A stretch of 64,000 bases of DNA from IMG/VR virus record IMGVR_UViG_3300031555_004728, positions 96,001 through 160,000 of that record. One strand, written 5' to 3'. The translations under genes and the position numbers were made by a program. Within the stretch, counting starts at the first letter, position 1, and each line of letters starts with the position of its first letter. Shown here piece by piece: positions 1 through 64,000 of the stretch. The stretch is from a virus. Lineage: Duplodnaviria; Caudoviricetes. Under the pieces are notes generated by a model, which was not told the DNA's origin, searched no databases, and saw only the letters and a program-made list of their open reading frames with translations.

Positions 1-797
1 TTTATTTTAGTTTCTGCTTCCGAAACTAAAGATTCTAAATCTTTGATTCGTTCTTTAGAAAGTTCAACTAAATCATTACTCATTTCAATATCAAATCTGA
101 CATATAATGAATAAATTTCAATTTGTTCTTTCGTAAGTTCTGTAGATTCAGATTCTTTTACAGGAAACTGAATAATATTAGAGTTTTCAGTATCTTTTAT
201 TTCATCAATTGCTTCATCCAATTCATCATTGATTGCATCTCTGAAACCTTTTAAAAATGGATAAAAACAAATTGTTCCTAATGATACAGTTGCTAATATA
301 ATATCAGTTTTTTCTTTTTTAGATAAACTTTCTCTATATCGTTTCATAAATAGTTTAAGTTCATCAACTTTAGTCCCTGGTTTTCTGACTAATCGTTTTA
401 ATGCTTCTTTTTCATTCTTAATGAATTTTCTAATAGGAGTTTTATCTTTATATTTAATCTTAATAGATTTAAGTTTTTCATCTCTTGTGATAATTGATGA
501 TAATTTGTCAAGTTTTCTTTCAAACTCTTTATCAGCTTTAAATTTATTAAGGTTATTTTTTGTATCTTGAATAAACTCTTTTAATCTTTCAATAAGTAAT
601 TTAATAGCATTTTTTATTTTTGTCAGATAATCATTAACGCTCTCAGATACAAAAATAGAACCTGAGGATTCAATAGTGGATTCTACATACTCCTCAAGTT
701 CTATTCTTAATTGAAGAGACGCGTTTTCCATATAAGAATCAAACCTTTTAAAAGGTTCTTCCATGTAATTTGAGTTACATTGAAAAATTGCGTCCAT
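1..797 (-). CDS. Partial (runs off window start) hypothetical protein, probably head-associated
   Basis: ATG at 797 with AAGGTG SD; reads MDAIFQCNSNYMEEPF..., with VES/IES motifs like the neighbouring genes; absent from ORF track because truncated. Confidence 0.7.
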   Translation of the reverse strand, partial: MDAIFQCNSNYMEEPFKRFDSYMENASLQLRIELEEYVESTIESSGSIFVSESVNDYLTKIKNAIKLLIERLKEFIQDTKNNLNKFKADKEFERKLDKLSSIITRDEKLKSIKIKYKDKTPIRKFIKNEKEALKRLVRKPGTKVDELKLFMKRYRESLSKKEKTDIILATVSLGTICFYPFLKGFRDAINDELDEAIDEIKDTENSNIIQFPVKESESTELTKEQIEIYSLYVRFDIEMSNDLVELSKERIKDLESLVSEAETKI

Positions 798-813
798 TGT
801 TAATCACCTTTAA

Positions 814-1749
814 TTATTTTTTGTGTGATGTATCTTTTGCTGGATTATCATCTGGATCATCAAGATCAGGTTCTTCAACCTTAATTTTGTTTTTACCAGT
901 TAATCCATCTTTAATTTTATCAACAACACCTTCAGCAAATGCTTCATCTGGTACCTTAGGTGCATCATGAGTTTCATTTACACCAATTTTAAGTGCAGTT
1001 CTGATTTTATCAATCGCTGATTTGATATATTTACCAAAATCACCAAATAAGTTAAGTAATTTTGCAGCAAAACCAGGTTCTTCTTTATCATCGGAATCTT
1101 TGAAATTCTTGATAGGCTGGATAAACTTACCAAAAATATTCTGAAGTTTTTCCATTACTGTAAGAGCTTCATCCTCTGTAAGTTCTGTTTCAGTTGTCGC
1201 TTCTTTTTGTAACTTATCTTTGATAAGTTTAACTGTACCAATAAATCCAACACCAGCTGCAGTTGTAATTCCAAGAATTTTTGCTACAGCACCAACTTTT
1301 TCACCAGTTGTTTTTCCATCAGCTGCAGATCCACAAACTGCATCACCAACATTTGCAAAGAATTTTGCATTCATTGGAAGTTTGACAACTGATTTAGAAC
1401 CTTTAATCCTTTTATATGTTTCTGTATCTTTCTTTGTAAAAATCTTTTGGATTGTATTCCATGTAGATACAAAGAAATTAACAACAGCATTTTTAACTTT
1501 AGTGAAGATTCCTTCACCTGAAGCTTCAGCATCTTTTGCTGCTTCATTGAATAAGTAAGCCAAATCTCCAGTACATGTATCTTCTGTAGACTCAGTCATT
1601 ACTTTAAGTTCACTTTTTGCTTTATTAATTTTAAGACGAGAATCAATCATTGATTCTATGAATGCAACTTCAGCCATAGCAATATCATATGCTTTTTCTG
1701 CAATTGCAAACTCTCTACCGATTTCATCCATTGTAAAAACGTTTACCAT
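814..1749 (-). CDS. Hypothetical virion (head-internal-like) protein
   Basis: 311-aa ORF, AGGAG SD, N-terminal IES/TES motifs. Confidence 0.75.
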   Translation of the reverse strand: MVNVFTMDEIGREFAIAEKAYDIAMAEVAFIESMIDSRLKINKAKSELKVMTESTEDTCTGDLAYLFNEAAKDAEASGEGIFTKVKNAVVNFFVSTWNTIQKIFTKKDTETYKRIKGSKSVVKLPMNAKFFANVGDAVCGSAADGKTTGEKVGAVAKILGITTAAGVGFIGTVKLIKDKLQKEATTETELTEDEALTVMEKLQNIFGKFIQPIKNFKDSDDKEEPGFAAKLLNLFGDFGKYIKSAIDKIRTALKIGVNETHDAPKVPDEAFAEGVVDKIKDGLTGKNKIKVEEPDLDDPDDNPAKDTSHKK

Positions 1750-1763
1750 GATTTTATTTCTCC

Positions 1764-2963
1764 TTATTTCTTTTTATGTTTCGAGTAGGATTTTCCTAAA
1801 TTTTCATCATCGATATCATGAATTTCAATATCAGAGTCTTTAGATTTTTTCCCACCATAAATTCGTTTATTATTTCTAAATAAACTTCTACCCATTCTCT
1901 GTACACCAGCTTTAATATCTCCAGCTGTAGCTTTAGTAGCATCAACTGCAGATTGACCTGTTGTATAATTATCACGGGTTAAATCTGATTTATCATGAGG
2001 ACCATCAACATCAGTCCAACGTTCTGAAGCAGCTTTTTGTTTTCTTGCTTTATTCTGAGCATCAGAAGCAGAAATTTTTCCAAGAACACCTTCAGCCTGT
2101 TTAATACGTCTTGTTTCATCCTCAATTCTAGCAACTTCTCTGTCAGTTGATTTAACACGTTCTTTTGCTTCTTTACGCATTTCTTTCTGACCTTTTTTAG
2201 TTGTTAATCTCTCTTCATCCCTTTCTAAACGAGCTTTAACATAGTTTTTAGCATAAAGTTTTTTAGGGATATCAAATATCATACCTAAAACACCTTTTGA
2301 TGTTTCTGACATATGATTTGTAATAATTTTTACTGCTTCATTAGCTACATCTCTTCTACCTTCTGGACTTGCTGTTTTTGTATATTTAAGTGATGCTCCA
2401 TGTGCAAGATTTACTTTTTCACCATCTACATCAACTTCTAGTGTATTATACATTTCATCAAGTTCTCTATTCCATGAACCCATGGTTTTTTCGATAAGTT
2501 TTGAGCCACCTATTAAAGCACCAACAGTTGTAACAACTGTTCCTATAGCACTTAAAGCACTATCTTTTTGATCTGTGAATCTCTTAGCATCTTCTACAGA
2601 GAGTTCACCTTTTTTAGCTTTTTTAAGAACGTCAGATGCATCTTTGTAGTAACCATTAACGAATTTTGTTAATGCATTAACGTCACGACCTTCGATTTTT
2701 TCATTCTCACATTCTTCTTTAACTTCAGCACCAAATAAGATGCTTTTAAGTTTTTTCATTGAATCGGAGACTAATTTTCTAATTCCACCGAGAACTCTTT
2801 TCAAGAATCCGACTAAACCGCCACCTGATTCACTAGACTCCATAAAGAAACAATTTTCTGATTCTAAAAATCTAGCATTTGCATAAGCGACGGTTCTGTC
2901 ACACTCTTCAAAAAGGGAGTTAACTTCAATGGTAATACTCTCCACAAAAAGAATACTATTCAT
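1764..2963 (-). CDS. Hypothetical virion (head-internal-like) protein
   Basis: 399-aa ORF, FVES/FLES/FMES motifs in the N-terminus, same operon. Confidence 0.75.
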   Translation of the reverse strand: MNSILFVESITIEVNSLFEECDRTVAYANARFLESENCFFMESSESGGGLVGFLKRVLGGIRKLVSDSMKKLKSILFGAEVKEECENEKIEGRDVNALTKFVNGYYKDASDVLKKAKKGELSVEDAKRFTDQKDSALSAIGTVVTTVGALIGGSKLIEKTMGSWNRELDEMYNTLEVDVDGEKVNLAHGASLKYTKTASPEGRRDVANEAVKIITNHMSETSKGVLGMIFDIPKKLYAKNYVKARLERDEERLTTKKGQKEMRKEAKERVKSTDREVARIEDETRRIKQAEGVLGKISASDAQNKARKQKAASERWTDVDGPHDKSDLTRDNYTTGQSAVDATKATAGDIKAGVQRMGRSLFRNNKRIYGGKKSKDSDIEIHDIDDENLGKSYSKHKKK

Positions 2964-2989
2964 TTTATTTTACGCCCTTTCTTTATATT

Positions 2990-3676
2990 CTAAAATACTG
3001 CATATCTTGGTTTATCAGAAACTTGTTCTTCACCAGCAACATCACCATTAATTTGATCTACGATTCGTTTAACTTGTTTACATACACCAACAAATGCTGT
3101 ATATACCATGTAAACTTTTGAATGCATATAGAGCATGTCAAATGGTGAGTCTGTATAAGTCTCTTCTCTGAATTTAAGTGCAATATCTTTGATTTTAAAA
3201 AGACATACAATGTTATTCATTGCATCACTTAAAGGCATCAATCTTTCTTCATTATGTTTATTATCACCGAATCGGAATAAACCTTGAATAAAGTCTTTAT
3301 CCTTCATAATAATATCCTCAATAGTTTCCACTACTTTGGTTTTTTCTTGTTCATCAAGTTGTCTATTTCTTGATTCTTCTACGTATTTTTTCATTCCATT
3401 AAGATATTCATTATACTGATCTAAAGCATAATGAAATGACATACACATTACTGACTGTGTCTGATCTCTATCATAAAGGAGTTTAATTGCTCTTCCGGCA
3501 ATTTCATTTGTGAAGAAGTTTCTATGAGCAGTTTCGATTAAATCGAAAAAGTTCTTATATTCTTCAATGCATTCTGAAGCACTATTGAATCTACAAATAT
3601 GCTCTGTTAATTGAACGCATGGAGATTTAAGATTCTCAAGAAACTCATCTATATTTAAAATAATTTTTGGTTCCAT
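2990..3676 (-). CDS. Hypothetical protein
   Basis: 228-aa ORF in tightly packed operon. Confidence 0.75.
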   Translation of the reverse strand: MEPKIILNIDEFLENLKSPCVQLTEHICRFNSASECIEEYKNFFDLIETAHRNFFTNEIAGRAIKLLYDRDQTQSVMCMSFHYALDQYNEYLNGMKKYVEESRNRQLDEQEKTKVVETIEDIIMKDKDFIQGLFRFGDNKHNEERLMPLSDAMNNIVCLFKIKDIALKFREETYTDSPFDMLYMHSKVYMVYTAFVGVCKQVKRIVDQINGDVAGEEQVSDKPRYAVF

Positions 3677-3688
3677 GATTTCAACCCC

Positions 3689-4696
3689 CTATAATAAAAT
3701 ATCATATGGAGCTTCATCGATTTGTTTACGAGTATCTCCAAGTGTGAGAGTTGCATTATCTTTCTTTCTTTCAATAGCAGAATCTCTCACAGATCTTGCT
3801 ACATCAACTTTAAGTTTATCTGATAATCTTAAGAATAAAGTACGAATTGATTCTTGTTTTCTTAAGATTTTTTCCTTTTTCTTAGAATCGAATGAACTAT
3901 TTGATTCAATACAAGTCTTATTTAACTCTAAGAAATAAGCTTGAAGTGCAAGTGCATCAGATAACTTTGTTCTCATTTTATAACCTTGGTAAACCAAAGC
4001 TCTAGTAACAGGTAAAACTGCAAGTAAAACAGTGATTGCTACTGTAGCAATTCCAACACCTGTTGCTCCAATAAAATTATTCTGGTCTTTGTTAAGAACT
4101 GATTGTAAATAATTTCTGTAATTTCCGACAGCATTGATTTTATTGAACTTATCTAATTGCTCAATATAAAATAAGTTTGCATGATACTTAGTATTTCTAA
4201 GTTTAATCTGATATGTATCCATACTAATACCTTTAGCAAATTCAACAAATTCAGATAAAATACTTGAAACAGCTTCAACACAGCAATATACAAACATATT
4301 ATATTCTGTCATAACATAGTTATTTTTGTTCTTAAATCCTGCTCCATATAAATCACCAAGGTTTCTTACATTGGTTATAGCTGTTAATGCTACATCTACA
4401 GCATTATTAACATCTTTAACTTTTTCAGCTTCAGCAATTGATTTCGCAATATTTAATGTATCAATCATAGATTGATACCCTGAATATTTAGTGATATCAC
4501 CTTTTGAATTAGGGATATCATCAAAATCAATGTGGTTCTTTGAAATAACTTGACTATACAAGTTTTCAATATATTTATTTGTAATAGGGGATTGTGTATC
4601 CTCTAATACTGCTCTAACATCCTCAAGTTTTACAGAATTATCGGATTCTGCTAAGATTTGGGATGCTTCCATAAATAAATCGTAATTAACACCCAT
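3689..4696 (-). CDS. Hypothetical virion structural protein
   Basis: 335-aa ORF, AAAGGA SD, operon context. Confidence 0.75.
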   Translation of the reverse strand: MGVNYDLFMEASQILAESDNSVKLEDVRAVLEDTQSPITNKYIENLYSQVISKNHIDFDDIPNSKGDITKYSGYQSMIDTLNIAKSIAEAEKVKDVNNAVDVALTAITNVRNLGDLYGAGFKNKNNYVMTEYNMFVYCCVEAVSSILSEFVEFAKGISMDTYQIKLRNTKYHANLFYIEQLDKFNKINAVGNYRNYLQSVLNKDQNNFIGATGVGIATVAITVLLAVLPVTRALVYQGYKMRTKLSDALALQAYFLELNKTCIESNSSFDSKKKEKILRKQESIRTLFLRLSDKLKVDVARSVRDSAIERKKDNATLTLGDTRKQIDEAPYDILL

Positions 4697-4720
4697 TGTT
4701 TTAAATCCTTTCTGTAAATA

Positions 4721-6082
4721 TTACTGAGAAATCATACGACCAATTTCTTTACCTAACTTATTAGAAGATAATGAAACTTCGCGTTCAAGAGTTTCAAGAG
4801 TATAAGTTTCAAATGAATCTGAACCTTCATAAAGGATATCAATTGTTTCTGACCCTTCATCTACAATAATAAATGCAAGTAAGAATAATTCTTTAATAAT
4901 TTTCTTAGCAAAGTAAGTATCACGAATATCAAATCCAAACTCAGATTTAATATCTTCAACTTCAAATGATGAAACTACTAATGTAGCATTAGGAACCAAC
5001 TTGTTAATTCCTGAACTTGAAAGATTAACTTTCTTTTCTTTCAGACGTTTAAGAGTTGGTAAAAATGGTGACATTCCTCTTGACTTATAAGATGTGTCAA
5101 GTTTAATGTCATCTACATGTAATAGTAAATCTTTGATAAAAGAAATCTCACCAGTAGTCCAACGAATAAAGTTAAACATAGCATTGCGATTCTTTAATAC
5201 ATTACCAATTGCATTTACAATCTCTCTTGATTTTGTAACATGAAGAATTGTTTTAATACCTACAATAAAGTCGATATATTGAACAAACTCTTTTTTATCA
5301 TTAACAGCCATAAGTCTTACAGATAATCCATATGGTTGTAATTCGTTTACTCTCTTTGCATCTCTATCAACCATTCTAGGAGTATTTAATTCCTTAGTTG
5401 TTTTGAATGCAGTTTCTTGTGATTCTGATTTATTAGCGTTATCAACGATACTGCGAAGAATATCTTTCTTCATATCATCTTTTTTAGCTTCTGTAATAGG
5501 GAATGGTTTAAGATCAAATTTTGCTAAATGATCTTCAAATTGCTCTTTATTAGATTCCATTACATCAGAATTAATAACTGATTCTTTGAATGCAACAGCG
5601 AACATGAAATCAGGACTTACATATAATTTATAATCTCCATCATATACACGTTCCATAATAGTCTCGTACATATCATCAGGTACAGAAAGATTAGGGCATT
5701 CTGATTCCATAAATGAACGTAATTGAGCACGTTCTTCATTTTTTCGATTTAATGCATCCTCATCAATAACTGATTCTAACTTGATATTTTGATGAAGTCT
5801 CTTCATATAATCAAGAGGACTTCTGTCAATAGTAATATCAATAAGTGGATTAGAAGCGATAACAGTTTGAACGAATGATGCATAAACTCTATCCATATTT
5901 TTTGTGATGACAGATGCCATTGAAAGTGGAATAGAATCTGCCACAATAGATGGGAATTGACATGTAGTGCCTTTAGCTCTACGTGAGATGCTTTGGGTAT
6001 TTAAACTTTTAAGCTCATCTAAATCCTGTGCCAAGTTTCTACCCTTTCTTGCAAGTGAAAAAATTTCATTAACAAGAGACAT
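4721..6082 (-). CDS. Hypothetical virion structural protein
   Basis: 453-aa ORF, AGGAGG SD, preceded by AACA-N6-TA motif. Confidence 0.8.
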   Translation of the reverse strand: MSLVNEIFSLARKGRNLAQDLDELKSLNTQSISRRAKGTTCQFPSIVADSIPLSMASVITKNMDRVYASFVQTVIASNPLIDITIDRSPLDYMKRLHQNIKLESVIDEDALNRKNEERAQLRSFMESECPNLSVPDDMYETIMERVYDGDYKLYVSPDFMFAVAFKESVINSDVMESNKEQFEDHLAKFDLKPFPITEAKKDDMKKDILRSIVDNANKSESQETAFKTTKELNTPRMVDRDAKRVNELQPYGLSVRLMAVNDKKEFVQYIDFIVGIKTILHVTKSREIVNAIGNVLKNRNAMFNFIRWTTGEISFIKDLLLHVDDIKLDTSYKSRGMSPFLPTLKRLKEKKVNLSSSGINKLVPNATLVVSSFEVEDIKSEFGFDIRDTYFAKKIIKELFLLAFIIVDEGSETIDILYEGSDSFETYTLETLEREVSLSSNKLGKEIGRMISQ

Positions 6083-6113
6083 CAGTATTCCCTCCTTTCT
6101 TTTATTGATAATT

Positions 6114-6125
6114 TAACATAATGTT
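6114..6125 (-). promoter_or_regulatory. Late-type promoter motif AACA-N6-TA
   Basis: AACATTATGTTA upstream of the 4721-6082 operon; same motif recurs before about 11 genes. Confidence 0.65.
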
Positions 6126-6149
6126 TTTCCATGTATTTTCTATAGCAAA

Positions 6150-6185
6150 AAATAAGATAGGTAGAATTAACTACCTATCTTATTT
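6150..6185. terminator. Intrinsic terminator hairpin
   Basis: AAATAAGATAGGTAG-N6-CTACCTATCTTATTT perfect stem after cassette 1 stop. Confidence 0.7.
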
Positions 6186-6193
6186 AAAATATA

Positions 6194-6571
6194 CTAATAT
6201 GATATGGATACAGGGAATGATGTTGCAAATCCCCAGTAACTTGATGTTGAACCTGTTCCTAATGCAACAGCATCAATATTACCATTGTAATCTATCATAA
6301 TTTGTATGTATCCACCAGATATACTACGTGCTGTACCGATTGTTACAAATCCACTAGTTGGTCTATAATTTTCCGGTAATGTTCCAAGACGTGTATATTC
6401 AGTTGAGACATTAGTAATAGTAACTGTACCTAATGAATTCCCTCTTACAAAAACAATATTTCCAAGTTTACAATATTCAACCTTATTACCTAGATTTATC
6501 CAACCCGCATATAAAGATGGGTGGAATATATTTATGTCTGCTACATTTTCTAACAGTTCTTGTTGGTTGCA
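6194..6571 (-). CDS. Cassette 1: start-less tail-fibre/RBP C-terminal-like domain
   Basis: Open frame from repeat TGC: CNQQELLENVAD...GWINLGNKVEYCKLGNIVFVRG...LGTLPENYRP...SFPVSISY*; missed by ORF track. Confidence 0.8.
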   Translation of the reverse strand, partial: CNQQELLENVADINIFHPSLYAGWINLGNKVEYCKLGNIVFVRGNSLGTVTITNVSTEYTRLGTLPENYRPTSGFVTIGTARSISGGYIQIMIDYNGNIDAVALGTGSTSSYWGFATSFPVSISY

Positions 6572-6648
6572 GTTTTGTTAAGTAAGATTTCTGTAATCAA
6601 AGGAAATTATCGATAACTAGCGAAAGTTAACTTAACAAAATTGGTTCC
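6565..6648 (-). repeat. 84-bp hairpin repeat copy 1
   Basis: GGTTGCAGTTTTGTTAAGTAAG...TTAACTTAACAAAATTGGTTCC on + strand. Confidence 0.97.
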
Positions 6649-6656
6649 TCCCCCTC

Positions 6657-6992
6657 CTATTTCCATGTTATTCTAATACCAATACCACATACATTATTTA
6701 TTATAGCTCCAGTCCCATTAGCACCATCAGTATCACAATAAATATAGAATCCACCAACTTCATCAAGTCCTATATATTTATAATCAAGTTCAACTGGACC
6801 GGATCCAGGTATATTGATTGCTACTAATTCTAAGTTAACTTCATCATGTGTAAAAGGTATTCTAATACTTGTTGAACGTATATATCCATTATAACTATGT
6901 CCAAATGCAACATAAAATCTACAATAATCTTTAGCGTCATTAGTTTTACTTATAAATGAGTCTCTATATACTTCCCAAACTTGTTGGTTGCA
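6657..6992 (-). CDS. Cassette 2: start-less beta-rich domain
   Basis: CNQQVWEVYRDSFISK...VCGIGIRITWK*; no ATG; stop lies 8 bp before repeat copy 1. Confidence 0.75.
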   Translation of the reverse strand, partial: CNQQVWEVYRDSFISKTNDAKDYCRFYVAFGHSYNGYIRSTSIRIPFTHDEVNLELVAINIPGSGPVELDYKYIGLDEVGGFYIYCDTDGANGTGAIINNVCGIGIRITWK

Positions 6993-7069
6993 GTTTTGTT
7001 AAGTAAGATTTCTGTAATCTTCGTAAATTATCGATAACTAGAGAAATTTAACTTAACAAAATTGGTTCC
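6986..7069 (-). repeat. 84-bp hairpin repeat copy 2
   Basis: Identical to copy 11. Confidence 0.97.
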
Positions 7070-7093
7070 TCAGCTCCTTACTTTATTCAATAA

Positions 7094-7104
7094 TGATATA
7101 TTAT
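7094..7104 (+). promoter_or_regulatory. Early-type promoter motif TGATATATTAT
   Basis: ATATATTAT-like motif also at about 12240, 12956, 14574, 16304, 21691, 48576, 55145, 56260, 58696 (+) and 15838, 25053 (-), each upstream of a gene. Confidence 0.6.
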
Positions 7105-7134
7105 TTTTATATACAAAAAGGAGGTATAAATTAA

Positions 7135-8463
7135 ATGACTAATGTAAAATCAGCTTTTATCGAAGGGGAAGAAAATTTAGCAAAAAGAAGTAATTTTCCA
7201 GATAATCTAAATCGGGCACTTATGGAAGAAACAAAAATAAAAAATGATAAAATTAATGAATCTGATTTAGAATTAGTACCAGAAATACTTGATACTTATT
7301 TTAGAGATGGATGGACTATTCCAATTAAAACTATCAAATTACAATATAAATATAAAATGAGTTTACCAGATATCTGTAAAATAGTAGGTATTAAAAATGA
7401 TAAAATCTCATATGTTATGATGAATGGATTAAAATACATACTTACTATTTTAAAGTATTATGTTAAAGATGGTAAATTAACAACAGAACCACCAAAACTA
7501 AAAGATTATACATTTGAAGAGTTCATAAATTTCCCTGTTGAAAGATTTAGTTTAACAACAAGACCACATAATTCACTTAAAAGAGGAAATATCAATTTTC
7601 TAAAAGATTTTATTGCGTTATATACTAAACGTATGGATACAAATCCATATACGATTTTTACTTGTCCAGACGAAATGAATACTATGGATTTAAAATATTT
7701 AAATCTTAGAAATCTTGGTATTATATCTTATAAGGAAATTTATGAAAAATTTGATTTAGAGAATTTGGGTAAACTAATGTCTAATGATAAGAAAGAACTA
7801 GAAGTACAAGGTGTTTTAGAAAAAACTGGGTGGGACACATTTGCATCAGAAACTTTAATTGATGAGTTAGGTCTTCCAAATCATATGGTGTTATCATTAC
7901 ATAATAGATTTGGTGTTAAAACAGTTGAAGACTTTGTTAATGCTTGTTATGTACCAAATATGCATTTACAATCTTTAATGTATACTGGGTATATATCACC
8001 TGGATTTTCAAATGAAGAATATCACTTATTATATACTGCTTGTAGGTTATACGTATTTAAAGGTTCTAAAACAGAAATGAAATTAAAATCATTTGACACA
8101 GAATTAATGTATTCAAAAGTAAATATAAAGAATACAGCATTTCCTTATAATTTACTATGTGATGTAACATGTGAAGAATACAGTTTCTATATAAAAGATA
8201 ATTTACATATTGATGAAAATTATTACAAAATTATCAGAGCGATAACTGCTATTTACGAAACAAAAGATGTATTCACAAATTTAAATTGTAATGGTATTTA
8301 TGAAGATATTCTCAAATTTATAAAATTAAGATATATTGATAAATTGACATTACATGAAATTACAATAAAAATGTTTGAAGGTGAAAATCCTCCAAAATAC
8401 ACATTTTTAAAAATAATTTGTTTAATGCGTAACACTCTAGATCTTATGAGAAGTTTACTTTAA
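7135..8463 (+). CDS. Protein with RNA polymerase alpha-CTD-like and sigma70 region-4-like segments
   Basis: FPVERFSLTTRPHNSLKRGNI...LRNLGIISYKEI and LIDELGLPNHMVLSL (alpha-CTD pattern); IKLQYKYKMSLPDICKIVG and IKLRYIDKLTLHEI (sigma4 HTH pattern). Confidence 0.65.
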   Translation: MTNVKSAFIEGEENLAKRSNFPDNLNRALMEETKIKNDKINESDLELVPEILDTYFRDGWTIPIKTIKLQYKYKMSLPDICKIVGIKNDKISYVMMNGLKYILTILKYYVKDGKLTTEPPKLKDYTFEEFINFPVERFSLTTRPHNSLKRGNINFLKDFIALYTKRMDTNPYTIFTCPDEMNTMDLKYLNLRNLGIISYKEIYEKFDLENLGKLMSNDKKELEVQGVLEKTGWDTFASETLIDELGLPNHMVLSLHNRFGVKTVEDFVNACYVPNMHLQSLMYTGYISPGFSNEEYHLLYTACRLYVFKGSKTEMKLKSFDTELMYSKVNIKNTAFPYNLLCDVTCEEYSFYIKDNLHIDENYYKIIRAITAIYETKDVFTNLNCNGIYEDILKFIKLRYIDKLTLHEITIKMFEGENPPKYTFLKIICLMRNTLDLMRSLL

Positions 8464-8468
8464 AAAAT

Positions 8469-8502
8469 AAAGAAGGATGAGATTAATTTCTCATCCTTCT
8501 TT
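8469..8502. terminator. Bidirectional intrinsic terminator
   Basis: AAAGAAGGATGAGA-N6-TCTCATCCTTCTTT between convergent genes. Confidence 0.75.
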
Positions 8503-8513
8503 TTTTTGAAGTT

Positions 8514-8828
8514 TTAAGCTTCTATACTGATTTTAATTGTTTTACCTTCAGATACGATGTCACAGGTATATAGACTCGTAGAGTCAATCTTATTTTTTAA
8601 AGACTTGGTGGTGTCTTTTAGATTTACCCCTTTTTCCATTGTCATATCGACAACTAATGAAGTATCTGAGGAAAATTCATATTCTAAAGATTGAATTGAA
8701 TCTGATAGATCTTCTACCAGTCTATAAAAAAGTTTAAATTTTTTATATTTCTTACATATCACATCATAAAGTAAGTCAATATCATCACCTACCATAGATG
8801 CTGCGAATGTAGTCATTCTTCTTTCCAT
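8514..8828 (-). CDS. Hypothetical protein
   Basis: 104-aa ORF with GAGGT SD. Confidence 0.7.
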   Translation of the reverse strand: MERRMTTFAASMVGDDIDLLYDVICKKYKKFKLFYRLVEDLSDSIQSLEYEFSSDTSLVVDMTMEKGVNLKDTTKSLKNKIDSTSLYTCDIVSEGKTIKISIEA

Positions 8829-8859
8829 ATTACTTTATACCTCAACATCTTATTTGATT

Positions 8860-9117
8860 TTAACGAATATTCATAATTTGATTTTGAATATTCTGTGATT
8901 TACTTTTCTTACTCAATTCTTCTTGAGCTTTGTTTTGTTCTTCCAGGCGACGCTCTTTTGCTTCTTTTAAAAGTAAAAGAGTTTTATAAGGAATTTTATT
9001 CAGTATATCATCTAGAGACAATGACCCTTTGAACGTCTCTAGAAATACATCTAGAGTCTTGGCAGCGATTCTGGATCGATTACTGTATTCCCCTGTTCCT
9101 GGTACCGTTGAAAAACC
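8860..9117 (-). CDS. Start-less -1 frame extension of the upstream gene (T4 gp51-like or chaperone tail)
   Basis: 86 open codons from GGTTTTT: GFSTVPGTGEY...SLSLDDILNKIPYKTLLLLKEAKERRLEEQNK...; not in ORF track. Confidence 0.55.
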   Translation of the reverse strand, partial: GFSTVPGTGEYSNRSRIAAKTLDVFLETFKGSLSLDDILNKIPYKTLLLLKEAKERRLEEQNKAQEELSKKSKSQNIQNQIMNIR

Positions 9118-10766
9118 TCTTCATCGATATCAATAGCAACTCTTTCAGTGTGGGTCTTACAATGTGGACAAACCACATTTTCGAGTGCAAATTGATAGAA
9201 GTAGTCTTCTTCAGTTTGTCTCATGATATTATAAATGATATCATAATCAATCATTGGTAAATTGTAAATGATATCACAAATATCTTCGATATTATCATTT
9301 CTAAGTGTGTATTCACCATTTTCTTGGAAGTATACTGCACTTACATAATGAGTAGCCATTGAAATAGCTGCTCTACATCTTACATCATCATTCTTATATT
9401 TTTCAGCCATCAATGTCTCAAGATTATTGATGTACGGAAGTACATAATGAATAGTTTCAAAAGCTGAACGTAAACCAACTTCAATAGCAACACCACTTCC
9501 TGGAAGTTTGATAATTTGCTTTTCAATAATTGAAGATTTATTGTGATATTCCATTGCTTTTTCACCACTAAGACTTCCTGTAGTTTCCATAATCTCTAAG
9601 AATCTAGGGCTTAAATCTTTAATAAGTAAAAGATTTCTTGGACTGAATGATTTTGTAAATGTCTTTTTACAACCTTCTGCACCACATGAAAGATTAATCT
9701 CTAAAGTTTCTGGATTTGTTGCAATGTAAATTCCATATGTAGCAAGGTCCAAATCTCTAATAGAGAAGTTTCTTAAGAAGTCATCATATGTTGGAAATAA
9801 TCCAATTGATGATTCTACAATAGCATTATAGATAACTGATAATTTTCTGTTTAAAGTATCAACATCTGTAATTTCACTACTAAGAGTTAGATTAGTAAAC
9901 TCACCAAATGTAAGTCCTCTAATTTTTGCTCTAAATCTAGATGCAACAAATGTCATCGTAGCTGCTTCTCCAATATTTTGATGCATATTGGTTGTGTATG
10001 TTTTCATGAAGTTTTCGTCAGGTCTTCTAACTCTACCAGTATCTACATTGATTTTATTTAAAAATACTAATTCAATTGAATTAGATTTAGAAAGTTTTTC
10101 TCTTTCTTCCTCAGTAAAATCAATAATAGTTGTTGTATCTGGTTTAATACCAGTTTTATCAATAACAACTTTTGTTTCTGAAACTTCAGTTTCTGGTGCA
10201 ACTGTAGATTCAGGATTTTTAACAACCCTTTCAATAGGACTATTAAATTGTGAAGTTTCCGATTTAGCACGGAATAATCCACCATCGCCAATAGTTCCAT
10301 CTCCATTAGCAACAACTGTATCAGGTGTAATATCAGAACCTAATACTTCATCTTCATCAACCTTATGGACTGCGCCACTAGATACCTTATTAGCATCTTT
10401 AATTTGGTCGATATCAAGTTCATCAAGTTTATGCATGAGTTCAGCCATTTCGATGTCTGATTTAGGCACTTCTGTAACAGAAACCATTTTTGCTTTTTCA
10501 ATCATAACATCCATTTCTCTGAGAGTTTCTTTTACAGCTTCTTCTCTCTCATCTGTCATTGACCCACCATTTTTAGCACCATCATCATCATTGTTTTGAA
10601 TGATTAAACCTTTTCCACGTGCTTCCTGCATTTGTTGTAGTGGTGTTTTTACTACTTGTCTTAACTCTTCTTGATCAGAAGGTGTTTCTGATTTTGTAGT
10701 AGTAGCATTTCTAAATAATGCTTCAACGTCAAGATTTGTATCCTGAGTAATTTTTGTTTCACTCAT
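9051..10766 (-). CDS. Baseplate hub/tail assembly protein (T4 gp26-like), Zn-binding Cys pairs
   Basis: 571 aa; LSCGAEGCKK and VVCPHCK motifs; adjacent to gp25-like gene. Confidence 0.6.
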   Translation of the reverse strand: MSETKITQDTNLDVEALFRNATTTKSETPSDQEELRQVVKTPLQQMQEARGKGLIIQNNDDDGAKNGGSMTDEREEAVKETLREMDVMIEKAKMVSVTEVPKSDIEMAELMHKLDELDIDQIKDANKVSSGAVHKVDEDEVLGSDITPDTVVANGDGTIGDGGLFRAKSETSQFNSPIERVVKNPESTVAPETEVSETKVVIDKTGIKPDTTTIIDFTEEEREKLSKSNSIELVFLNKINVDTGRVRRPDENFMKTYTTNMHQNIGEAATMTFVASRFRAKIRGLTFGEFTNLTLSSEITDVDTLNRKLSVIYNAIVESSIGLFPTYDDFLRNFSIRDLDLATYGIYIATNPETLEINLSCGAEGCKKTFTKSFSPRNLLLIKDLSPRFLEIMETTGSLSGEKAMEYHNKSSIIEKQIIKLPGSGVAIEVGLRSAFETIHYVLPYINNLETLMAEKYKNDDVRCRAAISMATHYVSAVYFQENGEYTLRNDNIEDICDIIYNLPMIDYDIIYNIMRQTEEDYFYQFALENVVCPHCKTHTERVAIDIDEEVFQRYQEQGNTVIDPESLPRL

Positions 10767-10802
10767 ATTTTAAACTTCCTTTCTGTTTAATTTCTTATTA
10801 AA

Positions 10803-11219
10803 TTATTCATCCGCCCATGTAAAATTATATTTAATCTGTTTACCAGATTGCATAATTCCTATAAGCAGACTTTTACTTGTTTTCTTAATAATCGTCGGTA
10901 TTTTAAGTAATAATACCGGTGTATCTACATCATTTGCATCTTTTAATACAGATTTGATTATATCAAATTCCCCATTTTTTACAACTTGAGTAAATGAAGA
11001 GCACGTAGATATTAGTTCATTTTTTAATTCACTCTCATCTATATCATCATAAAATGACATGACTAAATCTGGAATATTCATACCAAAATTAGGCATTGTT
11101 GGATAAGAGCCTGGTTTTGCAAAAAGAACTGCTAGTATATTTCTAGCAAGAGTCTCTGTTTCTGAATATGATTTCGGAGTACCAAAATTACTGGTTCCGA
11201 ATGCAGGATCAAAACTCAT
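10803..11219 (-). CDS. Baseplate wedge protein, gp25-like
   Basis: Start moved to MSFDPAF (AAAGGT SD); ILAVLFAKPGSYPTMPNFGMNI resembles the gp25 TxPGERxxxPxFG motif. Confidence 0.65.
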   Translation of the reverse strand: MSFDPAFGTSNFGTPKSYSETETLARNILAVLFAKPGSYPTMPNFGMNIPDLVMSFYDDIDESELKNELISTCSSFTQVVKNGEFDIIKSVLKDANDVDTPVLLLKIPTIIKKTSKSLLIGIMQSGKQIKYNFTWADE

Positions 11220-11339
11220 ATTTTTATACCAACCTTTCTTATTCAAGTGTATTTTTGATAATAATTTATTGAAAAATAAGAGAATACAAATAATTTGTAT
11301 TCTCTTATTCATATTAAAATATTGTCATTGTAATTAATA

Positions 11340-11696
11340 TTATACACCTATAGCTTGCCATAATATACCATATCTAAATCCTATAGATTGGACTCTAACA
11401 GAAAATATCATATGTGCATTATCTAATGCAGTAATCCAAATATTTTCATTAGAAAATCCTGTTAAATTCAAAAATGATACAACAGGGGTTGTATTAAATG
11501 GTTGTTTAAAACTTATTTCAAATGGATACCATGCATGGGCATCAAGATCTGATTGTGTATTAGCTGTCCAATACACATGTCCCCTTTCTATATGAGATAT
11601 TCCGAAATTAATAACCATCTCACTTTCTAATTCACCAAATGTATAATTCCATGATATTGCATGCTCTATATCTATTAACATCTCTTCTTGGTTGCA
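11340..11696 (-). CDS. Cassette 3: H-type-lectin/gp53-like fibre tip domain
   Basis: CNQEE then MLIDIEH...FEISFKQPFNTTPVV...WQAIGV*. Confidence 0.75.
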   Translation of the reverse strand, partial: CNQEEMLIDIEHAISWNYTFGELESEMVINFGISHIERGHVYWTANTQSDLDAHAWYPFEISFKQPFNTTPVVSFLNLTGFSNENIWITALDNAHMIFSVRVQSIGFRYGILWQAIGV

Positions 11697-11773
11697 GTTT
11701 TGTTAAGTAAGATTTCTATAAACATCGGTAATTATCGATAACTAGAGAAATTTAACTTAATAAAATTGGTTCC
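11690..11773 (-). repeat. 84-bp hairpin repeat copy 3
   Basis: Consensus match with a few substitutions. Confidence 0.95.
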
Positions 11774-11796
11774 CCTCTCCCTCTATCACCTACTTA

Positions 11797-12141
11797 CTAA
11801 ATACCGAATGCATTCCATATTACTCTGTAATCAAATCCATTTGTCATAGTTCTTATAAAAAACGTCATTCCACCTCTTGAAACTGATTGCACCATTACAT
11901 TTTCATTTGAAAAATAGGAGTGTTGATTTATTGTAACACATGGAATACAGATAAAAGGTTGCTTAAATGTTATTTCAAAACCATGCCATGGATTTCCATC
12001 AACATTAGATGGTGTACAACTGACTACACCTCTTTCATAATGCCAAATACCAATATTTGTAATTTCTCCATAATCTGTTATAATTTCAGAATTATATGAT
12101 ATAGCACTCTCTATATCCAATAACATCTCTTGTTGATTGCA
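11797..12141 (-). CDS. Cassette 4: paralogue of cassette 3
   Basis: CNQQE then MLLDIES...FEITFKQPFICIPCV...WNAFGI*. Confidence 0.75.
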   Translation of the reverse strand, partial: CNQQEMLLDIESAISYNSEIITDYGEITNIGIWHYERGVVSCTPSNVDGNPWHGFEITFKQPFICIPCVTINQHSYFSNENVMVQSVSRGGMTFFIRTMTNGFDYRVIWNAFGI

Positions 12142-12218
12142 GTTTTGTTAAGTAAGATTTCTGTAAACATCGTAAATTACCGATAACTAGAGAAAGTTAA
12201 CTTAACAAAATTGGTTCC
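12135..12218 (-). repeat. 84-bp hairpin repeat copy 4
   Basis: Loop allele shared with copy 8. Confidence 0.97.
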
Positions 12219-12311
12219 CACCCATCAATTTAAGTTCAATGATACATTATTTATATAGTAAGGAGTTCAAATATATTAATCACCAATAATAAATAAAGCG
12301 AGGTGACAGAT

Positions 12312-12491
12312 ATGTTTGATTTTAATGAATTTAATAGATTGAAAAATGAATGTGAAGGATATGATATTTATCCTTCACATTCTTCAATCAAGTTCGGTTC
12401 TATTAAGTTAGGTTCTTACGAATCTGATAAACTCGATAGAACCATCAATCACTTAGGTCAACTATATAAAAAGACCTATGGTATAGATTAA
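12312..12491 (+). CDS. Small hypothetical protein
   Basis: GAGGTG SD, early-type motif upstream, terminator downstream. Confidence 0.6.
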   Translation: MFDFNEFNRLKNECEGYDIYPSHSSIKFGSIKLGSYESDKLDRTINHLGQLYKKTYGID

Positions 12492-12535
12492 AGGAGTTTT
12501 AAACTCCTTTAATTTTTTGTTATATTTTTAGTTAA

Positions 12536-12862
12536 TTATACAGAATAATCATCTTCTGTATAATACATTATAGTTGTATGAAATTCACCATATATATCAG
12601 AACCAGTATTTTTCCCATAAACAGTAATAGTATTATTTTGTACCAGTATTCTACAGTACCCACATATAATAGATCCATCATAAATAAATACAGGTTCAAA
12701 AACCATGAATTTAGGTTTATAACCATCTGGTATATCACTAAATGTAAGAGAAGATGCATTACCGATATATCTCAATTGTAATTCTACAAAATTTCCAATT
12801 CTGAAAAAATATGATGTTTGATTATTTATTAAAATTTCATGTGTATAAAGTTGTTGGTTGCA
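12536..12862 (-). CDS. Cassette 5: start-less fibre tip-like domain
   Basis: CNQQLYTHEIL...YFFRIGNFVELQLR...DIPDGYKP...YYTEDDYSV*. Confidence 0.75.
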   Translation of the reverse strand, partial: CNQQLYTHEILINNQTSYFFRIGNFVELQLRYIGNASSLTFSDIPDGYKPKFMVFEPVFIYDGSIICGYCRILVQNNTITVYGKNTGSDIYGEFHTTIMYYTEDDYSV

Positions 12863-12939
12863 GTTTTGTTAAGTAAGATTTCTGTAATCAAAGGAAATTA
12901 TCGATAACTAGAGAAATTTAACTTAACAAAATTGGTTCC
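12856..12939 (-). repeat. 84-bp hairpin repeat copy 5
   Basis: Loop allele shared with copy 1. Confidence 0.97.
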
Positions 12940-12998
12940 CTACTTTATTCAATAATGATATATTATTTTAGTGATAAAAATAATATGGAGGAAATATT

Positions 12999-13238
12999 AT
13001 GAAAATTCTTGTAAGCATTAGTGTAGTAATTATCATTATCGGTGCAATTACATATCAAAACTGGTCTTATAAACAATTTGGAATTCGTTGTAAAATCAAT
13101 GCTAAACATCCAAATTGGAAACCATTTTGTTGTGAAAACTTTTTAGAAAGTGACCCACAATGGTTCATTGATAATGGATATGAAAAATATGTAAGAAAGA
13201 AAATAGTTAAAAAACTTAAAAATAAGAATAGAGTATAG
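12999..13238 (+). CDS. Small protein with N-terminal membrane anchor
   Basis: GGAGG SD; ILVSISVVIIIIGAI hydrophobic segment. Confidence 0.7.
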   Translation: MKILVSISVVIIIIGAITYQNWSYKQFGIRCKINAKHPNWKPFCCENFLESDPQWFIDNGYEKYVRKKIVKKLKNKNRV

Positions 13239-13261
13239 ACTCTATTCTTATTTTTTTATAT

Positions 13262-14518
13262 TTATGGAAGAATTTCTTCTACTGGTTCTTCTTCATGTTT
13301 ATCTTCAGCAATACCAGTCTTATTAAATTCTTTAACTACTTCTTTAATAATATAGAGAAGTAATGGTGTAATAAAGAACATCTCTAAATTAGCATCAAGA
13401 TTAATTAATTCTTCATTTAAAGTTAAATCGATATCATAGATGCTAATACTATCATTTCTAATAAATTTTTTGATAAGTTTTAAATACTTAGATTCAGTAG
13501 GTCCATTCAGTTTAATAGTATTAATCGTCATATCAGGGAAAATTCTATATGGATTACTCATTCCAATATCTGATGGAATATCTACTATATAAACATTTTC
13601 ATCTGACCATCTATAAAATCCAGACTCTTTTCTGTTAAAACCATTTATAGTTGTATAATAAAATGGTTTTATTAAAGATACATCTCTTCTTTCAAAAAAT
13701 CTATAAATACTTCTTTCATATTTAAGTGACTTCTTATTATCAATTATATGATTTTCTTCTAAAAAAGTAGTTGTGATTACATTTTTCTTTTTTAGTAATT
13801 CATGCTTATTGATAAAATGCGACATGTAGGGATCATATAAAGAAAACCCACCAGGCATCTCACCTAATAATGAATTATATCTTTCACTATAAAAGATTGA
13901 CATATATAATGAAGTCATATCATTATATAACTTATCAATCTTATCTAGTTGCTCTTTAAAGTCAGATTGAATAATACATTTATTTTCAGAACCAATATTT
14001 TCTAAAATGCAAGTATAATTATCATAAACCTGTTTATTCAAACTATCTCTTCTACCATCATCAATAGAATCTAACTTAAACATGATTTTATAAAAATTAT
14101 CAGTTCTAATATTATCATTTACGATTTCTGTAATTCTAAAAATTACATTATCTCCTACATATTTGATTATGAAATAATCATTAGGAAGTGGTTTAATTGT
14201 ATTAGGTAAAATAACTGCTTCACCTTCATATGAACCATCAATACCTAAATCAGTATCTTGCCACTGTGCTAAGATTGCTTCTAATCCATATATAGGAAAT
14301 TTTTCAATTTTTTGAAATCTAAGAGGAGATGATTCTCCTATAAAACTTTCAACATCATTAAATCCAGCATCATTTGTGGATTCATTTATATTTATATGAT
14401 AATACGTAACAAACGTAGGAGTTTGTTCGATAAATCTGGCTATAGGACTATTTAATCGTTGATCTAATAACGAGACGCTATCTTCAACCAACTTTTCTTC
14501 ACTAATTAGAAAAGCCAT
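13262..14518 (-). CDS. Putative virion structural protein
   Basis: 418-aa ORF, AGGAGG SD, GACA-N6-TA variant upstream. Confidence 0.7.
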   Translation of the reverse strand: MAFLISEEKLVEDSVSLLDQRLNSPIARFIEQTPTFVTYYHININESTNDAGFNDVESFIGESSPLRFQKIEKFPIYGLEAILAQWQDTDLGIDGSYEGEAVILPNTIKPLPNDYFIIKYVGDNVIFRITEIVNDNIRTDNFYKIMFKLDSIDDGRRDSLNKQVYDNYTCILENIGSENKCIIQSDFKEQLDKIDKLYNDMTSLYMSIFYSERYNSLLGEMPGGFSLYDPYMSHFINKHELLKKKNVITTTFLEENHIIDNKKSLKYERSIYRFFERRDVSLIKPFYYTTINGFNRKESGFYRWSDENVYIVDIPSDIGMSNPYRIFPDMTINTIKLNGPTESKYLKLIKKFIRNDSISIYDIDLTLNEELINLDANLEMFFITPLLLYIIKEVVKEFNKTGIAEDKHEEEPVEEILP

Positions 14519-14609
14519 ATATTTACCCTCCTTTTAAAATAATTATAATAATGTCTTTATTATTTTTAATCGCTGATATATTATTTATTTAGAAAATGAG
14601 GTGATTTAT

Positions 14610-15056
14610 ATGAATAAAATCAATATGGGTTCAATATATGGTGTTATGCTTGATAGAGGAATTGATTTTGATGACCCAGTTAAATATTATTTTCCATTTA
14701 ATGATAAAATATATGAAAGAAATACACTTCCAAATATGAATTATTTAAAAACATTTGCTTATATTAATGAGCTTATATGTAAAGATTTAATTAAGACGAT
14801 TACTATACCATGTTATACTGAATCAATTTATGTTATGGATGAAGCTTCATATATTAATGATAACCGTATAAATATTTTTCAAAGAGCTAAAGAAAATAAT
14901 CTTGGTCTTAGACTTACAAGTACGGCTTTGGCTAATTATAGAGAGGTAAATTTAATAAAAGAAAAGCATACTATGGATAATATAATAGATATTTATGAGT
15001 ATTTATATGATCAAATTGAATGTATGGGTATTACAAATAATACAGGAGGATTATAA
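14610..15056 (+). CDS. Hypothetical protein
   Basis: GAGGTG SD; early-type motif upstream. Confidence 0.65.
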   Translation: MNKINMGSIYGVMLDRGIDFDDPVKYYFPFNDKIYERNTLPNMNYLKTFAYINELICKDLIKTITIPCYTESIYVMDEASYINDNRINIFQRAKENNLGLRLTSTALANYREVNLIKEKHTMDNIIDIYEYLYDQIECMGITNNTGGL

Positions 15057-15057
15057 A

Positions 15058-15462
15058 ATGATTTTAAAAAATTTAATAAATTTGGTTAATCCTTCATATC
15101 ATGAAGATCATTTAATATCTTTTACATATTCATTCGACCCTAAAAAAGAAAATATAGATTATAATTCTAAAACAACTGGTTCATTATTAACACTTGGAAA
15201 TAATCTTACTTACCTCACATCACAAACAATACCAGAATTTGGTCTTATTGAAACACCATCTGTTGTAACTTTTATTATACAAAGATATGTTAAATTTTTA
15301 AATACAAGAATACAACCTGAAATATCTGTTGATAATATAAATAGTTTTGTAGAATTTTTGACTGGTGAACGAATAGAATTTAATGTGATATTAGAACAAC
15401 AAGATTATTTTATGATTGATTTTGAAATATCAAAATTAAATAAAAGGATAGAAAATAGATAA
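15058..15462 (+). CDS. Hypothetical protein
   Basis: Start moved to MILKNL with AGGAGG SD. Confidence 0.65.
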   Translation: MILKNLINLVNPSYHEDHLISFTYSFDPKKENIDYNSKTTGSLLTLGNNLTYLTSQTIPEFGLIETPSVVTFIIQRYVKFLNTRIQPEISVDNINSFVEFLTGERIEFNVILEQQDYFMIDFEISKLNKRIENR

Positions 15463-15496
15463 AAAAATAAAGATGGTTTTAAAACCATCTTTATTT

Positions 15497-15805
15497 TTAG
15501 TCTTCGTTATCGTTTTTAATTTCTTCAGAAAATGCTAATTTAGAAAGGTCAATTTTTCCATATTTTTTACCTTTCTTTTTTCTTTTCTTTTTCTTCTTCT
15601 CATTCTTTTCAAGACGTTTAGTTATCTTTAACTTATCTTCTGGTGAAACAACTTCTCCAGAAATAGCATCTGCTAAGTTTCTAGGAGACCCATTAGAATA
15701 AGTACCGAATAACATCTTTTGAATGTCTTTGTTTTCACTGATATGTTTTTCTGCTTCAGTGACAAAAGAAGCACCTGCTTTAATAATTGATGAGAGTTTA
15801 CCCAT
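15497..15805 (-). CDS. Small basic (Lys-rich) hypothetical protein
   Basis: 102 aa, AAGGTGG SD, poly-Lys stretch. Confidence 0.7.
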   Translation of the reverse strand: MGKLSSIIKAGASFVTEAEKHISENKDIQKMLFGTYSNGSPRNLADAISGEVVSPEDKLKITKRLEKNEKKKKKRKKKGKKYGKIDLSKLAFSEEIKNDNED

Positions 15806-15886
15806 ATTATTTTACCACCTTTCAATTATTCATATTAATAATATATCAATTAAATATGAAATTGAAAGTTGATTTTTTTGTAAAAA

Positions 15887-16183
15887 TTATCTCCAAACAA
15901 AATAAACAATACTAACATTAAAAACACCAGAATGATTAGCATCAAAATATAAATAAACTGTATTATTTTCTCCTCTTCCATCAGTTACAGTTATTCTAGG
16001 AGAAACAAGTTGAGCATGTACTGTACATACTGCTCCAGCAATCGAACGTCCTGTTAAATGTGTTATAACTTCAGGACTTTGATAGTATACTTTACCATCT
16101 GTAAAATTTATATCAGCATTTACAATAAATATATCTACATTACTTGTATTATGTAAACCTGTAATGATCTCTTCTTGGTTGCA
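15887..16183 (-). CDS. Cassette 6: start-less beta-rich domain
   Basis: CNQEEIITGLHN...VFNVSIVYFVWR*; no ATG; missed by ORF track. Confidence 0.75.
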   Translation of the reverse strand, partial: CNQEEIITGLHNTSNVDIFIVNADINFTDGKVYYQSPEVITHLTGRSIAGAVCTVHAQLVSPRITVTDGRGENNTVYLYFDANHSGVFNVSIVYFVWR

Positions 16184-16260
16184 GTTTTGTTAAGTAAGTT
16201 TTCTGTAATCTAAGGAAAATCTCGATAACTAGAGAAAGTTAACTTAACAAAATTGGTTCC
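16177..16260 (-). repeat. 84-bp hairpin repeat copy 6
   Basis: Identical to copy 18 (opposite orientation). Confidence 0.97.
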
Positions 16261-16382
16261 CCATCCCCAAGCTCTCTCAAAAAAGTAAATATACATATGT
16301 AAATGATATATTATATATTTGAAATAAAGATTTTAATAAAAAATATAGATGACATAATAGTGATTTTAAGGAGGGAATTAGA

Positions 16383-16793
16383 ATGATAAAAGTAAATAGC
16401 GATGAAAGTTATTTAGGAAAAGATATTAGAGAGTGGTGTATGAATAAAACAGAAGATTCTAATGCAATAGAAATTAGAGAGAAATACTATTCTGACGAGG
16501 TGAAATTTAAACCAAGCGATAAGGTTTATTACTTTGTGGATTATATAAGTGCAAGTCAGTCATATAAAGAATGTGGAAGCCTTAATATGTACGGCTACAG
16601 ATTAACTAGAGATTTAGATAAATCACCAAGAAAACCAAAGTTAAAAAAAGAAAATTTAACTTTCTTTCAATGGTTAAATATTTATGAACTTATGGTAAAG
16701 AAAGAATTTAAAGATTTACCAAAATATAAACAAGATAATTACAAAAGAGAATTTGAAATGTTTAAGGCTGGAATAAGTCAATATAATAGATAA
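16383..16793 (+). CDS. Hypothetical protein
   Basis: 136 aa, AAGGAGG SD. Confidence 0.7.
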   Translation: MIKVNSDESYLGKDIREWCMNKTEDSNAIEIREKYYSDEVKFKPSDKVYYFVDYISASQSYKECGSLNMYGYRLTRDLDKSPRKPKLKKENLTFFQWLNIYELMVKKEFKDLPKYKQDNYKREFEMFKAGISQYNR

Positions 16794-16813
16794 AATAATG
16801 ATGGAGAAAAAAG

Positions 16814-16996
16814 ATGGAAGGATTTTATGTGTTAAAAAATACAAATACTGAAAAATATTACTCTGATGATAAAGATTTTATTGAACCAAATAAAAAGTTT
16901 GCGAAGAAGTTGAGAATAGGTCAAGCACAATCATTGCAACTAGGATTTAATAGATGGAATAAAAATCCTAACATTGTTATTGAACCAGCAGAGTAA
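16814..16996 (+). CDS. Small hypothetical protein
   Basis: 60 aa, GGAG SD. Confidence 0.6.
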   Translation: MEGFYVLKNTNTEKYYSDDKDFIEPNKKFAKKLRIGQAQSLQLGFNRWNKNPNIVIEPAE

Positions 16997-17014
16997 TTCA
17001 TATGAGGAATCGGT

Positions 17015-17164
17015 ATGAGAAAATCAATTATTACATTGGTAAAAGAATATGATACAGAATGGAATTATTTTTATTCTGAATATCAGAACGGAAAAAGAAT
17101 TAATAAATTTTCCTTTGAGGAGGTACAGAAATTAAGAAAAACAAAAATGGTTGTGATAGTTTAA
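17015..17164 (+). CDS. Small hypothetical protein
   Basis: 49 aa MRKSIITLVKEY..., GAGG SD; below ORF-track cutoff. Confidence 0.5.
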   Translation: MRKSIITLVKEYDTEWNYFYSEYQNGKRINKFSFEEVQKLRKTKMVVIV

Positions 17165-17289
17165 TTTTTAAATAATAATTTTATTGTGTTAAAATATAAA
17201 TATCTAAATATAGAAACTTCCAGGCAAAAAAAAAATGAAAGAAAGAGTAAACTCTTTCTTTTTTACCTTTCTATTATTTTTTACTTTAA

Positions 17290-17301
17290 AACAAAATTAT
17301 A
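17290..17301 (+). promoter_or_regulatory. Late-type promoter motif AACA-N6-TA
   Basis: AACAAAATTATA upstream of endolysin; also at 21236(-), 23872, 28139(-), 34257(-), 34727, 38360(-), 39253, 41562, 63587(-). Confidence 0.65.
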
Positions 17302-17332
17302 AATTAAAAATTAAAAGAAAGGTGGAATAATT

Positions 17333-19066
17333 ATGAGTAATAAATTATTCATTATCACCGGTCATGGTGCTGGTGACCCTGGTGCTTGTGGAAATGGTTA
17401 CCAAGAGTATGAAAGAGTTCGTACATTGGCAAAACGTTGCAAAGCACTTGGTGGAGATAACGTAATGGTTTCAGAAGAAAATAGAAACTATTATAAAGAT
17501 AACGGAATTACTAATTTGACACTTTCTAAAGACTGGTTATTATGTGAATTCCATATGGATAGTAGTACGAGTTCATCTGCTAGAGGTGCTCATGTTATTA
17601 TTTGGGGTAATTATAAAGCTGATGCCTATGATGAAAAATTAGCTGCATTCTTATCAGGAATTCTCCCAGGACGTAGTTCTACTATTGTTGGTAGAACCAA
17701 TTTAGCAAATCCAAAGAGAGCTGCTAATAAGGGATATAACTACAGACTTATTGAAATTGGATTCATTTCAAATGCAACAGATGTAAGCATTTTCAATTCT
17801 AAAATGGATGAAATTGCTAAAGGTATTTTGGAATGTTTCGGTGTTGAACTTGTTCAAAATGTAGTTGTTCAACAACCAACAAATCAAAATTCACAGTTAT
17901 ATCGTGTTCGTAAAACATGGGAAGATGCTAAATCACAACTTGGTGCTTATGCAAATCTAGAAAATGCTAAAAAGAAATGTGATGAAAATGAAGGTTATTC
18001 TGTATTTGATGCATCTGGTAAAGTTGTGTATACAAAAGCAACAACTTCTACAACGACTGATATCATTTACAGAATTCGTAAAACATGGGCTGATGCAGGT
18101 TCCCAAAAGGGTGCTTACAGAAATCTTGAAAGTGCTAAGAATATTTGTGATCAAAACCCAGGATATTCTGTATTTGATGAAGATGGAAATGCAGTTTATA
18201 CAAGTAAAGTAGAAACTACAACTCCTCCAGCTACAGAAGAACCTAAGGTTGAAGAACCGAAAGAAGAAGTGATTCAAAAACCAGAAGCTCCTGAAGCAGT
18301 TGATATTAGTCCTCTTAAAGGATTTACTAAAGAGCAATTCATTGAATATGTTGGTTCTTTAGCTAAGACTGATATGGCTAATACTGGTATTCTTGCATCA
18401 GTTACAATTGCTCAGGCTATATTAGAATCTGCATGGGGACAATCTGAATTGTCTCTTAAAGCAAACAACTTATTCGGTATGAAATCTACACTTTCTGGTA
18501 ATACGTGGCAAAGTGCATGGACTGGAGAGATTTATGCTAAATGGTCAAATGAAGAAGTAAATGGACAAATGGTTCCATATTATTCTGACTTTAGAGCATA
18601 TGCTACAGTAGCAGAATCAATTGCTGACCATAGTGCATATCTTTGTGGTGCTAAGAAAGGTAGTGTATACCGTTATGAAGGTTTAATCGGTGAAACTGAT
18701 TATACCAAAGCAATTCAACTTATTAAAGATGGTGGATATGCTACAGATAGTGCATATGTATCAAAAGTTGTAAATATTATTGAAACTTATAAATTATATG
18801 AGTTTGATATTGATGATAAAGATGAAGAATCTGAAAATCAAGAATTTACAGAAAATGATAAAGTTGAAGAAACTCCAGAAATGGATCCAGTAGTAGATAA
18901 TGAAAACGATGTTGTTGAAAATGAACCTTCTGATGAAGAGGAAGAAAATATTCCTGAACCAACACCAGAAGAACCAGATGATGAAAAAGCAAATTTAATT
19001 GCTAAATTTATCATTAATATTTTCAAAGCATTAGTTAAAATTCTTGCTGGTTTATTCAAAAAATAA
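17333..19066 (+). CDS. Bifunctional lysin: Amidase_3 plus two cell-wall-binding repeats plus GH73 glucosaminidase
   Basis: GHGAGDPGA..E, EFHMDS, LIEIGFISN (Zn amidase); two YRxRKTWxDAxSQxGAY repeats; AQAILESAWG, NNLFGMK, GYATD (GH73). Confidence 0.9.
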   Translation: MSNKLFIITGHGAGDPGACGNGYQEYERVRTLAKRCKALGGDNVMVSEENRNYYKDNGITNLTLSKDWLLCEFHMDSSTSSSARGAHVIIWGNYKADAYDEKLAAFLSGILPGRSSTIVGRTNLANPKRAANKGYNYRLIEIGFISNATDVSIFNSKMDEIAKGILECFGVELVQNVVVQQPTNQNSQLYRVRKTWEDAKSQLGAYANLENAKKKCDENEGYSVFDASGKVVYTKATTSTTTDIIYRIRKTWADAGSQKGAYRNLESAKNICDQNPGYSVFDEDGNAVYTSKVETTTPPATEEPKVEEPKEEVIQKPEAPEAVDISPLKGFTKEQFIEYVGSLAKTDMANTGILASVTIAQAILESAWGQSELSLKANNLFGMKSTLSGNTWQSAWTGEIYAKWSNEEVNGQMVPYYSDFRAYATVAESIADHSAYLCGAKKGSVYRYEGLIGETDYTKAIQLIKDGGYATDSAYVSKVVNIIETYKLYEFDIDDKDEESENQEFTENDKVEETPEMDPVVDNENDVVENEPSDEEEENIPEPTPEEPDDEKANLIAKFIINIFKALVKILAGLFKK

Positions 19067-19070
19067 AAAT

Positions 19071-19104
19071 AAGATACCTAGTAGAAAAATCTACTAGGTA
19101 TCTT
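19071..19104. terminator. Bidirectional intrinsic terminator
   Basis: AAGATACCTAGTAGA-N4-TCTACTAGGTATCTT. Confidence 0.75.
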
Positions 19105-21210
19105 TTAAAATGAAATTATATTTGTAAAACTCTCAGTTTCTCTATTTATACCATTTTTCTTATATCCTGTTGATACACAGTTTAATTTAAGTAAATCTGT
19201 AACTGATTTAAATGGTGCTAAAATAGTTCCTATAACAGAACCAAAATCTATATATGGTTTTACCCATTCAGGAATAGAACCATTTGATGGTATTGCTAAT
19301 ACTTGCATACCTTTTGAGTTAACTGTTAGTTTTCCATTTTTTACTGCCTTTGTAACAAATATTCCTGATTTATCATTAAAAATTTCATTACAAATAGTAT
19401 TATATATTTCAGGTTCTTTATTTTTTAAATCTTTAATATCTTCCTCTCTAAAGATAGTAAGTTTTAACATTTTTACTTTAGAAGGTAATTCAATTGGAGT
19501 ATCAGGATAAATACTATTCCAAGCTAGTACACCTCTAATAGATTGCTCAGAACCTGGTTCAGCATAAGCAGATAATTCTTTAGCATTAGCAATTGGTAAA
19601 TATGTAAGATTTCCACATTGAATATCTTCCATAATATCTTTTTCTAATACTCTAAGTTCTTCTCTTAATGCTCTAACATCAATTTTGTCTGCTTTAAGTA
19701 AATAATCTTCTGATAATCTTGTATAAATTTCTTCACAAATATCAGAAGTGGTCGATTTCTTGAAGTCAAAGCCTTTAATATCAGTTTTAGGAGGATTAAG
19801 CAAGTTACCCTCTCTTAATTTAAATAAAGACATATATCTTTTTTTAACTTCACTGATAATAAGTCTTCTCATAAAAAACTCGTTCTTCATATTAAAACGA
19901 GGTCTAAATTCTTCTGGTATATTTGAACACTCTCCATAGTAAAGTAATATATCTGTTACTACCTGTGTAAGTGTATATGTTATAGTATTGATAATTATAA
20001 ACTCTTTATTTTCTTGTGCTTTATCACATTCATTAGCAAAATTATTAAGAGCAAATTCCATCCACTCATCTAATGCTAAAATATTAGAGTCTGTATCAAT
20101 AACCATTACAGTTTTACGACCAAAGTTTTTAAGTCTATAAATTCTATCAAAAACTAAATATCTTGTATATACATATTTCATATAAATAGATGCTAATTCT
20201 TTTACTTCATTTTCAATAGTTTTAGGTATTGAGTTAGGGTCCATGAATGCTTCATTACAAGCAAATGAATTATAATCATTACCTGTTTTAAATTTACCTC
20301 TAAATTCTGGAGGAATTAAAGTTTCCCAATCATCTCTTTTAGAATCTTTTTTACTAAGTACTGGATATACATTAGTTTTTTCCATAATTAATTTGTTTAA
20401 TGTAAGTACATAACTATGGTCTCTAGTAAATTCTTCTAATCTATTTCTATAATAGATTCTTGTAAGTTCATTTTCTGAAAGATTTGTTAAATAATTCCAC
20501 AACGGTTCTTCATACGAATCTTTCCATTCTAAAAACATATCTTTCATTTTATTATAAACTTCATAAATATTATGTTTTAAAACCCACCCATCAGTTTCAG
20601 GATCCTCTTCAATTTGTTTAACTACTGTATTTAACCAATGAATACATTCATTAAAATCTAAAAATAAATAGTTATCAGCTATAAATCCTTCAAATGTTGA
20701 ATAGCATGTACTTATAACTGACTGTGCAGTTGATGTTGTAGCTCCACCACTCCATTTAGAATAGAATGCTGATGCTGGCATACCTGAAGCTCCATAGTAT
20801 GAGTTTGCATTAATCTTTTGGATTTGTTGTGAAAGATCTAAATCTTTATATTTAGGAGATGTTATATCTTCAATTTTAAACATCTCTTTCTTTAAAGCTT
20901 TACGTTTTTTAAGCATACCATCTAACATGTTAGCGACGGGATTTTCTGCTTCATATTGATTCTTATAAAAAGTTCCATTACCTGCAACAAGTGGCTTATT
21001 ATCAATAGCCCAATCCATTATCGTAAGTAATGTAGAATCTTGTGTTTGTCTTTTAAAGTTATTATCAATTACAACAGATGGATTAGAAAATCCATCTTTC
21101 ATTTCATCTTTGACTAATTTTGATAAGTCATCTTCATCCCAATTGGGATTCATTTGCATCAAACTTTCTACTGCATCTTTCTGATACAGTTCTAAAAAAG
21201 AACTCTTCAT
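19105..21210 (-). CDS. Family B DNA polymerase, catalytic (C-terminal) subunit of a split jumbo-phage polymerase
   Basis: QKINANSYYG (motif B), VIDTDS (motif C), KKRY; no exonuclease domain in this ORF. Confidence 0.85.
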   Translation of the reverse strand: MKSSFLELYQKDAVESLMQMNPNWDEDDLSKLVKDEMKDGFSNPSVVIDNNFKRQTQDSTLLTIMDWAIDNKPLVAGNGTFYKNQYEAENPVANMLDGMLKKRKALKKEMFKIEDITSPKYKDLDLSQQIQKINANSYYGASGMPASAFYSKWSGGATTSTAQSVISTCYSTFEGFIADNYLFLDFNECIHWLNTVVKQIEEDPETDGWVLKHNIYEVYNKMKDMFLEWKDSYEEPLWNYLTNLSENELTRIYYRNRLEEFTRDHSYVLTLNKLIMEKTNVYPVLSKKDSKRDDWETLIPPEFRGKFKTGNDYNSFACNEAFMDPNSIPKTIENEVKELASIYMKYVYTRYLVFDRIYRLKNFGRKTVMVIDTDSNILALDEWMEFALNNFANECDKAQENKEFIIINTITYTLTQVVTDILLYYGECSNIPEEFRPRFNMKNEFFMRRLIISEVKKRYMSLFKLREGNLLNPPKTDIKGFDFKKSTTSDICEEIYTRLSEDYLLKADKIDVRALREELRVLEKDIMEDIQCGNLTYLPIANAKELSAYAEPGSEQSIRGVLAWNSIYPDTPIELPSKVKMLKLTIFREEDIKDLKNKEPEIYNTICNEIFNDKSGIFVTKAVKNGKLTVNSKGMQVLAIPSNGSIPEWVKPYIDFGSVIGTILAPFKSVTDLLKLNCVSTGYKKNGINRETESFTNIISF

Positions 21211-21296
21211 AAATAAAAAATCCTTTCATTATAATTAGCATTTTGTTTTTTAGAATATTCGAAACTATAATTATAAAATGAAAGGAGATATTAACT

Positions 21297-21665
21297 ATGT
21301 CAATTAATATTTCAAAGAAAATGCTAGAGTTGTATGATGTTTTTAAACGTGATAATAGTTTAGGTGAATTTTCTGATGGATATCATACTTTCAATGAATT
21401 ATATCATCATAGAGCTTTATTATTTGCTACTATTTGTAAAATGTTTAAAGATAAAGCATGGAAATCAAAACTTCATGATACAGGTGATATGTATGATGGT
21501 ATGTTTATTGTAGGTATTGAAACACCAGAAGGGCAAGCTACATATCATTATGATATTGATCCTTATTGGGATAAATTTGATGTTAAAGAACTTGACAAAG
21601 CACCTAAATATGATGGTCATACACCTGAAGAAGCATTAGAAAGAATTTATAAACTAGTTGATTAA
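21297..21665 (+). CDS. Conserved phage hypothetical protein (SDGYHTFNELY...YDGHT)
   Basis: 122 aa, AAGGAG SD. Confidence 0.75.
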   Translation: MSINISKKMLELYDVFKRDNSLGEFSDGYHTFNELYHHRALLFATICKMFKDKAWKSKLHDTGDMYDGMFIVGIETPEGQATYHYDIDPYWDKFDVKELDKAPKYDGHTPEEALERIYKLVD

Positions 21666-21725
21666 CGTCAACTAGTTTATCTTTTGTATTAATATATTAT
21701 TTTAATATGAAAGAAGGTGAAATTA

Positions 21726-22406
21726 ATGGTAGATCATCCATTTTATTATGATAGCTTACATTCATTAGATATATTAGGGATATCACAAGAACCAGATTTT
21801 GATACTTATACTGAAAATAAAATTCAACTATTTGATGATGATTCATTTGATCCTGTAAAAGAATATACTGAACAACCAGATGGTGATCCAACAAAGATAG
21901 AATTATTGCTTAATATAACAAGTTTTGAGCATCATTCAAATGCTTACTTTTTATACGAAAATTTATTCTTAAAATTTCCAAGTGAGTATCATGATATTTT
22001 AAAATCTATAATATCACTAATAGCTTTTACATCGATTAGATTTAGTGAAACTGATTCTTTTGATATGAAAGAATATGCCGAAAATTTTAAAGTGAATAAA
22101 AATGAAATTCTATCATATTTTAATAGATACTCATATGCAATTGATAATTTTACTACTGCAGACTGGCATATTGGTATGTTATTATCAGATACAAATATTC
22201 ATTGGTTTGAAGATATTTTGGAAAAAGATGAATTTGTAATTGGATTTAAGGTTTTATTCAATAGAAAATTTACAGAAAAAGAATTTTATACTTATAGAAA
22301 TTATATAATAGATTGGTTATATAACGAGCTAGCAATATTTATTCCAACTAATTTATTATATAATGACTATGAAACAGATACAATTTATGAATGGACATAT
22401 GGTTAG
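21726..22406 (+). CDS. Hypothetical protein
   Basis: Long ORF with GAAGGTG SD, early-type motif upstream. Confidence 0.7.
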   Translation: MVDHPFYYDSLHSLDILGISQEPDFDTYTENKIQLFDDDSFDPVKEYTEQPDGDPTKIELLLNITSFEHHSNAYFLYENLFLKFPSEYHDILKSIISLIAFTSIRFSETDSFDMKEYAENFKVNKNEILSYFNRYSYAIDNFTTADWHIGMLLSDTNIHWFEDILEKDEFVIGFKVLFNRKFTEKEFYTYRNYIIDWLYNELAIFIPTNLLYNDYETDTIYEWTYG

Positions 22407-22417
22407 GAGGTGTTAAT

Positions 22418-23143
22418 ATGGATAGTGTTAATATATTGACATGTGAAAATATAACAGGATTTAGAGACTTTTATTATGATGGATTTAGTAATATATTCGA
22501 ATTAAGAGATAATAAGATATTCGATACGTGTTATGGAATTTATATTTTAGATCCTAACTCAGGAATAACACCAAAAATCTGGGAACAACATAAATATTTA
22601 TATCCAAATGTAAATTATATCAATTTTAAAAAAGAATCATTAAAAAATCAACTAACTAAAATTGAACTTGATAGAGTTAAGTTATTTTATGCATATATGC
22701 TTTTAGAACCCGTATCCCATAGTAACTTTTTAGAAATGTGTAAAGGAAATAGATTAGATCCTAAAAATTATAAACAGGTTTTAAATTTTATATTTGATTA
22801 TGTATTTTCATCAGAACCTAGTCAAAATTTCTTATTAGCATATTTCTTAGATAACCTTGAATATCCATATGGTAGAAATTATGATGATTATAACAAGATT
22901 CAAAAATTTTTAAGTATATTAAATTTAGAATGGTGTAAGTATCAATTAGCAGTATATGATATCATTTATCCAGATGATTTGTTTACATCATTTTCTATAT
23001 TTGATGGGTATATGGATGAAAGTTTCGGTTCTAATATAGAGCATAATACAATTGTAGGTCCGTCATATGATAATCAGTATGATATAATAAATAGACTTAC
23101 AATATACGATTACAATACATGTCAAACATCTTCTGATGAATAG
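22418..23143 (+). CDS. Hypothetical protein
   Basis: Start moved to MDSVNIL with AGGAGG SD. Confidence 0.7.
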   Translation: MDSVNILTCENITGFRDFYYDGFSNIFELRDNKIFDTCYGIYILDPNSGITPKIWEQHKYLYPNVNYINFKKESLKNQLTKIELDRVKLFYAYMLLEPVSHSNFLEMCKGNRLDPKNYKQVLNFIFDYVFSSEPSQNFLLAYFLDNLEYPYGRNYDDYNKIQKFLSILNLEWCKYQLAVYDIIYPDDLFTSFSIFDGYMDESFGSNIEHNTIVGPSYDNQYDIINRLTIYDYNTCQTSSDE

Positions 23144-23255
23144 ATAATCTGTATGATTGAAATAAGAAGGATTTTTACATATCCTTCTTATTTTTTTACA
23201 TATTTTTCTTGCACATTTATATAAAATATAAATAAAAAGAAAGGCGGTTTGTATT

Positions 23256-23849
23256 ATGTTGCAATTTAACGGTATACAAAATTCGTCAGATCTTGCATCA
23301 TATAATGCTGAAGAACAGGTTAAAACAACAACCAATATATCAAAAAAAGATGATTTGGCATCTAGTATAGTACATAAATTTTTAGAAAGCATTCTTGCAG
23401 ATACATTGACGAATGACGAACCAGTGAGTTTCTATGAATATGAAGTAGATGACTCAGTAGATTTAAAACAACTACAGTACACAGTCGACACAATAATTTA
23501 TTCAATTTTCAATAAAAACCTTTTTGCATTACCTGATGTATTTTATAGTCCAGCGAATGATGCAAAACCAATCAGCAGACTAGTAATTCATTCTCCTAAT
23601 ACAATAAAATCTATTATGAGATCAGATGAAAGATTAGAACGTGAAGTATCTGAATTTTTAAATTCAAATTTATCAGTTCTTAAATCCGGACATCCTATAA
23701 CATTTACGGGGTTTGAACATGTTGTTAGTACACTTCCTTATGCATATGCTGAAAGTAGAAGTAGTTCAATTGTTAATAATTTGGATTGTAAAGGTTATAC
23801 GACACATTGGGATAATACGACTATGTATTTAACTATATCCGTTAAATAA
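23256..23849 (+). CDS. Hypothetical protein
   Basis: 197-aa ORF with AAAGGCGG SD. Confidence 0.7.
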   Translation: MLQFNGIQNSSDLASYNAEEQVKTTTNISKKDDLASSIVHKFLESILADTLTNDEPVSFYEYEVDDSVDLKQLQYTVDTIIYSIFNKNLFALPDVFYSPANDAKPISRLVIHSPNTIKSIMRSDERLEREVSEFLNSNLSVLKSGHPITFTGFEHVVSTLPYAYAESRSSSIVNNLDCKGYTTHWDNTTMYLTISVK

Positions 23850-23912
23850 TTATAGATTTATATACTAAGAAAACATTACTCTAAATATTCTAAAAGAAAG
23901 GAATATAAAATT

Positions 23913-24218
23913 ATGGGAATTATTAATTCTGGATTACAATCCATAGCAGAAGAACGAGCAAGAGCTATTGGTAAAATAGAAAGAATTAGTTCAGAGGTTA
24001 CAGAATCTGTTGCAGACGAATTAGTTGAAACAGCAACTTCTGGATTAATGATGGAATCTGCAGAAGGAGAATTGACTAATGAAGAGCTTGAAGAACTTCT
24101 TAGAGAACTCCCTGATGATGCAGAACTCGAAAAAGAGGAAATTGCAAGAATCCTTGCTTGTGATGATGAAGATATTGACATTGACGATATCGTTGGTGTT
24201 GTAACAAATGCCGAATAA
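23913..24218 (+). CDS. Small acidic protein with ES motifs
   Basis: 101 aa, AAGGA SD, late motif at 23872. Confidence 0.7.
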   Translation: MGIINSGLQSIAEERARAIGKIERISSEVTESVADELVETATSGLMMESAEGELTNEELEELLRELPDDAELEKEEIARILACDDEDIDIDDIVGVVTNAE

Positions 24219-24232
24219 GGAGGAAACGTAAA

Positions 24233-24874
24233 ATGTCAACAGTGTTGAATAGTAATTTTAGAAGATGTGATATACTTACAAATGGACCATTAGCAGAATT
24301 AAATTTTGTAGTTGGTCCAGTTTATAATTGTAAGTTGACAACACCACAGATTATAAAATTAGTTAAAAATGGAAAAATCGTAAAAGAGATTAATCCATCA
24401 AATCCAAATGAAAAGGTTCAATTAACAGTTTTGACATGTCAAAAGTCTCCATTCAATCGTGGAGATGTTAAAACACCTGCAAATAATCAGGTTGAAAAAG
24501 TAGTTGAACCTGAAAAACAGCAGGTTATTAGTGAACCTGAAAAAACAATTCTTGTTGAAAAAGAAGATGAAAAATCTACTGATGAACAAGAAGAAAAACT
24601 TGACGAATTTCAATTATTCTTAAGAGATGCAGGTTTAACTGCAGAAGAATATAGAAAACTTTCTAGACAAGAAAGAAGAAGAATTCGTGAAGAAGTATCA
24701 AGCAAAAAACATGCCGAGCAGGAACAGAAAGTTAGCGAACAAATCGCAGAAACTGTAACAACTGAAGTACAGGAAGAAACACCGGTTACTATACCTGATA
24801 ATCAATTTGTCAACGAAAATTCAGTTGTTGAGTCAGTTAGTACAGAAGAGGCTGTAATCTCTGCAGACATGTAA
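24233..24874 (+). CDS. Hypothetical protein with acidic low-complexity C-terminus
   Basis: 213 aa, AAGGAGG SD. Confidence 0.75.
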   Translation: MSTVLNSNFRRCDILTNGPLAELNFVVGPVYNCKLTTPQIIKLVKNGKIVKEINPSNPNEKVQLTVLTCQKSPFNRGDVKTPANNQVEKVVEPEKQQVISEPEKTILVEKEDEKSTDEQEEKLDEFQLFLRDAGLTAEEYRKLSRQERRRIREEVSSKKHAEQEQKVSEQIAETVTTEVQEETPVTIPDNQFVNENSVVESVSTEEAVISADM

Positions 24875-24876
24875 AA

Positions 24877-24912
24877 AATAAACCTTACTGATTTTATTCA
24901 GTAAGGTTTATT
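24877..24912. terminator. Intrinsic terminator
   Basis: AATAAACCTTACTGA-N6-TCAGTAAGGTTTATT. Confidence 0.7.
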
Positions 24913-24918
24913 CATTTT

Positions 24919-25017
24919 CTATTCTATAATAACGGAGGTTGATTCTTCGATTGAGTAAACCTCTTCTTCATCCTCCCTTCTAACAATAATCATTTTTTGA
25001 CCTCTTAAATTTTGCAT
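24919..25017 (-). CDS. Possible 32-aa peptide
   Basis: MQNLRGQKMIIVRREDEEEV..., GAGGT SD and early-type motif at 25053. Confidence 0.4.
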   Translation of the reverse strand: MQNLRGQKMIIVRREDEEEVYSIEESTSVIIE

Positions 25018-25147
25018 AATCTAGTACCTCTCTTTTTCTTTTATTCATATTTATAATATATTCATAAATTTTCTCTGTTTTACATTTAATTTATTACTTT
25101 ACAAAATATTAATCTTAAAAATTTTATTTAATAAGGAGGAAATTATC

Positions 25148-26152
25148 ATGGCAGTTTCACGCTATGAAAGCAATTTCATGAATTATGTTTTTGATATTAT
25201 GCAAAATGGCTTTTATCAAAAAAATGAAAGAACAGGAGTTGCTACAAAAAGAAGATCACATATGATCTTAGGAGTAGATTGTGCTGAAGAATGTCCAATC
25301 TTGAAATCAAAGAAAACATTTTGGAAATCATCTGTTGAAGAAGCATTCTGGATTTTCAGAGATGGATCAAATAATATCCATGATCTTAGACCACATATCT
25401 GGGATGACTGGGCAGATGAAAATGGTATCGTTGCAAAAACATATGGATACCAGATTAAAGAATATGATCAAGTTAATCGTGTGTTAAATGATTTAGCACG
25501 TGATTCTTCAACAAGACGAGCTGTTATTGACTTATGGAATAATGCAGATTTACCAGAGATGGCTATTACACCATGTGTATATACATCAGTTTGGGATATT
25601 GTAGATGGTCAGTTGAATGTACTTGTAACAAGCCGTTCATGTGACTTGTTAGTTGGTGGAGTATTTAATGTATTCCAATACACAGTTCTTAACAAATTAT
25701 TTGCTCGTCATCTCGGTGTAAAACCAGGAATCTTAACATTTGTTGCTGCAGATGCATATATTTATGAAAATCAATTTGATGGGTGTAACCAGATGTTAAA
25801 ACAATATCAGGTTCTTCTTGCAATTGGTATTCTTACAGATGAGTTAGGAAGAGTTCCTACAAATGAAGAATTCATTAATATCGTAAATGAAAGATCTTCT
25901 GTAGAATTATCAGATGAAGAAATGAAAAATCCAATGAATGTAATCAATAATGCAAGATTTAAATCAATCAAAGGTGTTATTGATACAACATTGGAAGTGG
26001 ATCCTGAATTTAATTTTGTAGAGGTTTATGAATGTGAACCATCAATCAGAATTGATGAGGGGAATACAGATTTCTTTAAAACTGTTATTGAAGATATTCA
26101 TGTTGACAACTACAAGAGTATGTCAAAAGTTGATTTTCCTGTAGCCGTATAA
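25148..26152 (+). CDS. thyA: Thymidylate synthase
   Basis: IWDDW, YGYQ, RR, ITPCV (catalytic Cys), RSCD, FNVFQY; most like the Bacillus ThyA/ThyP type. Confidence 0.9.
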   Translation: MAVSRYESNFMNYVFDIMQNGFYQKNERTGVATKRRSHMILGVDCAEECPILKSKKTFWKSSVEEAFWIFRDGSNNIHDLRPHIWDDWADENGIVAKTYGYQIKEYDQVNRVLNDLARDSSTRRAVIDLWNNADLPEMAITPCVYTSVWDIVDGQLNVLVTSRSCDLLVGGVFNVFQYTVLNKLFARHLGVKPGILTFVAADAYIYENQFDGCNQMLKQYQVLLAIGILTDELGRVPTNEEFINIVNERSSVELSDEEMKNPMNVINNARFKSIKGVIDTTLEVDPEFNFVEVYECEPSIRIDEGNTDFFKTVIEDIHVDNYKSMSKVDFPVAV

Positions 26153-26193
26153 AATAAATGGAGATGTAGATTTTTCTACATCTCCATTTATTT

Positions 26194-26562
26194 TTATTTC
26201 CACCTTCCTATTGCTAATAAACTAACGGCTAATATAACAGATTCAGTATCATCTCCACCCATTGAATTCCAGCTACCAAAATATCTTAATTCTATCATAT
26301 TAGAATAGTGAGTACAATCAGCTTGAACTAGGTCTGAATAATGCCAATCACAACTAGCACTGACTACAGGACGTGTATAAAATGTTATAGGCATTTCTAT
26401 TCTCTTACTAACTACAAACATATCAGCCCAAGCATTTACTCTATTAGATGTATCAAATTGAATATCAGATCTTGAATAGCAGTATGCTAGACCATTTTCA
26501 TATTTAACATACCCCCATTCACCATTTGTACCTTGTTCTTGATACTCTATAATTCGGTTGCA
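26194..26562 (-). CDS. Cassette 7: gp53-like tail-fibre tip domain
   Basis: CNRIIEYQEQGTNGEWGYVKYENGLAYCY...MPITFYTRPVV...AIGRWK*. Confidence 0.85.
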   Translation of the reverse strand, partial: CNRIIEYQEQGTNGEWGYVKYENGLAYCYSRSDIQFDTSNRVNAWADMFVVSKRIEMPITFYTRPVVSASCDWHYSDLVQADCTHYSNMIELRYFGSWNSMGGDDTESVILAVSLLAIGRWK

Positions 26563-26639
26563 GTTTTGTTAAGTAAGTTTTCTGTAATTCTCGTGAATTA
26601 TCGATAACTAGAGAAAGTTAACTTAACAAAATTGGTTCC
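26556..26639 (-). repeat. 84-bp hairpin repeat copy 7
   Basis: Loop allele shared with copy 17. Confidence 0.97.
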
Positions 26640-26678
26640 ACCCCTCTTATACCACCTTATCCACTCATATTTTTATCT

Positions 26679-27002
26679 TTAATAAAATGATACTAATACA
26701 GGAAACGTTCCTTCAGTAATACGTTTAAGGGTATACCTTTTTGTATTTGGGTTTATAACTATTTCTCCAACTCCACCATTATACTCTACTCTAAAAGTAT
26801 GATTAATAGTACTATCATCCATCCATCTTAAAGGTATAAATGTTGTTCCTTGATATACATCATAACCATTCCATATTCTTAGTAATGCAAAATTTGCATT
26901 ATATGGTATAGCGCCAGTAACACCAGTAGTACTAGTTGTATATACTGTCCCATCTGTTGATTTACTTATCATTAAATTAGGTATTATTTCTTGTTGGTTG
27001 CA
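26679..27002 (-). CDS. Cassette 8: beta-rich domain
   Basis: CNQQEIIPNL then MISKSTDG...VLVSFY*. Confidence 0.7.
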   Translation of the reverse strand, partial: CNQQEIIPNLMISKSTDGTVYTTSTTGVTGAIPYNANFALLRIWNGYDVYQGTTFIPLRWMDDSTINHTFRVEYNGGVGEIVINPNTKRYTLKRITEGTFPVLVSFY

Positions 27003-27079
27003 GTTTTGTTAAGTAAGATTTCTGTAAACATCGTAAATTACCGATAACTAGAGAAAGTTAACTTAACAAAATTGGTTCA
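26996..27079 (-). repeat. 84-bp hairpin repeat copy 8
   Basis: Loop allele shared with copy 4. Confidence 0.97.
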
Positions 27080-27156
27080 CCCTCCCCTACTCCAACTCAC
27101 TCTATAAATTTATATAAAAGTATCTAGTAGAAATTAATCTACTAGATACTTAAATT

Positions 27157-28110
27157 TTAAGGTTTTACTAATGCACCTTGCTTAGCAAGTTTTACTAACT
27201 TGAGATTCTGAGGACCAGAACCTGTATAATTTGAAATTCCATTTGCTACAGCAATTGGTTTTCTGTTAGCAGGTTTTCCACGATATTTAGCTGGAACTTT
27301 AATAGCTTCAAGAACTTCATCCAACTTAGTTGAACCACCTGTATATTTAGAATAGTATTTTGTTGTAGAAGCTGGTTTTGTTGTAGTTGTAACACCACTT
27401 AATTTATTAACCATAGCTCTAACTTCTTGATATGGATATGGGCATCCATGTGATTTTAATGATGCTTCTCTCACATCATGTCCATTTCCATGATCTCCTA
27501 CTTTAACCTCATTAGCCCAATCTTCTAATGATTTTTCAGGCTCTGGAGTAGCAAGTGGTGCAGATACTGAAGGGGCTTCAGTAACTACTTGGTTTTGAAC
27601 TGAGATTCCAAAGCATTCCAAAATACCTTTAGCAATATCTTCCATTCTTGTATTAAAGATATTTACATCTTCTGCATTTGAAATGAATCCAATTTCAATA
27701 AGTCTGTAGTTATATCCTTTTTCAGCAGCTCTCTTTGGATTTGCTAAATTAGTTCTACCAACTATTGTATTACTACGTCCTGGAAGAATTCCTGATAAAA
27801 ATGCAGCTAATTTCTTGTCATATTCATCGGCTTCATAATTACCCCAAATAATAACATGGGCACCACGAGCACTTGATCTTGGATTTGAATCCATATGGAG
27901 TTCACAAAGTAACCAATCTTTAGATAAATTCAATTTTGTGATACCGTTATCTTTATAATAGTTTCTATCTTCTTCTGAGATCATTACTTGGTCACCACCA
28001 AGTGTTTTAAGTACTTTGGCTAAAGTACGAACTCTTTCATACTCTTGATAACCATTTCCACAAGCACCTGGATCACCAGCACCATGACCTGTAATAAAGA
28101 ATACACCCAT
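27157..28110 (-). CDS. N-acetylmuramoyl-L-alanine amidase (Amidase_3) with C-terminal wall-binding region
   Basis: N-terminal ~170 aa nearly the same as 17333 lysin; different C-terminus. Confidence 0.9.
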   Translation of the reverse strand: MGVFFITGHGAGDPGACGNGYQEYERVRTLAKVLKTLGGDQVMISEEDRNYYKDNGITKLNLSKDWLLCELHMDSNPRSSARGAHVIIWGNYEADEYDKKLAAFLSGILPGRSNTIVGRTNLANPKRAAEKGYNYRLIEIGFISNAEDVNIFNTRMEDIAKGILECFGISVQNQVVTEAPSVSAPLATPEPEKSLEDWANEVKVGDHGNGHDVREASLKSHGCPYPYQEVRAMVNKLSGVTTTTKPASTTKYYSKYTGGSTKLDEVLEAIKVPAKYRGKPANRKPIAVANGISNYTGSGPQNLKLVKLAKQGALVKP

Positions 28111-28174
28111 TGTATTTTCCTCCTTTATTCATAATGGTTATATTTCTGTTTCCTATATGAATAAATAAAGGTTA

Positions 28175-28546
28175 TTATTGAGATATAAAGCCCATTATCA
28201 TAATTCTAGCTTGAAACGAATCAGAATCTTTCCATAATCTTCCATAATTTATATAAAATAAATCACCATCAACCCAAGAATTAATTGCCATAATACCATT
28301 ACTTGCAGAACTAGATATTGATACATGATTTGCATTAAATGGCAATTCATATGTGAAAGTACCACTTGCATACCAACCTCTAGCTTGAGTATCGAATGCA
28401 ACATTTGTATATGATTCAAACCTTATAGCTATAAAAAAATTATTAGAAAATTTCATTATATACCAATCAGAAACTATAGTCCCATTGAATATATCTTCTG
28501 TTATGTATATTTTAGAAAGAGTATTCCACATATCTTGCTGATTGCA
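28175..28546 (-). CDS. Cassette 9: gp53-like fibre tip domain
   Basis: CNQQD then MWNTLSK...WYIMKFSNNFF...YELPF...IMIMGFISQ*. Confidence 0.75.
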   Translation of the reverse strand, partial: CNQQDMWNTLSKIYITEDIFNGTIVSDWYIMKFSNNFFIAIRFESYTNVAFDTQARGWYASGTFTYELPFNANHVSISSSASNGIMAINSWVDGDLFYINYGRLWKDSDSFQARIMIMGFISQ

Positions 28547-28623
28547 GTTTTGTTAAGTAAGGTTTCTGTAATCCTCGTGAATTATCGAAAGATAGAGAAA
28601 GTTAACTTAACAAAATTGGTTCC
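28540..28623 (-). repeat. 84-bp hairpin repeat copy 9
   Basis: Loop allele shared with copy 13. Confidence 0.97.
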
Positions 28624-28675
28624 CCCCCAACTCTCCAAATATACTATCTCAGATTTTATATATTATTTTTACATA

Positions 28676-28972
28676 TTAAATATAATATGTAAAATCAAAA
28701 CATACAAAAGTAACTACACCAGGAAATCTAAATTGTAATGTATCACCATCATTAGGTATAAATGCTATCCCTGAATACTGAAATATTTCAAATGTCTGGT
28801 CTATTCCGACACATGAACCAGCAAAAATTGCCTTTGATGTTTTATAAGGTAAAGTTATGGCAGCCTTAGAGTTATTTATTGGATAGTGTCCAAATATATG
28901 GACTAAATTTTTATCTTTTGTATATCTGATGTAACCGCCAGAACCATATAAATATTCTAAATTATGGTTGCA
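28676..28972 (-). CDS. Cassette 10: start-less fibre tip-like domain
   Basis: CNHNLEYLYGSGGYIRYTKDKNLVHIFG...ITLPY...FDFTYYI*; no ATG; missed by ORF track. Confidence 0.75.
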   Translation of the reverse strand, partial: CNHNLEYLYGSGGYIRYTKDKNLVHIFGHYPINNSKAAITLPYKTSKAIFAGSCVGIDQTFEIFQYSGIAFIPNDGDTLQFRFPGVVTFVCFDFTYYI

Positions 28973-29049
28973 GTTTTGTTAAGTAAGATTTCTGTAATCA
29001 AAGGAAATTATCGATAGATAGAGAAAGTTAACTTAACAAAATTGGTTCC
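28966..29049 (-). repeat. 84-bp hairpin repeat copy 10
   Basis: Consensus match. Confidence 0.97.
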
Positions 29050-29170
29050 CCCCCCCAATCTACCATATCAAGAACTCTAATTTAAATTTATAAAAAGAAC
29101 TGATTTTTAAAGCACATTATTTTAAGATTTCAATCGACAAACTTTATTTTTTAGAAAGGATTAATGTGCT

Positions 29171-29359
29171 ATGAGTAATGAAAGATATACAGGTCCATCT
29201 CAATTTTATTTAGAAGTATTATTAGATCCAGATAGGGTTAATCATAAATCTAAAATAAACCATTTTGATAGGAAACCTTATCATACAATGAGTGGACGAA
29301 ATTTAATGAAAGTTTATAAAAAGGAGGTTGACAAAAATGATAGAAAGAATCAAACATAG
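29171..29359 (+). CDS. Small hypothetical protein
   Basis: 62 aa, AAAGGA SD. Confidence 0.55.
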   Translation: MSNERYTGPSQFYLEVLLDPDRVNHKSKINHFDRKPYHTMSGRNLMKVYKKEVDKNDRKNQT

Positions 29360-30272
29360 TGATTTTGTTAGATATTTAGAAAAATTATATCTAGAAGAAC
29401 CAGTATATATCTGGGGTGGTAATGGTAATCTTATAACAAAACAATTAGTAGATGATTTGATTAAAAAATACAGTTCGGAAACTTTTAATGACAAATACTA
29501 TTATAATAAACTAGCAACTAGTAAGGGTAAATTTGGATATGACGCACCAGGATTATTAAATTACATAACTGGTGAAGATAAAACAGTACTTCAATATTTT
29601 CACTCATGTATTGTTAAACGTCATATAGGTTCTATACCAGATGATAAAGTTTGTCTTGTATTTAATAAAACATTAACTCATGTTGGTATTTACTTAGGTA
29701 ATGGATATACAATTGAAATGAAAGATTCTAAAACTAATATGATGAAAGAAAGTTTTAGAATCAATAGATGGACTTATTTTGGAATGCCTGATTTTATTGA
29801 TTATGAAGAAAATATCAGTAAAATAAACTTTGCTAAATATGACAGAGTTATAAAAAATTACCAAGAATTTTTAAATACGGAAATAGATTATGTCAAAACT
29901 CCAATAACAGGGGAATTTGATTTGACTACAAAAGAAAACTCTATTAGATTATTACAGAAAGTATTCAGTAATAACTATGGATGTGTAATAAATGAAACAG
30001 GTGTTTTTGATTTATCAACAAAGAAAAATTGTCCTAACCATAAATTACTACTTAGTGATAAGAATGCATTGAGAAAGGTCATTTATGCTATAAATACTCT
30101 TTTATATTCATCAATAGATTATAAAATGGCAGATGCATTAGAAGGTGATGTATTTGATAAAAGGTATACTCCATTTTTGAAAGGTGTGCTAGCACAATAT
30201 CAATCAATACAAAGAGGATTAGAGGTTAATGGAGAAATAACACCAGAAACACTTTATTCATTATTTAAATAA
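29337..30272 (+). CDS. NlpC/P60-like protein with peptidoglycan-binding-like C-terminus, catalytic Cys apparently absent
   Basis: YIWGG...YDAPGL (canonical DCSGL)...HVGIYLGNGYTIE; C-terminal YQSIQRGLEVNGEITPET. Confidence 0.7.
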   Translation: MIERIKHSDFVRYLEKLYLEEPVYIWGGNGNLITKQLVDDLIKKYSSETFNDKYYYNKLATSKGKFGYDAPGLLNYITGEDKTVLQYFHSCIVKRHIGSIPDDKVCLVFNKTLTHVGIYLGNGYTIEMKDSKTNMMKESFRINRWTYFGMPDFIDYEENISKINFAKYDRVIKNYQEFLNTEIDYVKTPITGEFDLTTKENSIRLLQKVFSNNYGCVINETGVFDLSTKKNCPNHKLLLSDKNALRKVIYAINTLLYSSIDYKMADALEGDVFDKRYTPFLKGVLAQYQSIQRGLEVNGEITPETLYSLFK

Positions 30273-30333
30273 AGAAATTAAAACTAGAACTATTAATTTA
30301 GTTCTAGTTTTATATTTTTTAAACAATTATGTT

Positions 30334-30563
30334 AAGTGATTAGAAAGCTGCAACTAAATTAAAATACTTTTTGACATTCGGTAATTAAACTTTTGCTGGT
30401 TTAAGAAGTTTAATGATGGTGAGTTATAATACTGCCAATGTGTAATAGTTGTTTGTTCACGTCCATGGACTATTACTGTTATAACTTATCACACCTCCAT
30501 AAGAGTAAAATTTATTAGTATAAGATCGTTTAAAATACCAGTATTTTAATTTACTAATCACTT
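30334..30563 (+). ncRNA. Candidate structured non-coding RNA (family unknown)
   Basis: ORF-free gap with nested inverted repeats AAGTGATTAG/CTAATCACTT, AAATTAAAATACT/AGTATTTTAATTT, ATTAAACTT/AAGTTTAAT, AGTTATAA/TTATAACT, GTAATAGT/ACTATTAC. Confidence 0.5.
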
Positions 30564-30574
30564 GGGGCAAATAA

Positions 30575-30609
30575 ATACTTCCATACTGAAAATATCAGTA
30601 TGGAAGTAT
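30575..30609. terminator. Intrinsic terminator
   Basis: ATACTTCCATACTGA-N5-TCAGTATGGAAGTAT. Confidence 0.75.
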
Positions 30610-30616
30610 ACTTTGT

Positions 30617-33193
30617 TTAATTATATAAAATTTCTATATAATTTGATCTCTTATGATCATCTGGTTTTTGATTAATAACAGATATTACATCTACAGGATA
30701 CATTGAAAACATGTTATTATGTGAAATAACAAATACTTGTTCACCATTAATCATCTCAATCAATTTTTCAAGTATTGATATAAATTTACCTCTATTAGAT
30801 TCATCAAGTACAGAATCTAACTCATCTAAAAGCATAATATTATATCTACTCATACTTTCAAATGAAATTGCAAATGATAATGCAATTGAAAAGAATGATC
30901 TTTCACCTTGTGATGCATATCTTATATCAGATATTCTATTTCCATCTTTATTAAATGGAATAGTAAAACTATCTGCACCAATATCAAAATCTTCTATAAA
31001 TATTTTACCATCATATATTTTATCAAGTAAATCATTTACTACAGACTTTGCTTTCTTTAAATATAAGTCTATAAATATTAATGGAATACCCGTATTTGAT
31101 GATAATGATGATTTTAATATAGTCCAATCATCAAAGAATTTTTGATATACTTTTAATTCTTTTGAATACTGCTTAACTTGCTCTATATTATGTGATAAAG
31201 TTGAAATTACAGTTTGAATACGTTTCTTATCATTTTGATATGATGTTAACATAGTCTCTTGTTTATACTTATCTTCAAGTAATTTAGTCTTTAATTCTAA
31301 TTGAGATTTGGAAGTTCTATAGATTTCTTCAAGTTCTTCTTTCTTTTCTACTATCTCAATCAATGAAGTTACTTCATCACGTTCGGCAGTATCTTTTCGT
31401 ATTTTAATTTCTAATGAATGAATTTCTTCTTTAGTATCAGAAAACTTATCAAGATATTCTTTTAAAGTTTTTTCTGAATCTTTAAGATGATTTTCTAAAA
31501 TTAATAATGGCGAGTTCATTATTAAAGTATCAAGTTCTTTCTTTTTATCTTCTAGAGTCTTTTTATCAGATAAATAATTTTCATATTCTGTTATAAATGC
31601 TAACTCGTCAAAGAAAACTTTTCTATCATAAATCCATTCATTTTCTTTAATTTTTTGAAGTATAGTTTCAGTTTTTAACTGAATCTTAAGTGTATCAGGT
31701 AATTTTTCAAATAAAGATTTTTTATCTGAAAATGATAATAATACACTTTTTATATTATTATAAGCAAGTAGCATATATGAATAAAAATCTTTATTCGGTT
31801 TATCATGATCTTTAACCATATCTTTAGATAAATCATTTAATGTATTCCAAAGTTCTATAAATGAACAACTACTAGGACATCCTTTTGGAACTTTTGGAGA
31901 AAATTGTGAAATTATTCTATTAATTAAAGACCTTCCACTTTCAATCTCTTCTTCTGCTACAGCTTTTTTAATCTTACTCTCAATATATGATTTAACATCA
32001 TCACCTTTTAACATAAGTTCAATAACTTTTCTTATAGGTTCAGAACCAAATTCATATGTTGTATTAAGAATTTCCTGTTTTTCTTTTAAGAAAGATAATG
32101 AATCTTCAATATCTTTCTTAGTATAATTAATTTCACCAAACATATTCTCTCTATTTTTTATAGAAATTTCTAATGATGAAATTATACCTTTCAACCCATC
32201 AATATCAGATTGGGAAATTATATTTCTTAATTTAGTATTAGTTAAATCTATTTCTGTTCTAGATTTATCTATGGTTTCTAAATATACTGATAATGAAGAC
32301 TGAAGACTTTTTTGTCGTTCGTCACTTGTAATTATCGATGTATTAAGTATCTTTTCCCTTTCCTGAAGAGTTTTTAAACTTAAACTATCTCCTATAGAAC
32401 CCTTCATAAGTTTAGATAATTTCTTTTCAGATTCTTTCATTTTAAGTGAAACATCTTCTGGTATTTGTGATAACTGAAATGATGTTTTTCCTATACTATC
32501 AGAAATAGATATAATTGATTTTTCTATATCATCTAATTCTTCTATTCTAGTTTTAAGAATAGCCATAGATTCTTCTATATCTTCTATTTCAGTTTTCTTT
32601 ATTTTATCCATAACCATGGATATCATAGTTTTAAGAGCATTAAGCTCTGAATTTATTTTTTTAAAATAAACTAAATATACATTAACTTCCTCAAGTCTTT
32701 TAGACATGAATGTCTTTCGTTCAGCACTTTTAAGTTCAATCATATTTATTACGTTATTTCCTAAACGAATTAATTTCATGTAATCTTGTTCCATATCTAG
32801 TTCATTTTTTACAACTTCTTTGAATGATGTCACATTTCCATTAGGATTTAATTCATCACCATTCTTTTTAATATATGATTTCACAGTATGTGAAGTTTTA
32901 CTCGGTGTATAAAAATGCTCTATTTCATATTCATTTCCACCATCCAAAATTACTACTTTTTTATACCCTTTTTTATCTTTCATAATAAGTGGAAGAGCAT
33001 CTCGTTCGTCTAAAGTTCCTAATGTAGCAAATGGATTTAACTGTGATAATAAAACAGTTTTTCCATGCCCATTAGGTCCAGTTATTAAACAAATTTTGTT
33101 TTTTGTGTTTCGTAAATCTAATCTTATATAAGGTGTATGCATTGCAACATTAACACCTTCAAAGTTTTCAAGTATTAATTCACAAATTTTCAT
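30617..33193 (-). CDS. sbcC: SbcC/Rad50-like SMC-family ATPase
   Basis: Walker A GPNGHGKT, coiled coil with central CPSSC, signature ASQGE, Walker B LLDELDSVLD, VISH. Confidence 0.85.
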   Translation of the reverse strand: MKICELILENFEGVNVAMHTPYIRLDLRNTKNKICLITGPNGHGKTVLLSQLNPFATLGTLDERDALPLIMKDKKGYKKVVILDGGNEYEIEHFYTPSKTSHTVKSYIKKNGDELNPNGNVTSFKEVVKNELDMEQDYMKLIRLGNNVINMIELKSAERKTFMSKRLEEVNVYLVYFKKINSELNALKTMISMVMDKIKKTEIEDIEESMAILKTRIEELDDIEKSIISISDSIGKTSFQLSQIPEDVSLKMKESEKKLSKLMKGSIGDSLSLKTLQEREKILNTSIITSDERQKSLQSSLSVYLETIDKSRTEIDLTNTKLRNIISQSDIDGLKGIISSLEISIKNRENMFGEINYTKKDIEDSLSFLKEKQEILNTTYEFGSEPIRKVIELMLKGDDVKSYIESKIKKAVAEEEIESGRSLINRIISQFSPKVPKGCPSSCSFIELWNTLNDLSKDMVKDHDKPNKDFYSYMLLAYNNIKSVLLSFSDKKSLFEKLPDTLKIQLKTETILQKIKENEWIYDRKVFFDELAFITEYENYLSDKKTLEDKKKELDTLIMNSPLLILENHLKDSEKTLKEYLDKFSDTKEEIHSLEIKIRKDTAERDEVTSLIEIVEKKEELEEIYRTSKSQLELKTKLLEDKYKQETMLTSYQNDKKRIQTVISTLSHNIEQVKQYSKELKVYQKFFDDWTILKSSLSSNTGIPLIFIDLYLKKAKSVVNDLLDKIYDGKIFIEDFDIGADSFTIPFNKDGNRISDIRYASQGERSFFSIALSFAISFESMSRYNIMLLDELDSVLDESNRGKFISILEKLIEMINGEQVFVISHNNMFSMYPVDVISVINQKPDDHKRSNYIEILYN

Positions 33194-33271
33194 ATATAAA
33201 ATCCTTTCTCGTATTAAAAATTTGTAAAAGAAAAAATAATAAGGTATACTTAAAAAGTATACCTTATTAAA

Positions 33272-34231
33272 TTAATCTACGCAACTCATAAGAAGTTTAA
33301 ATTCTTCATCTGTAATAAAACTTTGAACTGATGATTCAAAAATTTTAAGTAAATCTTTACATCCATAATCTTCATTTGAATATAATTCGGATACAAATGC
33401 TTCAGAGATTTCACCATTTGTTACTGATTCATAAATTGCAGTATCAATGACATCTCCAAGTTCTTCAATAAAACTACAAATATCTGATTCAACAACAAAT
33501 TTCTTTTGTTGCATTTTATTTGAAATTTTATCAATAGTTTTCTCTTCATTTAAATCCGATTTTGCCCATGTATCCAAAGTTCTAATTACTTTACCAGATA
33601 CTTCATTATAAACTTCTTGTGCTTCTTTTCCTGTTATTTTTTTAGCAATAATATCTGAAACTTTCTTTGCTAAAATAGGTCCTAATAAAATACCATCAAC
33701 TAATGCTTTACTTGCATGTTTATTATTTGTAACTTTGGAACCATATGCTATCATGGTTTTAAGAGCCCAATCTAATGGACCAACAGCAATAACAGAAGAT
33801 GCAGCAATTTCACCAGTCATAACTTTTTGTTTAACTTTAAGAAGTTTTTCTTTGTGCTCTTCAAGTTTAACTTTAAGCTCATCTGGTTTATTTTTGTATT
33901 TCTTAATAATTTCTGACTTTTCTTTTGCTGTAGCAACTTTAGCAATAGCACTAGATGAAGCATCCATAGCACCTACAAGTGCTGCTGAAGGTACAGATGC
34001 TATTTTTTTAGCAACTTTAACTACACCAGAATCTTTTTTATTATCATCTAATTTTTTAGGTTCTTCTTTTTTATCAGAATCCTTATCCATATTATCATAT
34101 TTATTCTTAATAGAACGAGCTGCATCAACAGTTTTTAGACCTAAACGTCCAATAGTTCCTTTAGCACTCTCTTCTAAGACCATCTCTTTATAATTTCCAG
34201 CAATTTCTAATAATTCGTCAAAAGTAGCCAT
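33272..34231 (-). CDS. Hypothetical virion protein with ES motifs
   Basis: 319 aa, AAAGGA SD, late motif at 34257. Confidence 0.75.
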   Translation of the reverse strand: MATFDELLEIAGNYKEMVLEESAKGTIGRLGLKTVDAARSIKNKYDNMDKDSDKKEEPKKLDDNKKDSGVVKVAKKIASVPSAALVGAMDASSSAIAKVATAKEKSEIIKKYKNKPDELKVKLEEHKEKLLKVKQKVMTGEIAASSVIAVGPLDWALKTMIAYGSKVTNNKHASKALVDGILLGPILAKKVSDIIAKKITGKEAQEVYNEVSGKVIRTLDTWAKSDLNEEKTIDKISNKMQQKKFVVESDICSFIEELGDVIDTAIYESVTNGEISEAFVSELYSNEDYGCKDLLKIFESSVQSFITDEEFKLLMSCVD

Positions 34232-34290
34232 AATAAAAATTCCTTTCTTTTAATATTAAAAAATTGTTTTTATTATAACTAAAACCTAGA

Positions 34291-34596
34291 TTATAGTTTT
34301 ATATATAAAATATATAAACAGATCTGATCATTTTGATGTGGTGTTCCATTAAAATTTGATGACCAATGTCTTAATGATATTACAGCAACTTCATTTTCAG
34401 GATAATCTGTATAAATATACATTCTTGGAGATACTACATATGTTGTAAACATGTTGTATCCTATAATACCAAGTGCCCTATATCCAGATATCCCTATAGA
34501 ATAGTCAAATTCAATAACAGAATTTGTATATGATGATGGTAGAGGAACAAAAACTTTTCTCACTTCAATATTAGTTAATAATTTTTGTTGGTTGCA
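34291..34596 (-). CDS. Cassette 11: beta-rich domain
   Basis: CNQQKLLTNIEVRKVFV...GYRALGIIG...LYILYIKL*. Confidence 0.75.
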   Translation of the reverse strand, partial: CNQQKLLTNIEVRKVFVPLPSSYTNSVIEFDYSIGISGYRALGIIGYNMFTTYVVSPRMYIYTDYPENEVAVISLRHWSSNFNGTPHQNDQICLYILYIKL

Positions 34597-34673
34597 GTTT
34601 TGTTAAGTAAGATTTCTGTAATCTTCGTAAATTATCGATAACTAGAGAAATTTAACTTAACAAAATTGGTTCC
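34590..34673 (-). repeat. 84-bp hairpin repeat copy 11
   Basis: Identical to copy 2. Confidence 0.97.
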
Positions 34674-34760
34674 ACCAATCCCTCTTCTTCCCTACATATT
34701 TATATCCTCTCTAAATATATACCAAAAACATTTTTTTAATTATATAGAAGGTGATAATTT

Positions 34761-35147
34761 ATGATAACAAATATTTCAAATATTTATAAAATAAAAGATA
34801 ATGAACCAGCATTTATATGTGAAACTTTAGGTCTTTGTAAAGCAGGAGAAAAATATCCACTTCATATACCACAATTAATGCCAAAAATAGATTTCAGAAG
34901 ACCTAAAATAGAAGTAGTTAGATCTAGAGGAACTCTCTGTTTTAAAAATAGTTCTAAATGTAGAGTATTAACTGCATCAGTTATAAAAACTCAAAACTAT
35001 TTAAATATTCCATTTGAACGAAATAAATCATGGGATTCTCAATATGATATTGATGATGCTGGAAATAAATTTATTAGAAAAGGGACTAAAGTTATTTGTA
35101 AATGTCCTACATCATCCATTAAGGATATGACATTTTCAAATGATTAA
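34761..35147 (+). CDS. Hypothetical protein, probably baseplate-associated
   Basis: 128 aa, AAGGTG SD, late motif, co-transcribed with next gene. Confidence 0.65.
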   Translation: MITNISNIYKIKDNEPAFICETLGLCKAGEKYPLHIPQLMPKIDFRRPKIEVVRSRGTLCFKNSSKCRVLTASVIKTQNYLNIPFERNKSWDSQYDIDDAGNKFIRKGTKVICKCPTSSIKDMTFSND

Positions 35148-35161
35148 GGTGGTGATTTTAA

Positions 35162-35578
35162 ATGACTAAAAATTATGATACAATAGAAAACCAAGTTAAT
35201 AGTGAGAGTAAAGATGATCTTGGATATAGGGAGTATATAAGTAAACTTAGTATAACTGATGAAAGGTCTGGAGATACAATAGTTATTCCATATGAAAATA
35301 TAATCAATACTTATAGAGATTATTTAAAAGATTATGTTGTTGAAGAGGAATTGAATGATGAGATGTATATGAAATATAAACAAAATCCTCAAACTATTTC
35401 TGAAGCATTATATGGAACTATACATTTATGGCATACCATTTTGGAATTAAATGGATGTATTAGTAGATTAGATTTAGTTGGTAAGAAGATTAAGTATTAT
35501 AATCCTACAGTTATAGAAACTCTTCTTAATGAGGTTTTGTTAAAACATGATCAAGTAAATTCAATAAATATCTATTAA
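35162..35578 (+). CDS. Baseplate wedge protein, T4 gp53/LysM-like
   Basis: PQTISEALYGTIHLWHTILELNG matches the PDxIAxxxYGxxxxWWxILxxN pattern. Confidence 0.65.
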   Translation: MTKNYDTIENQVNSESKDDLGYREYISKLSITDERSGDTIVIPYENIINTYRDYLKDYVVEEELNDEMYMKYKQNPQTISEALYGTIHLWHTILELNGCISRLDLVGKKIKYYNPTVIETLLNEVLLKHDQVNSINIY

Positions 35579-35615
35579 TAAAAGGATATCTGGATTTCCA
35601 GATATCCTTTTATTT

Positions 35616-35975
35616 TTATTTTATCCCAGCAACTGTAACCCAATAAGGTTGAGAAGTCCCCTCTGCTGGTAAATTATACATCCGTATATCAATCTGTGTA
35701 TCAGATATTGCATGAATATCTGCATATGCAGGTGGATTTAAAAATGAATATATTAATCTAGTTTTACTACCTTCAGAATTAATGCTATTATAAAATAAAG
35801 ACATTTCTAACATCATTGAATCTAATATGATATTAGCACTTGCTAAATATAAATGAACATATTTAAATTCCGAAAATTTCATTCCATTAATCAATGTTAA
35901 TTGACCAGAATATGAACCGTTAGCTGATGCAGTAGCAATAATTATTCTATTCTTTAACATCTCTTGTTGGTTGCA
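35616..35975 (-). CDS. Cassette 12: beta-rich domain
   Basis: CNQQE then MLKNRII...KFSEFKYV...VTVAGIK*. Confidence 0.75.
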   Translation of the reverse strand, partial: CNQQEMLKNRIIIATASANGSYSGQLTLINGMKFSEFKYVHLYLASANIILDSMMLEMSLFYNSINSEGSKTRLIYSFLNPPAYADIHAISDTQIDIRMYNLPAEGTSQPYWVTVAGIK

Positions 35976-36052
35976 GTTTTGTTAAGTAAGTTTTCTGTAA
36001 TTCTCGTAAATTACCAATAGATAGAGAAAGTTAACTTAACAAAATTGGTTCC
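35969..36052 (-). repeat. 84-bp hairpin repeat copy 12
   Basis: Identical to copy 14. Confidence 0.97.
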
Positions 36053-36061
36053 CCTCCCAAA

Positions 36062-36493
36062 TTATAAATCTTTTATTTTTATAACTTCAGCATATGTTCC
36101 TGCAATACCATCATTAACTGTAAATGCTTGAATTGTGTAAACTCCAAATTGCATTCCCTTTGTACATCTAACAAGTGCAATCATATCTGTAGTTGTATGA
36201 GTTCCATATTCAATATCATTTCCTATATAACTAGCAGAACCGTATTCATGTAATATAAACCATGATCTTTTCTCAGTTGTACTAGAAGTAGAACCTAGTA
36301 TATGTATATGTATTATAGCTAACATATCTTGTTGAATATTGATATAACCACCTCTATCAAATGTAGCTATTTCAGAATCTATAAGGCTTTCATCAGTATC
36401 ATCTTGAAAGAATGAAACATATTTTGAAGATGCTAATGAGTATGTATTTTTGGTATAACCAATTGAACTTTTAAACATTTCTTGTTGGTTGCA
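36062..36493 (-). CDS. Cassette 13: beta-sandwich (C1q/BclA-like?) domain
   Basis: CNQQE then MFKSSIG...GTYAEVIKIKDL*. Confidence 0.7.
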   Translation of the reverse strand, partial: CNQQEMFKSSIGYTKNTYSLASSKYVSFFQDDTDESLIDSEIATFDRGGYINIQQDMLAIIHIHILGSTSSTTEKRSWFILHEYGSASYIGNDIEYGTHTTTDMIALVRCTKGMQFGVYTIQAFTVNDGIAGTYAEVIKIKDL

Positions 36494-36570
36494 GTTTTGT
36501 TAAGTAAGGTTTCTGTAATCCTCGTGAATTATCGAAAGATAGAGAAAGTTAACTTAACAAAATTGGTTCC
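36487..36570 (-). repeat. 84-bp hairpin repeat copy 13
   Basis: Loop allele shared with copy 9. Confidence 0.97.
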
Positions 36571-36785
36571 CCCTCCCCCTCCAATACTATTAAAAATGAA
36601 AAGGTTTGAGTAGTCCATAAAAATGGACTACTCAATATTACTAATGACTAAGAGAACGTCAGTACATAAGAACTGACTCTGGTATATTAAACCAAGTAGT
36701 TTACTTCTAACTACTTACTATAAAGTTTAATAAATATAAAAATAAAAGATAAGAGATTTTCTCTTATCTTTTATTTTTTATCTTA

Positions 36786-38330
36786 TTAATTCATTGCATA
36801 TTCTTTAGCAATTCTTTCAACATCCATTGTGTTAAAACTTTCAAGATATAATGCTTTTGAAATATTGAGAAGTGTATACTCAGTAATAGCATTGTCAAAT
36901 GCTGCTTCTTTTACTTCTTTATTTTCATACTTAGCAATTAATGATTTAATAATATCAACAACACCAACTACATAAGTAATTGCTGCTGAATAATAGTACA
37001 AATCTGCTACATAATATTCAAGTGCAATTTCATATACCTTGATAACATCTTTAGGATTATCACATTTGTTAGCCTTAGTTGAAACATATGTAGATGCTTT
37101 ATTTACATATGATTTAACATCAGGATTTTCGAAAAATGAATCTAATGCCGAAACTGCTTTATTCATTTCTGAAATAGCATCTTCAAGTTTGTATACTTTT
37201 GAGTTTGATTTACATTCAAACATTTCTTTTTTCTTAGATTCCATCATTCCTTTTACAGATGCTCTATAATCTTCAACTTCTTTCTTAACAGAATCAAGAT
37301 CATTTGGAGCTTTTACTGTAAGTTCTCCTGTTACAACAGGACTCTTTAAGATATCCTTAGCCATTTTACTAAGTTTCTTAATATTAATAGGAACAATTTT
37401 ACTTCTATACTCACTATAAATTGCTTTGTACATTCCTTCTATACTTGCAATAAATGTAGGATGAGATTTTGAAATTGTTACTTTAGCATCAGATTCTGCT
37501 TTAGCTTTAAAAGATGCTTTGATTTTGTCAATAACACCTTCAGTCACATATTCAGGAATATTAAATTCCGTTTCACCTATTTTAGAATCTGCTGATTCCA
37601 TAGCATTAAATTTGCTAATCATTACTCCTTCAAATAATGAAGGTGTATAAATAGAAGTTGTTTTTCCTACTTCTCTTTCTTTTAATGCTTCCATAAGTGC
37701 AGACTCTGTAGTTATTGATTCATCATTTGTAAGTTCTTCTTCTAAAGCGAGTCTATCTTCTTTTTCTTTTTTTGCAAGTTCAACTTCTGTAATAGCAGTA
37801 TCTCTTACATTATCTTTGATAACATCAGCCAAATCATCAAGATGGTTATCACGAATAACAGCTGATAATTTATCTGTAATTTCTGGTGTCATCTTGAAAT
37901 CATAATCTTCTTCTGTAATAGATTCTGGATTTAATGTTTTCTCCATATATTCACCATTTACGATTTTTTGAACTGATTCGTATACATTCTTGATTACTGA
38001 TGTATTTTTAGGGTTCTTTCTGATAGCTTCTTTTACATAGAATTCTAATCCTTTTCCACAAGATCTTCTTGCGATATAATCTGAAACAAATTTATCTAAA
38101 TCAGGAGTATCTGCTACTCTACCGTTTACTTCAGGAATTGCATTCATACAGATCTTTGAAAGAATGTGATTCATGCAAGTATCAACACCCTTTTGTTTTG
38201 TCTCATTTAAACGACGCAATTTGATAGTTGGATCATTATTGATACTATCGTATGCATTGTCAAGAGAGCGTTGTTTATTAACTTCATCAATGAAGTTAAT
38301 TACTGTATTTTTTCCATCTAAAGGATTCAT
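36786..38330 (-). CDS. Hypothetical virion protein with ES motifs
   Basis: 514 aa, AAAGGA SD, late motif at 38360. Confidence 0.75.
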   Translation of the reverse strand: MNPLDGKNTVINFIDEVNKQRSLDNAYDSINNDPTIKLRRLNETKQKGVDTCMNHILSKICMNAIPEVNGRVADTPDLDKFVSDYIARRSCGKGLEFYVKEAIRKNPKNTSVIKNVYESVQKIVNGEYMEKTLNPESITEEDYDFKMTPEITDKLSAVIRDNHLDDLADVIKDNVRDTAITEVELAKKEKEDRLALEEELTNDESITTESALMEALKEREVGKTTSIYTPSLFEGVMISKFNAMESADSKIGETEFNIPEYVTEGVIDKIKASFKAKAESDAKVTISKSHPTFIASIEGMYKAIYSEYRSKIVPINIKKLSKMAKDILKSPVVTGELTVKAPNDLDSVKKEVEDYRASVKGMMESKKKEMFECKSNSKVYKLEDAISEMNKAVSALDSFFENPDVKSYVNKASTYVSTKANKCDNPKDVIKVYEIALEYYVADLYYYSAAITYVVGVVDIIKSLIAKYENKEVKEAAFDNAITEYTLLNISKALYLESFNTMDVERIAKEYAMN

Positions 38331-38420
38331 ATCTTTTTACATCCTTTCTTTAATAGTTTTAGTATAATGTTTTTAGTTGATAATATTATGTCAATAACTA
38401 TTAAAGATATTTATTTAAAA

Positions 38421-38756
38421 TTATGACTTTCCAATTATTAATACTGCTATCGATAAAATATGTCCACTTACAAGTCCACCATCTGGATAATTAGCTAATA
38501 AACGCAATCTTTTATTTGATGGTTCTGGTGCAGATGATAGAGTTATAGTATTTGTACAAGGAGTTTGACTAACATGATTTACTGTAAGATGTATAGTACA
38601 TTTTGCATATAAACCACTATCAAAAAATCCTGCTGGTAATAATTCACCTTCAGTAATATAAGTTTCTAATAAATTATTTGATGAGTAGTACATAGTTATA
38701 TTAAATGAACTAATTATTTTATATTTAAAATAATCTTCTTTTTCTTCTTGGTTGCA
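38421..38756 (-). CDS. Cassette 14: beta-rich domain
   Basis: CNQEEKEDYFKYKII...IAVLIIGKS*. Confidence 0.75.
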   Translation of the reverse strand, partial: CNQEEKEDYFKYKIISSFNITMYYSSNNLLETYITEGELLPAGFFDSGLYAKCTIHLTVNHVSQTPCTNTITLSSAPEPSNKRLRLLANYPDGGLVSGHILSIAVLIIGKS

Positions 38757-38833
38757 GTTTTGTTAAGTAAGTTTTCTGTAATTCTCGTAAATTACCAATA
38801 GATAGAGAAAGTTAACTTAACAAAATTGGTTCC
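38750..38833 (-). repeat. 84-bp hairpin repeat copy 14
   Basis: Identical to copy 12. Confidence 0.97.
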
Positions 38834-38837
38834 CCCC

Positions 38838-39128
38838 TTATAAATATCTTTCAATAAAAGAGCCATTTTCACATCTAAGATGACATAACGCTCCAGCAAA
38901 ATTATGTATAAATATAGATCCATATAATCGTGATGTGTAAATATATCCTTGAAATAGGTGTAATCCTGATGACCATATAATTCCACTTAATAATCTATCT
39001 GATGGAAGATTATTCCATTCTTGTTTTAAAGTATCTATAGGTCCATCACTACCTTCTAATAACATATTGATAGAATCGTTCACAGATATTAATTGGTTTA
39101 TAATATCTTGCTGATCCAGTTGGTTGCA
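38838..39128 (-). CDS. Cassette 15
   Basis: CNQLDQQDIINQLISVNDS...CENGSFIERYL*; stop 4 bp before repeat copy 14. Confidence 0.7.
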   Translation of the reverse strand, partial: CNQLDQQDIINQLISVNDSINMLLEGSDGPIDTLKQEWNNLPSDRLLSGIIWSSGLHLFQGYIYTSRLYGSIFIHNFAGALCHLRCENGSFIERYL

Positions 39129-39205
39129 GTTTTGTTAAGTAAGATTTCTGTAATTCTCGTAAATTATCGATAACTAGAGAAATTTAACTTAACAAAATTG
39201 GTTCC
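39122..39205 (-). repeat. 84-bp hairpin repeat copy 15
   Basis: Consensus match. Confidence 0.97.
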
Positions 39206-39288
39206 CCTACCCAGTCTGCTATAATAATAATTCCATATAATTTAGTACTGAAAACAATTTATTAATCGGATATTAGCGAGGTGAAAAT

Positions 39289-40812
39289 ATGCAAAATTTA
39301 GTTAATTCAGAACTTGTAACTGAATCTGTAAAAGGTAAAGTTGGTCAAGTTGTTAGAAAATTAAAAGACCGTGTTGATATTGAAAAGACATGGAATATAT
39401 CTTCAACAAATAAAAAATATTCTGAAAAGAATTTATCTGATGAAGATTATGATACTATAGCAAAAGCATTTGCTGGTATGAGAAAAGCTGAAACATTTCC
39501 TGAATATAAGAAGCATTATTTATCACTCTGTAGTGTAACCGGTATTCCAAAAGATCATGTTGTAATCGTAACTTACAGATTACAACGTTCTAAAGAAAAT
39601 AACTTTGTTGAAATTATTTATAACGTATCTCCAAAGAAAATTACAATTCCATCAGGTAGTACACTTTATCATATGTCTACCTGTCATACAATTGATTCTT
39701 TAGAACCTAAATTCAAGGGAAAATCTGCAAAATCATATTTATATTCTTCACCAAGAATTTATTTTACTCTTAAAAAGAATATGAATAAATTTGCTGCAGA
39801 TATAAAACATGATAAGAAAACTACTACTTATACACCAGTGGAAGATATAAAATATGCGTATATTGATCCATTAGTTCCTGTATATAGTATGGGTGCTGTA
39901 TTTGTAGAGACAAGTTTTCCTATTAAAGTTGAAAAAGTAGATATGAGTAGAAAAAACATCAAAGATGTACAAGAATCCGTACAAGAAGATTTATTTCAAG
40001 AACCTATATTTACATCATTAAGTGATTTTATGGAATATTATGGTTTGGAATTTGCAGATGATGATGAAGTTTATCAAGAAGGTGTTATTAAAGATAAAAT
40101 CGGAGAATTAAAAAGAAAATTCGATGGTAAAAAACATCTTAAAGAAGAATGGGATAAAATTTCAGAAAATATCAATAATAGCGAAGAAACTATGAATTTA
40201 CCAGAAGATGATAAAAAAGAACTTAAAGAAAAATTAATTACTATGAAATCAACAGATAATTTCAATGTTTACAAAAAAGCGCATGATTGGATTTGTAAGT
40301 TATTTAAAATCCCAAGTGATAAAACTGTAATTGAAAAAATTGAGACTGTTGATAAAGATGATGATGTGAATATCAAATATAATGTAGGTAGTGGTAAGAA
40401 AATCATTATACCTACAGATACTGAATTAGTTCATAAAACTGATGTTGACAATATTAGGGAACTTAAACCAGTTTTTAAATCTAAAGGAAAATTCTTCTAT
40501 CCATCAAAAAGAGTATATTTCTCATTAAGAAAGAAAGGTACTAAATCGAATGGAGAACAAAATGAATATATTCCAAAAGAAGAGGTTAAAACTGCATATA
40601 TAGATCCAAGAGCATCAAGTTTTAATTCTAGTTCTATATTTATAGATACTTCTCTTCCTATACCTGTAAAGAAAGTAACAGATAAAATGGTGGAAGAAGA
40701 AAAATCTGTAAAGGAAAATACAATTGATTTAGAACTTAATATTCATAAATATATGTATGAAGGAGTTATTACAGAAGATGAAAAAGAGATTTTAATTAAC
40801 GCTTTAAAATAA
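39289..40812 (+). CDS. Virion protein with internal tandem domain duplication
   Basis: Two copies of KITIPxxxxLxHxxxxxxIxxLxPxFKxK...YxSxRxYFxL...AYIDP...FxxTSxPIxVxKV. Confidence 0.75.
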   Translation: MQNLVNSELVTESVKGKVGQVVRKLKDRVDIEKTWNISSTNKKYSEKNLSDEDYDTIAKAFAGMRKAETFPEYKKHYLSLCSVTGIPKDHVVIVTYRLQRSKENNFVEIIYNVSPKKITIPSGSTLYHMSTCHTIDSLEPKFKGKSAKSYLYSSPRIYFTLKKNMNKFAADIKHDKKTTTYTPVEDIKYAYIDPLVPVYSMGAVFVETSFPIKVEKVDMSRKNIKDVQESVQEDLFQEPIFTSLSDFMEYYGLEFADDDEVYQEGVIKDKIGELKRKFDGKKHLKEEWDKISENINNSEETMNLPEDDKKELKEKLITMKSTDNFNVYKKAHDWICKLFKIPSDKTVIEKIETVDKDDDVNIKYNVGSGKKIIIPTDTELVHKTDVDNIRELKPVFKSKGKFFYPSKRVYFSLRKKGTKSNGEQNEYIPKEEVKTAYIDPRASSFNSSSIFIDTSLPIPVKKVTDKMVEEEKSVKENTIDLELNIHKYMYEGVITEDEKEILINALK

Positions 40813-41010
40813 AAATAAATTTCCTAGGGAGCCATCTGGCAATCCCTAGGAAATTTTCTTGTGTGTAACATGTAAGAAATCACACAGTTACTTTTACCTG
40901 CTATACTATAATCATAAATTGGTATTACAACTACTCTACATAAGGATTCACAATTTTTCCGATAATATTTTCAATATATATTTCATTATAATACAGTATT
41001 TTTAGAGTAC

Positions 41011-41502
41011 CTAAACAGGGTGTTGACATCTCCCGAAAACACGTCTGTGAATGTCACGTGAAACTGTTATTTTTGATCTTACTATATAAAAGACCTTACT
41101 ACATTCTTTACACACAGTATTATCACATGTACGTCTATGCGCCATCATCAGTGGCTTGTGCGATAACATAGATATCGTAGCGACTATTTCTACGAATAGA
41201 ATTTGTCTATCCCTCTTTGCTACATTGCTAAACACGTCTATTATATAATCATCTAAAGGGATTTCGTCAATTTTATAATGACTATTATAGAACCGCGATG
41301 TGTGATGACTATATCTCATATAAAGACCTATTTCGGCTTCGGTATTTGAATGAGAACTTCGAAATGTCCCGAATAACACAACGAATATCATCACCAATGC
41401 AAATAATCTCATGTACTTATTTTTGTACAAGTCTATAGCAATTAAATGATCCAGTTTACTCCGGCTAACTCTTTCCCATTTCATTTTCTCACCTCCTCTC
41501 AT
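41011..41502 (-). CDS. Hypothetical protein, possible membrane segment
   Basis: 163-aa ORF; GAGGAGG SD precedes internal MKWERV; composition atypical. Confidence 0.4.
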   Translation of the reverse strand: MRGGEKMKWERVSRSKLDHLIAIDLYKNKYMRLFALVMIFVVLFGTFRSSHSNTEAEIGLYMRYSHHTSRFYNSHYKIDEIPLDDYIIDVFSNVAKRDRQILFVEIVATISMLSHKPLMMAHRRTCDNTVCKECSKVFYIVRSKITVSRDIHRRVFGRCQHPV

Positions 41503-41597
41503 TCATAAATAATTGTAACTAGGTTTATAAATTATAAAACTTCCTATAAAATAAGCCAGAAAACAAATTATTAACGTAAATAGAAAGGATTGAAACT

Positions 41598-44500
41598 ATG
41601 AGTATATTTACTGAAAACGAAAGAAAATTACTTGAAAAACTAGATGAAAATATATTTGTAGAATCTACTGAAAAAGAAAGAGAAACCTCTTTAAAGAAAG
41701 CAGTCGATGTTCTTAAATCACTTGGTTTTGAACCTAAGATTTCAAAGAATGAAATGAAGAAATGGATTTCTACTAATAATTCTGGTATGTTCGGTGAAAG
41801 TTTATGTATATCATTAGGACAACTTAAAGGACTTCCTGATGTATGTACTAAAGTAAATAAAGAAATTAAACCTAAAGCACAAGTTTCTCCTGATAATTAT
41901 GGAACTATTTTTATCAGTATGAAAGAAAGTTGCTTTACTGAATCTTATATTGGAAATTTCTTTGTTAACAAAATACTTCTTCATAGATTAAGTAAAAATC
42001 CTGAACTTAATAGAAAAAGTATTATTAAGTTTATTAAACAACTTAAAATAAAATATGAAGATAGTTTAAAGACAGAAGAAGTCCAAAACTTAATGAAAAA
42101 AAGAGATGTTGGTGATTATTCTGTTCCAGAAGCATCTCTTAAATTTGATGATGGAATGGAAATTACATTTAATTTCTGTTATGATAAAAAATCTTTGACT
42201 CCTGGTGCTGCTTTTAAAAGTCCAGAAGGAAAATATTATGTTTTATTATACCCATTATTTTTTGAAAGTGAATTAGAAAATCAAATATTCACTGTAATGC
42301 ATGAAGTTGGTCATATTAGACTTGGTCATTGTGAACACAAGAACCAACCATTCAATCCTAGTTCAAGAGAAGATGCTATGATTAAAGGTAATGCTGTATA
42401 TTCAGAAAAGAATGCTGATTTATATGCAGCTTTAAATGGTGCTAAAATTTATACAATTCTTCAGGACAGTTTAGGTTCGGATTATAGTAGAAAGTATGAC
42501 TATAGACCTACTAATGCAGAATTATCTCAAAGATACACATATGTATTTAAAAACCTTAAAAAGTTAGGAAACTATAATGAATCAGTAAGTTATCAAGATG
42601 AATATTATACAGAATCTACTGATGAAATAGTTCCTGATGATTCAAAGATTGAAAAGGTATATTTCAAAAATAATGGTGAACATGCAAATGCATATGTAAA
42701 AGCTAAAGGAATTGATAAGCCTTTACGTGGAAGAAGTGAAGTATTAATCATTAATGGAGATAAAGTATACCTTTGCTTTAAAGATAATGGAGAGTATAGA
42801 TTACCAGGTGGTGGATGGGATGAAAATGAACCACATGAAAAATCTGCAATAAGAGAAGCTAAAGAAGAAGCTAAAATTAATTGTACTGATATTAAGTATA
42901 TTAGTTCTAGAATTTCTGTTAATGATAATGCTATTGAAAAGTGTAAAAAAGAAAATGTGCCAGAAGAAGATTGGTGGTATGGTTGGTATACAAAATTATA
43001 TGTAGCTGATTATTCTAAAAAATTTACTGGTTATGTTAATAAAGAAGACCGTGATGATAATATGGTTAAAAATGGTAAATGGTATGATATTATTGAAGTT
43101 TGGGATAAATTATACCCTGATCATAAAGATGCATTAAAAAGTCAAATGGTAATGACAATACTTCGTGATCATGGTCTTGAATTAGTTGATGATGATAGAG
43201 ATAATATCAAAGTTGTAAAAGAATCATGTGAATCAGATTTAACTAAATTTACTTGGTATCATGCTGAAATAGCTCGTAAAGGATTTAATCCTAAACTTGC
43301 TGGTGGATGGGATGAAGAGTTATATTCTAAATCTATTGAAATGTGTATTCATAATGATATTGAATCTAATTATCATTTTAAAGATTTAGATAAAACTGAA
43401 GCTCATTTATATACCGCAGGAGAAGAACTAAGACCTATATATCTTGGTATAATTACTATATGGAGAACTGAAAAAGGTCTTAACTGGGAATGGTCCGAAC
43501 AGCAACCAATTCCAAAATCAATGGTTTCATATATAAAAGAAGAAATTCATCCAAATCTTTTAAAAGAATCAGTTATGACTGAAGGTGTTATAAAATCATT
43601 ACTCAATTCAGATAAGAAAATAAGAGAAGATAACAAAAAGAAAATTAAACTAGATTTTCCAGAATCAAAATATAAAAATGGTTGGTATATATTAAATAAT
43701 GATATATTTTTACCATCATTAACAGCATCCTGTATAAATGATATTATTACAGATGGGTTTATAGATCGATATACAGAAAAAGATTTAAGTTTTAATCCTA
43801 ATGATGACTTACCTTCAAGATATATAGAATCTTTGAGTATAATAGGAAAAAATGAAATTTTAAAATATATCGAAAGTGATAATGGTGATTCTGGTGATAA
43901 TTATTATAGTGACTGGGAAAATAATAAAAATCACTATGTAATGATTTTACATAATGATTCAGATGGTGATATTGTTTATTGTAAAGAAACAAAAAAGACT
44001 TATGTAACATTTGCAAAATATGATGAAAAACCTATAGAAATATCATTAGATAAACTTATTTCTGACAGTAATAATTGTGTTTCAGACTTTAAAAAAATAG
44101 TTTCTGATAATAATTATTTTAAAGAATCAGTTATGACTGAAGGTGTTGTTTTAAACGATAAAGATATTTACTACAACAAAGCAAAGTTTGAATCTGGTGA
44201 AACTAATCTTTGTTTTATAACAGGTCACTCAGGTTCTGGTAAATCAACTATGGCACATGGAATGGAAAAAGTTGAAGTGTATGAACTTGATGATGTTATC
44301 TGGAATAAAGAAAGATATACAATTCCAGAATTTAAAGAGTATGGAGATTGTATATATTCATTCTTTAATGGAAGTGGTAAAAAATATTACTATACTGCAG
44401 AAGAAGTACGTGAAGGAAAACATGAAAAATTTAATGGAAACTATGAAGAAAGTTTAATTAAAGATTTTGTGAATCATGCTATTTCATATGCTAAATCACA

Positions 44501-46127
44501 CAAAAATATAAATGTCGTAATTGAAGGTGTGTGGCTCTATATGTTTATTGAACCATCTACTCTGAAAGATTATGCTGTTTATATTAAAGGAACATCTGGT
44601 ATCTTAAGTACAATAAGGGCTGCAAAAAGAGAAGCAAAAAGAGATGATAAACTTAAAGATAAAGTTAAAACTTTCTTTGGTGTATCTTTTGCAAATATAA
44701 AAGGTGATGCTGGATTTGATAATGATAACTTAATTGGAGTAGAAGGAAAAATCAAAAAATATAGAGATTATTTCTCTAGCCTTCAAAAGAAACAAGAAAA
44801 ATCATCAGTAGGAGTATTTAATGAAATGAAAAATGACTTTATTTTTGAAGCAGTTCAATGCTTTGATGATCCTACTATATTTATGGAATCATTCAAAGAT
44901 TCTATAAATGATAATGAAGACTGTTTTATAGATGCTTTAAGTACTTTCTTAGAAGCAACTAATAATACTCATATTATTATTGAAGAGATTTATCCTAGAG
45001 TAGAAGAAGTGTTGTCTACTCCAAATGGTGATAAATTATTCAAGAAAACAGTTGAAGAGTTTGTAAACAGAAATACTGATAAATTACATGAACCATGTCC
45101 AATATCAATGATTGCTTTTACTGATGTTGATAAGTCAAAATTCTATGCAATATTTGATTTTACAGAAAAAGAATTAATGAAAATTGTTGGTAAGGCAGTC
45201 TCTGCTGTGTCAGATACTGCTCAGTTCAGATTGGTTAAACAAAATCCAATTTTCTCAGTATTTTACTGTGTTTTAAGATACTATACACTTAAAAATGATA
45301 ATGCTGGTGTTAATACTACATTAATTATTCATGCATTAGCATCATACCCATCAGTATTTAGTAAATACTTTAAATATGGTGCAAATCCAGGTGTAATGAA
45401 ATATACAGCAGATCATTTAACAGAGAAGTTTATCTTTAAACAAGAAAAACATGTTTTTGGAGCACTTAAAAAATCAATTGATTCTGCATATAAATTCTTA
45501 AAACCTTACTTCAAAGAAGGTTCAGATAAAGAAATTATTAGATATATTCAAAGAATCAGAAATGACCAAAACTCAATGATTAAGAAAATAGCTAATGAAT
45601 ATAATAAGAATTATAATGCTGGAAAAACTGTAAGTACACAATCAGAATCATATGATACAGGAGCTCTTATTACAGATTATAATAATGATACTTCTAAAGT
45701 TGAAACTATTACGCATAAGATTATTATCAATCTTTTAACTAATGGTATTGATCTTAGAATACTTGAAACTGCTGGTCATATGGCTCAATTATCTGTAAGT
45801 GAGCTTAGACTATATCTTACAAAAATTCTTATTGATTCTCGTTCTACAGAATTAGAAGAATTTATTAATGCAGTTTTATTCATCTATTTATTTGATGAAA
45901 AACATGAAGTATCAGAAATAAAATCAAAAATGTTCTTATCTTATGGAATAGAGTTATTTAGAAAAACTAATTCTAATAATAAGAATATTGCAACTATTAA
46001 AGGATTACTTGATAAATGGGCAGAAGAAACTGGTATTCATAGTAGATATAGAAGAGAACCTACTAGAATATCTTATAAAAAAGGTATATACTGGTATATT
46101 CTTCTTACTATTCAAACTAATTCTTAA
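41598..46127 (+). CDS. 1509-aa multidomain protein: zincin HExxH, Nudix, P-loop kinase, long C-terminal domain
   Basis: VMHEVGHIRLGH; LPGGGWDENEPHEKSAIREAKEEA (Nudix box); ITGHSGSGKST (Walker A); late motif at 41562. Confidence 0.8.
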   Translation: MSIFTENERKLLEKLDENIFVESTEKERETSLKKAVDVLKSLGFEPKISKNEMKKWISTNNSGMFGESLCISLGQLKGLPDVCTKVNKEIKPKAQVSPDNYGTIFISMKESCFTESYIGNFFVNKILLHRLSKNPELNRKSIIKFIKQLKIKYEDSLKTEEVQNLMKKRDVGDYSVPEASLKFDDGMEITFNFCYDKKSLTPGAAFKSPEGKYYVLLYPLFFESELENQIFTVMHEVGHIRLGHCEHKNQPFNPSSREDAMIKGNAVYSEKNADLYAALNGAKIYTILQDSLGSDYSRKYDYRPTNAELSQRYTYVFKNLKKLGNYNESVSYQDEYYTESTDEIVPDDSKIEKVYFKNNGEHANAYVKAKGIDKPLRGRSEVLIINGDKVYLCFKDNGEYRLPGGGWDENEPHEKSAIREAKEEAKINCTDIKYISSRISVNDNAIEKCKKENVPEEDWWYGWYTKLYVADYSKKFTGYVNKEDRDDNMVKNGKWYDIIEVWDKLYPDHKDALKSQMVMTILRDHGLELVDDDRDNIKVVKESCESDLTKFTWYHAEIARKGFNPKLAGGWDEELYSKSIEMCIHNDIESNYHFKDLDKTEAHLYTAGEELRPIYLGIITIWRTEKGLNWEWSEQQPIPKSMVSYIKEEIHPNLLKESVMTEGVIKSLLNSDKKIREDNKKKIKLDFPESKYKNGWYILNNDIFLPSLTASCINDIITDGFIDRYTEKDLSFNPNDDLPSRYIESLSIIGKNEILKYIESDNGDSGDNYYSDWENNKNHYVMILHNDSDGDIVYCKETKKTYVTFAKYDEKPIEISLDKLISDSNNCVSDFKKIVSDNNYFKESVMTEGVVLNDKDIYYNKAKFESGETNLCFITGHSGSGKSTMAHGMEKVEVYELDDVIWNKERYTIPEFKEYGDCIYSFFNGSGKKYYYTAEEVREGKHEKFNGNYEESLIKDFVNHAISYAKSHKNINVVIEGVWLYMFIEPSTLKDYAVYIKGTSGILSTIRAAKREAKRDDKLKDKVKTFFGVSFANIKGDAGFDNDNLIGVEGKIKKYRDYFSSLQKKQEKSSVGVFNEMKNDFIFEAVQCFDDPTIFMESFKDSINDNEDCFIDALSTFLEATNNTHIIIEEIYPRVEEVLSTPNGDKLFKKTVEEFVNRNTDKLHEPCPISMIAFTDVDKSKFYAIFDFTEKELMKIVGKAVSAVSDTAQFRLVKQNPIFSVFYCVLRYYTLKNDNAGVNTTLIIHALASYPSVFSKYFKYGANPGVMKYTADHLTEKFIFKQEKHVFGALKKSIDSAYKFLKPYFKEGSDKEIIRYIQRIRNDQNSMIKKIANEYNKNYNAGKTVSTQSESYDTGALITDYNNDTSKVETITHKIIINLLTNGIDLRILETAGHMAQLSVSELRLYLTKILIDSRSTELEEFINAVLFIYLFDEKHEVSEIKSKMFLSYGIELFRKTNSNNKNIATIKGLLDKWAEETGIHSRYRREPTRISYKKGIYWYILLTIQTNS
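43563..44147 (+). repeat. 27-bp direct repeat pair inside the 1509-aa gene
   Basis: AAAGAATCAGTTATGACTGAAGGTGTT at 43563-43589 and 44121-44147 (KESVMTEGV). Confidence 0.9.
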
Positions 46128-46384
46128 TAAAAAATAATCGTACTGTAAACAAAAGGATAATGAATAAAAATAGTATTCATTGTTAAAATACCATGGTTTA
46201 TACCTTTTTAGGTTTATTAAAATCATAATGTACATTACAAGAAAAATCCTCCATGAATATCGGTAAGTTCATGGAGGAGTCCTTTCTAGAAAATGTATGA
46301 AACAATGCTAAATATTTTTATTTTTTCCTTTCGTAGGTAAGAAAATAGATAGTAGGTCTTAAAAAACCTACTATCTATTTTATT

Positions 46385-46756
46385 TTAACTTATATTATCA
46401 CTAAGTTTTATAGCTGCTAAATATGTAGCATTTCTAATATTATATGATGCACCCGATAAATTTTGAAAACAGAAATCTTTACCATCTTCACCAACATCAT
46501 ATATTTTACTAAATCCTGATTTATTACTAACTACACAATATCCAAAATTTAGTATAGGATCAGTTATTCCATCTACCCATGCTACAACATCAAATCCATC
46601 AGTAATACTTTCCCCAACCAAATAACCTATAATTAAATATATTCCTTTTGATAAATGGAATTCACAGAATTTTTCATCAACCCCTATAGTTCTATTACCA
46701 GAATATACAATTTTACTATCACCAACTCCTAAATTTATAATTTCTTGTTGGTTGCA
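46385..46756 (-). CDS. Cassette 16: start-less beta-rich domain
   Basis: CNQQEIINLGVGDSK...LSKGIYLIIG...YLAAIKLSDNIS*. Confidence 0.75.
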   Translation of the reverse strand, partial: CNQQEIINLGVGDSKIVYSGNRTIGVDEKFCEFHLSKGIYLIIGYLVGESITDGFDVVAWVDGITDPILNFGYCVVSNKSGFSKIYDVGEDGKDFCFQNLSGASYNIRNATYLAAIKLSDNIS

Positions 46757-46833
46757 GTTTTGTTAAGTAAGATTTCTGTAATCTTCGATAATTCTCTAAA
46801 GATAGAGAAATTTAACTTAACAAAATTGGTTCA
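46750..46833 (-). repeat. 84-bp hairpin repeat copy 16
   Basis: Same as copy 19 except last base. Confidence 0.97.
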
Positions 46834-46835
46834 CC

Positions 46836-46861
46836 ATATATATATATATATATATATATAT
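46836..46861. repeat. (AT)n microsatellite
   Basis: About 13 perfect AT units between repeat copy 16 and the stop of cassette 17. Confidence 0.9.
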
Positions 46862-47226
46862 TAAATACCTATCACCATATAAAAGACTCTAAAAATATTA
46901 TTTAAAGCAGTAGACTCTTCAAATATACCTATTGTATTATATACTTTAATAGCAAATTTAGTTGTAGTAACTGATTGTACCTGTGCAGTTGAATAAACAT
47001 CTAAACTTGATTGAGAGTTAGTAGGATTAATATATTTAGTTACAAGTGTTACTGGTATATTTGTATACTCAAATGGAAAATATACTACCTTATCAATAAT
47101 ATATTCTGTTTTAAAAGTATCAATAACTGTATATCCATATATAATTTTAATACCATTCTCAAACTTAATATACCCACAAATTTCATTATCATTATCATTA
47201 GTACTATACTCTATAATTCGATTGCA
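46861..47226 (-). CDS. Cassette 17: gp53-like fibre tip domain
   Basis: CNRIIEYSTND...GYIKFENGIKIIYG...VYFPFEYTNIPV...FYMVIGI*; missed by ORF track. Confidence 0.85.
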   Translation of the reverse strand, partial: CNRIIEYSTNDNDNEICGYIKFENGIKIIYGYTVIDTFKTEYIIDKVVYFPFEYTNIPVTLVTKYINPTNSQSSLDVYSTAQVQSVTTTKFAIKVYNTIGIFEESTALNNIFRVFYMVIGI

Positions 47227-47303
47227 GTTTTGTTAAGTAAGTTTTCTGTAATTCTCGTGAATTATCGATAACTAGAGAAATTTAACTTAACAAAATTGGT
47301 TCC
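47220..47303 (-). repeat. 84-bp hairpin repeat copy 17
   Basis: Loop allele shared with copy 7. Confidence 0.97.
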
Positions 47304-47392
47304 CCTCTCCACACTCCAATTACTTCACCATATATCCACTAATTATTCATTATTTTGACATTCGTATAAGACTAAATGAAAGGTTGATTATT

Positions 47393-48574
47393 ATGGGAAT
47401 TGAATTAAACTCAGATCAAATCTTTGCATATTATGAAGCCGATAAATGGTGGCATTCTGCATCATCAGATCAAGTATTTGAAATATCTGGTGCTGCTGGA
47501 ACTGGTAAAACCACATGTATAAGATATATTTTAGAAAAAATAGGTCTTGATCCTATGAGAGAAGTTTTATGTGTTGCATATACAGGTAAAGCTGCTACAC
47601 AATTAGCAAGAAATGGATTACCTGCAGTAACAGCACATAGTGCATTTTATGAATTCAGAAAAGAGATTGAACGTGATGAAGATAATAGAATAGTTTTTCA
47701 ACCAAATGGTAAACCAAAATTAAAAAATGTCTTTGTTAAAAAAGAATATCTTAAAAAAAGATATAAAGCAATTTTAATAGATGAAGGTACAATGATTCCA
47801 CCTGAAATGAGGAAAGATATAGAATCTTTTGGTATTCCTATATTTGTACTTGGTGATTTAAATCAATTACCACCAGTATTTGGTAAACCAGCATTTTTGG
47901 TAGAACCTGATGTCATTTTGAAAAAATTGATGAGACAATCAGAGGATAATCCTATTGTATATATTGCACATAGAATTTTAGATGGTTATGATTTAAGACC
48001 AGGTGTTTATGGTAATAGTGCTATACTCAGAAAAAAAGACCTAAACCAATACCAATTAGAACATGCAGATATAATACTTACAGTAACTAATAGTCTTAAA
48101 CAGCATATAAATAAATTATTTAGAGAAGATTATTTAAATTTTCCAAGAATAGATTTACCTTATGTTGGTGAGAAAGTTATTTGTAAAAGAAATGACTGGT
48201 CAAAATCTGTAGGAGATAATTTATATCTTACAAATGGCACAACTGGCTTTTTAGAATATGTAAATAGAGAATCTTATAATGGTAGAAGTATTGAAGTTGA
48301 TTTTAGACCAGATTTTACTAAAAAGACTTTCAGAAATTTACCTGTAGATTATAAACATTTAATGACACTTGAAAAGAGTGACATGCAAAAGAAAATGAGT
48401 TTTGGTTTAAATTTATTTGAATTCGCATATGCAATTACTGTATATGCATCACAAGGATCACAGTGGAATAATGTAACTGCTTTAGCAGAATTATATGGTG
48501 ATAAAGATTTTCAAAGAAAAGTTTTATATACTATGGTTACTAGAGCAATTGATTCCGTGACGTTAGCAATTTAA
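47393..48574 (+). CDS. SF1B DNA helicase (Dda/RecD-like)
   Basis: GAAGTGKT, IDEG, GDLNQLPPV, AYAITVYASQGSQW, YTMVTRA. Confidence 0.9.
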   Translation: MGIELNSDQIFAYYEADKWWHSASSDQVFEISGAAGTGKTTCIRYILEKIGLDPMREVLCVAYTGKAATQLARNGLPAVTAHSAFYEFRKEIERDEDNRIVFQPNGKPKLKNVFVKKEYLKKRYKAILIDEGTMIPPEMRKDIESFGIPIFVLGDLNQLPPVFGKPAFLVEPDVILKKLMRQSEDNPIVYIAHRILDGYDLRPGVYGNSAILRKKDLNQYQLEHADIILTVTNSLKQHINKLFREDYLNFPRIDLPYVGEKVICKRNDWSKSVGDNLYLTNGTTGFLEYVNRESYNGRSIEVDFRPDFTKKTFRNLPVDYKHLMTLEKSDMQKKMSFGLNLFEFAYAITVYASQGSQWNNVTALAELYGDKDFQRKVLYTMVTRAIDSVTLAI

Positions 48575-48656
48575 ATCATATATTATTTTAATGAATTAAG
48601 AAGATAGATTATATAGTCTATCTTCTTAATATTTTTATCGAAAAGGAGATTTAAAA

Positions 48657-48998
48657 ATGGCAACTGTAGATGTAGCACAATTTAAAGAAAACTTTCATGT
48701 TCCAAAAGAAAGATTTCGAAATATTATTGCTATGGAAGATTTAAGTAAAAATGAACTTAGAGTATTTTGTTATTTACTTACAGTCTTAAATGGTTATAAT
48801 AAAGCGAGACGAATGGGTACGTCTCGTGAACATGAAGACCCACAAAATTTCACTAAAATTCATACAAAAGTTATAGCAGATGAACTTAAAATTAGTGAAA
48901 AGAAAGTTAAAAAGATTATCAAGAAATTGAGAGATATTCAACTTATTGAAAAGGGTGATAGTCCTGCAGTAAAAGGTGGACATAGATTTACATTTTAG
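48657..48998 (+). CDS. Winged-helix DNA-binding protein
   Basis: LSKNELRVFCYL...TKVIADELKISEKKVKKIIKKLRDIQLI. Confidence 0.7.
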   Translation: MATVDVAQFKENFHVPKERFRNIIAMEDLSKNELRVFCYLLTVLNGYNKARRMGTSREHEDPQNFTKIHTKVIADELKISEKKVKKIIKKLRDIQLIEKGDSPAVKGGHRFTF

Positions 48999-49008
48999 GA
49001 GGTATAAT

Positions 49009-49539
49009 ATGGGTGAATTGAATCATATTGAACATAGTTCAGAAGAAATTGAAGAATCTAAATTGACAGGATTTTTTCATGATTCATTAGTGCATACTAC
49101 AACAGGATTAAAACCTATATATCAAATAAATCCTGGCGATGTTGTATATTCAATTGATGAAAAAAGTAATAAAATTGTTGAACGGAAAGTACTGTCAACA
49201 ACAAGATATACCATTATTAGTAAATTACATCATTTACGAATCACAAAAGAATTATATGGTGAAATTATAATTAATCATTTATCATGTTTACCAGATACAG
49301 AATTTGGTGTGTATGATGATAATGGGAATATATATTATAAAATCCCTGAAGAAAAAGATATACTAATATCAAATAATTCTGAATCACCTTTTGAAGATAG
49401 AGAATCTATTGTAGATTTTAAATATGTGATTGATAAATCATATAATCCAAACTATCAATTAGTTATTGAAGGTGATAATAATTATTTTATCGGTTATAAA
49501 AAACGAGGATATTTAGTAAAAGGAGGAGTATTAAAATGA
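49009..49539 (+). CDS. Stand-alone degenerate Hint (intein-like) domain
   Basis: GFFHDSLVHTTTGLKPIYQINPGDVVYSID (block A) and YQLVIEGDNNYFIG...GYLVKG (blocks F/G); catalytic residues replaced. Confidence 0.7.
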   Translation: MGELNHIEHSSEEIEESKLTGFFHDSLVHTTTGLKPIYQINPGDVVYSIDEKSNKIVERKVLSTTRYTIISKLHHLRITKELYGEIIINHLSCLPDTEFGVYDDNGNIYYKIPEEKDILISNNSESPFEDRESIVDFKYVIDKSYNPNYQLVIEGDNNYFIGYKKRGYLVKGGVLK

Positions 49540-49838
49540 AAATTACAAAAACATCTAGTATGGTAAATACTTACAAATCATATGTTAATAATGCAAATAT
49601 TGGATGTAATGTTTGTCCATGTTGCGGAGAAACAAGAGAGGTACAATTAGAAAATAATAAACTTGTTGGTATTGATGATGGTATCTCTTGTACAGAAGCT
49701 AAAGGATTTTTAAATATAAAAGTATACCATACAACATGTTATAAATGTCATACTTGTGGTGCACAATGGGAATCCGAACCATATTTATCAGAAGATGATT
49801 ATAATGCTGAGAAAAAGAAGAAGAGAAGGTGGTTTTAA
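49536..49838 (+). CDS. Zn-ribbon protein
   Basis: CPCCG and CHTCGAQW. Confidence 0.7.
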   Translation: MKITKTSSMVNTYKSYVNNANIGCNVCPCCGETREVQLENNKLVGIDDGISCTEAKGFLNIKVYHTTCYKCHTCGAQWESEPYLSEDDYNAEKKKKRRWF

Positions 49839-49991
49839 ATGGAATCTATTACATTAGCAGTTGTTGGATTTGCATTTTTATGGTCATCTAAAAATACAAG
49901 TAGTAATTCTACTATTGGTAAACTGTTTGATGGTTTCGAAGCATGTATAGGATATTTTCTTTTAATGACATCATTACTTACTATAATATAA
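49839..49991 (+). CDS. Small membrane protein
   Basis: 50 aa MESITLAVVGFAFLW..., two hydrophobic segments, abuts upstream stop. Confidence 0.55.
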   Translation: MESITLAVVGFAFLWSSKNTSSNSTIGKLFDGFEACIGYFLLMTSLLTII

Positions 49992-50007
49992 AAGGAGGAT
50001 ATATTAA

Positions 50008-50172
50008 ATGAGAGGATTCACATTAGCATTTGTAGCATATGTATTAATTACAATAGCAAAAAGTGTTAATACTAAAAAAGATAATGAAGTACTAAAAATC
50101 AAAGGACTACATATAGTATTAGCATGGATTCTTTTAGTCGTTGCAGTGGTTTTTGCTATACTTGGTATTTAA
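50008..50172 (+). CDS. Small membrane protein
   Basis: 54 aa MRGFTLAFVAYVLI..., AAGGAGG SD, two hydrophobic segments. Confidence 0.6.
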   Translation: MRGFTLAFVAYVLITIAKSVNTKKDNEVLKIKGLHIVLAWILLVVAVVFAILGI

Positions 50173-50187
50173 TCGGAGGTGACAAAT

Positions 50188-50715
50188 ATGACTGGATTTT
50201 TAAATATCCAACTAGTTCAGACTGTAAATGGTATAATTAAAGCTGGGGATTTACTTCCAGGAATGGAAGTTTATTCATATGACCTAGAACAAAGAAAAGT
50301 AATTATATCTAAGGTAAAAAGAGTTTCAAATTTAGGAACTCAACATAAATTAATACATTACACTTTTGATCATGGTCAAAATTTATGGTGTACAGAAGAT
50401 TTAGAAATTGGTATTTGTGAAACTAAATACTATCAAAAAACTAAGGAGTCTGATAAAATACCATATTCAAAAACACGATTTAAATATATAAAAGACATCA
50501 ATAGACGATACAGAATTCAGACAAATATTTTACCAGAATATATGGAAGGGGAATTCCCGTCAGGTAATAAATTATTTAGATCTGAGATTGATGATGGTTT
50601 AACAAGTGATTGCTATGTATGTCAGGTCGTTTTAGAAGATGCTTCAAATTTATTTATCACGTCAAAATATTCAAAAGCGGAAGGAATCTTAGTAAAAGTA
50701 TTTCAGGAGGAATAA
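50188..50715 (+). CDS. Second stand-alone degenerate Hint domain
   Basis: TGFLNIQLVQTVNGIIKAGDLLPGMEVYSYD...LWCTEDLEI...VVLEDASNLFI...GILVKV. Confidence 0.6.
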   Translation: MTGFLNIQLVQTVNGIIKAGDLLPGMEVYSYDLEQRKVIISKVKRVSNLGTQHKLIHYTFDHGQNLWCTEDLEIGICETKYYQKTKESDKIPYSKTRFKYIKDINRRYRIQTNILPEYMEGEFPSGNKLFRSEIDDGLTSDCYVCQVVLEDASNLFITSKYSKAEGILVKVFQEE

Positions 50716-50718
50716 AAT

Positions 50719-50961
50719 ATGAAACAAGAAATTTCAGAAATTATTAAAGAATGGAAAGATGAAGCTGGCGTAAAAGATATTATTCTTGTTGGTGCCAGAT
50801 CATCATGTTTACGAACAATAAAAATTTGTACATCTAGACCTGGAGCAATGATAGGTTTAGGCGGAGAATTACATGACAAATATAAAGAAAAACTTAAAAA
50901 GGTAAACCCAGTTCTCGAACATATTGAATTTGTCGAGACTGACTCTTGGTACATAAAATAA
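50719..50961 (+). CDS. Type II KH-domain protein resembling ribosomal protein S3 N-domain
   Basis: IKICTSRPGAMIGLGG resembles S3 IHTARPGIVIGKKG. Confidence 0.65.
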   Translation: MKQEISEIIKEWKDEAGVKDIILVGARSSCLRTIKICTSRPGAMIGLGGELHDKYKEKLKKVNPVLEHIEFVETDSWYIK

Positions 50962-50981
50962 AATAAAAAGGAGAAATTGAA

Positions 50982-52520
50982 ATGAAAAATGTAATTATAC
51001 CTATTCACGTAACACATGCAGCAGATATGGATGGAGTTGGATGTGCACTACTCACAAAATATGTATTTGACAATAATACTATTACACAAGTAAATCCATA
51101 TACAGGACAAACAATGGATACTATGTGGGCTCAGGCATTAATTATACCAGTTGGAAATAATGTAACTGATATTATGGAAGAAATCGAAAGATTGAGAAGT
51201 AATAAGAAAAGTAAGCAATTATTATATGAATTTGAATCTTTTGTTAAAGATTATGGAAAATGTACATTTTCTAATAAAAAGAACAGGAGAATCATTTTCT
51301 TATACATTTTTACTGATATAAATTTGCCTGTAGATACTTTTGCAAAATTACAAGAATACACATCGAATCTTATATCATATAATGATAATGAAGAGTATAC
51401 TCATTATGATTATTATTCTGCATTCTGGGAATTTGACCATCATAAAACAAATCCTAAGTACAGAGAAATATTAAGTTATAATAATGATTCATGTATTGAG
51501 GATTTGTATTCTGAACATGGATATTCAGAGTGGTTTGGTATTCCGGCTTATGCATCTATCGTTTCATCTTATATGAATTTAGGATACGAATTTCAACCAT
51601 TTTTGAAATGTGTTTATCCTACAATAAAATATAATCATAATAATCTCAGTGAATCATACATTACTGAAAATAGAGCGTCTATATCTGATATGTTGCATTT
51701 ATTGCAAATGGATGGTAATTCATTATCACGTGCAGAACGGTCAGCAACATATTTCTATTTCATGTTCTTATACAATTTACGTGTATTTGATCAATGTAAA
51801 TATAAATATATCTGCAGGCTTATACATTCAGTATTTCATATTTCAAATTATGATACATTTGAATTTGCTAAGAAAAATCCTGAAATACCTGAAGATTTTA
51901 AAGTTAATCGACCTGACAAGTTTACAATTTATTTTAAGCAAATTTGTAATGGTGATTTCTTTAGAACGCTTGAAAATCTACATTCGAGAATTACATCATC
52001 ATATGATGATATACCAGCGGGAAATGACTTTTTCCCATTTGATAAATCTGATAATATTCTTATAGACTATGAATATGAAAAGCGAGATAACGAATTCGAA
52101 TCTATGGTTTATAAATCATTTGTTATTACAGGAAAAGAATTCTGTACAGAAATGGGAATCGAAATTAAAAATTCAGGACTTCGCGTTGCTGATAATGTAG
52201 CAATTATTACATATCCAGTAAATGATCCATCTTATGTAGGAAATTCTATTGTTGAGAATTATGCTGTACGAATGGTTGTTATGCTTTACCCAGATTCAAG
52301 AATTGTTTCATTCAGAAGTAATAATAAAGAAGATAAACCAGTTGACTGTTCAATTATTGCTAAACGTCTTGGTGGTGGAGGTCATATGTTTTCATCTGGT
52401 TGTAAACTTGATGAGGGTAATGCTATTAGATTATTACGATTAGGTTGGGAACCTAATGTTAGACAACTTAAAAATTTATACATTGATGATAGTCTATGTA
52501 TGGCAGAAGAAGAGTCTTAA
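50982..52520 (+). CDS. DHH/DHHA1 phosphoesterase
   Basis: HAADMDGVG, FTDI, FDHH, SFRS, GGGGH. Confidence 0.85.
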   Translation: MKNVIIPIHVTHAADMDGVGCALLTKYVFDNNTITQVNPYTGQTMDTMWAQALIIPVGNNVTDIMEEIERLRSNKKSKQLLYEFESFVKDYGKCTFSNKKNRRIIFLYIFTDINLPVDTFAKLQEYTSNLISYNDNEEYTHYDYYSAFWEFDHHKTNPKYREILSYNNDSCIEDLYSEHGYSEWFGIPAYASIVSSYMNLGYEFQPFLKCVYPTIKYNHNNLSESYITENRASISDMLHLLQMDGNSLSRAERSATYFYFMFLYNLRVFDQCKYKYICRLIHSVFHISNYDTFEFAKKNPEIPEDFKVNRPDKFTIYFKQICNGDFFRTLENLHSRITSSYDDIPAGNDFFPFDKSDNILIDYEYEKRDNEFESMVYKSFVITGKEFCTEMGIEIKNSGLRVADNVAIITYPVNDPSYVGNSIVENYAVRMVVMLYPDSRIVSFRSNNKEDKPVDCSIIAKRLGGGGHMFSSGCKLDEGNAIRLLRLGWEPNVRQLKNLYIDDSLCMAEEES

Positions 52521-52590
52521 TGACTCTTCTTTTTTGTATTTAATTTTCTTTTTTACATTTCTTTAATTTGAAAGAAAGGAAAATGTAATT

Positions 52591-53459
52591 ATGTCAAAAG
52601 AATTTACTGAACTTCTAGACGTGAATGAGGTCATTGAAAATTTAGAACCTAAATCTAGAAAGACTATTGGTTTAGTTGATGCTTTAAAAGCAGAAGAAAA
52701 GAAAGATGAAAATTACTTTGACTGTAATGCTTCCATCGTTACTTATAAGACAGGATTACCACAACTTGATTACTATCTTGGATATCGTATTAATGTATAT
52801 GATCAATATGATCATGTTATCGATTCATATCCATCAATAGGTATTACAGGTGGTTCAATGGTTACATTTATTGGAAAACCTAGTACAGCAAAGACAACAA
52901 CAGCTGCACAGATAGCAGCTAATATAGTGAGGAATTTCCAGAACGGTATTGTATTACACTTTGACCTGGAACAAGCAATGAATTACTCACGTATTCAAAA
53001 CTTAACGAAGTTTTCTATGAGTGATATTAAAGCGGGTAAATATATATTAAGACAAGAACTTAATACTATTAATGATATTAAGGCTTCACTCATGCGTTTG
53101 TATTTAAAGAAGACTTCAAACCCTGATTTATATAAGTATAAAACAGGTAAACTTAATGAATTTGGTGAAGAAATCGAGGTATTCGAACCAAGTGTCATCA
53201 TCATAGATTCTATTGCAACTTTGAGTACAGGAATTGATGAAGGAAGTAAAAAAGATTTGGCTAAACTTGAAGAAGTTGGTAGTCAAACAGAAAGAATGAG
53301 AATTACTGGTGAAATAGGAAGATTCTTTAATGAGGTATTACCATATCTTAGAAAAGCAAATATTATTCTTATTACTATTAACCAGATTAAAGATAAACCA
53401 CAATTAGGATTTATTCATGAACCATCAGAAATATTATATCTAAATCCGAATGAGGCTCT
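52591..53459 (+). CDS. recA: RecA/UvsX-like recombinase, exon 1
   Basis: GKPSTAKTT, FDLEQA, IIIDSIA, INQIK; exon ends at ...GAG GCT CT. Confidence 0.85.
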
Positions 53460-54686
53460 AAAATTTACAAATATATTATTATTTAGTAGAATAGTATATT
53501 TGAACAGGTGGAGCTCTACACAGAGATGTGTAGCATAAAACCTCTCTAATTGCTGGAAACTCCTGTTAGGTTATCAGTACAGTAAAGTGTAATAATCTGA
53601 TAAATAGGGACAATCAGCAGCCAAGACCAAATATATTTCTACAAAAATATTGTGGAGGTATATAAAATGACATTAAAAAAGTTATTATATGAAAAAGGAT
53701 TATTATATGATACTTTAGAAAAGAATGCTTTTCAAAATGAGGTTTTTATTAAAATGGATACAACGTTATATCCAGAAATAAAACCAGATACTTATATGAT
53801 AAGTAATAAAGGAAGAGTATATCATATTTTAGAAAAAAGATTTTTATCAGTAAAAATTCACTCTAAAAATAAAAATGATTGGTATTATACAGTTAATTTA
53901 GGAAACAAAAAATATGCAGTTCATAGATTAATGATGGCATCTTTTGAAAATTTGGGTGATGTTGAACTTATGCGTAAATTACATATAGACCATAAAGATG
54001 GTGATAAAACAAATAATGAATTATATAATTTACGATGGGCTACACCTAAAGAAAATACAAATTATGCTAAAGAACTTAATTTATTAAATACAAGAAAAGG
54101 TGAAACTCACCCATGTGCAACAATAACTAATGAAATGGCACATAGTATTTGTAAATTATTAGAGAGTGGTAAATACTCACAATCACAAATTTCAGAAATA
54201 CTTGATATACCTTATGATACAATAAATAATATATTTTTAGGTAATTCATGGAAATGGGTGTCAAAAGATTATTCTTTTGATAAAATGAGAAAAATGAAAT
54301 ACCCAAAATGTTTTACACTAGAACAAATTCATGAATTATGTAAATATTTTCAAGATAACAAAAAAGATGAAAATATTAGTATTAGAAAATATTGTAAACA
54401 AGCATTAGTACATATAAATTATGATGAAAATATAATAACTGAAAGTATTATAAATGGAGTAAGATCTATTTATAAAAAAGAACGTTATTTTGATATTATA
54501 TCGAAATATATTTGGTAAGGTTCAACGACTATCGAAAGCATAACATAAGAGAAAGACTTATGTGAAGAAGCGAGTAGAGTACATATAGAAATATATGGAA
54601 ATGGGAGGCTCCTACTTCATGGTAACAGTGAAGAGGATGAAGATATAGTCTGAACATCTATAGAAATATAGAGATTAACATAATTA
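53460..54686 (+). mobile_element. Group I intron with homing endonuclease
   Basis: AATTGCTGGAAA (P4), AATCAGCAGCC, GTTCAACGACTA and GATATAGTCT (P7); IGS GGAGCT at 53510-53515 pairs with exon GGCTCT; removal restores ...NEAL-PGGKAPQFNAS... Confidence 0.9.
53667..54518 (+). CDS. Intron-encoded HNH homing endonuclease
   Basis: VHRLMMASF...IDHKDGDKTNNELYNLRWATPKEN; GGAGG SD; enclosed by ACCAAATATATTTC/GAAATATATTTGGT stem. Confidence 0.9.
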   Translation: MTLKKLLYEKGLLYDTLEKNAFQNEVFIKMDTTLYPEIKPDTYMISNKGRVYHILEKRFLSVKIHSKNKNDWYYTVNLGNKKYAVHRLMMASFENLGDVELMRKLHIDHKDGDKTNNELYNLRWATPKENTNYAKELNLLNTRKGETHPCATITNEMAHSICKLLESGKYSQSQISEILDIPYDTINNIFLGNSWKWVSKDYSFDKMRKMKYPKCFTLEQIHELCKYFQDNKKDENISIRKYCKQALVHINYDENIITESIINGVRSIYKKERYFDIISKYIW

Positions 54687-55119
54687 ACCAGGAGGTAAAG
54701 CACCACAATTTAATGCATCAATTCTTCTTAAGTTTGTTGCTGTGGGATCAGAGAAATATAATTTGGATGATGATGGTTTCGATGGATTTGGACTAAAAGT
54801 AATGATAGTTAAATCAAGAGGAAACCAAGCAGGACGATTTGTAAATCTTATCTATGATAAGGTAAGAGGTATTGATCCAATTAGATCTAGTATTGCATAT
54901 GCAAAAGAATTAGGTCTTACAGGTGGTAATAAAAATGCTTTCTATTTTACATCTGATAAAGATGCTAAATTCTCTCTTAAAAATGTACATGAAGAATTTA
55001 GAGCAGATAGAAGTAAATATAGATTATTATTTGATAATATCGTTCCTGTACTTGAAAGTAAATTATCAATGCTTACAGAAGCAGATTTAGAGGTAATCGA
55101 GGAAGAAATGGATTATTAA
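54687..55119 (+). CDS. recA: RecA/UvsX-like recombinase, exon 2
   Basis: A CCA GGA GGT AAA... in frame with track ORF 54742-55119; spliced CDS is 1302 nt. Confidence 0.85.
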
Positions 55120-55252
55120 TAAATCGAATATTAAATCTCTTCAGAAATATATTATTTTCGTGAAGATAAGTATAAATTAGTAGAATGATTTATTTCATTC
55201 TACTAATTTATTTTGTCTTTGAGATTATATATTACAAAAGGAGATGTAAAGT

Positions 55253-56165
55253 ATGTGTGGAATTAATTCACAATGGAGCAATATGTTTGGGAGAGCACAT
55301 AAGCTTCAAAAAAGAACTATCGTTAGAGGGTTATATTTACCGGATCTAAATGGTAGTGAAAAAGAAAGACCAGCATTAGTATTAAATGATGTTGGAAATA
55401 CAATGAATCAAAATATTATGGCTGGAGCAGGTATTAGATTAGTACCAATAAAATCTAGACCATATAATCATTTTGATATCCCGTTTATATATTCACCTGA
55501 ATATCATCTAAGTACAGTTAGTTTTATTTCTGTGATGAATGAGTTCAATCTTATCATGACAGATCTAGAAAAAAAAATCAAGCAATTCATGTGTAGTTTT
55601 ACCGGACGATGCTTTCGATTTAGTTATTAATGTTAAAAAACTAATTAACGAAGATACTAAAGAAAGTATTAATGAAGCAATCGGTTTAATTAAAGAATGG
55701 AGACTCAATCTTATGAATGAATATAACATTCATTCAATTCAGTATCCAGTGTCAACACAAGAAGGTTACATACTATACAAAGATGGTACAGAAGAATATA
55801 TTAAAATAAAAGGAATGGATTTTGAAAGACTTGTTGTTTTGGACAGTGATAAAACTCCAACTATAGGAGATGACTTTAAAGATGTTTTAAATATGTGTGT
55901 TGAAAACTCTAAAATACCTGAAGATATATATGAGGTTAAAGCAAAAAGAGAAAGAATCAATTTCAAGAAATGTACAGATTCTGAATTGGTTCAATTTATG
56001 AAAGTATTGGAAAATTATAAAGATAGAACTGCAATTGAGATGTCAAAGATATTAAATATATCTCCAGCTACAGTTCCAACAAGGTATAAAGCAATTTCAA
56101 AAGAATTAGATTTTAGAGGATTGGGTGATTATGTAATACCTTATCCGTTTGCAAGAAATTTATAA
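55253..56165 (+). pseudogene. PemK/MazF-like N-domain plus C-terminal HTH gene interrupted by one extra A in an A9 tract
   Basis: GSEKERPALVL...LVPIKS; removing one A at 55569-55577 joins ORFs 55253 and 55713 with no stop. Confidence 0.6.
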
Positions 56166-56306
56166 TTAAATTGGGTTGAAGAATCAGTTAATAACTGATT
56201 CTTCTTTTTTATATTCTCATTCACATTCCATTAAGTTTTATCGTATTTTTTGTATAAATTAATATATTATAAAATAGGATATAACTAGAAAGGAGATTTT
56301 ACGTAC

Positions 56307-58643
56307 ATGAAGGAGAAGTATAACTTAAGGGAAGAGTTGTTAAAATGTGACGAACTCTATCAAGGTGATAGATCTATTGAAGGTAAGGGTATGCTTACAT
56401 TCCCACAATATATCAATAGTATGCGAAGTGTTATGTTCGCTTCTCACCTTAATCAATTTAAAAATCAAATCAATCCAAACTTTCCACAGTTTTTCACTGG
56501 AGGTGAAAATGTAGTTGGAAAATATTCAGATGGATATAAACGTCTAGATGAAGCAGAAGTTTACAGAAAAATTGTTAAATTTGAAGGTTTGGTTGAAAAC
56601 CCAACTGTATATAAATTATTCATATACAACAAAACTAAGAAACGTTTTGAAGTAATCACTCGTCAACCAGATGAAGATTTAGTTGAAGTATTTGGGTATA
56701 GATATAATACCGATGTAATTGATTCTTTTGAAGAGGGAGACCATATTGATGAGGGTACTATTGCATATCGTTCAACATCATACGATGAAAATATGAATTA
56801 TTCATATGGTAGAGATGTTATAACGACATTTTCATTAGACCCATTTACATCAGAAGATGCTGCAGTTGTTTCAGATTCTTTAACTCAAGATATGAGAACT
56901 ATAGAAACTGAAGAAAACGTAGCAACTTTAAATGATAATGATTTTCCATTAAATCTTTATGGAGACGAATTTACATATAAAGTATTTCCTGATATTGGAG
57001 AATTTTCTAATGGTATTTTAATGGCTACAAGAAGAAAATTTAATAATCAGGTATTGTTTGATTTTAAAGCTGATATGCTTGACCATGTAACAGATACTGA
57101 TACAAAGTATTATCTTAAAGGTAGAGTAATGGATATTGATATCTATTGCAATAATGAAGATTTACAAGATAATTCTTTCTATCATCAAATTTATAATTAC
57201 TGGTGTTATCAAACAGCATATTATAAAGACATTAAAAGAACTTGTGAAGAGATTTTTGCATCAGGAGAAGAATTTTCACAAGATATCGATTATCTTTATA
57301 AACGAGCATGTGAGATGTTAGATCTTAAAAAGAAATGGAAAGAAAAAGATAGTGCATTCTCAAATGTTCAAGTACATATTTTAGTTGAACGTGAAATACC
57401 TTTAGAAGTTGGACAAAAGGTATCAGGTCGTTATGGAAATAAGAGTGTTATTTCAGAAATTCGTAAGAAAGAAGAAATGCCTTATTACTATGATGAAAAT
57501 GGAAATAAAGTTCACGTTGAAATGATTTTGAATTTATTCGCTATTATAAACAGAACAACTGCTGGAGTTATCATGGAACTTGCAGCTAATTTTATAGCAA
57601 AAAGAATAAGTCAAAAGATGAAAACATTTACAACTATGAAAGATAAAGAGAAATTATTATTTGAATTCTTAAAGATATTTAATGAAGATCAATATAGTTT
57701 CTTATTTAATAAATATAAGAATCTTTCAACTGAAAAGAAAAGAGAATTTTTATCATATTGTGAAAATGAAAAGATTCATCTTAATCAACCATCAATAAAC
57801 GAAAAAGTACCATTCTTTTATCGTATTATTGAATTAGAGAATAAGTATAAAGAATTATTAGCTCCTGATAAGATGTACATTCAAAAATTTGGAAGAGAAA
57901 TACCTTGTATTAGTGATTCATATATTTCTAATATGTATACTATTACACTTAAACAAACTGCAAAGAAAGGATTTTCTGTTCGTGGTATTGGTGCTATTAA
58001 TAGTAAGGGTATTCCTGAAAGAAGTTATAAATCTAAAGCACATAAAGATTTATATTCATCTACAGCAATTAGATTTGGAGAATTCGAAACACTGAATTTC
58101 ACAATAGCTATGGATCCAAAAGAAGTTGCATTAGTACATGCATTATACCGTACATCTGTCAAAGGACGAAAAGATTTAGGTAAAGCTTTATTATCTAATG
58201 AACCAGTTATTCAGTTACATAAATCATATGATTCAAGAGTAGCTGAGTTCTTTGAAATTATTCTTAAGTCTTTAGGTTTCCAATTAGAGTTCTTGGATTC
58301 TGATGATGATTTATTAGAACTTAATAATGATGATTTAGATTATTTTGTATTAGATTCTGGTAAAAGTATTTTATGTACAGAATATGATAAATTTATCATT
58401 GATAGAAGACGGGAAATTGGTCAAGAACTTCTTGAAGAATTTGGTTTAATTAATACTGATGAATTAAATGATATGATTGATGAGGAAATTCAAGCAAGAC
58501 AATTCATCATTGGTTCATATGATGGAACAACAGATTTCTATAGAAACTGTACTGAAATTGAACCCGTTAAGAAAGAGATTAAATCATCTGAAGAAATTGA
58601 AAGTGAACTTAAAGATTTAATTGATGTTGAAGTTACTTTATAA
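56307..58643 (+). CDS. Multisubunit RNA polymerase beta subunit, C-terminal half (jumbo-phage split type)
   Basis: MRSVMFASHLNQ, EDAAVVS, GQKVSGRYGNKSVIS (GDKxxGRHGNKG), IRFGEFE (RFGEME). Confidence 0.9.
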   Translation: MKEKYNLREELLKCDELYQGDRSIEGKGMLTFPQYINSMRSVMFASHLNQFKNQINPNFPQFFTGGENVVGKYSDGYKRLDEAEVYRKIVKFEGLVENPTVYKLFIYNKTKKRFEVITRQPDEDLVEVFGYRYNTDVIDSFEEGDHIDEGTIAYRSTSYDENMNYSYGRDVITTFSLDPFTSEDAAVVSDSLTQDMRTIETEENVATLNDNDFPLNLYGDEFTYKVFPDIGEFSNGILMATRRKFNNQVLFDFKADMLDHVTDTDTKYYLKGRVMDIDIYCNNEDLQDNSFYHQIYNYWCYQTAYYKDIKRTCEEIFASGEEFSQDIDYLYKRACEMLDLKKKWKEKDSAFSNVQVHILVEREIPLEVGQKVSGRYGNKSVISEIRKKEEMPYYYDENGNKVHVEMILNLFAIINRTTAGVIMELAANFIAKRISQKMKTFTTMKDKEKLLFEFLKIFNEDQYSFLFNKYKNLSTEKKREFLSYCENEKIHLNQPSINEKVPFFYRIIELENKYKELLAPDKMYIQKFGREIPCISDSYISNMYTITLKQTAKKGFSVRGIGAINSKGIPERSYKSKAHKDLYSSTAIRFGEFETLNFTIAMDPKEVALVHALYRTSVKGRKDLGKALLSNEPVIQLHKSYDSRVAEFFEIILKSLGFQLEFLDSDDDLLELNNDDLDYFVLDSGKSILCTEYDKFIIDRRREIGQELLEEFGLINTDELNDMIDEEIQARQFIIGSYDGTTDFYRNCTEIEPVKKEIKSSEEIESELKDLIDVEVTL

Positions 58644-58744
58644 TTTATAGAGTTAGGATTTGTATCCTAACTCTATATTTTTTGTTATTTTTTGATGATA
58701 TATTATTTTATAGATATCAAATAAAATCTAGGAGGATTATAATC

Positions 58745-59002
58745 ATGATTATTATCACAAAGAGAAAATTCAAAAAAATACAAACTACTAATTATATGAT
58801 TAGTGGGGCAGGAGTTGCTGTTGGGGTTATTGGAACAACAATGGCTACAGTAGCATTATGTAAAAACTCAAAAACAAATAAGAAAGTTAAAGAAATTGAA
58901 GAACATGTTGCTATTGCTGAAGAGAGTGCAAGCAAATGCTGTAGAGCATTAGCACCTATTCAACAAGCAATGATTAATGCAGGTGCTATTAGAAAAGAAT
59001 AG
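58745..59002 (+). CDS. Small membrane-anchored protein
   Basis: Start moved to MIIITKRK with AGGAGG SD; hydrophobic Gly/Ala/Val segment. Confidence 0.65.
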   Translation: MIIITKRKFKKIQTTNYMISGAGVAVGVIGTTMATVALCKNSKTNKKVKEIEEHVAIAEESASKCCRALAPIQQAMINAGAIRKE

Positions 59003-59056
59003 TATAAAAAGAAATGACTAAAAGTCATTTCTTTTTTTATATATTTTTTGTTAGGG

Positions 59057-59140
59057 GGAACCAATTTTGTTAAGTTAACTTTCTCTAGTTATCGAGATTT
59101 TCCTTAGATTACAGAAAACTTACTTAACAAAACTGCAACC
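59057..59140 (+). repeat. 84-bp hairpin repeat copy 18 (inverted relative to copies 1-17)
   Basis: Exact reverse complement of copy 6. Confidence 0.97.
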
Positions 59141-59502
59141 AACAAGAAATATTAGATAATATAACTATGATAAATGATGTATATTGGTTATATGAGGATG
59201 TAATAAATAACGATATAGTTATTTCGGTTATATTATATAAAATAACACAAACTATTTTTTATATTGATTTAAATATAACATGGAGAAGTGCTAGAACAGC
59301 TTTTGAAGATGAATTTCTCTGTTCTGGATTACCTATTCAAATTCAAAGCACTCAACGTTTACCGAGTTTAATTAAAGTTAGTACAAAAATCGTTGGATAT
59401 GGAGTTGCTGAATTTAAAAATGATTCAATTTATATTTCACATACTGGTTATGGTAATCCACATTCATTAGTTTGTACAGGTGTTTTAATACCAAACATAT
59501 AA
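59134..59502 (+). CDS. Cassette 18: fibre tip-like domain
   Basis: CNQQEILDNIT then MINDVYW...CSGLP...LVCTGVLIPNI*. Confidence 0.75.
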   Translation, partial: CNQQEILDNITMINDVYWLYEDVINNDIVISVILYKITQTIFYIDLNITWRSARTAFEDEFLCSGLPIQIQSTQRLPSLIKVSTKIVGYGVAEFKNDSIYISHTGYGNPHSLVCTGVLIPNI

Positions 59503-59549
59503 TTTTTTCATCTTTTTCTTTTTTGTAAGAGTGTATATAGTAAGTAGGG

Positions 59550-59633
59550 GGAACCAATTTTGTTAAGTTAAATTTCTCTATCTTTAGAGAATTATCGAAG
59601 ATTACAGAAATCTTACTTAACAAAACTGCAACC
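59550..59633 (+). repeat. 84-bp hairpin repeat copy 19 (inverted)
   Basis: Reverse complement of copy 16 except one terminal base. Confidence 0.97.
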
Positions 59634-59992
59634 AACAAGATTTAGTAAATAGATTACAAACTGTAAATGAAGGATATCATATATTTGAGAATGGTCTTAA
59701 AATATGTTTCGGTACAGGTTATTTCACAACAGTACAAAATGGACAGGTATTGAGTGGATTAATAGAATATCCTATCTCATTCAATAATAATCCTACAACT
59801 GTTATAACAAAAATTATGAGACCTGGTGTAGAAGGTGGTCAATGTGATTTACATTCAAATGTATCATTAATCGGATATAGTGATGGAAGAAAATGCTGGA
59901 TTAGATTTAATGTAAGTATTTCATATTTTGAGAATACAACTTGGATAAATGATAAAAATGTATATGTTTCATATATTGCTATAGGATATTAA
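59627..59992 (+). CDS. Cassette 19: gp53-like fibre tip domain
   Basis: CNQQDLVNRLQTVNEGYHIFENGLKICFG...IEYPISFNNNP...SYIAIGY*. Confidence 0.85.
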   Translation, partial: CNQQDLVNRLQTVNEGYHIFENGLKICFGTGYFTTVQNGQVLSGLIEYPISFNNNPTTVITKIMRPGVEGGQCDLHSNVSLIGYSDGRKCWIRFNVSISYFENTTWINDKNVYVSYIAIGY

Positions 59993-60036
59993 ATAAAAAT
60001 AAAGAGAATAAGCATTTGCTTATTCTCTTTATAATT

Positions 60037-61404
60037 TTACCAATGTATAACTAATGATTGTTTTACATAATTACCTACTTTAACATCGGTAACTTCAGAA
60101 ACAACATCAGAATATTTAACCATTGTTGTAGCATCAAATTCTTCATCTGCTATATCGTCAGCAACTACTAAGAATTTGTCTGGTGTTATATCCCATTCAT
60201 ATTCAGGACAAATAACCCATTCATATGCCATATCATCAGGTAATTCATTACCAGAATCCCCAGTATTGTCTCCACCTGTGTTATCTCCACCGGTTCCTTC
60301 ATTTCCTCCTGTATTATCTCCACCAGTAGAACCTTGATTTCCATCATCTGGTTTATTATCAGGATTTTCATCAGGATTTTGAGTTTCATCATCTGGAATC
60401 ATAGGACAATTTGGATTCCAGCAATCTCCTGGTTTAATAGGCGTATCTCCTGATGATACAGGATGTTTACATCCACATCCTGGTTTAATACCAGGTTTCA
60501 TAAATGGAGGCATCGGTCTATTTCCTGGACATGGTGGTCTATTAACAATAGGATCAAATGGTGAGCAACAACCATTGAAATCTTCGAATTCTGATGGTGC
60601 ATCAGATTCTGTTCCACCATTATTCTGAATAACTCTCCAAATTTCTGTATCATCAGCAACAGCACAAAATTGATTAATAAGTGCTTCAACAGATACAAAA
60701 ATAGTATTTGGAAGATAGTTTAATTTTTGCACTGGAATTGTAATTCCATAATATTCTGTATCAAGTAATACTACAGAATGCTTTGTAATTGAATTTACAG
60801 TACCTGAATTGTATGCAAATGTTGTATTCTGTCCAGAGATACCAAGATTTCTAATATAATATTCACTACCAGAATCTGTAAGATTTGCATATATTTTAAC
60901 GCTATTGATTTTAAAATATATACCTCTTGGAATTGGGTCCATTACACCATAAGTACTTCCATTGATTCTTGTAATAGCAAATTTCTTTTTCAAGTATTCT
61001 GCTTTTCTGTATGGAAGCATATTTGTGATAGGATCTGGATCAAGTAATACATTTACCTCATCAGCATCTGTTTCAATATATCTAATACCAGCATCTAAAA
61101 TAACACCATTTGTATCAGTAATTTGATAATCAAGTGCTACCTTAAATGAGAAATATAAAGTATTAATATAATTAATACCTGTTTGTGCAAGATAATTTAA
61201 AATCTTAGCATATAATACTTCATTAGGTTCTTCTTTATAAAAATCCATAGTATTGATTCTTATACATGATGTCAAAGAACGTTCAGATGTATTTTCTTTA
61301 ACATATGTTGAAGATTGAAATGGATTTATAACTTTAGGTTCTACTTTAGTCTTAGTAGACATTCTGTAGACTTTATCTCCAAAAAAACCATATAAATTAG
61401 ACAT
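60037..61404 (-). CDS. Hypothetical structural protein with Pro/Cys-rich and GGDNT-repeat linker
   Basis: 455 aa; overlaps rusA stop by 8 bp. Confidence 0.75.
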   Translation of the reverse strand: MSNLYGFFGDKVYRMSTKTKVEPKVINPFQSSTYVKENTSERSLTSCIRINTMDFYKEEPNEVLYAKILNYLAQTGINYINTLYFSFKVALDYQITDTNGVILDAGIRYIETDADEVNVLLDPDPITNMLPYRKAEYLKKKFAITRINGSTYGVMDPIPRGIYFKINSVKIYANLTDSGSEYYIRNLGISGQNTTFAYNSGTVNSITKHSVVLLDTEYYGITIPVQKLNYLPNTIFVSVEALINQFCAVADDTEIWRVIQNNGGTESDAPSEFEDFNGCCSPFDPIVNRPPCPGNRPMPPFMKPGIKPGCGCKHPVSSGDTPIKPGDCWNPNCPMIPDDETQNPDENPDNKPDDGNQGSTGGDNTGGNEGTGGDNTGGDNTGDSGNELPDDMAYEWVICPEYEWDITPDKFLVVADDIADEEFDATTMVKYSDVVSEVTDVKVGNYVKQSLVIHW

Positions 61405-62011
61405 ACGATTTTCTTCCTTTCTTTTTTATTTTCTTTTTATTAAACTCAGAATCAAAATCTTCCATATATTCTATAGTGATTTCAATTCGAGGTTTCCATG
61501 AATAATATTTTGATGATGTTCCTTCAACTATTAATTTATCATCATCTAAAATTACATCTTGTAACATGTCTGAATATGTTTTAACCAAATTATCAAAATC
61601 TGGTTTACTAACAGGTCTAATAAAACCTTTTTCAGCAAGTATTTGATCTGTCGAATTCATACTTTTAGGTATTGGTAAGTATGATGTACAGTGAAATTTA
61701 CAAGGTGTATCTATATATGGTAAATCCATATCTCTTATTGCTCTTTGGAAAAAGACTTTATTATCTTTAGCACCCTTGACATAAAAGAATGAACCATTAG
61801 CAGTTGATCTTGGTCTTGGGGTTGCTTTTGGTAAAAGATAAATCACAAATGTCTCTGATTTCCAATTAATTAAATTTATTCGTTTCATTTCAGAAAATAC
61901 ATCTCTTTTAAGTCTATTTATTTGATGTTCAGACAAAAAATCTGATAATCGTTTAGAACTATCTCTTGATATATTTCCATATTCTGATTCGTATTCTTTT
62001 TCTAATTTCAT
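61397..62011 (-). CDS. rusA: RusA-like Holliday junction resolvase
   Basis: PKATPRPR; KPDFDNLVKTYSDML...DDKLIV. Confidence 0.85.
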   Translation of the reverse strand: MKLEKEYESEYGNISRDSSKRLSDFLSEHQINRLKRDVFSEMKRINLINWKSETFVIYLLPKATPRPRSTANGSFFYVKGAKDNKVFFQRAIRDMDLPYIDTPCKFHCTSYLPIPKSMNSTDQILAEKGFIRPVSKPDFDNLVKTYSDMLQDVILDDDKLIVEGTSSKYYSWKPRIEITIEYMEDFDSEFNKKKIKKKGRKSYV

Positions 62012-62025
62012 TTTTGAACTTCCTT

Positions 62026-63537
62026 TTATAGTGTTACAAAGCCAGAAAAGGCTTTTTCTATCTTATCTCCAATGTATGATTTAAAGTTATTATCAATATC
62101 TTTTACACCAGCTGTAAAGTTATTTAAATTCATAGCTAACTTCTTCTCTAGTTGTGGTGATATTAAATCCAAACCAGAAACTGTTGCAAGATAATCAATA
62201 AGTGATGTATTATTAGCAAATAACTCTTTATCTGTAGATGGTGACATCTGTAAATCAGAATATAAATCTTTTATTCTTATTTGAACATCAACTTCCATAG
62301 GGAGTCCATCTACTGACCATGCATCTTCTGATACAGGTTTTGTTATTTGTACAGATTCCACAATTCCAAGATTGCAGTTAAATACACCTGGAAAATATGC
62401 TTTGATTAAGAATGGAGAACCATAAGTATTTGATGTTGATTGTCTTGGTAATACCAATCCTAATATATGAAGCATTGGAGCAATAACATCCATAAAAACA
62501 GAATATTTATTTCCATATGGTGATTTTAAATGAATATCAACTGTATAGTCAATCCCATATTCAGAACTTTGATAAATATCTGGTAAAATAACATTTGCAC
62601 CATGAATTATCTGTGATCCTACACCTAAAATTCTGTTTACTGATGATGCTATTTTATCATCTGTATCTTCATTAATAAGAGCATCTAACATTCCAGTTGT
62701 TAACTGGTCTACATTTCCCATTGCATTTTGAAATGCTTCTCCACCAGCAGTATTTGTAAGCCATTGGAATTCTCTAACGGTTTGAGATAAACCATCCATT
62801 GTACCTTTTATACTAGACGGTCCAGTCGTATTTGACATTGATTGTGATGCACCTGATGTAGGGTCTACATAAAACTGAACAAAATTATTTGTTGCTGTTA
62901 TTCCTGCAGTACCACTATCATTTTTATCAAAATCAAAATTTACTAATGAACCAGATCTCAACCCATTTACTACATTAGGTATATATTGGGTTATTGTGCC
63001 AATAGTTGAATTCCAAGCATATTTAGCAACTGCACCTGCAGCACTTTTATATGTCTCTCTATTCCATCTATAATTTTTCCAATCATATGTTTGAAATGTT
63101 TCTTTTTTACCACCAACATCAATGTATTCATGTATTTCAAGAAATGTTGCTACAGTTCTACACATGATGTTTACACATTTCATATATTCAACATAATCTT
63201 CTTCAAAATCATAAAATCTTAATTTATCAAATTTACTAGCTACGTTATTTGTAGCATTATTGTCAGTAGCATTTGCTATAAAACTTATATTACCATTAGC
63301 ATTTTCTAATAACATATGTGCTGTACTATTTTTATTAGTAGCATTTGGTAAAAACTTAGCCTTACCAGGTATAAAAATAACTGTTGGGGCATCAGTTATA
63401 ATTCTTTTTACAAAGTTAGTACCTATAACACTAGAAACTGTCGGTATTCTAGGGTCTACGGTTTCTATAAATTGATAAGGAAGTCCAAATAATCTCATAC
63501 TATTTGAACACGAACTTTTTGAATTGTCGCTAGCCAT
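62026..63537 (-). CDS. Putative baseplate/tail structural protein
   Basis: Start moved to MASDNS (AAGGAGG SD); late motif at 63587; C-terminal beta-rich DGLPMEVDVQIRIKDL. Confidence 0.65.
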   Translation of the reverse strand: MASDNSKSSCSNSMRLFGLPYQFIETVDPRIPTVSSVIGTNFVKRIITDAPTVIFIPGKAKFLPNATNKNSTAHMLLENANGNISFIANATDNNATNNVASKFDKLRFYDFEEDYVEYMKCVNIMCRTVATFLEIHEYIDVGGKKETFQTYDWKNYRWNRETYKSAAGAVAKYAWNSTIGTITQYIPNVVNGLRSGSLVNFDFDKNDSGTAGITATNNFVQFYVDPTSGASQSMSNTTGPSSIKGTMDGLSQTVREFQWLTNTAGGEAFQNAMGNVDQLTTGMLDALINEDTDDKIASSVNRILGVGSQIIHGANVILPDIYQSSEYGIDYTVDIHLKSPYGNKYSVFMDVIAPMLHILGLVLPRQSTSNTYGSPFLIKAYFPGVFNCNLGIVESVQITKPVSEDAWSVDGLPMEVDVQIRIKDLYSDLQMSPSTDKELFANNTSLIDYLATVSGLDLISPQLEKKLAMNLNNFTAGVKDIDNNFKSYIGDKIEKAFSGFVTL

Positions 63538-63607
63538 AATTACCTCCTTAAACAATAAAAAGTTCATAAGATAGTAAAAACTATCTTATGAACTTGTTTT
63601 CGTAAAT

Positions 63608-64000
63608 TTATAAACCACCACGTGCAATTTGTTCTGCTATGGCGTATTTTTTAGATTTACTTTGTGTATTTTGTGTAGTCTCTGGGGTAGTTGTGTTTCC
63701 ACCGTTTTGAACTACATTTGTAGTTTTATTCACGAAATTTCCCCCATTTTGACTTAGGTTTTTAAGTGCATTTAATGCATTTAACTTATCTGATGACTCT
63801 CCTAGTACAGCAAGAATTTGTGATAAATAATGAATTACTTCATTTAATTCATGAGTACTACGAACTTCATATTTAGATGAAATTAATTTATGTTCAGGTC
63901 TATTTATACCATTCGGTTTAAAGGTTTGTATAGAACTTTGTGTAGGTCCATAACCACCTTTTCCACCAGCCCCACTAAAATAACTTCCTTGGTTAGTTAT
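63608..64000 (-). CDS. Partial CDS (C-terminus; start beyond window)
   Basis: Open frame ending ...YAIAEQIARGGL*. Confidence 0.6.
   Translation of the reverse strand: MTNQGSYFSGAGGKGGYGPTQSSIQTFKPNGINRPEHKLISSKYEVRSTHELNEVIHYLSQILAVLGESSDKLNALNALKNLSQNGGNFVNKTTNVVQNGGNTTTPETTQNTQSKSKKYAIAEQIARGGL

Follow-up and report, generated by a model that had tools for sequence, protein, structure and literature searches.

Two uncultured jumbo phages of the gut carry 35 and 18 near-identical candidate bypass sites, each formed by a conserved hairpin element at the 5′ end of a cassette gene. Matched codons, a stop codon directly after the first of them and a conserved hairpin together form the signature of programmed translational bypassing, as seen in T4 gene 60. 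We tentatively read the element as a new multi-copy bypass leader that places a 63-nucleotide (nt) untranslated gap before start-less genes resembling tail-fibre tips, and we hold this reading with somewhat less than even confidence. Decoding of this kind is known from very few genes: programmed hopping over tens of nucleotides has been described for the T4 gene 60 family and one yeast mitochondrial lineage, with a candidate in a Streptomyces phage.

A conserved hairpin element in many copies

The window analysed here is a stretch of 64,000 nt (positions 96,001 to 160,000) of the 275,512-bp phage record IMGVR_UViG_3300031555_004728. It contains 19 full copies of an 84-nt element, 17 in one orientation and 2 reversed (59057 and 59550); the whole record contains 35 full copies and one remnant consisting of the 5′ arm only. 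The 11-nt core of the element gave 44 matches at no more than one mismatch, whereas 7.1 were expected and the highest count among 100 shuffles was 14. Each copy has the orientation of its open reading frame (ORF), and the resulting cassettes are spread over 190 kb, co-oriented with their neighbours and occurring singly, in pairs or in groups of three between unrelated genes (those for DNA polymerase, endolysin, SbcC-like and structural proteins). The copies in the window, and the parts of the focal copy, are listed below in window coordinates; in the focal copy, element position p corresponds to coordinate 6649 − p.

6565–6648, minus strand: copy 1 (focal); ORF 6197–6577, sense strand minus
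6649–6656, minus: G-rich tract resembling a Shine–Dalgarno (SD) sequence, sense ...GGAGGGGGA/GG, abutting the 5′ end of the element
6635–6637, minus: proposed take-off codon TGT, element positions 12–14, frame f3
6632–6634, minus: TAA directly after the take-off codon, positions 15–17; 35/35 copies, 18/18 in the relative
6578–6580, minus: final in-frame stop (TAA) within the gap, positions 69–71, codon 19 from the take-off codon
6569–6571, minus: proposed landing codon TGC, positions 78–80, 66 nt after the take-off codon
6197–6568, minus: start-less cassette ORF past the landing codon; first ATG/GTG/TTG 91 codons in
6986–7069, minus: copy 2; ORF 6660–6998, with no ATG/GTG/TTG
11690–11773, minus: copy 3; ORF 11343–11702, the only copy with TAT for TGT; ATG five codons after TGC
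12135–12218, minus: copy 4; ORF 11800–12147
12856–12939, minus: copy 5; ORF 12539–12868
16177–16260, minus: copy 6; ORF 15890–16189, with no ATG/GTG/TTG
26556–26639, minus: copy 7; ORF 26197–26568, first start codon 47 codons in
26996–27079, minus: copy 8; ORF 26682–27008, begins TGAACC, giving GTG directly before AAC in f3
28540–28623, minus: copy 9; ORF 28178–28552
28966–29049, minus: copy 10; ORF 28679–28978, with no ATG/GTG/TTG
34590–34673, minus: copy 11; ORF 34294–34602
35969–36052, minus: copy 12; ORF 35619–35981
36487–36570, minus: copy 13; ORF 36065–36499
38750–38833, minus: copy 14; ORF 38424–38762
39122–39205, minus: copy 15; ORF 38841–39134
46750–46833, minus: copy 16; ORF 46388–46762
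47220–47303, minus: copy 17; ORF 46864–47232
59057–59140, plus: copy 18; ORF 59128–59499, sense on the plus strand
59550–59633, plus: copy 19; ORF 59621–59989, sense on the plus strand

A first-pass annotation, made from the sequence alone, had described a hairpin of fixed length with substitutions clustered in its centre. On the plus strand, the letters of the focal copy agree with that description. None of the 35 copies carries an insertion or deletion, and variation falls in columns 23, 32–53 and 62, with minor changes at 1, 13, 28, 56, 83 and 84. When the 19 window copies are aligned with 16 copies of a related phage's element, pairing in register (i, 85 − i) holds for 81.3% of cells, compared with 27–46% when the partner is slid by 1–3 columns. 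This register is kept in both lineages, and covariation, which had been proposed as a check, is found at the pair between positions 12 and 73 (UA in 19 sequences, AU in 16). The long imperfect hairpin with a variable centre is real. It comprises a lower stem (14 bp), an internal loop, an upper stem (5–12 bp) and a variable tip, and it occupies the whole gap; the proposed take-off codon at 12–14 pairs with 71–73, inside the conserved stem.

The same annotation held that the strand antisense to the cassette folds better, which is true of this phage but not of its relative. Here the antisense strand is the better folder in 16/16 distinct window copies, with a mean minimum free energy as RNA of −24.3 versus −18.3 kcal/mol for the sense strand over 29 distinct sequences, whereas for the relative it is the sense strand in 15/15 (−35.1 versus −25.0). 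Similarly, the direct repeat AACCAA occupies positions 3–8 and 81–86 in this phage, with a spacing of 78 nt and in frame with the ORF, as had been noted, and is absent from the element of the related phage. No Rfam family matched anywhere in the window at the gathering threshold, and at E values up to 10 the only matches were hairpins resembling microRNA precursors, far below threshold. Scans for tRNAs and tmRNAs found none in the window or in the genome, and a nucleotide search of phage records (801 bases against 50,697 records) returned no match.

Between near-identical strains the centre of the element varies at orthologous loci with identical flanks: the centre is shuffled between strains. 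Copies within one genome are homogenized. In sequencing run X13, 367 other letters stand in place of 35633–36058 (copy 12 and its cassette). Inversion of the centre was considered and rejected, as among 17 central variants no pair was closer in reverse complement than in forward orientation.

Start-less cassette genes in one fixed frame

The element precedes its ORF in a single fixed frame in all 35 copies, which extends to the whole record the earlier claim that the repeat is tied to cassettes and ends in their frame. In this frame, f3, the TAA at 69–71 is followed by 85–271 open codons in every copy, and the other two frames close within 0–27 codons. Together with the related phage, 35/35 and 16/16 ORFs are open in one frame, in genomes of 28–33% G+C. 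ATG, GTG and TTG are missing from the first 20 codons after TGC in 22 of the 35 ORFs and from the entire ORF in 4; five codons after TGC, an ATG is present in 6 of the 35 and a TTG in one. We rejected an alternative genetic code, because 128 of 151 long ORFs end in TAA, which is thus a stop codon.

By sequence comparison, the cassette ORFs resemble the C-terminal tips of tail fibres. Residues 11–124 of the ORF of copy 7 correspond to positions 592–699 of 700 in the tail-fibre family phrog_2712 (E = 1e-9), so that the homology begins ahead of the first start codon (residue 11 compared with 47), and weak PHROG matches place the focal ORF (6197–6568) on the C-terminal portions of families of minor tail proteins. 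All cassette genes are either overlooked or cut short by standard gene callers, and many likely receptor-binding proteins would therefore be invisible in the annotations of such phages. For one start-less cassette ORF they give just a 75-amino-acid stub, and a homologue search with one cassette protein found only two small proteins, each a call truncated at the N terminus. Between strains, two cassettes differ by 8 synonymous and 11 non-synonymous changes, small numbers that are nevertheless more synonymous than random change. An AlphaFold2 model of one cassette, built from a five-sequence alignment, had a mean pLDDT of 46.7, too poor for a structure search.

Matched codons flank the proposed gap in two lineages

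TGT occupies positions 12–14 in 34 of the 35 copies (TAT in one) and is followed by TAA at 15–17 in all of them. Three codons after the last in-frame stop stands TGC (78–80), each of its letters (T78, G79 and C80) invariant in 35/35. The proposed take-off and landing codons are thus matched, being identical or read by one tRNA, in 34/35 copies of this phage (TGT/TGC) and in 16/16 intact copies of its relative (AGT/AGT). TGY and AGY make up 1.1% and 1.9% of codons in the long ORFs of this phage, so the chance of a second codon match at a site fixed beforehand is about 0.02. Nor do positions 12 and 78 pair with each other in the hairpin, where the partner of 12 is 73. With two lineages and homogenization within each genome, the effective sample is n = 2.

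The related phage, whose neighbouring structural protein is 75% identical, carries a diverged element in 18 copies, all of them with AGT-TAA at the take-off place. In its 16 intact copies the last in-frame stop is codon 19 and the landing AGT is codon 22 (66 nt downstream), after which 92 to more than 190 codons are open; in one copy with a 1-nt insertion before the landing codon, the frame is closed at 7 codons. This broken copy behaves as expected under bypassing. Although the element is conserved, blastp found no match between the cassettes of the two phages. A relative with 69% identity lacks the element by both pattern and k-mer count, and a degenerate arm pattern run against viral contigs retrieved only the two known lineages among the matches listed. 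The nearest cultured relatives by DNA polymerase are AR9/PBS1 (29% identity). Twenty sequencing runs with matching contigs derive from animal gut or faeces, and the contigs were guessed to be DNA; none of the runs listed is on record as RNA.

We propose that the G-rich SD-like tract at the 5′ edge of the element (G at −2, −1, +1 and +2 in 27, 26, 28 and 35 of 35 copies) would hold a ribosome as it arrives at TGT (Cys), directly before TAA in the 5′ arm of the hairpin. Instead of terminating, the peptidyl-tRNA would leave TGT and the ribosome would cross the hairpin; the tRNA would then re-pair with TGC at the 3′ foot, and decoding would continue into the cassette ORF. The same hairpin may also act at the DNA level as a cassette exchange site.

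The start of translation is a weak point of this proposal. An ATG, GTG or TTG lies in f3 between the nearest upstream stop and the element in just 17 of the 35 copies; 8 others have only ATT, ATA, ATC or CTG, and 10 have none. The open f3 stretch upstream spans 1–32 codons, with no frame preference for start codons in this phage: starts within five codons are no commoner in frame (11) than in the other frames (14 and 10), and the relative has a weak preference (13 versus 6 and 9 of 18 copies). A leader only a few codons long, the length of the gap and the missing SD-like triplet before the landing codon also count against bypassing. An initiator-tRNA hop from TTG (11–13) to CTG (77–79) was rejected, as it lands in f2, which closes within 0–25 codons. 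In favour of the bypass reading, no outside source of a hop was evident: beyond the copies themselves, TGY-TAA-GT is not the ending of any long ORF, and no long gene contains a copy of the element's 3′ end. Also rejected was an expression site, or a shaft gene with a take-off site at its end, from which a hop or recombination could act in trans; none was found, and no long ORF enters any copy.

According to bioRxiv 10.1101/2022.08.31.505936, the conserved features of gene-60-type cassettes are codon pairs for one tRNA (GAU/GAC, GGU/GGC) and a stop directly after take-off, both of which our element shares with T4 gene 60. The same source describes, for gene 60 and MobA-associated cassettes, a take-off codon in a conserved stem–loop, in-frame stops in the gap and a gap that is part of a repeated or mobile phage module, as is also the case here. 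Most such cassettes, it states, have an SD-like triplet 5–7 nt 5′ of the landing codon. Such a triplet (GAG, GGG, GGA or AGG) is absent in both of our lineages, in which positions 66–77 read ACTTAACAAAAC in this phage and ATTTAGCTAAAT in the relative; the element instead has its SD-like tract 9 nt before take-off. PMC11194080 reports that, in gene 60, contacts made within the exit tunnel by the nascent peptide keep hold of the peptidyl-tRNA as sliding proceeds and that processivity falls sharply past 56 nt, whereas the gap here measures 63 nt and a leader of few codons provides no long nascent peptide. The distance between codon starts is 66 nt here and 50 nt in gene 60, and a single hairpin spans the whole gap here but not there. 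The element lies at the very 5′ end of its genes, whereas the gene 60 gap is inside a topoisomerase gene, and it is present in 35 and 18 copies per genome, with no sequence similarity to the gene 60 cassette.

The ‘byp’ elements of Magnusiomyces mitochondria, named in PMC11194080, are likewise numerous short untranslated inserts in one genome, with matched flanking codons and hairpin potential. Every copy of the present element has one length and stands at the start of a variable cargo gene. Byps, in contrast, lie inside conserved mitochondrial genes and differ in length and sequence. Full-text searching of the literature yielded no account of bypass elements present in many copies, whether in jumbo phages or in genes for tail fibres.

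A possible recombination site

The element could, although we think it unlikely, serve primarily for recombination at the DNA level, in folded or duplex form, as the site at which the phage's Xer-like tyrosine recombinase excises, inserts and shuffles cassettes of element and tip ORF; it would resemble integrons or shufflons in function and belong to neither, with its translational features secondary or its cassettes silent donors. The only recombinase found is an Xer-like tyrosine recombinase at genome positions 202143–203168 (202.1–203.2 kb), whose best model is the XerA-type NF040815 (NCBIfam XerA/integron-integrase; 238.8 bits, cut-off 220). Serine recombinases, Y1 HUH transposases and reverse transcriptases are absent from the phage at E ≤ 0.001. 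Three of three genomes agree, in that the two with the element have this recombinase and the one without it does not, but the co-occurrence may merely mirror relatedness. Exchange would also accord with cassettes occurring in ones, twos and threes between unrelated genes, with cargo that is wholly different between lineages, with element centres that differ between strains inside identical flanks, and with the other sequence that one strain has where a cassette and its element stand. Furthermore, the architecture described above, with two stems separated by an internal loop and ending in a variable tip, recalls the folded attC and CTX attP sites.

Recombination alone, however, leaves the expression of the start-less ORFs unexplained; there is no expression site, no long ORF runs into any copy, and the better-folding strand differs between lineages. 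The recombinase gene adjoins no cassette, the nearest copies (195.1 and 209.1 kb) being about 6–7 kb off. Xer/dif cores span 28–31 bp, with two 11-bp arms around a 6–8-bp spacer; no such core is evident by alignment inspection, although the folded stem (14 bp, internal loop, 5–12 bp) could mimic one. Mu Gin, P1 Cin, p15B Min and R64 Rci serve invertible tail-fibre segments or shufflons, which likewise offer a choice of C-terminal segments for receptor binding, without a start codon of their own and in frame at the repeat. Our element differs in having no constant N-terminal gene adjoining it, in-frame stops within the repeat and no inverted pairs, in being dispersed and co-oriented over 190 kb, and in the lack of any serine invertase found.

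The first-pass annotation had favoured a recombination or processing site of an unrecognized type, folded as antisense single-stranded DNA in the manner of integron attC sites. The hairpin, the cassettes and the frame hold up, whereas the attC-like part loses its main support. The likenesses are inverted-repeat arms that pair imperfectly and are conserved on either side of a variable centre, association with promoter-less cassettes, an Xer/IntI-related tyrosine recombinase in the genome and heptamers of the GTTRRRY/RYYYAAC kind, to which GTTAAGT and ACTTAAC conform by inspection. Loss of the strand bias in further copies had been named beforehand as grounds for refutation, and the bias reverses in the related lineage, whereas one attC strand is steadily the better folder. 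The outer boxes run RYYYAAC ... GTTRRRY in the attC consensus, so the order GTTAAGT ... ACTTAAC found here, on both strands, is inverted and speaks against an attC. Two further differences weaken the comparison: attC follows the cassette ORF in an array beside intI/attI, whereas here the ORF comes after the element, in a fixed frame in every copy, and there is no array at the recombinase; and the recombinase falls far below the integron-integrase models (TIGR02249, 91.9 versus 265 bits; NF011946, 52.4 versus 435 bits), with no Y1 HUH enzyme found. By these model cut-offs, an integron integrase (IntI) is not present.

Possible hairpin removal, dual function or regulation

We likewise regard as improbable that the hairpin is lost or left out with no re-pairing of a tRNA, through cutting and rejoining of the RNA or through looping-out by a ribosome as it initiates. 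One of the start codons that the 5′ arm offers (ATT at 8–10 in both lineages; TTG at 11–13 in this phage) would then be joined to the f3 codons past the 3′ arm, giving Met-Asn-Cys-Asn-Gln... (ATT to 75) or Met-Gln-Asn-Cys-Asn... (TTG to 72), which would solve the start-codon problem of the hop. The G tract ends at position 2, which places TTG (11–13, f2) at a spacing of 8 nt, the mode between SD motif and start codon in ordinary genes of this phage, and ATT does not vary in either lineage. The partners of G13 and T10 are C72 and A75, and because both lineages keep the register (i, 85 − i), any deletion made symmetrically at a codon boundary of f2 leads into f3; removing exactly the hairpin at 14–71 also puts TTG in frame, so a route other than a hop fits this phage too. 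T4 genes 38 and 25 have split ribosome-binding sites bridged by a hairpin, and here too a hairpin lies between an SD sequence and the first codon of the protein and would bring both close. In those genes a normal AUG follows a small hairpin, whereas no start codon follows this one.

Such removal leaves the matched pairs TGT/TGC and AGT/AGT without a reason. The relative has TAG in place of TTG, so that only ATT, a poor start codon, is common to both lineages. The phage lacks RtcB, an Rnl2-type RNA ligase and RNase III (absent at E ≤ 0.001), no Rfam ribozyme or intron family matched, and the stem has no bulge–helix–bulge motif by the established definition. A pattern for the hairpin-less joint matched at least 13 viral and at least 120 metagenome stretches, and among the matches listed all were unrelated by context and attributable to chance. 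In window positions 26401–46400, four sequencing runs contained no joint of 58, 64, 66 or 78 nt among the joints listed, in contigs of DNA type that break at repeats.

Bypassing could also be combined with exchange, and we give only a small chance to the idea that the element has two functions at once, as a DNA site for Xer-like cassette capture or shuffling and as an RNA gap crossed by ribosomes that the upstream SD-like tract would anchor until the hairpin has refolded. If so, a recombination site with stop codons would be kept inside 35 expressed genes, the phage would perhaps set the output of each alternative adhesin, and this would be the first bypass from a few-codon leader and the first genome-wide use of bypassing in a virus. 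A hairpin that is also a recombination site would link host-range cassette exchange to recoding.

Lowest in our estimation, and quite improbable, is an ordinary regulatory signal (a processing site, for RNase III or otherwise, a hairpin that represses translation, or a piece of a late promoter) ahead of ORFs that either use rare non-canonical start codons or are pseudogenes in decay. A long conserved hairpin between an SD-like tract and a coding sequence would suit this, as would the ATG or TTG that some ORFs have five codons after TGC, and AACA, found at positions 70–73 and 85–88, is the core of the late-promoter consensus AACA-N6-T[A/G] given for phage AR9 in PMC5449584. The relative's element, however, lacks AACA at those places, and no near-cognate f3 start codon lies between the last stop and the variable part. 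ORFs open in one frame in both lineages, at so low a G+C content, are not decaying, and the strain differences, few as they are, lean towards synonymous change.

A multi-copy hairpin element in a large phage genome

An 84-nt hairpin repeat had been described at 6565–6648 in the first-pass annotation, and the description matches the sequence there. The repeat is real: allowing at most one mismatch, the window has 44 occurrences of its 11-nt core (7.1 expected), and these resolve into 19 copies of the element. The whole virus record is 275,512 bp long, has a G+C content of 28.5% and carries direct terminal repeats; the window is its bases 96001–160000. The record contains 35 full copies, plus one remnant that retains only the 5′ arm. 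The full copies contain no insertions or deletions, and variation is confined to positions 23, 32–53 and 62 plus a few single changes. The proposed folding is borne out, as each copy can form a long, imperfect hairpin that pairs position i with 85 − i. The element is not a known RNA family. Judged by DNA polymerase, AR9 and PBS1, two jumbo phages of Bacillus, are the nearest cultured relatives, with an identity of only 29%. Our literature search found no description of comparable elements, whether in jumbo phages or in tail-fibre genes.

Searching with a neighbouring virion protein located two relatives, at 75% and 69% identity. The 75% relative (a 278,849-bp record) carries 18 diverged copies of the element in two subtypes, and the elements of the two phages align without gaps over 95 columns. 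Features referred to here and below are as follows.

46750–46833 (−), copy 16 of the element
46834–46862, a (TA)n run of about 26 bases, directly upstream (sense direction) of copy 16
6576–6579 and 6561–6564 (−), examples of AACA at element positions 70–73 and 85–88
30617–33193 (−), SbcC-like subunit of a palindrome-specific nuclease (phrog_77, E 2e-47)
185924–186007 of the whole record (G000:C1), outside the window, the 5′-arm remnant
202143–203168 of the whole record (G000:C1), a tyrosine recombinase of 341 amino acids

AACA is present at both positions in every copy and is missing from the relative's element; a study of AR9 gives it as the core of the late-promoter consensus, AACA-N6-T[A/G] (PMC5449584). 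The remnant keeps the first 19 bases of the element, just 3′ of a terminator-like hairpin behind a cassette (an element with its downstream open reading frame (ORF)), and beyond it lie a second TTGTTAAGTAAAAT motif and an AT-rich stretch; the remnant could be what is left of a decayed copy, or a region of promoter-like character. The SbcC-like subunit is encoded in a genome that also harbours 35 long palindromic elements.

The element leads into start-less reading frames

After all 35 copies had been oriented to read GGAACCAATTTTGTTAAGT...ACTTAACAAAACTGCAACC, the frame beginning at position 3 (f3) was found to be closed by TAA at positions 69–71 in every copy and then open for 85–271 codons; the remaining two frames close within 0–27 codons. 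ATG, GTG and TTG are absent from the first 20 codons after position 78 in 22 of the 35 ORFs, and absent throughout in four. Upstream of the copies, none of the frames stands out as open, and none of the copies is entered by a long ORF. Only a 75-residue stub of one cassette ORF, called from an internal ATG, is represented in the public protein collection.

By blastp the cassette ORFs are diverse, falling into clusters of 6, 6, 2 and 2 plus 19 singletons. Among 20 scanned ORFs, eight match PHROG families, six of them labelled tail, tail fibre or minor tail, and the matches lie mostly on the C-terminal part of far longer profiles (for example, 592–699 of 700, 788–1039 of 1,096 and 1005–1149 of 1,150). 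One ORF passes Pfam Gp10_C, and for the remaining 19 no Pfam family exceeds the cut-off. The cassettes stand as singles, pairs and triples amid unrelated genes, including those for DNA polymerase, endolysin, the SbcC-like protein and virion proteins. Blastp detects no match between the cargo ORFs of this phage and those of the 75% relative, many of which begin with motifs typical of the distal parts of tail fibres. TGA ends just 3 of 151 long ORFs in this genome, and ARAGORN detects no tRNA gene in its 275 kb.

Matched codons flank the closed segment in two lineages

In this phage f3 reads AAC CAA TTT TGT TAA, with the final stop at codon 19 after TGT, followed by CAA AAC TGC. The equivalent frame of the relative reads ACG GAA TTT AGT TAA, again with the final stop at codon 19, counted from AGT; CTA AAT AGT and then 92 to more than 190 codons follow in each of the 16 intact copies. 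Of the other two copies, one is truncated, and the one with a 1-nt insertion before the second codon has a closed frame. Both lineages therefore have codons served by a single tRNA immediately before the first stop and again 66 nt further on: Cys TGT/TGC here and Ser AGT/AGT in the relative. Given the usage of TGY (1.1%) and AGY (1.9%) in long ORFs of this phage, the second match, which falls at a position set beforehand, would arise by chance with a probability of about 0.02. Hairpin pairing does not join positions 12 and 78; position 12 pairs with 73, and this pair covaries (UA in 19 sequences, AU in 16).

A G-rich tract adjoins the element, with G at −2, −1, +1 and +2 in 27, 26, 28 and 35 of the 35 copies. 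Of 151 long ordinary ORFs, 110 have a Shine–Dalgarno (SD)-like tetramer, which most commonly ends 8 nt upstream of the ATG and does so at 7–10 nt in 80, a spacing by which the tract points to element positions 10–14. Between the element and the nearest upstream f3 stop, ATG, GTG or TTG occurs in 17 of 35 copies, only ATT, ATA, ATC or CTG in eight, and none of these in ten. Starts within five codons show no excess (11 in f3 versus 14 and 10 in the other frames); in the relative, in-frame starts are weakly commoner (13 of 18 versus 6 and 9 of 18).

The best-supported reading of the element, which we advance tentatively, is a new multi-copy translational bypass leader before start-less receptor-binding-tip genes. 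A comparison of gene 60 homologues lists as conserved take-off and landing codons that are identical or wobble variants and share a tRNA, a take-off codon followed by a stop or rare codon, a take-off stem–loop, a mini-SD 5–7 nt 5′ of the landing codon, and nascent-peptide residues (bioRxiv 10.1101/2022.08.31.505936). The element resembles gene 60 in its paired codons, the stop after take-off and the take-off stem–loop, but lacks a mini-SD before the landing codon and the nascent-peptide residues; it is not a member of the gene-60 family. In gene 60, according to a kinetic study, peptidyl-tRNA is held through nascent-peptide contacts while sliding, and processivity falls sharply for gaps above 56 nt (PMC11194080). 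With a leader just a few codons long and a gap of 63 nt, these kinetics count against a gene-60-like mechanism here. The anti-SD could compensate by staying base-paired with the G tract as the hairpin refolds, which would place TGC at roughly the distance from the SD that TGT had before.

Alternative explanations

An unlikely alternative is that the hairpin is taken out, either from the RNA or when translation initiates; it stays alive because ATT at 8–10 (f2) is invariant across both lineages and symmetric removal at any f2 codon boundary lands in f3. Against it, searches of the phage genome for RtcB, Rnl2-type ligase and RNase III found none, and a scan for hairpin-less joints gave only unrelated sequences among the matches listed. 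Contigs of four sequencing runs, compared over 26401–46400, break off at the repeats. In one version of this alternative, TTG at 11–13 (f2) would be the start and the hairpin at 14–71 (58 nt, with G13 paired to C72) would be removed or skipped, so that the f3 codon CAA (position 72) would directly follow TTG. The relative has TAG in place of TTG, which therefore cannot be a general start.

DNA recombination as the primary role is likewise improbable. The first-pass annotation had pointed to boxes like those of integron attC sites and to better folding of the antisense strand. That strand does fold better in this phage (16 of 16 copies), but the sense strand does so in the relative (15 of 15); moreover, the heptamers are in the wrong order for attC and the element stands 5′ of its ORF. 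We conclude that the element is not an attC site. The phage genome yielded no Y1 HUH enzyme, no serine recombinase and no reverse transcriptase. On the side of a DNA-level role, the single tyrosine recombinase passes the XerA-type model NF040815 (238.8 versus 220 bits), although it falls far below integron-integrase models. Such an enzyme also co-occurs with the element in the 75% relative, and both are missing from the 69% relative. Near-identical strains (L001–L006) compared with this genome at 29.5, 50.7, 51.1 and 66.6 kb have identical flanks and different central 26 nt, which suggests frequent conversion between element copies; in one strain a cassette together with its element is replaced by 367 other letters. 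Participation of the element in cassette exchange at the DNA level is plausible and compatible with bypassing, and on its own would not account for expression of the ORFs. The Xer-like recombinase sits in a phage that otherwise looks lytic.

That the element is an ordinary regulatory hairpin seems very improbable.

Other repeats in the compared sequences

The 69% relative carries, at about 33.7–44.2 kb (L264, L265), four perfect 44-nt palindromes, unrelated in sequence to the 84-nt element, with adjoining poly-C/G runs and flanks that recur in varying combinations; the region resembles a small invertible or shuffling region. Chance matches of the gapped pattern used for hairpin-less joints drew in unrelated metagenome contigs of 30–36% G+C (L024, L029, L036, L056, L064, L065, L089, L090, L099, L103, L105, L108, L129 and L130). 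These have in common a unit of three repeats of about 25 nt, each starting (A)GGGGACCAA; the units often form inverted pairs a few kilobases apart and resemble the termini of a mobile element.
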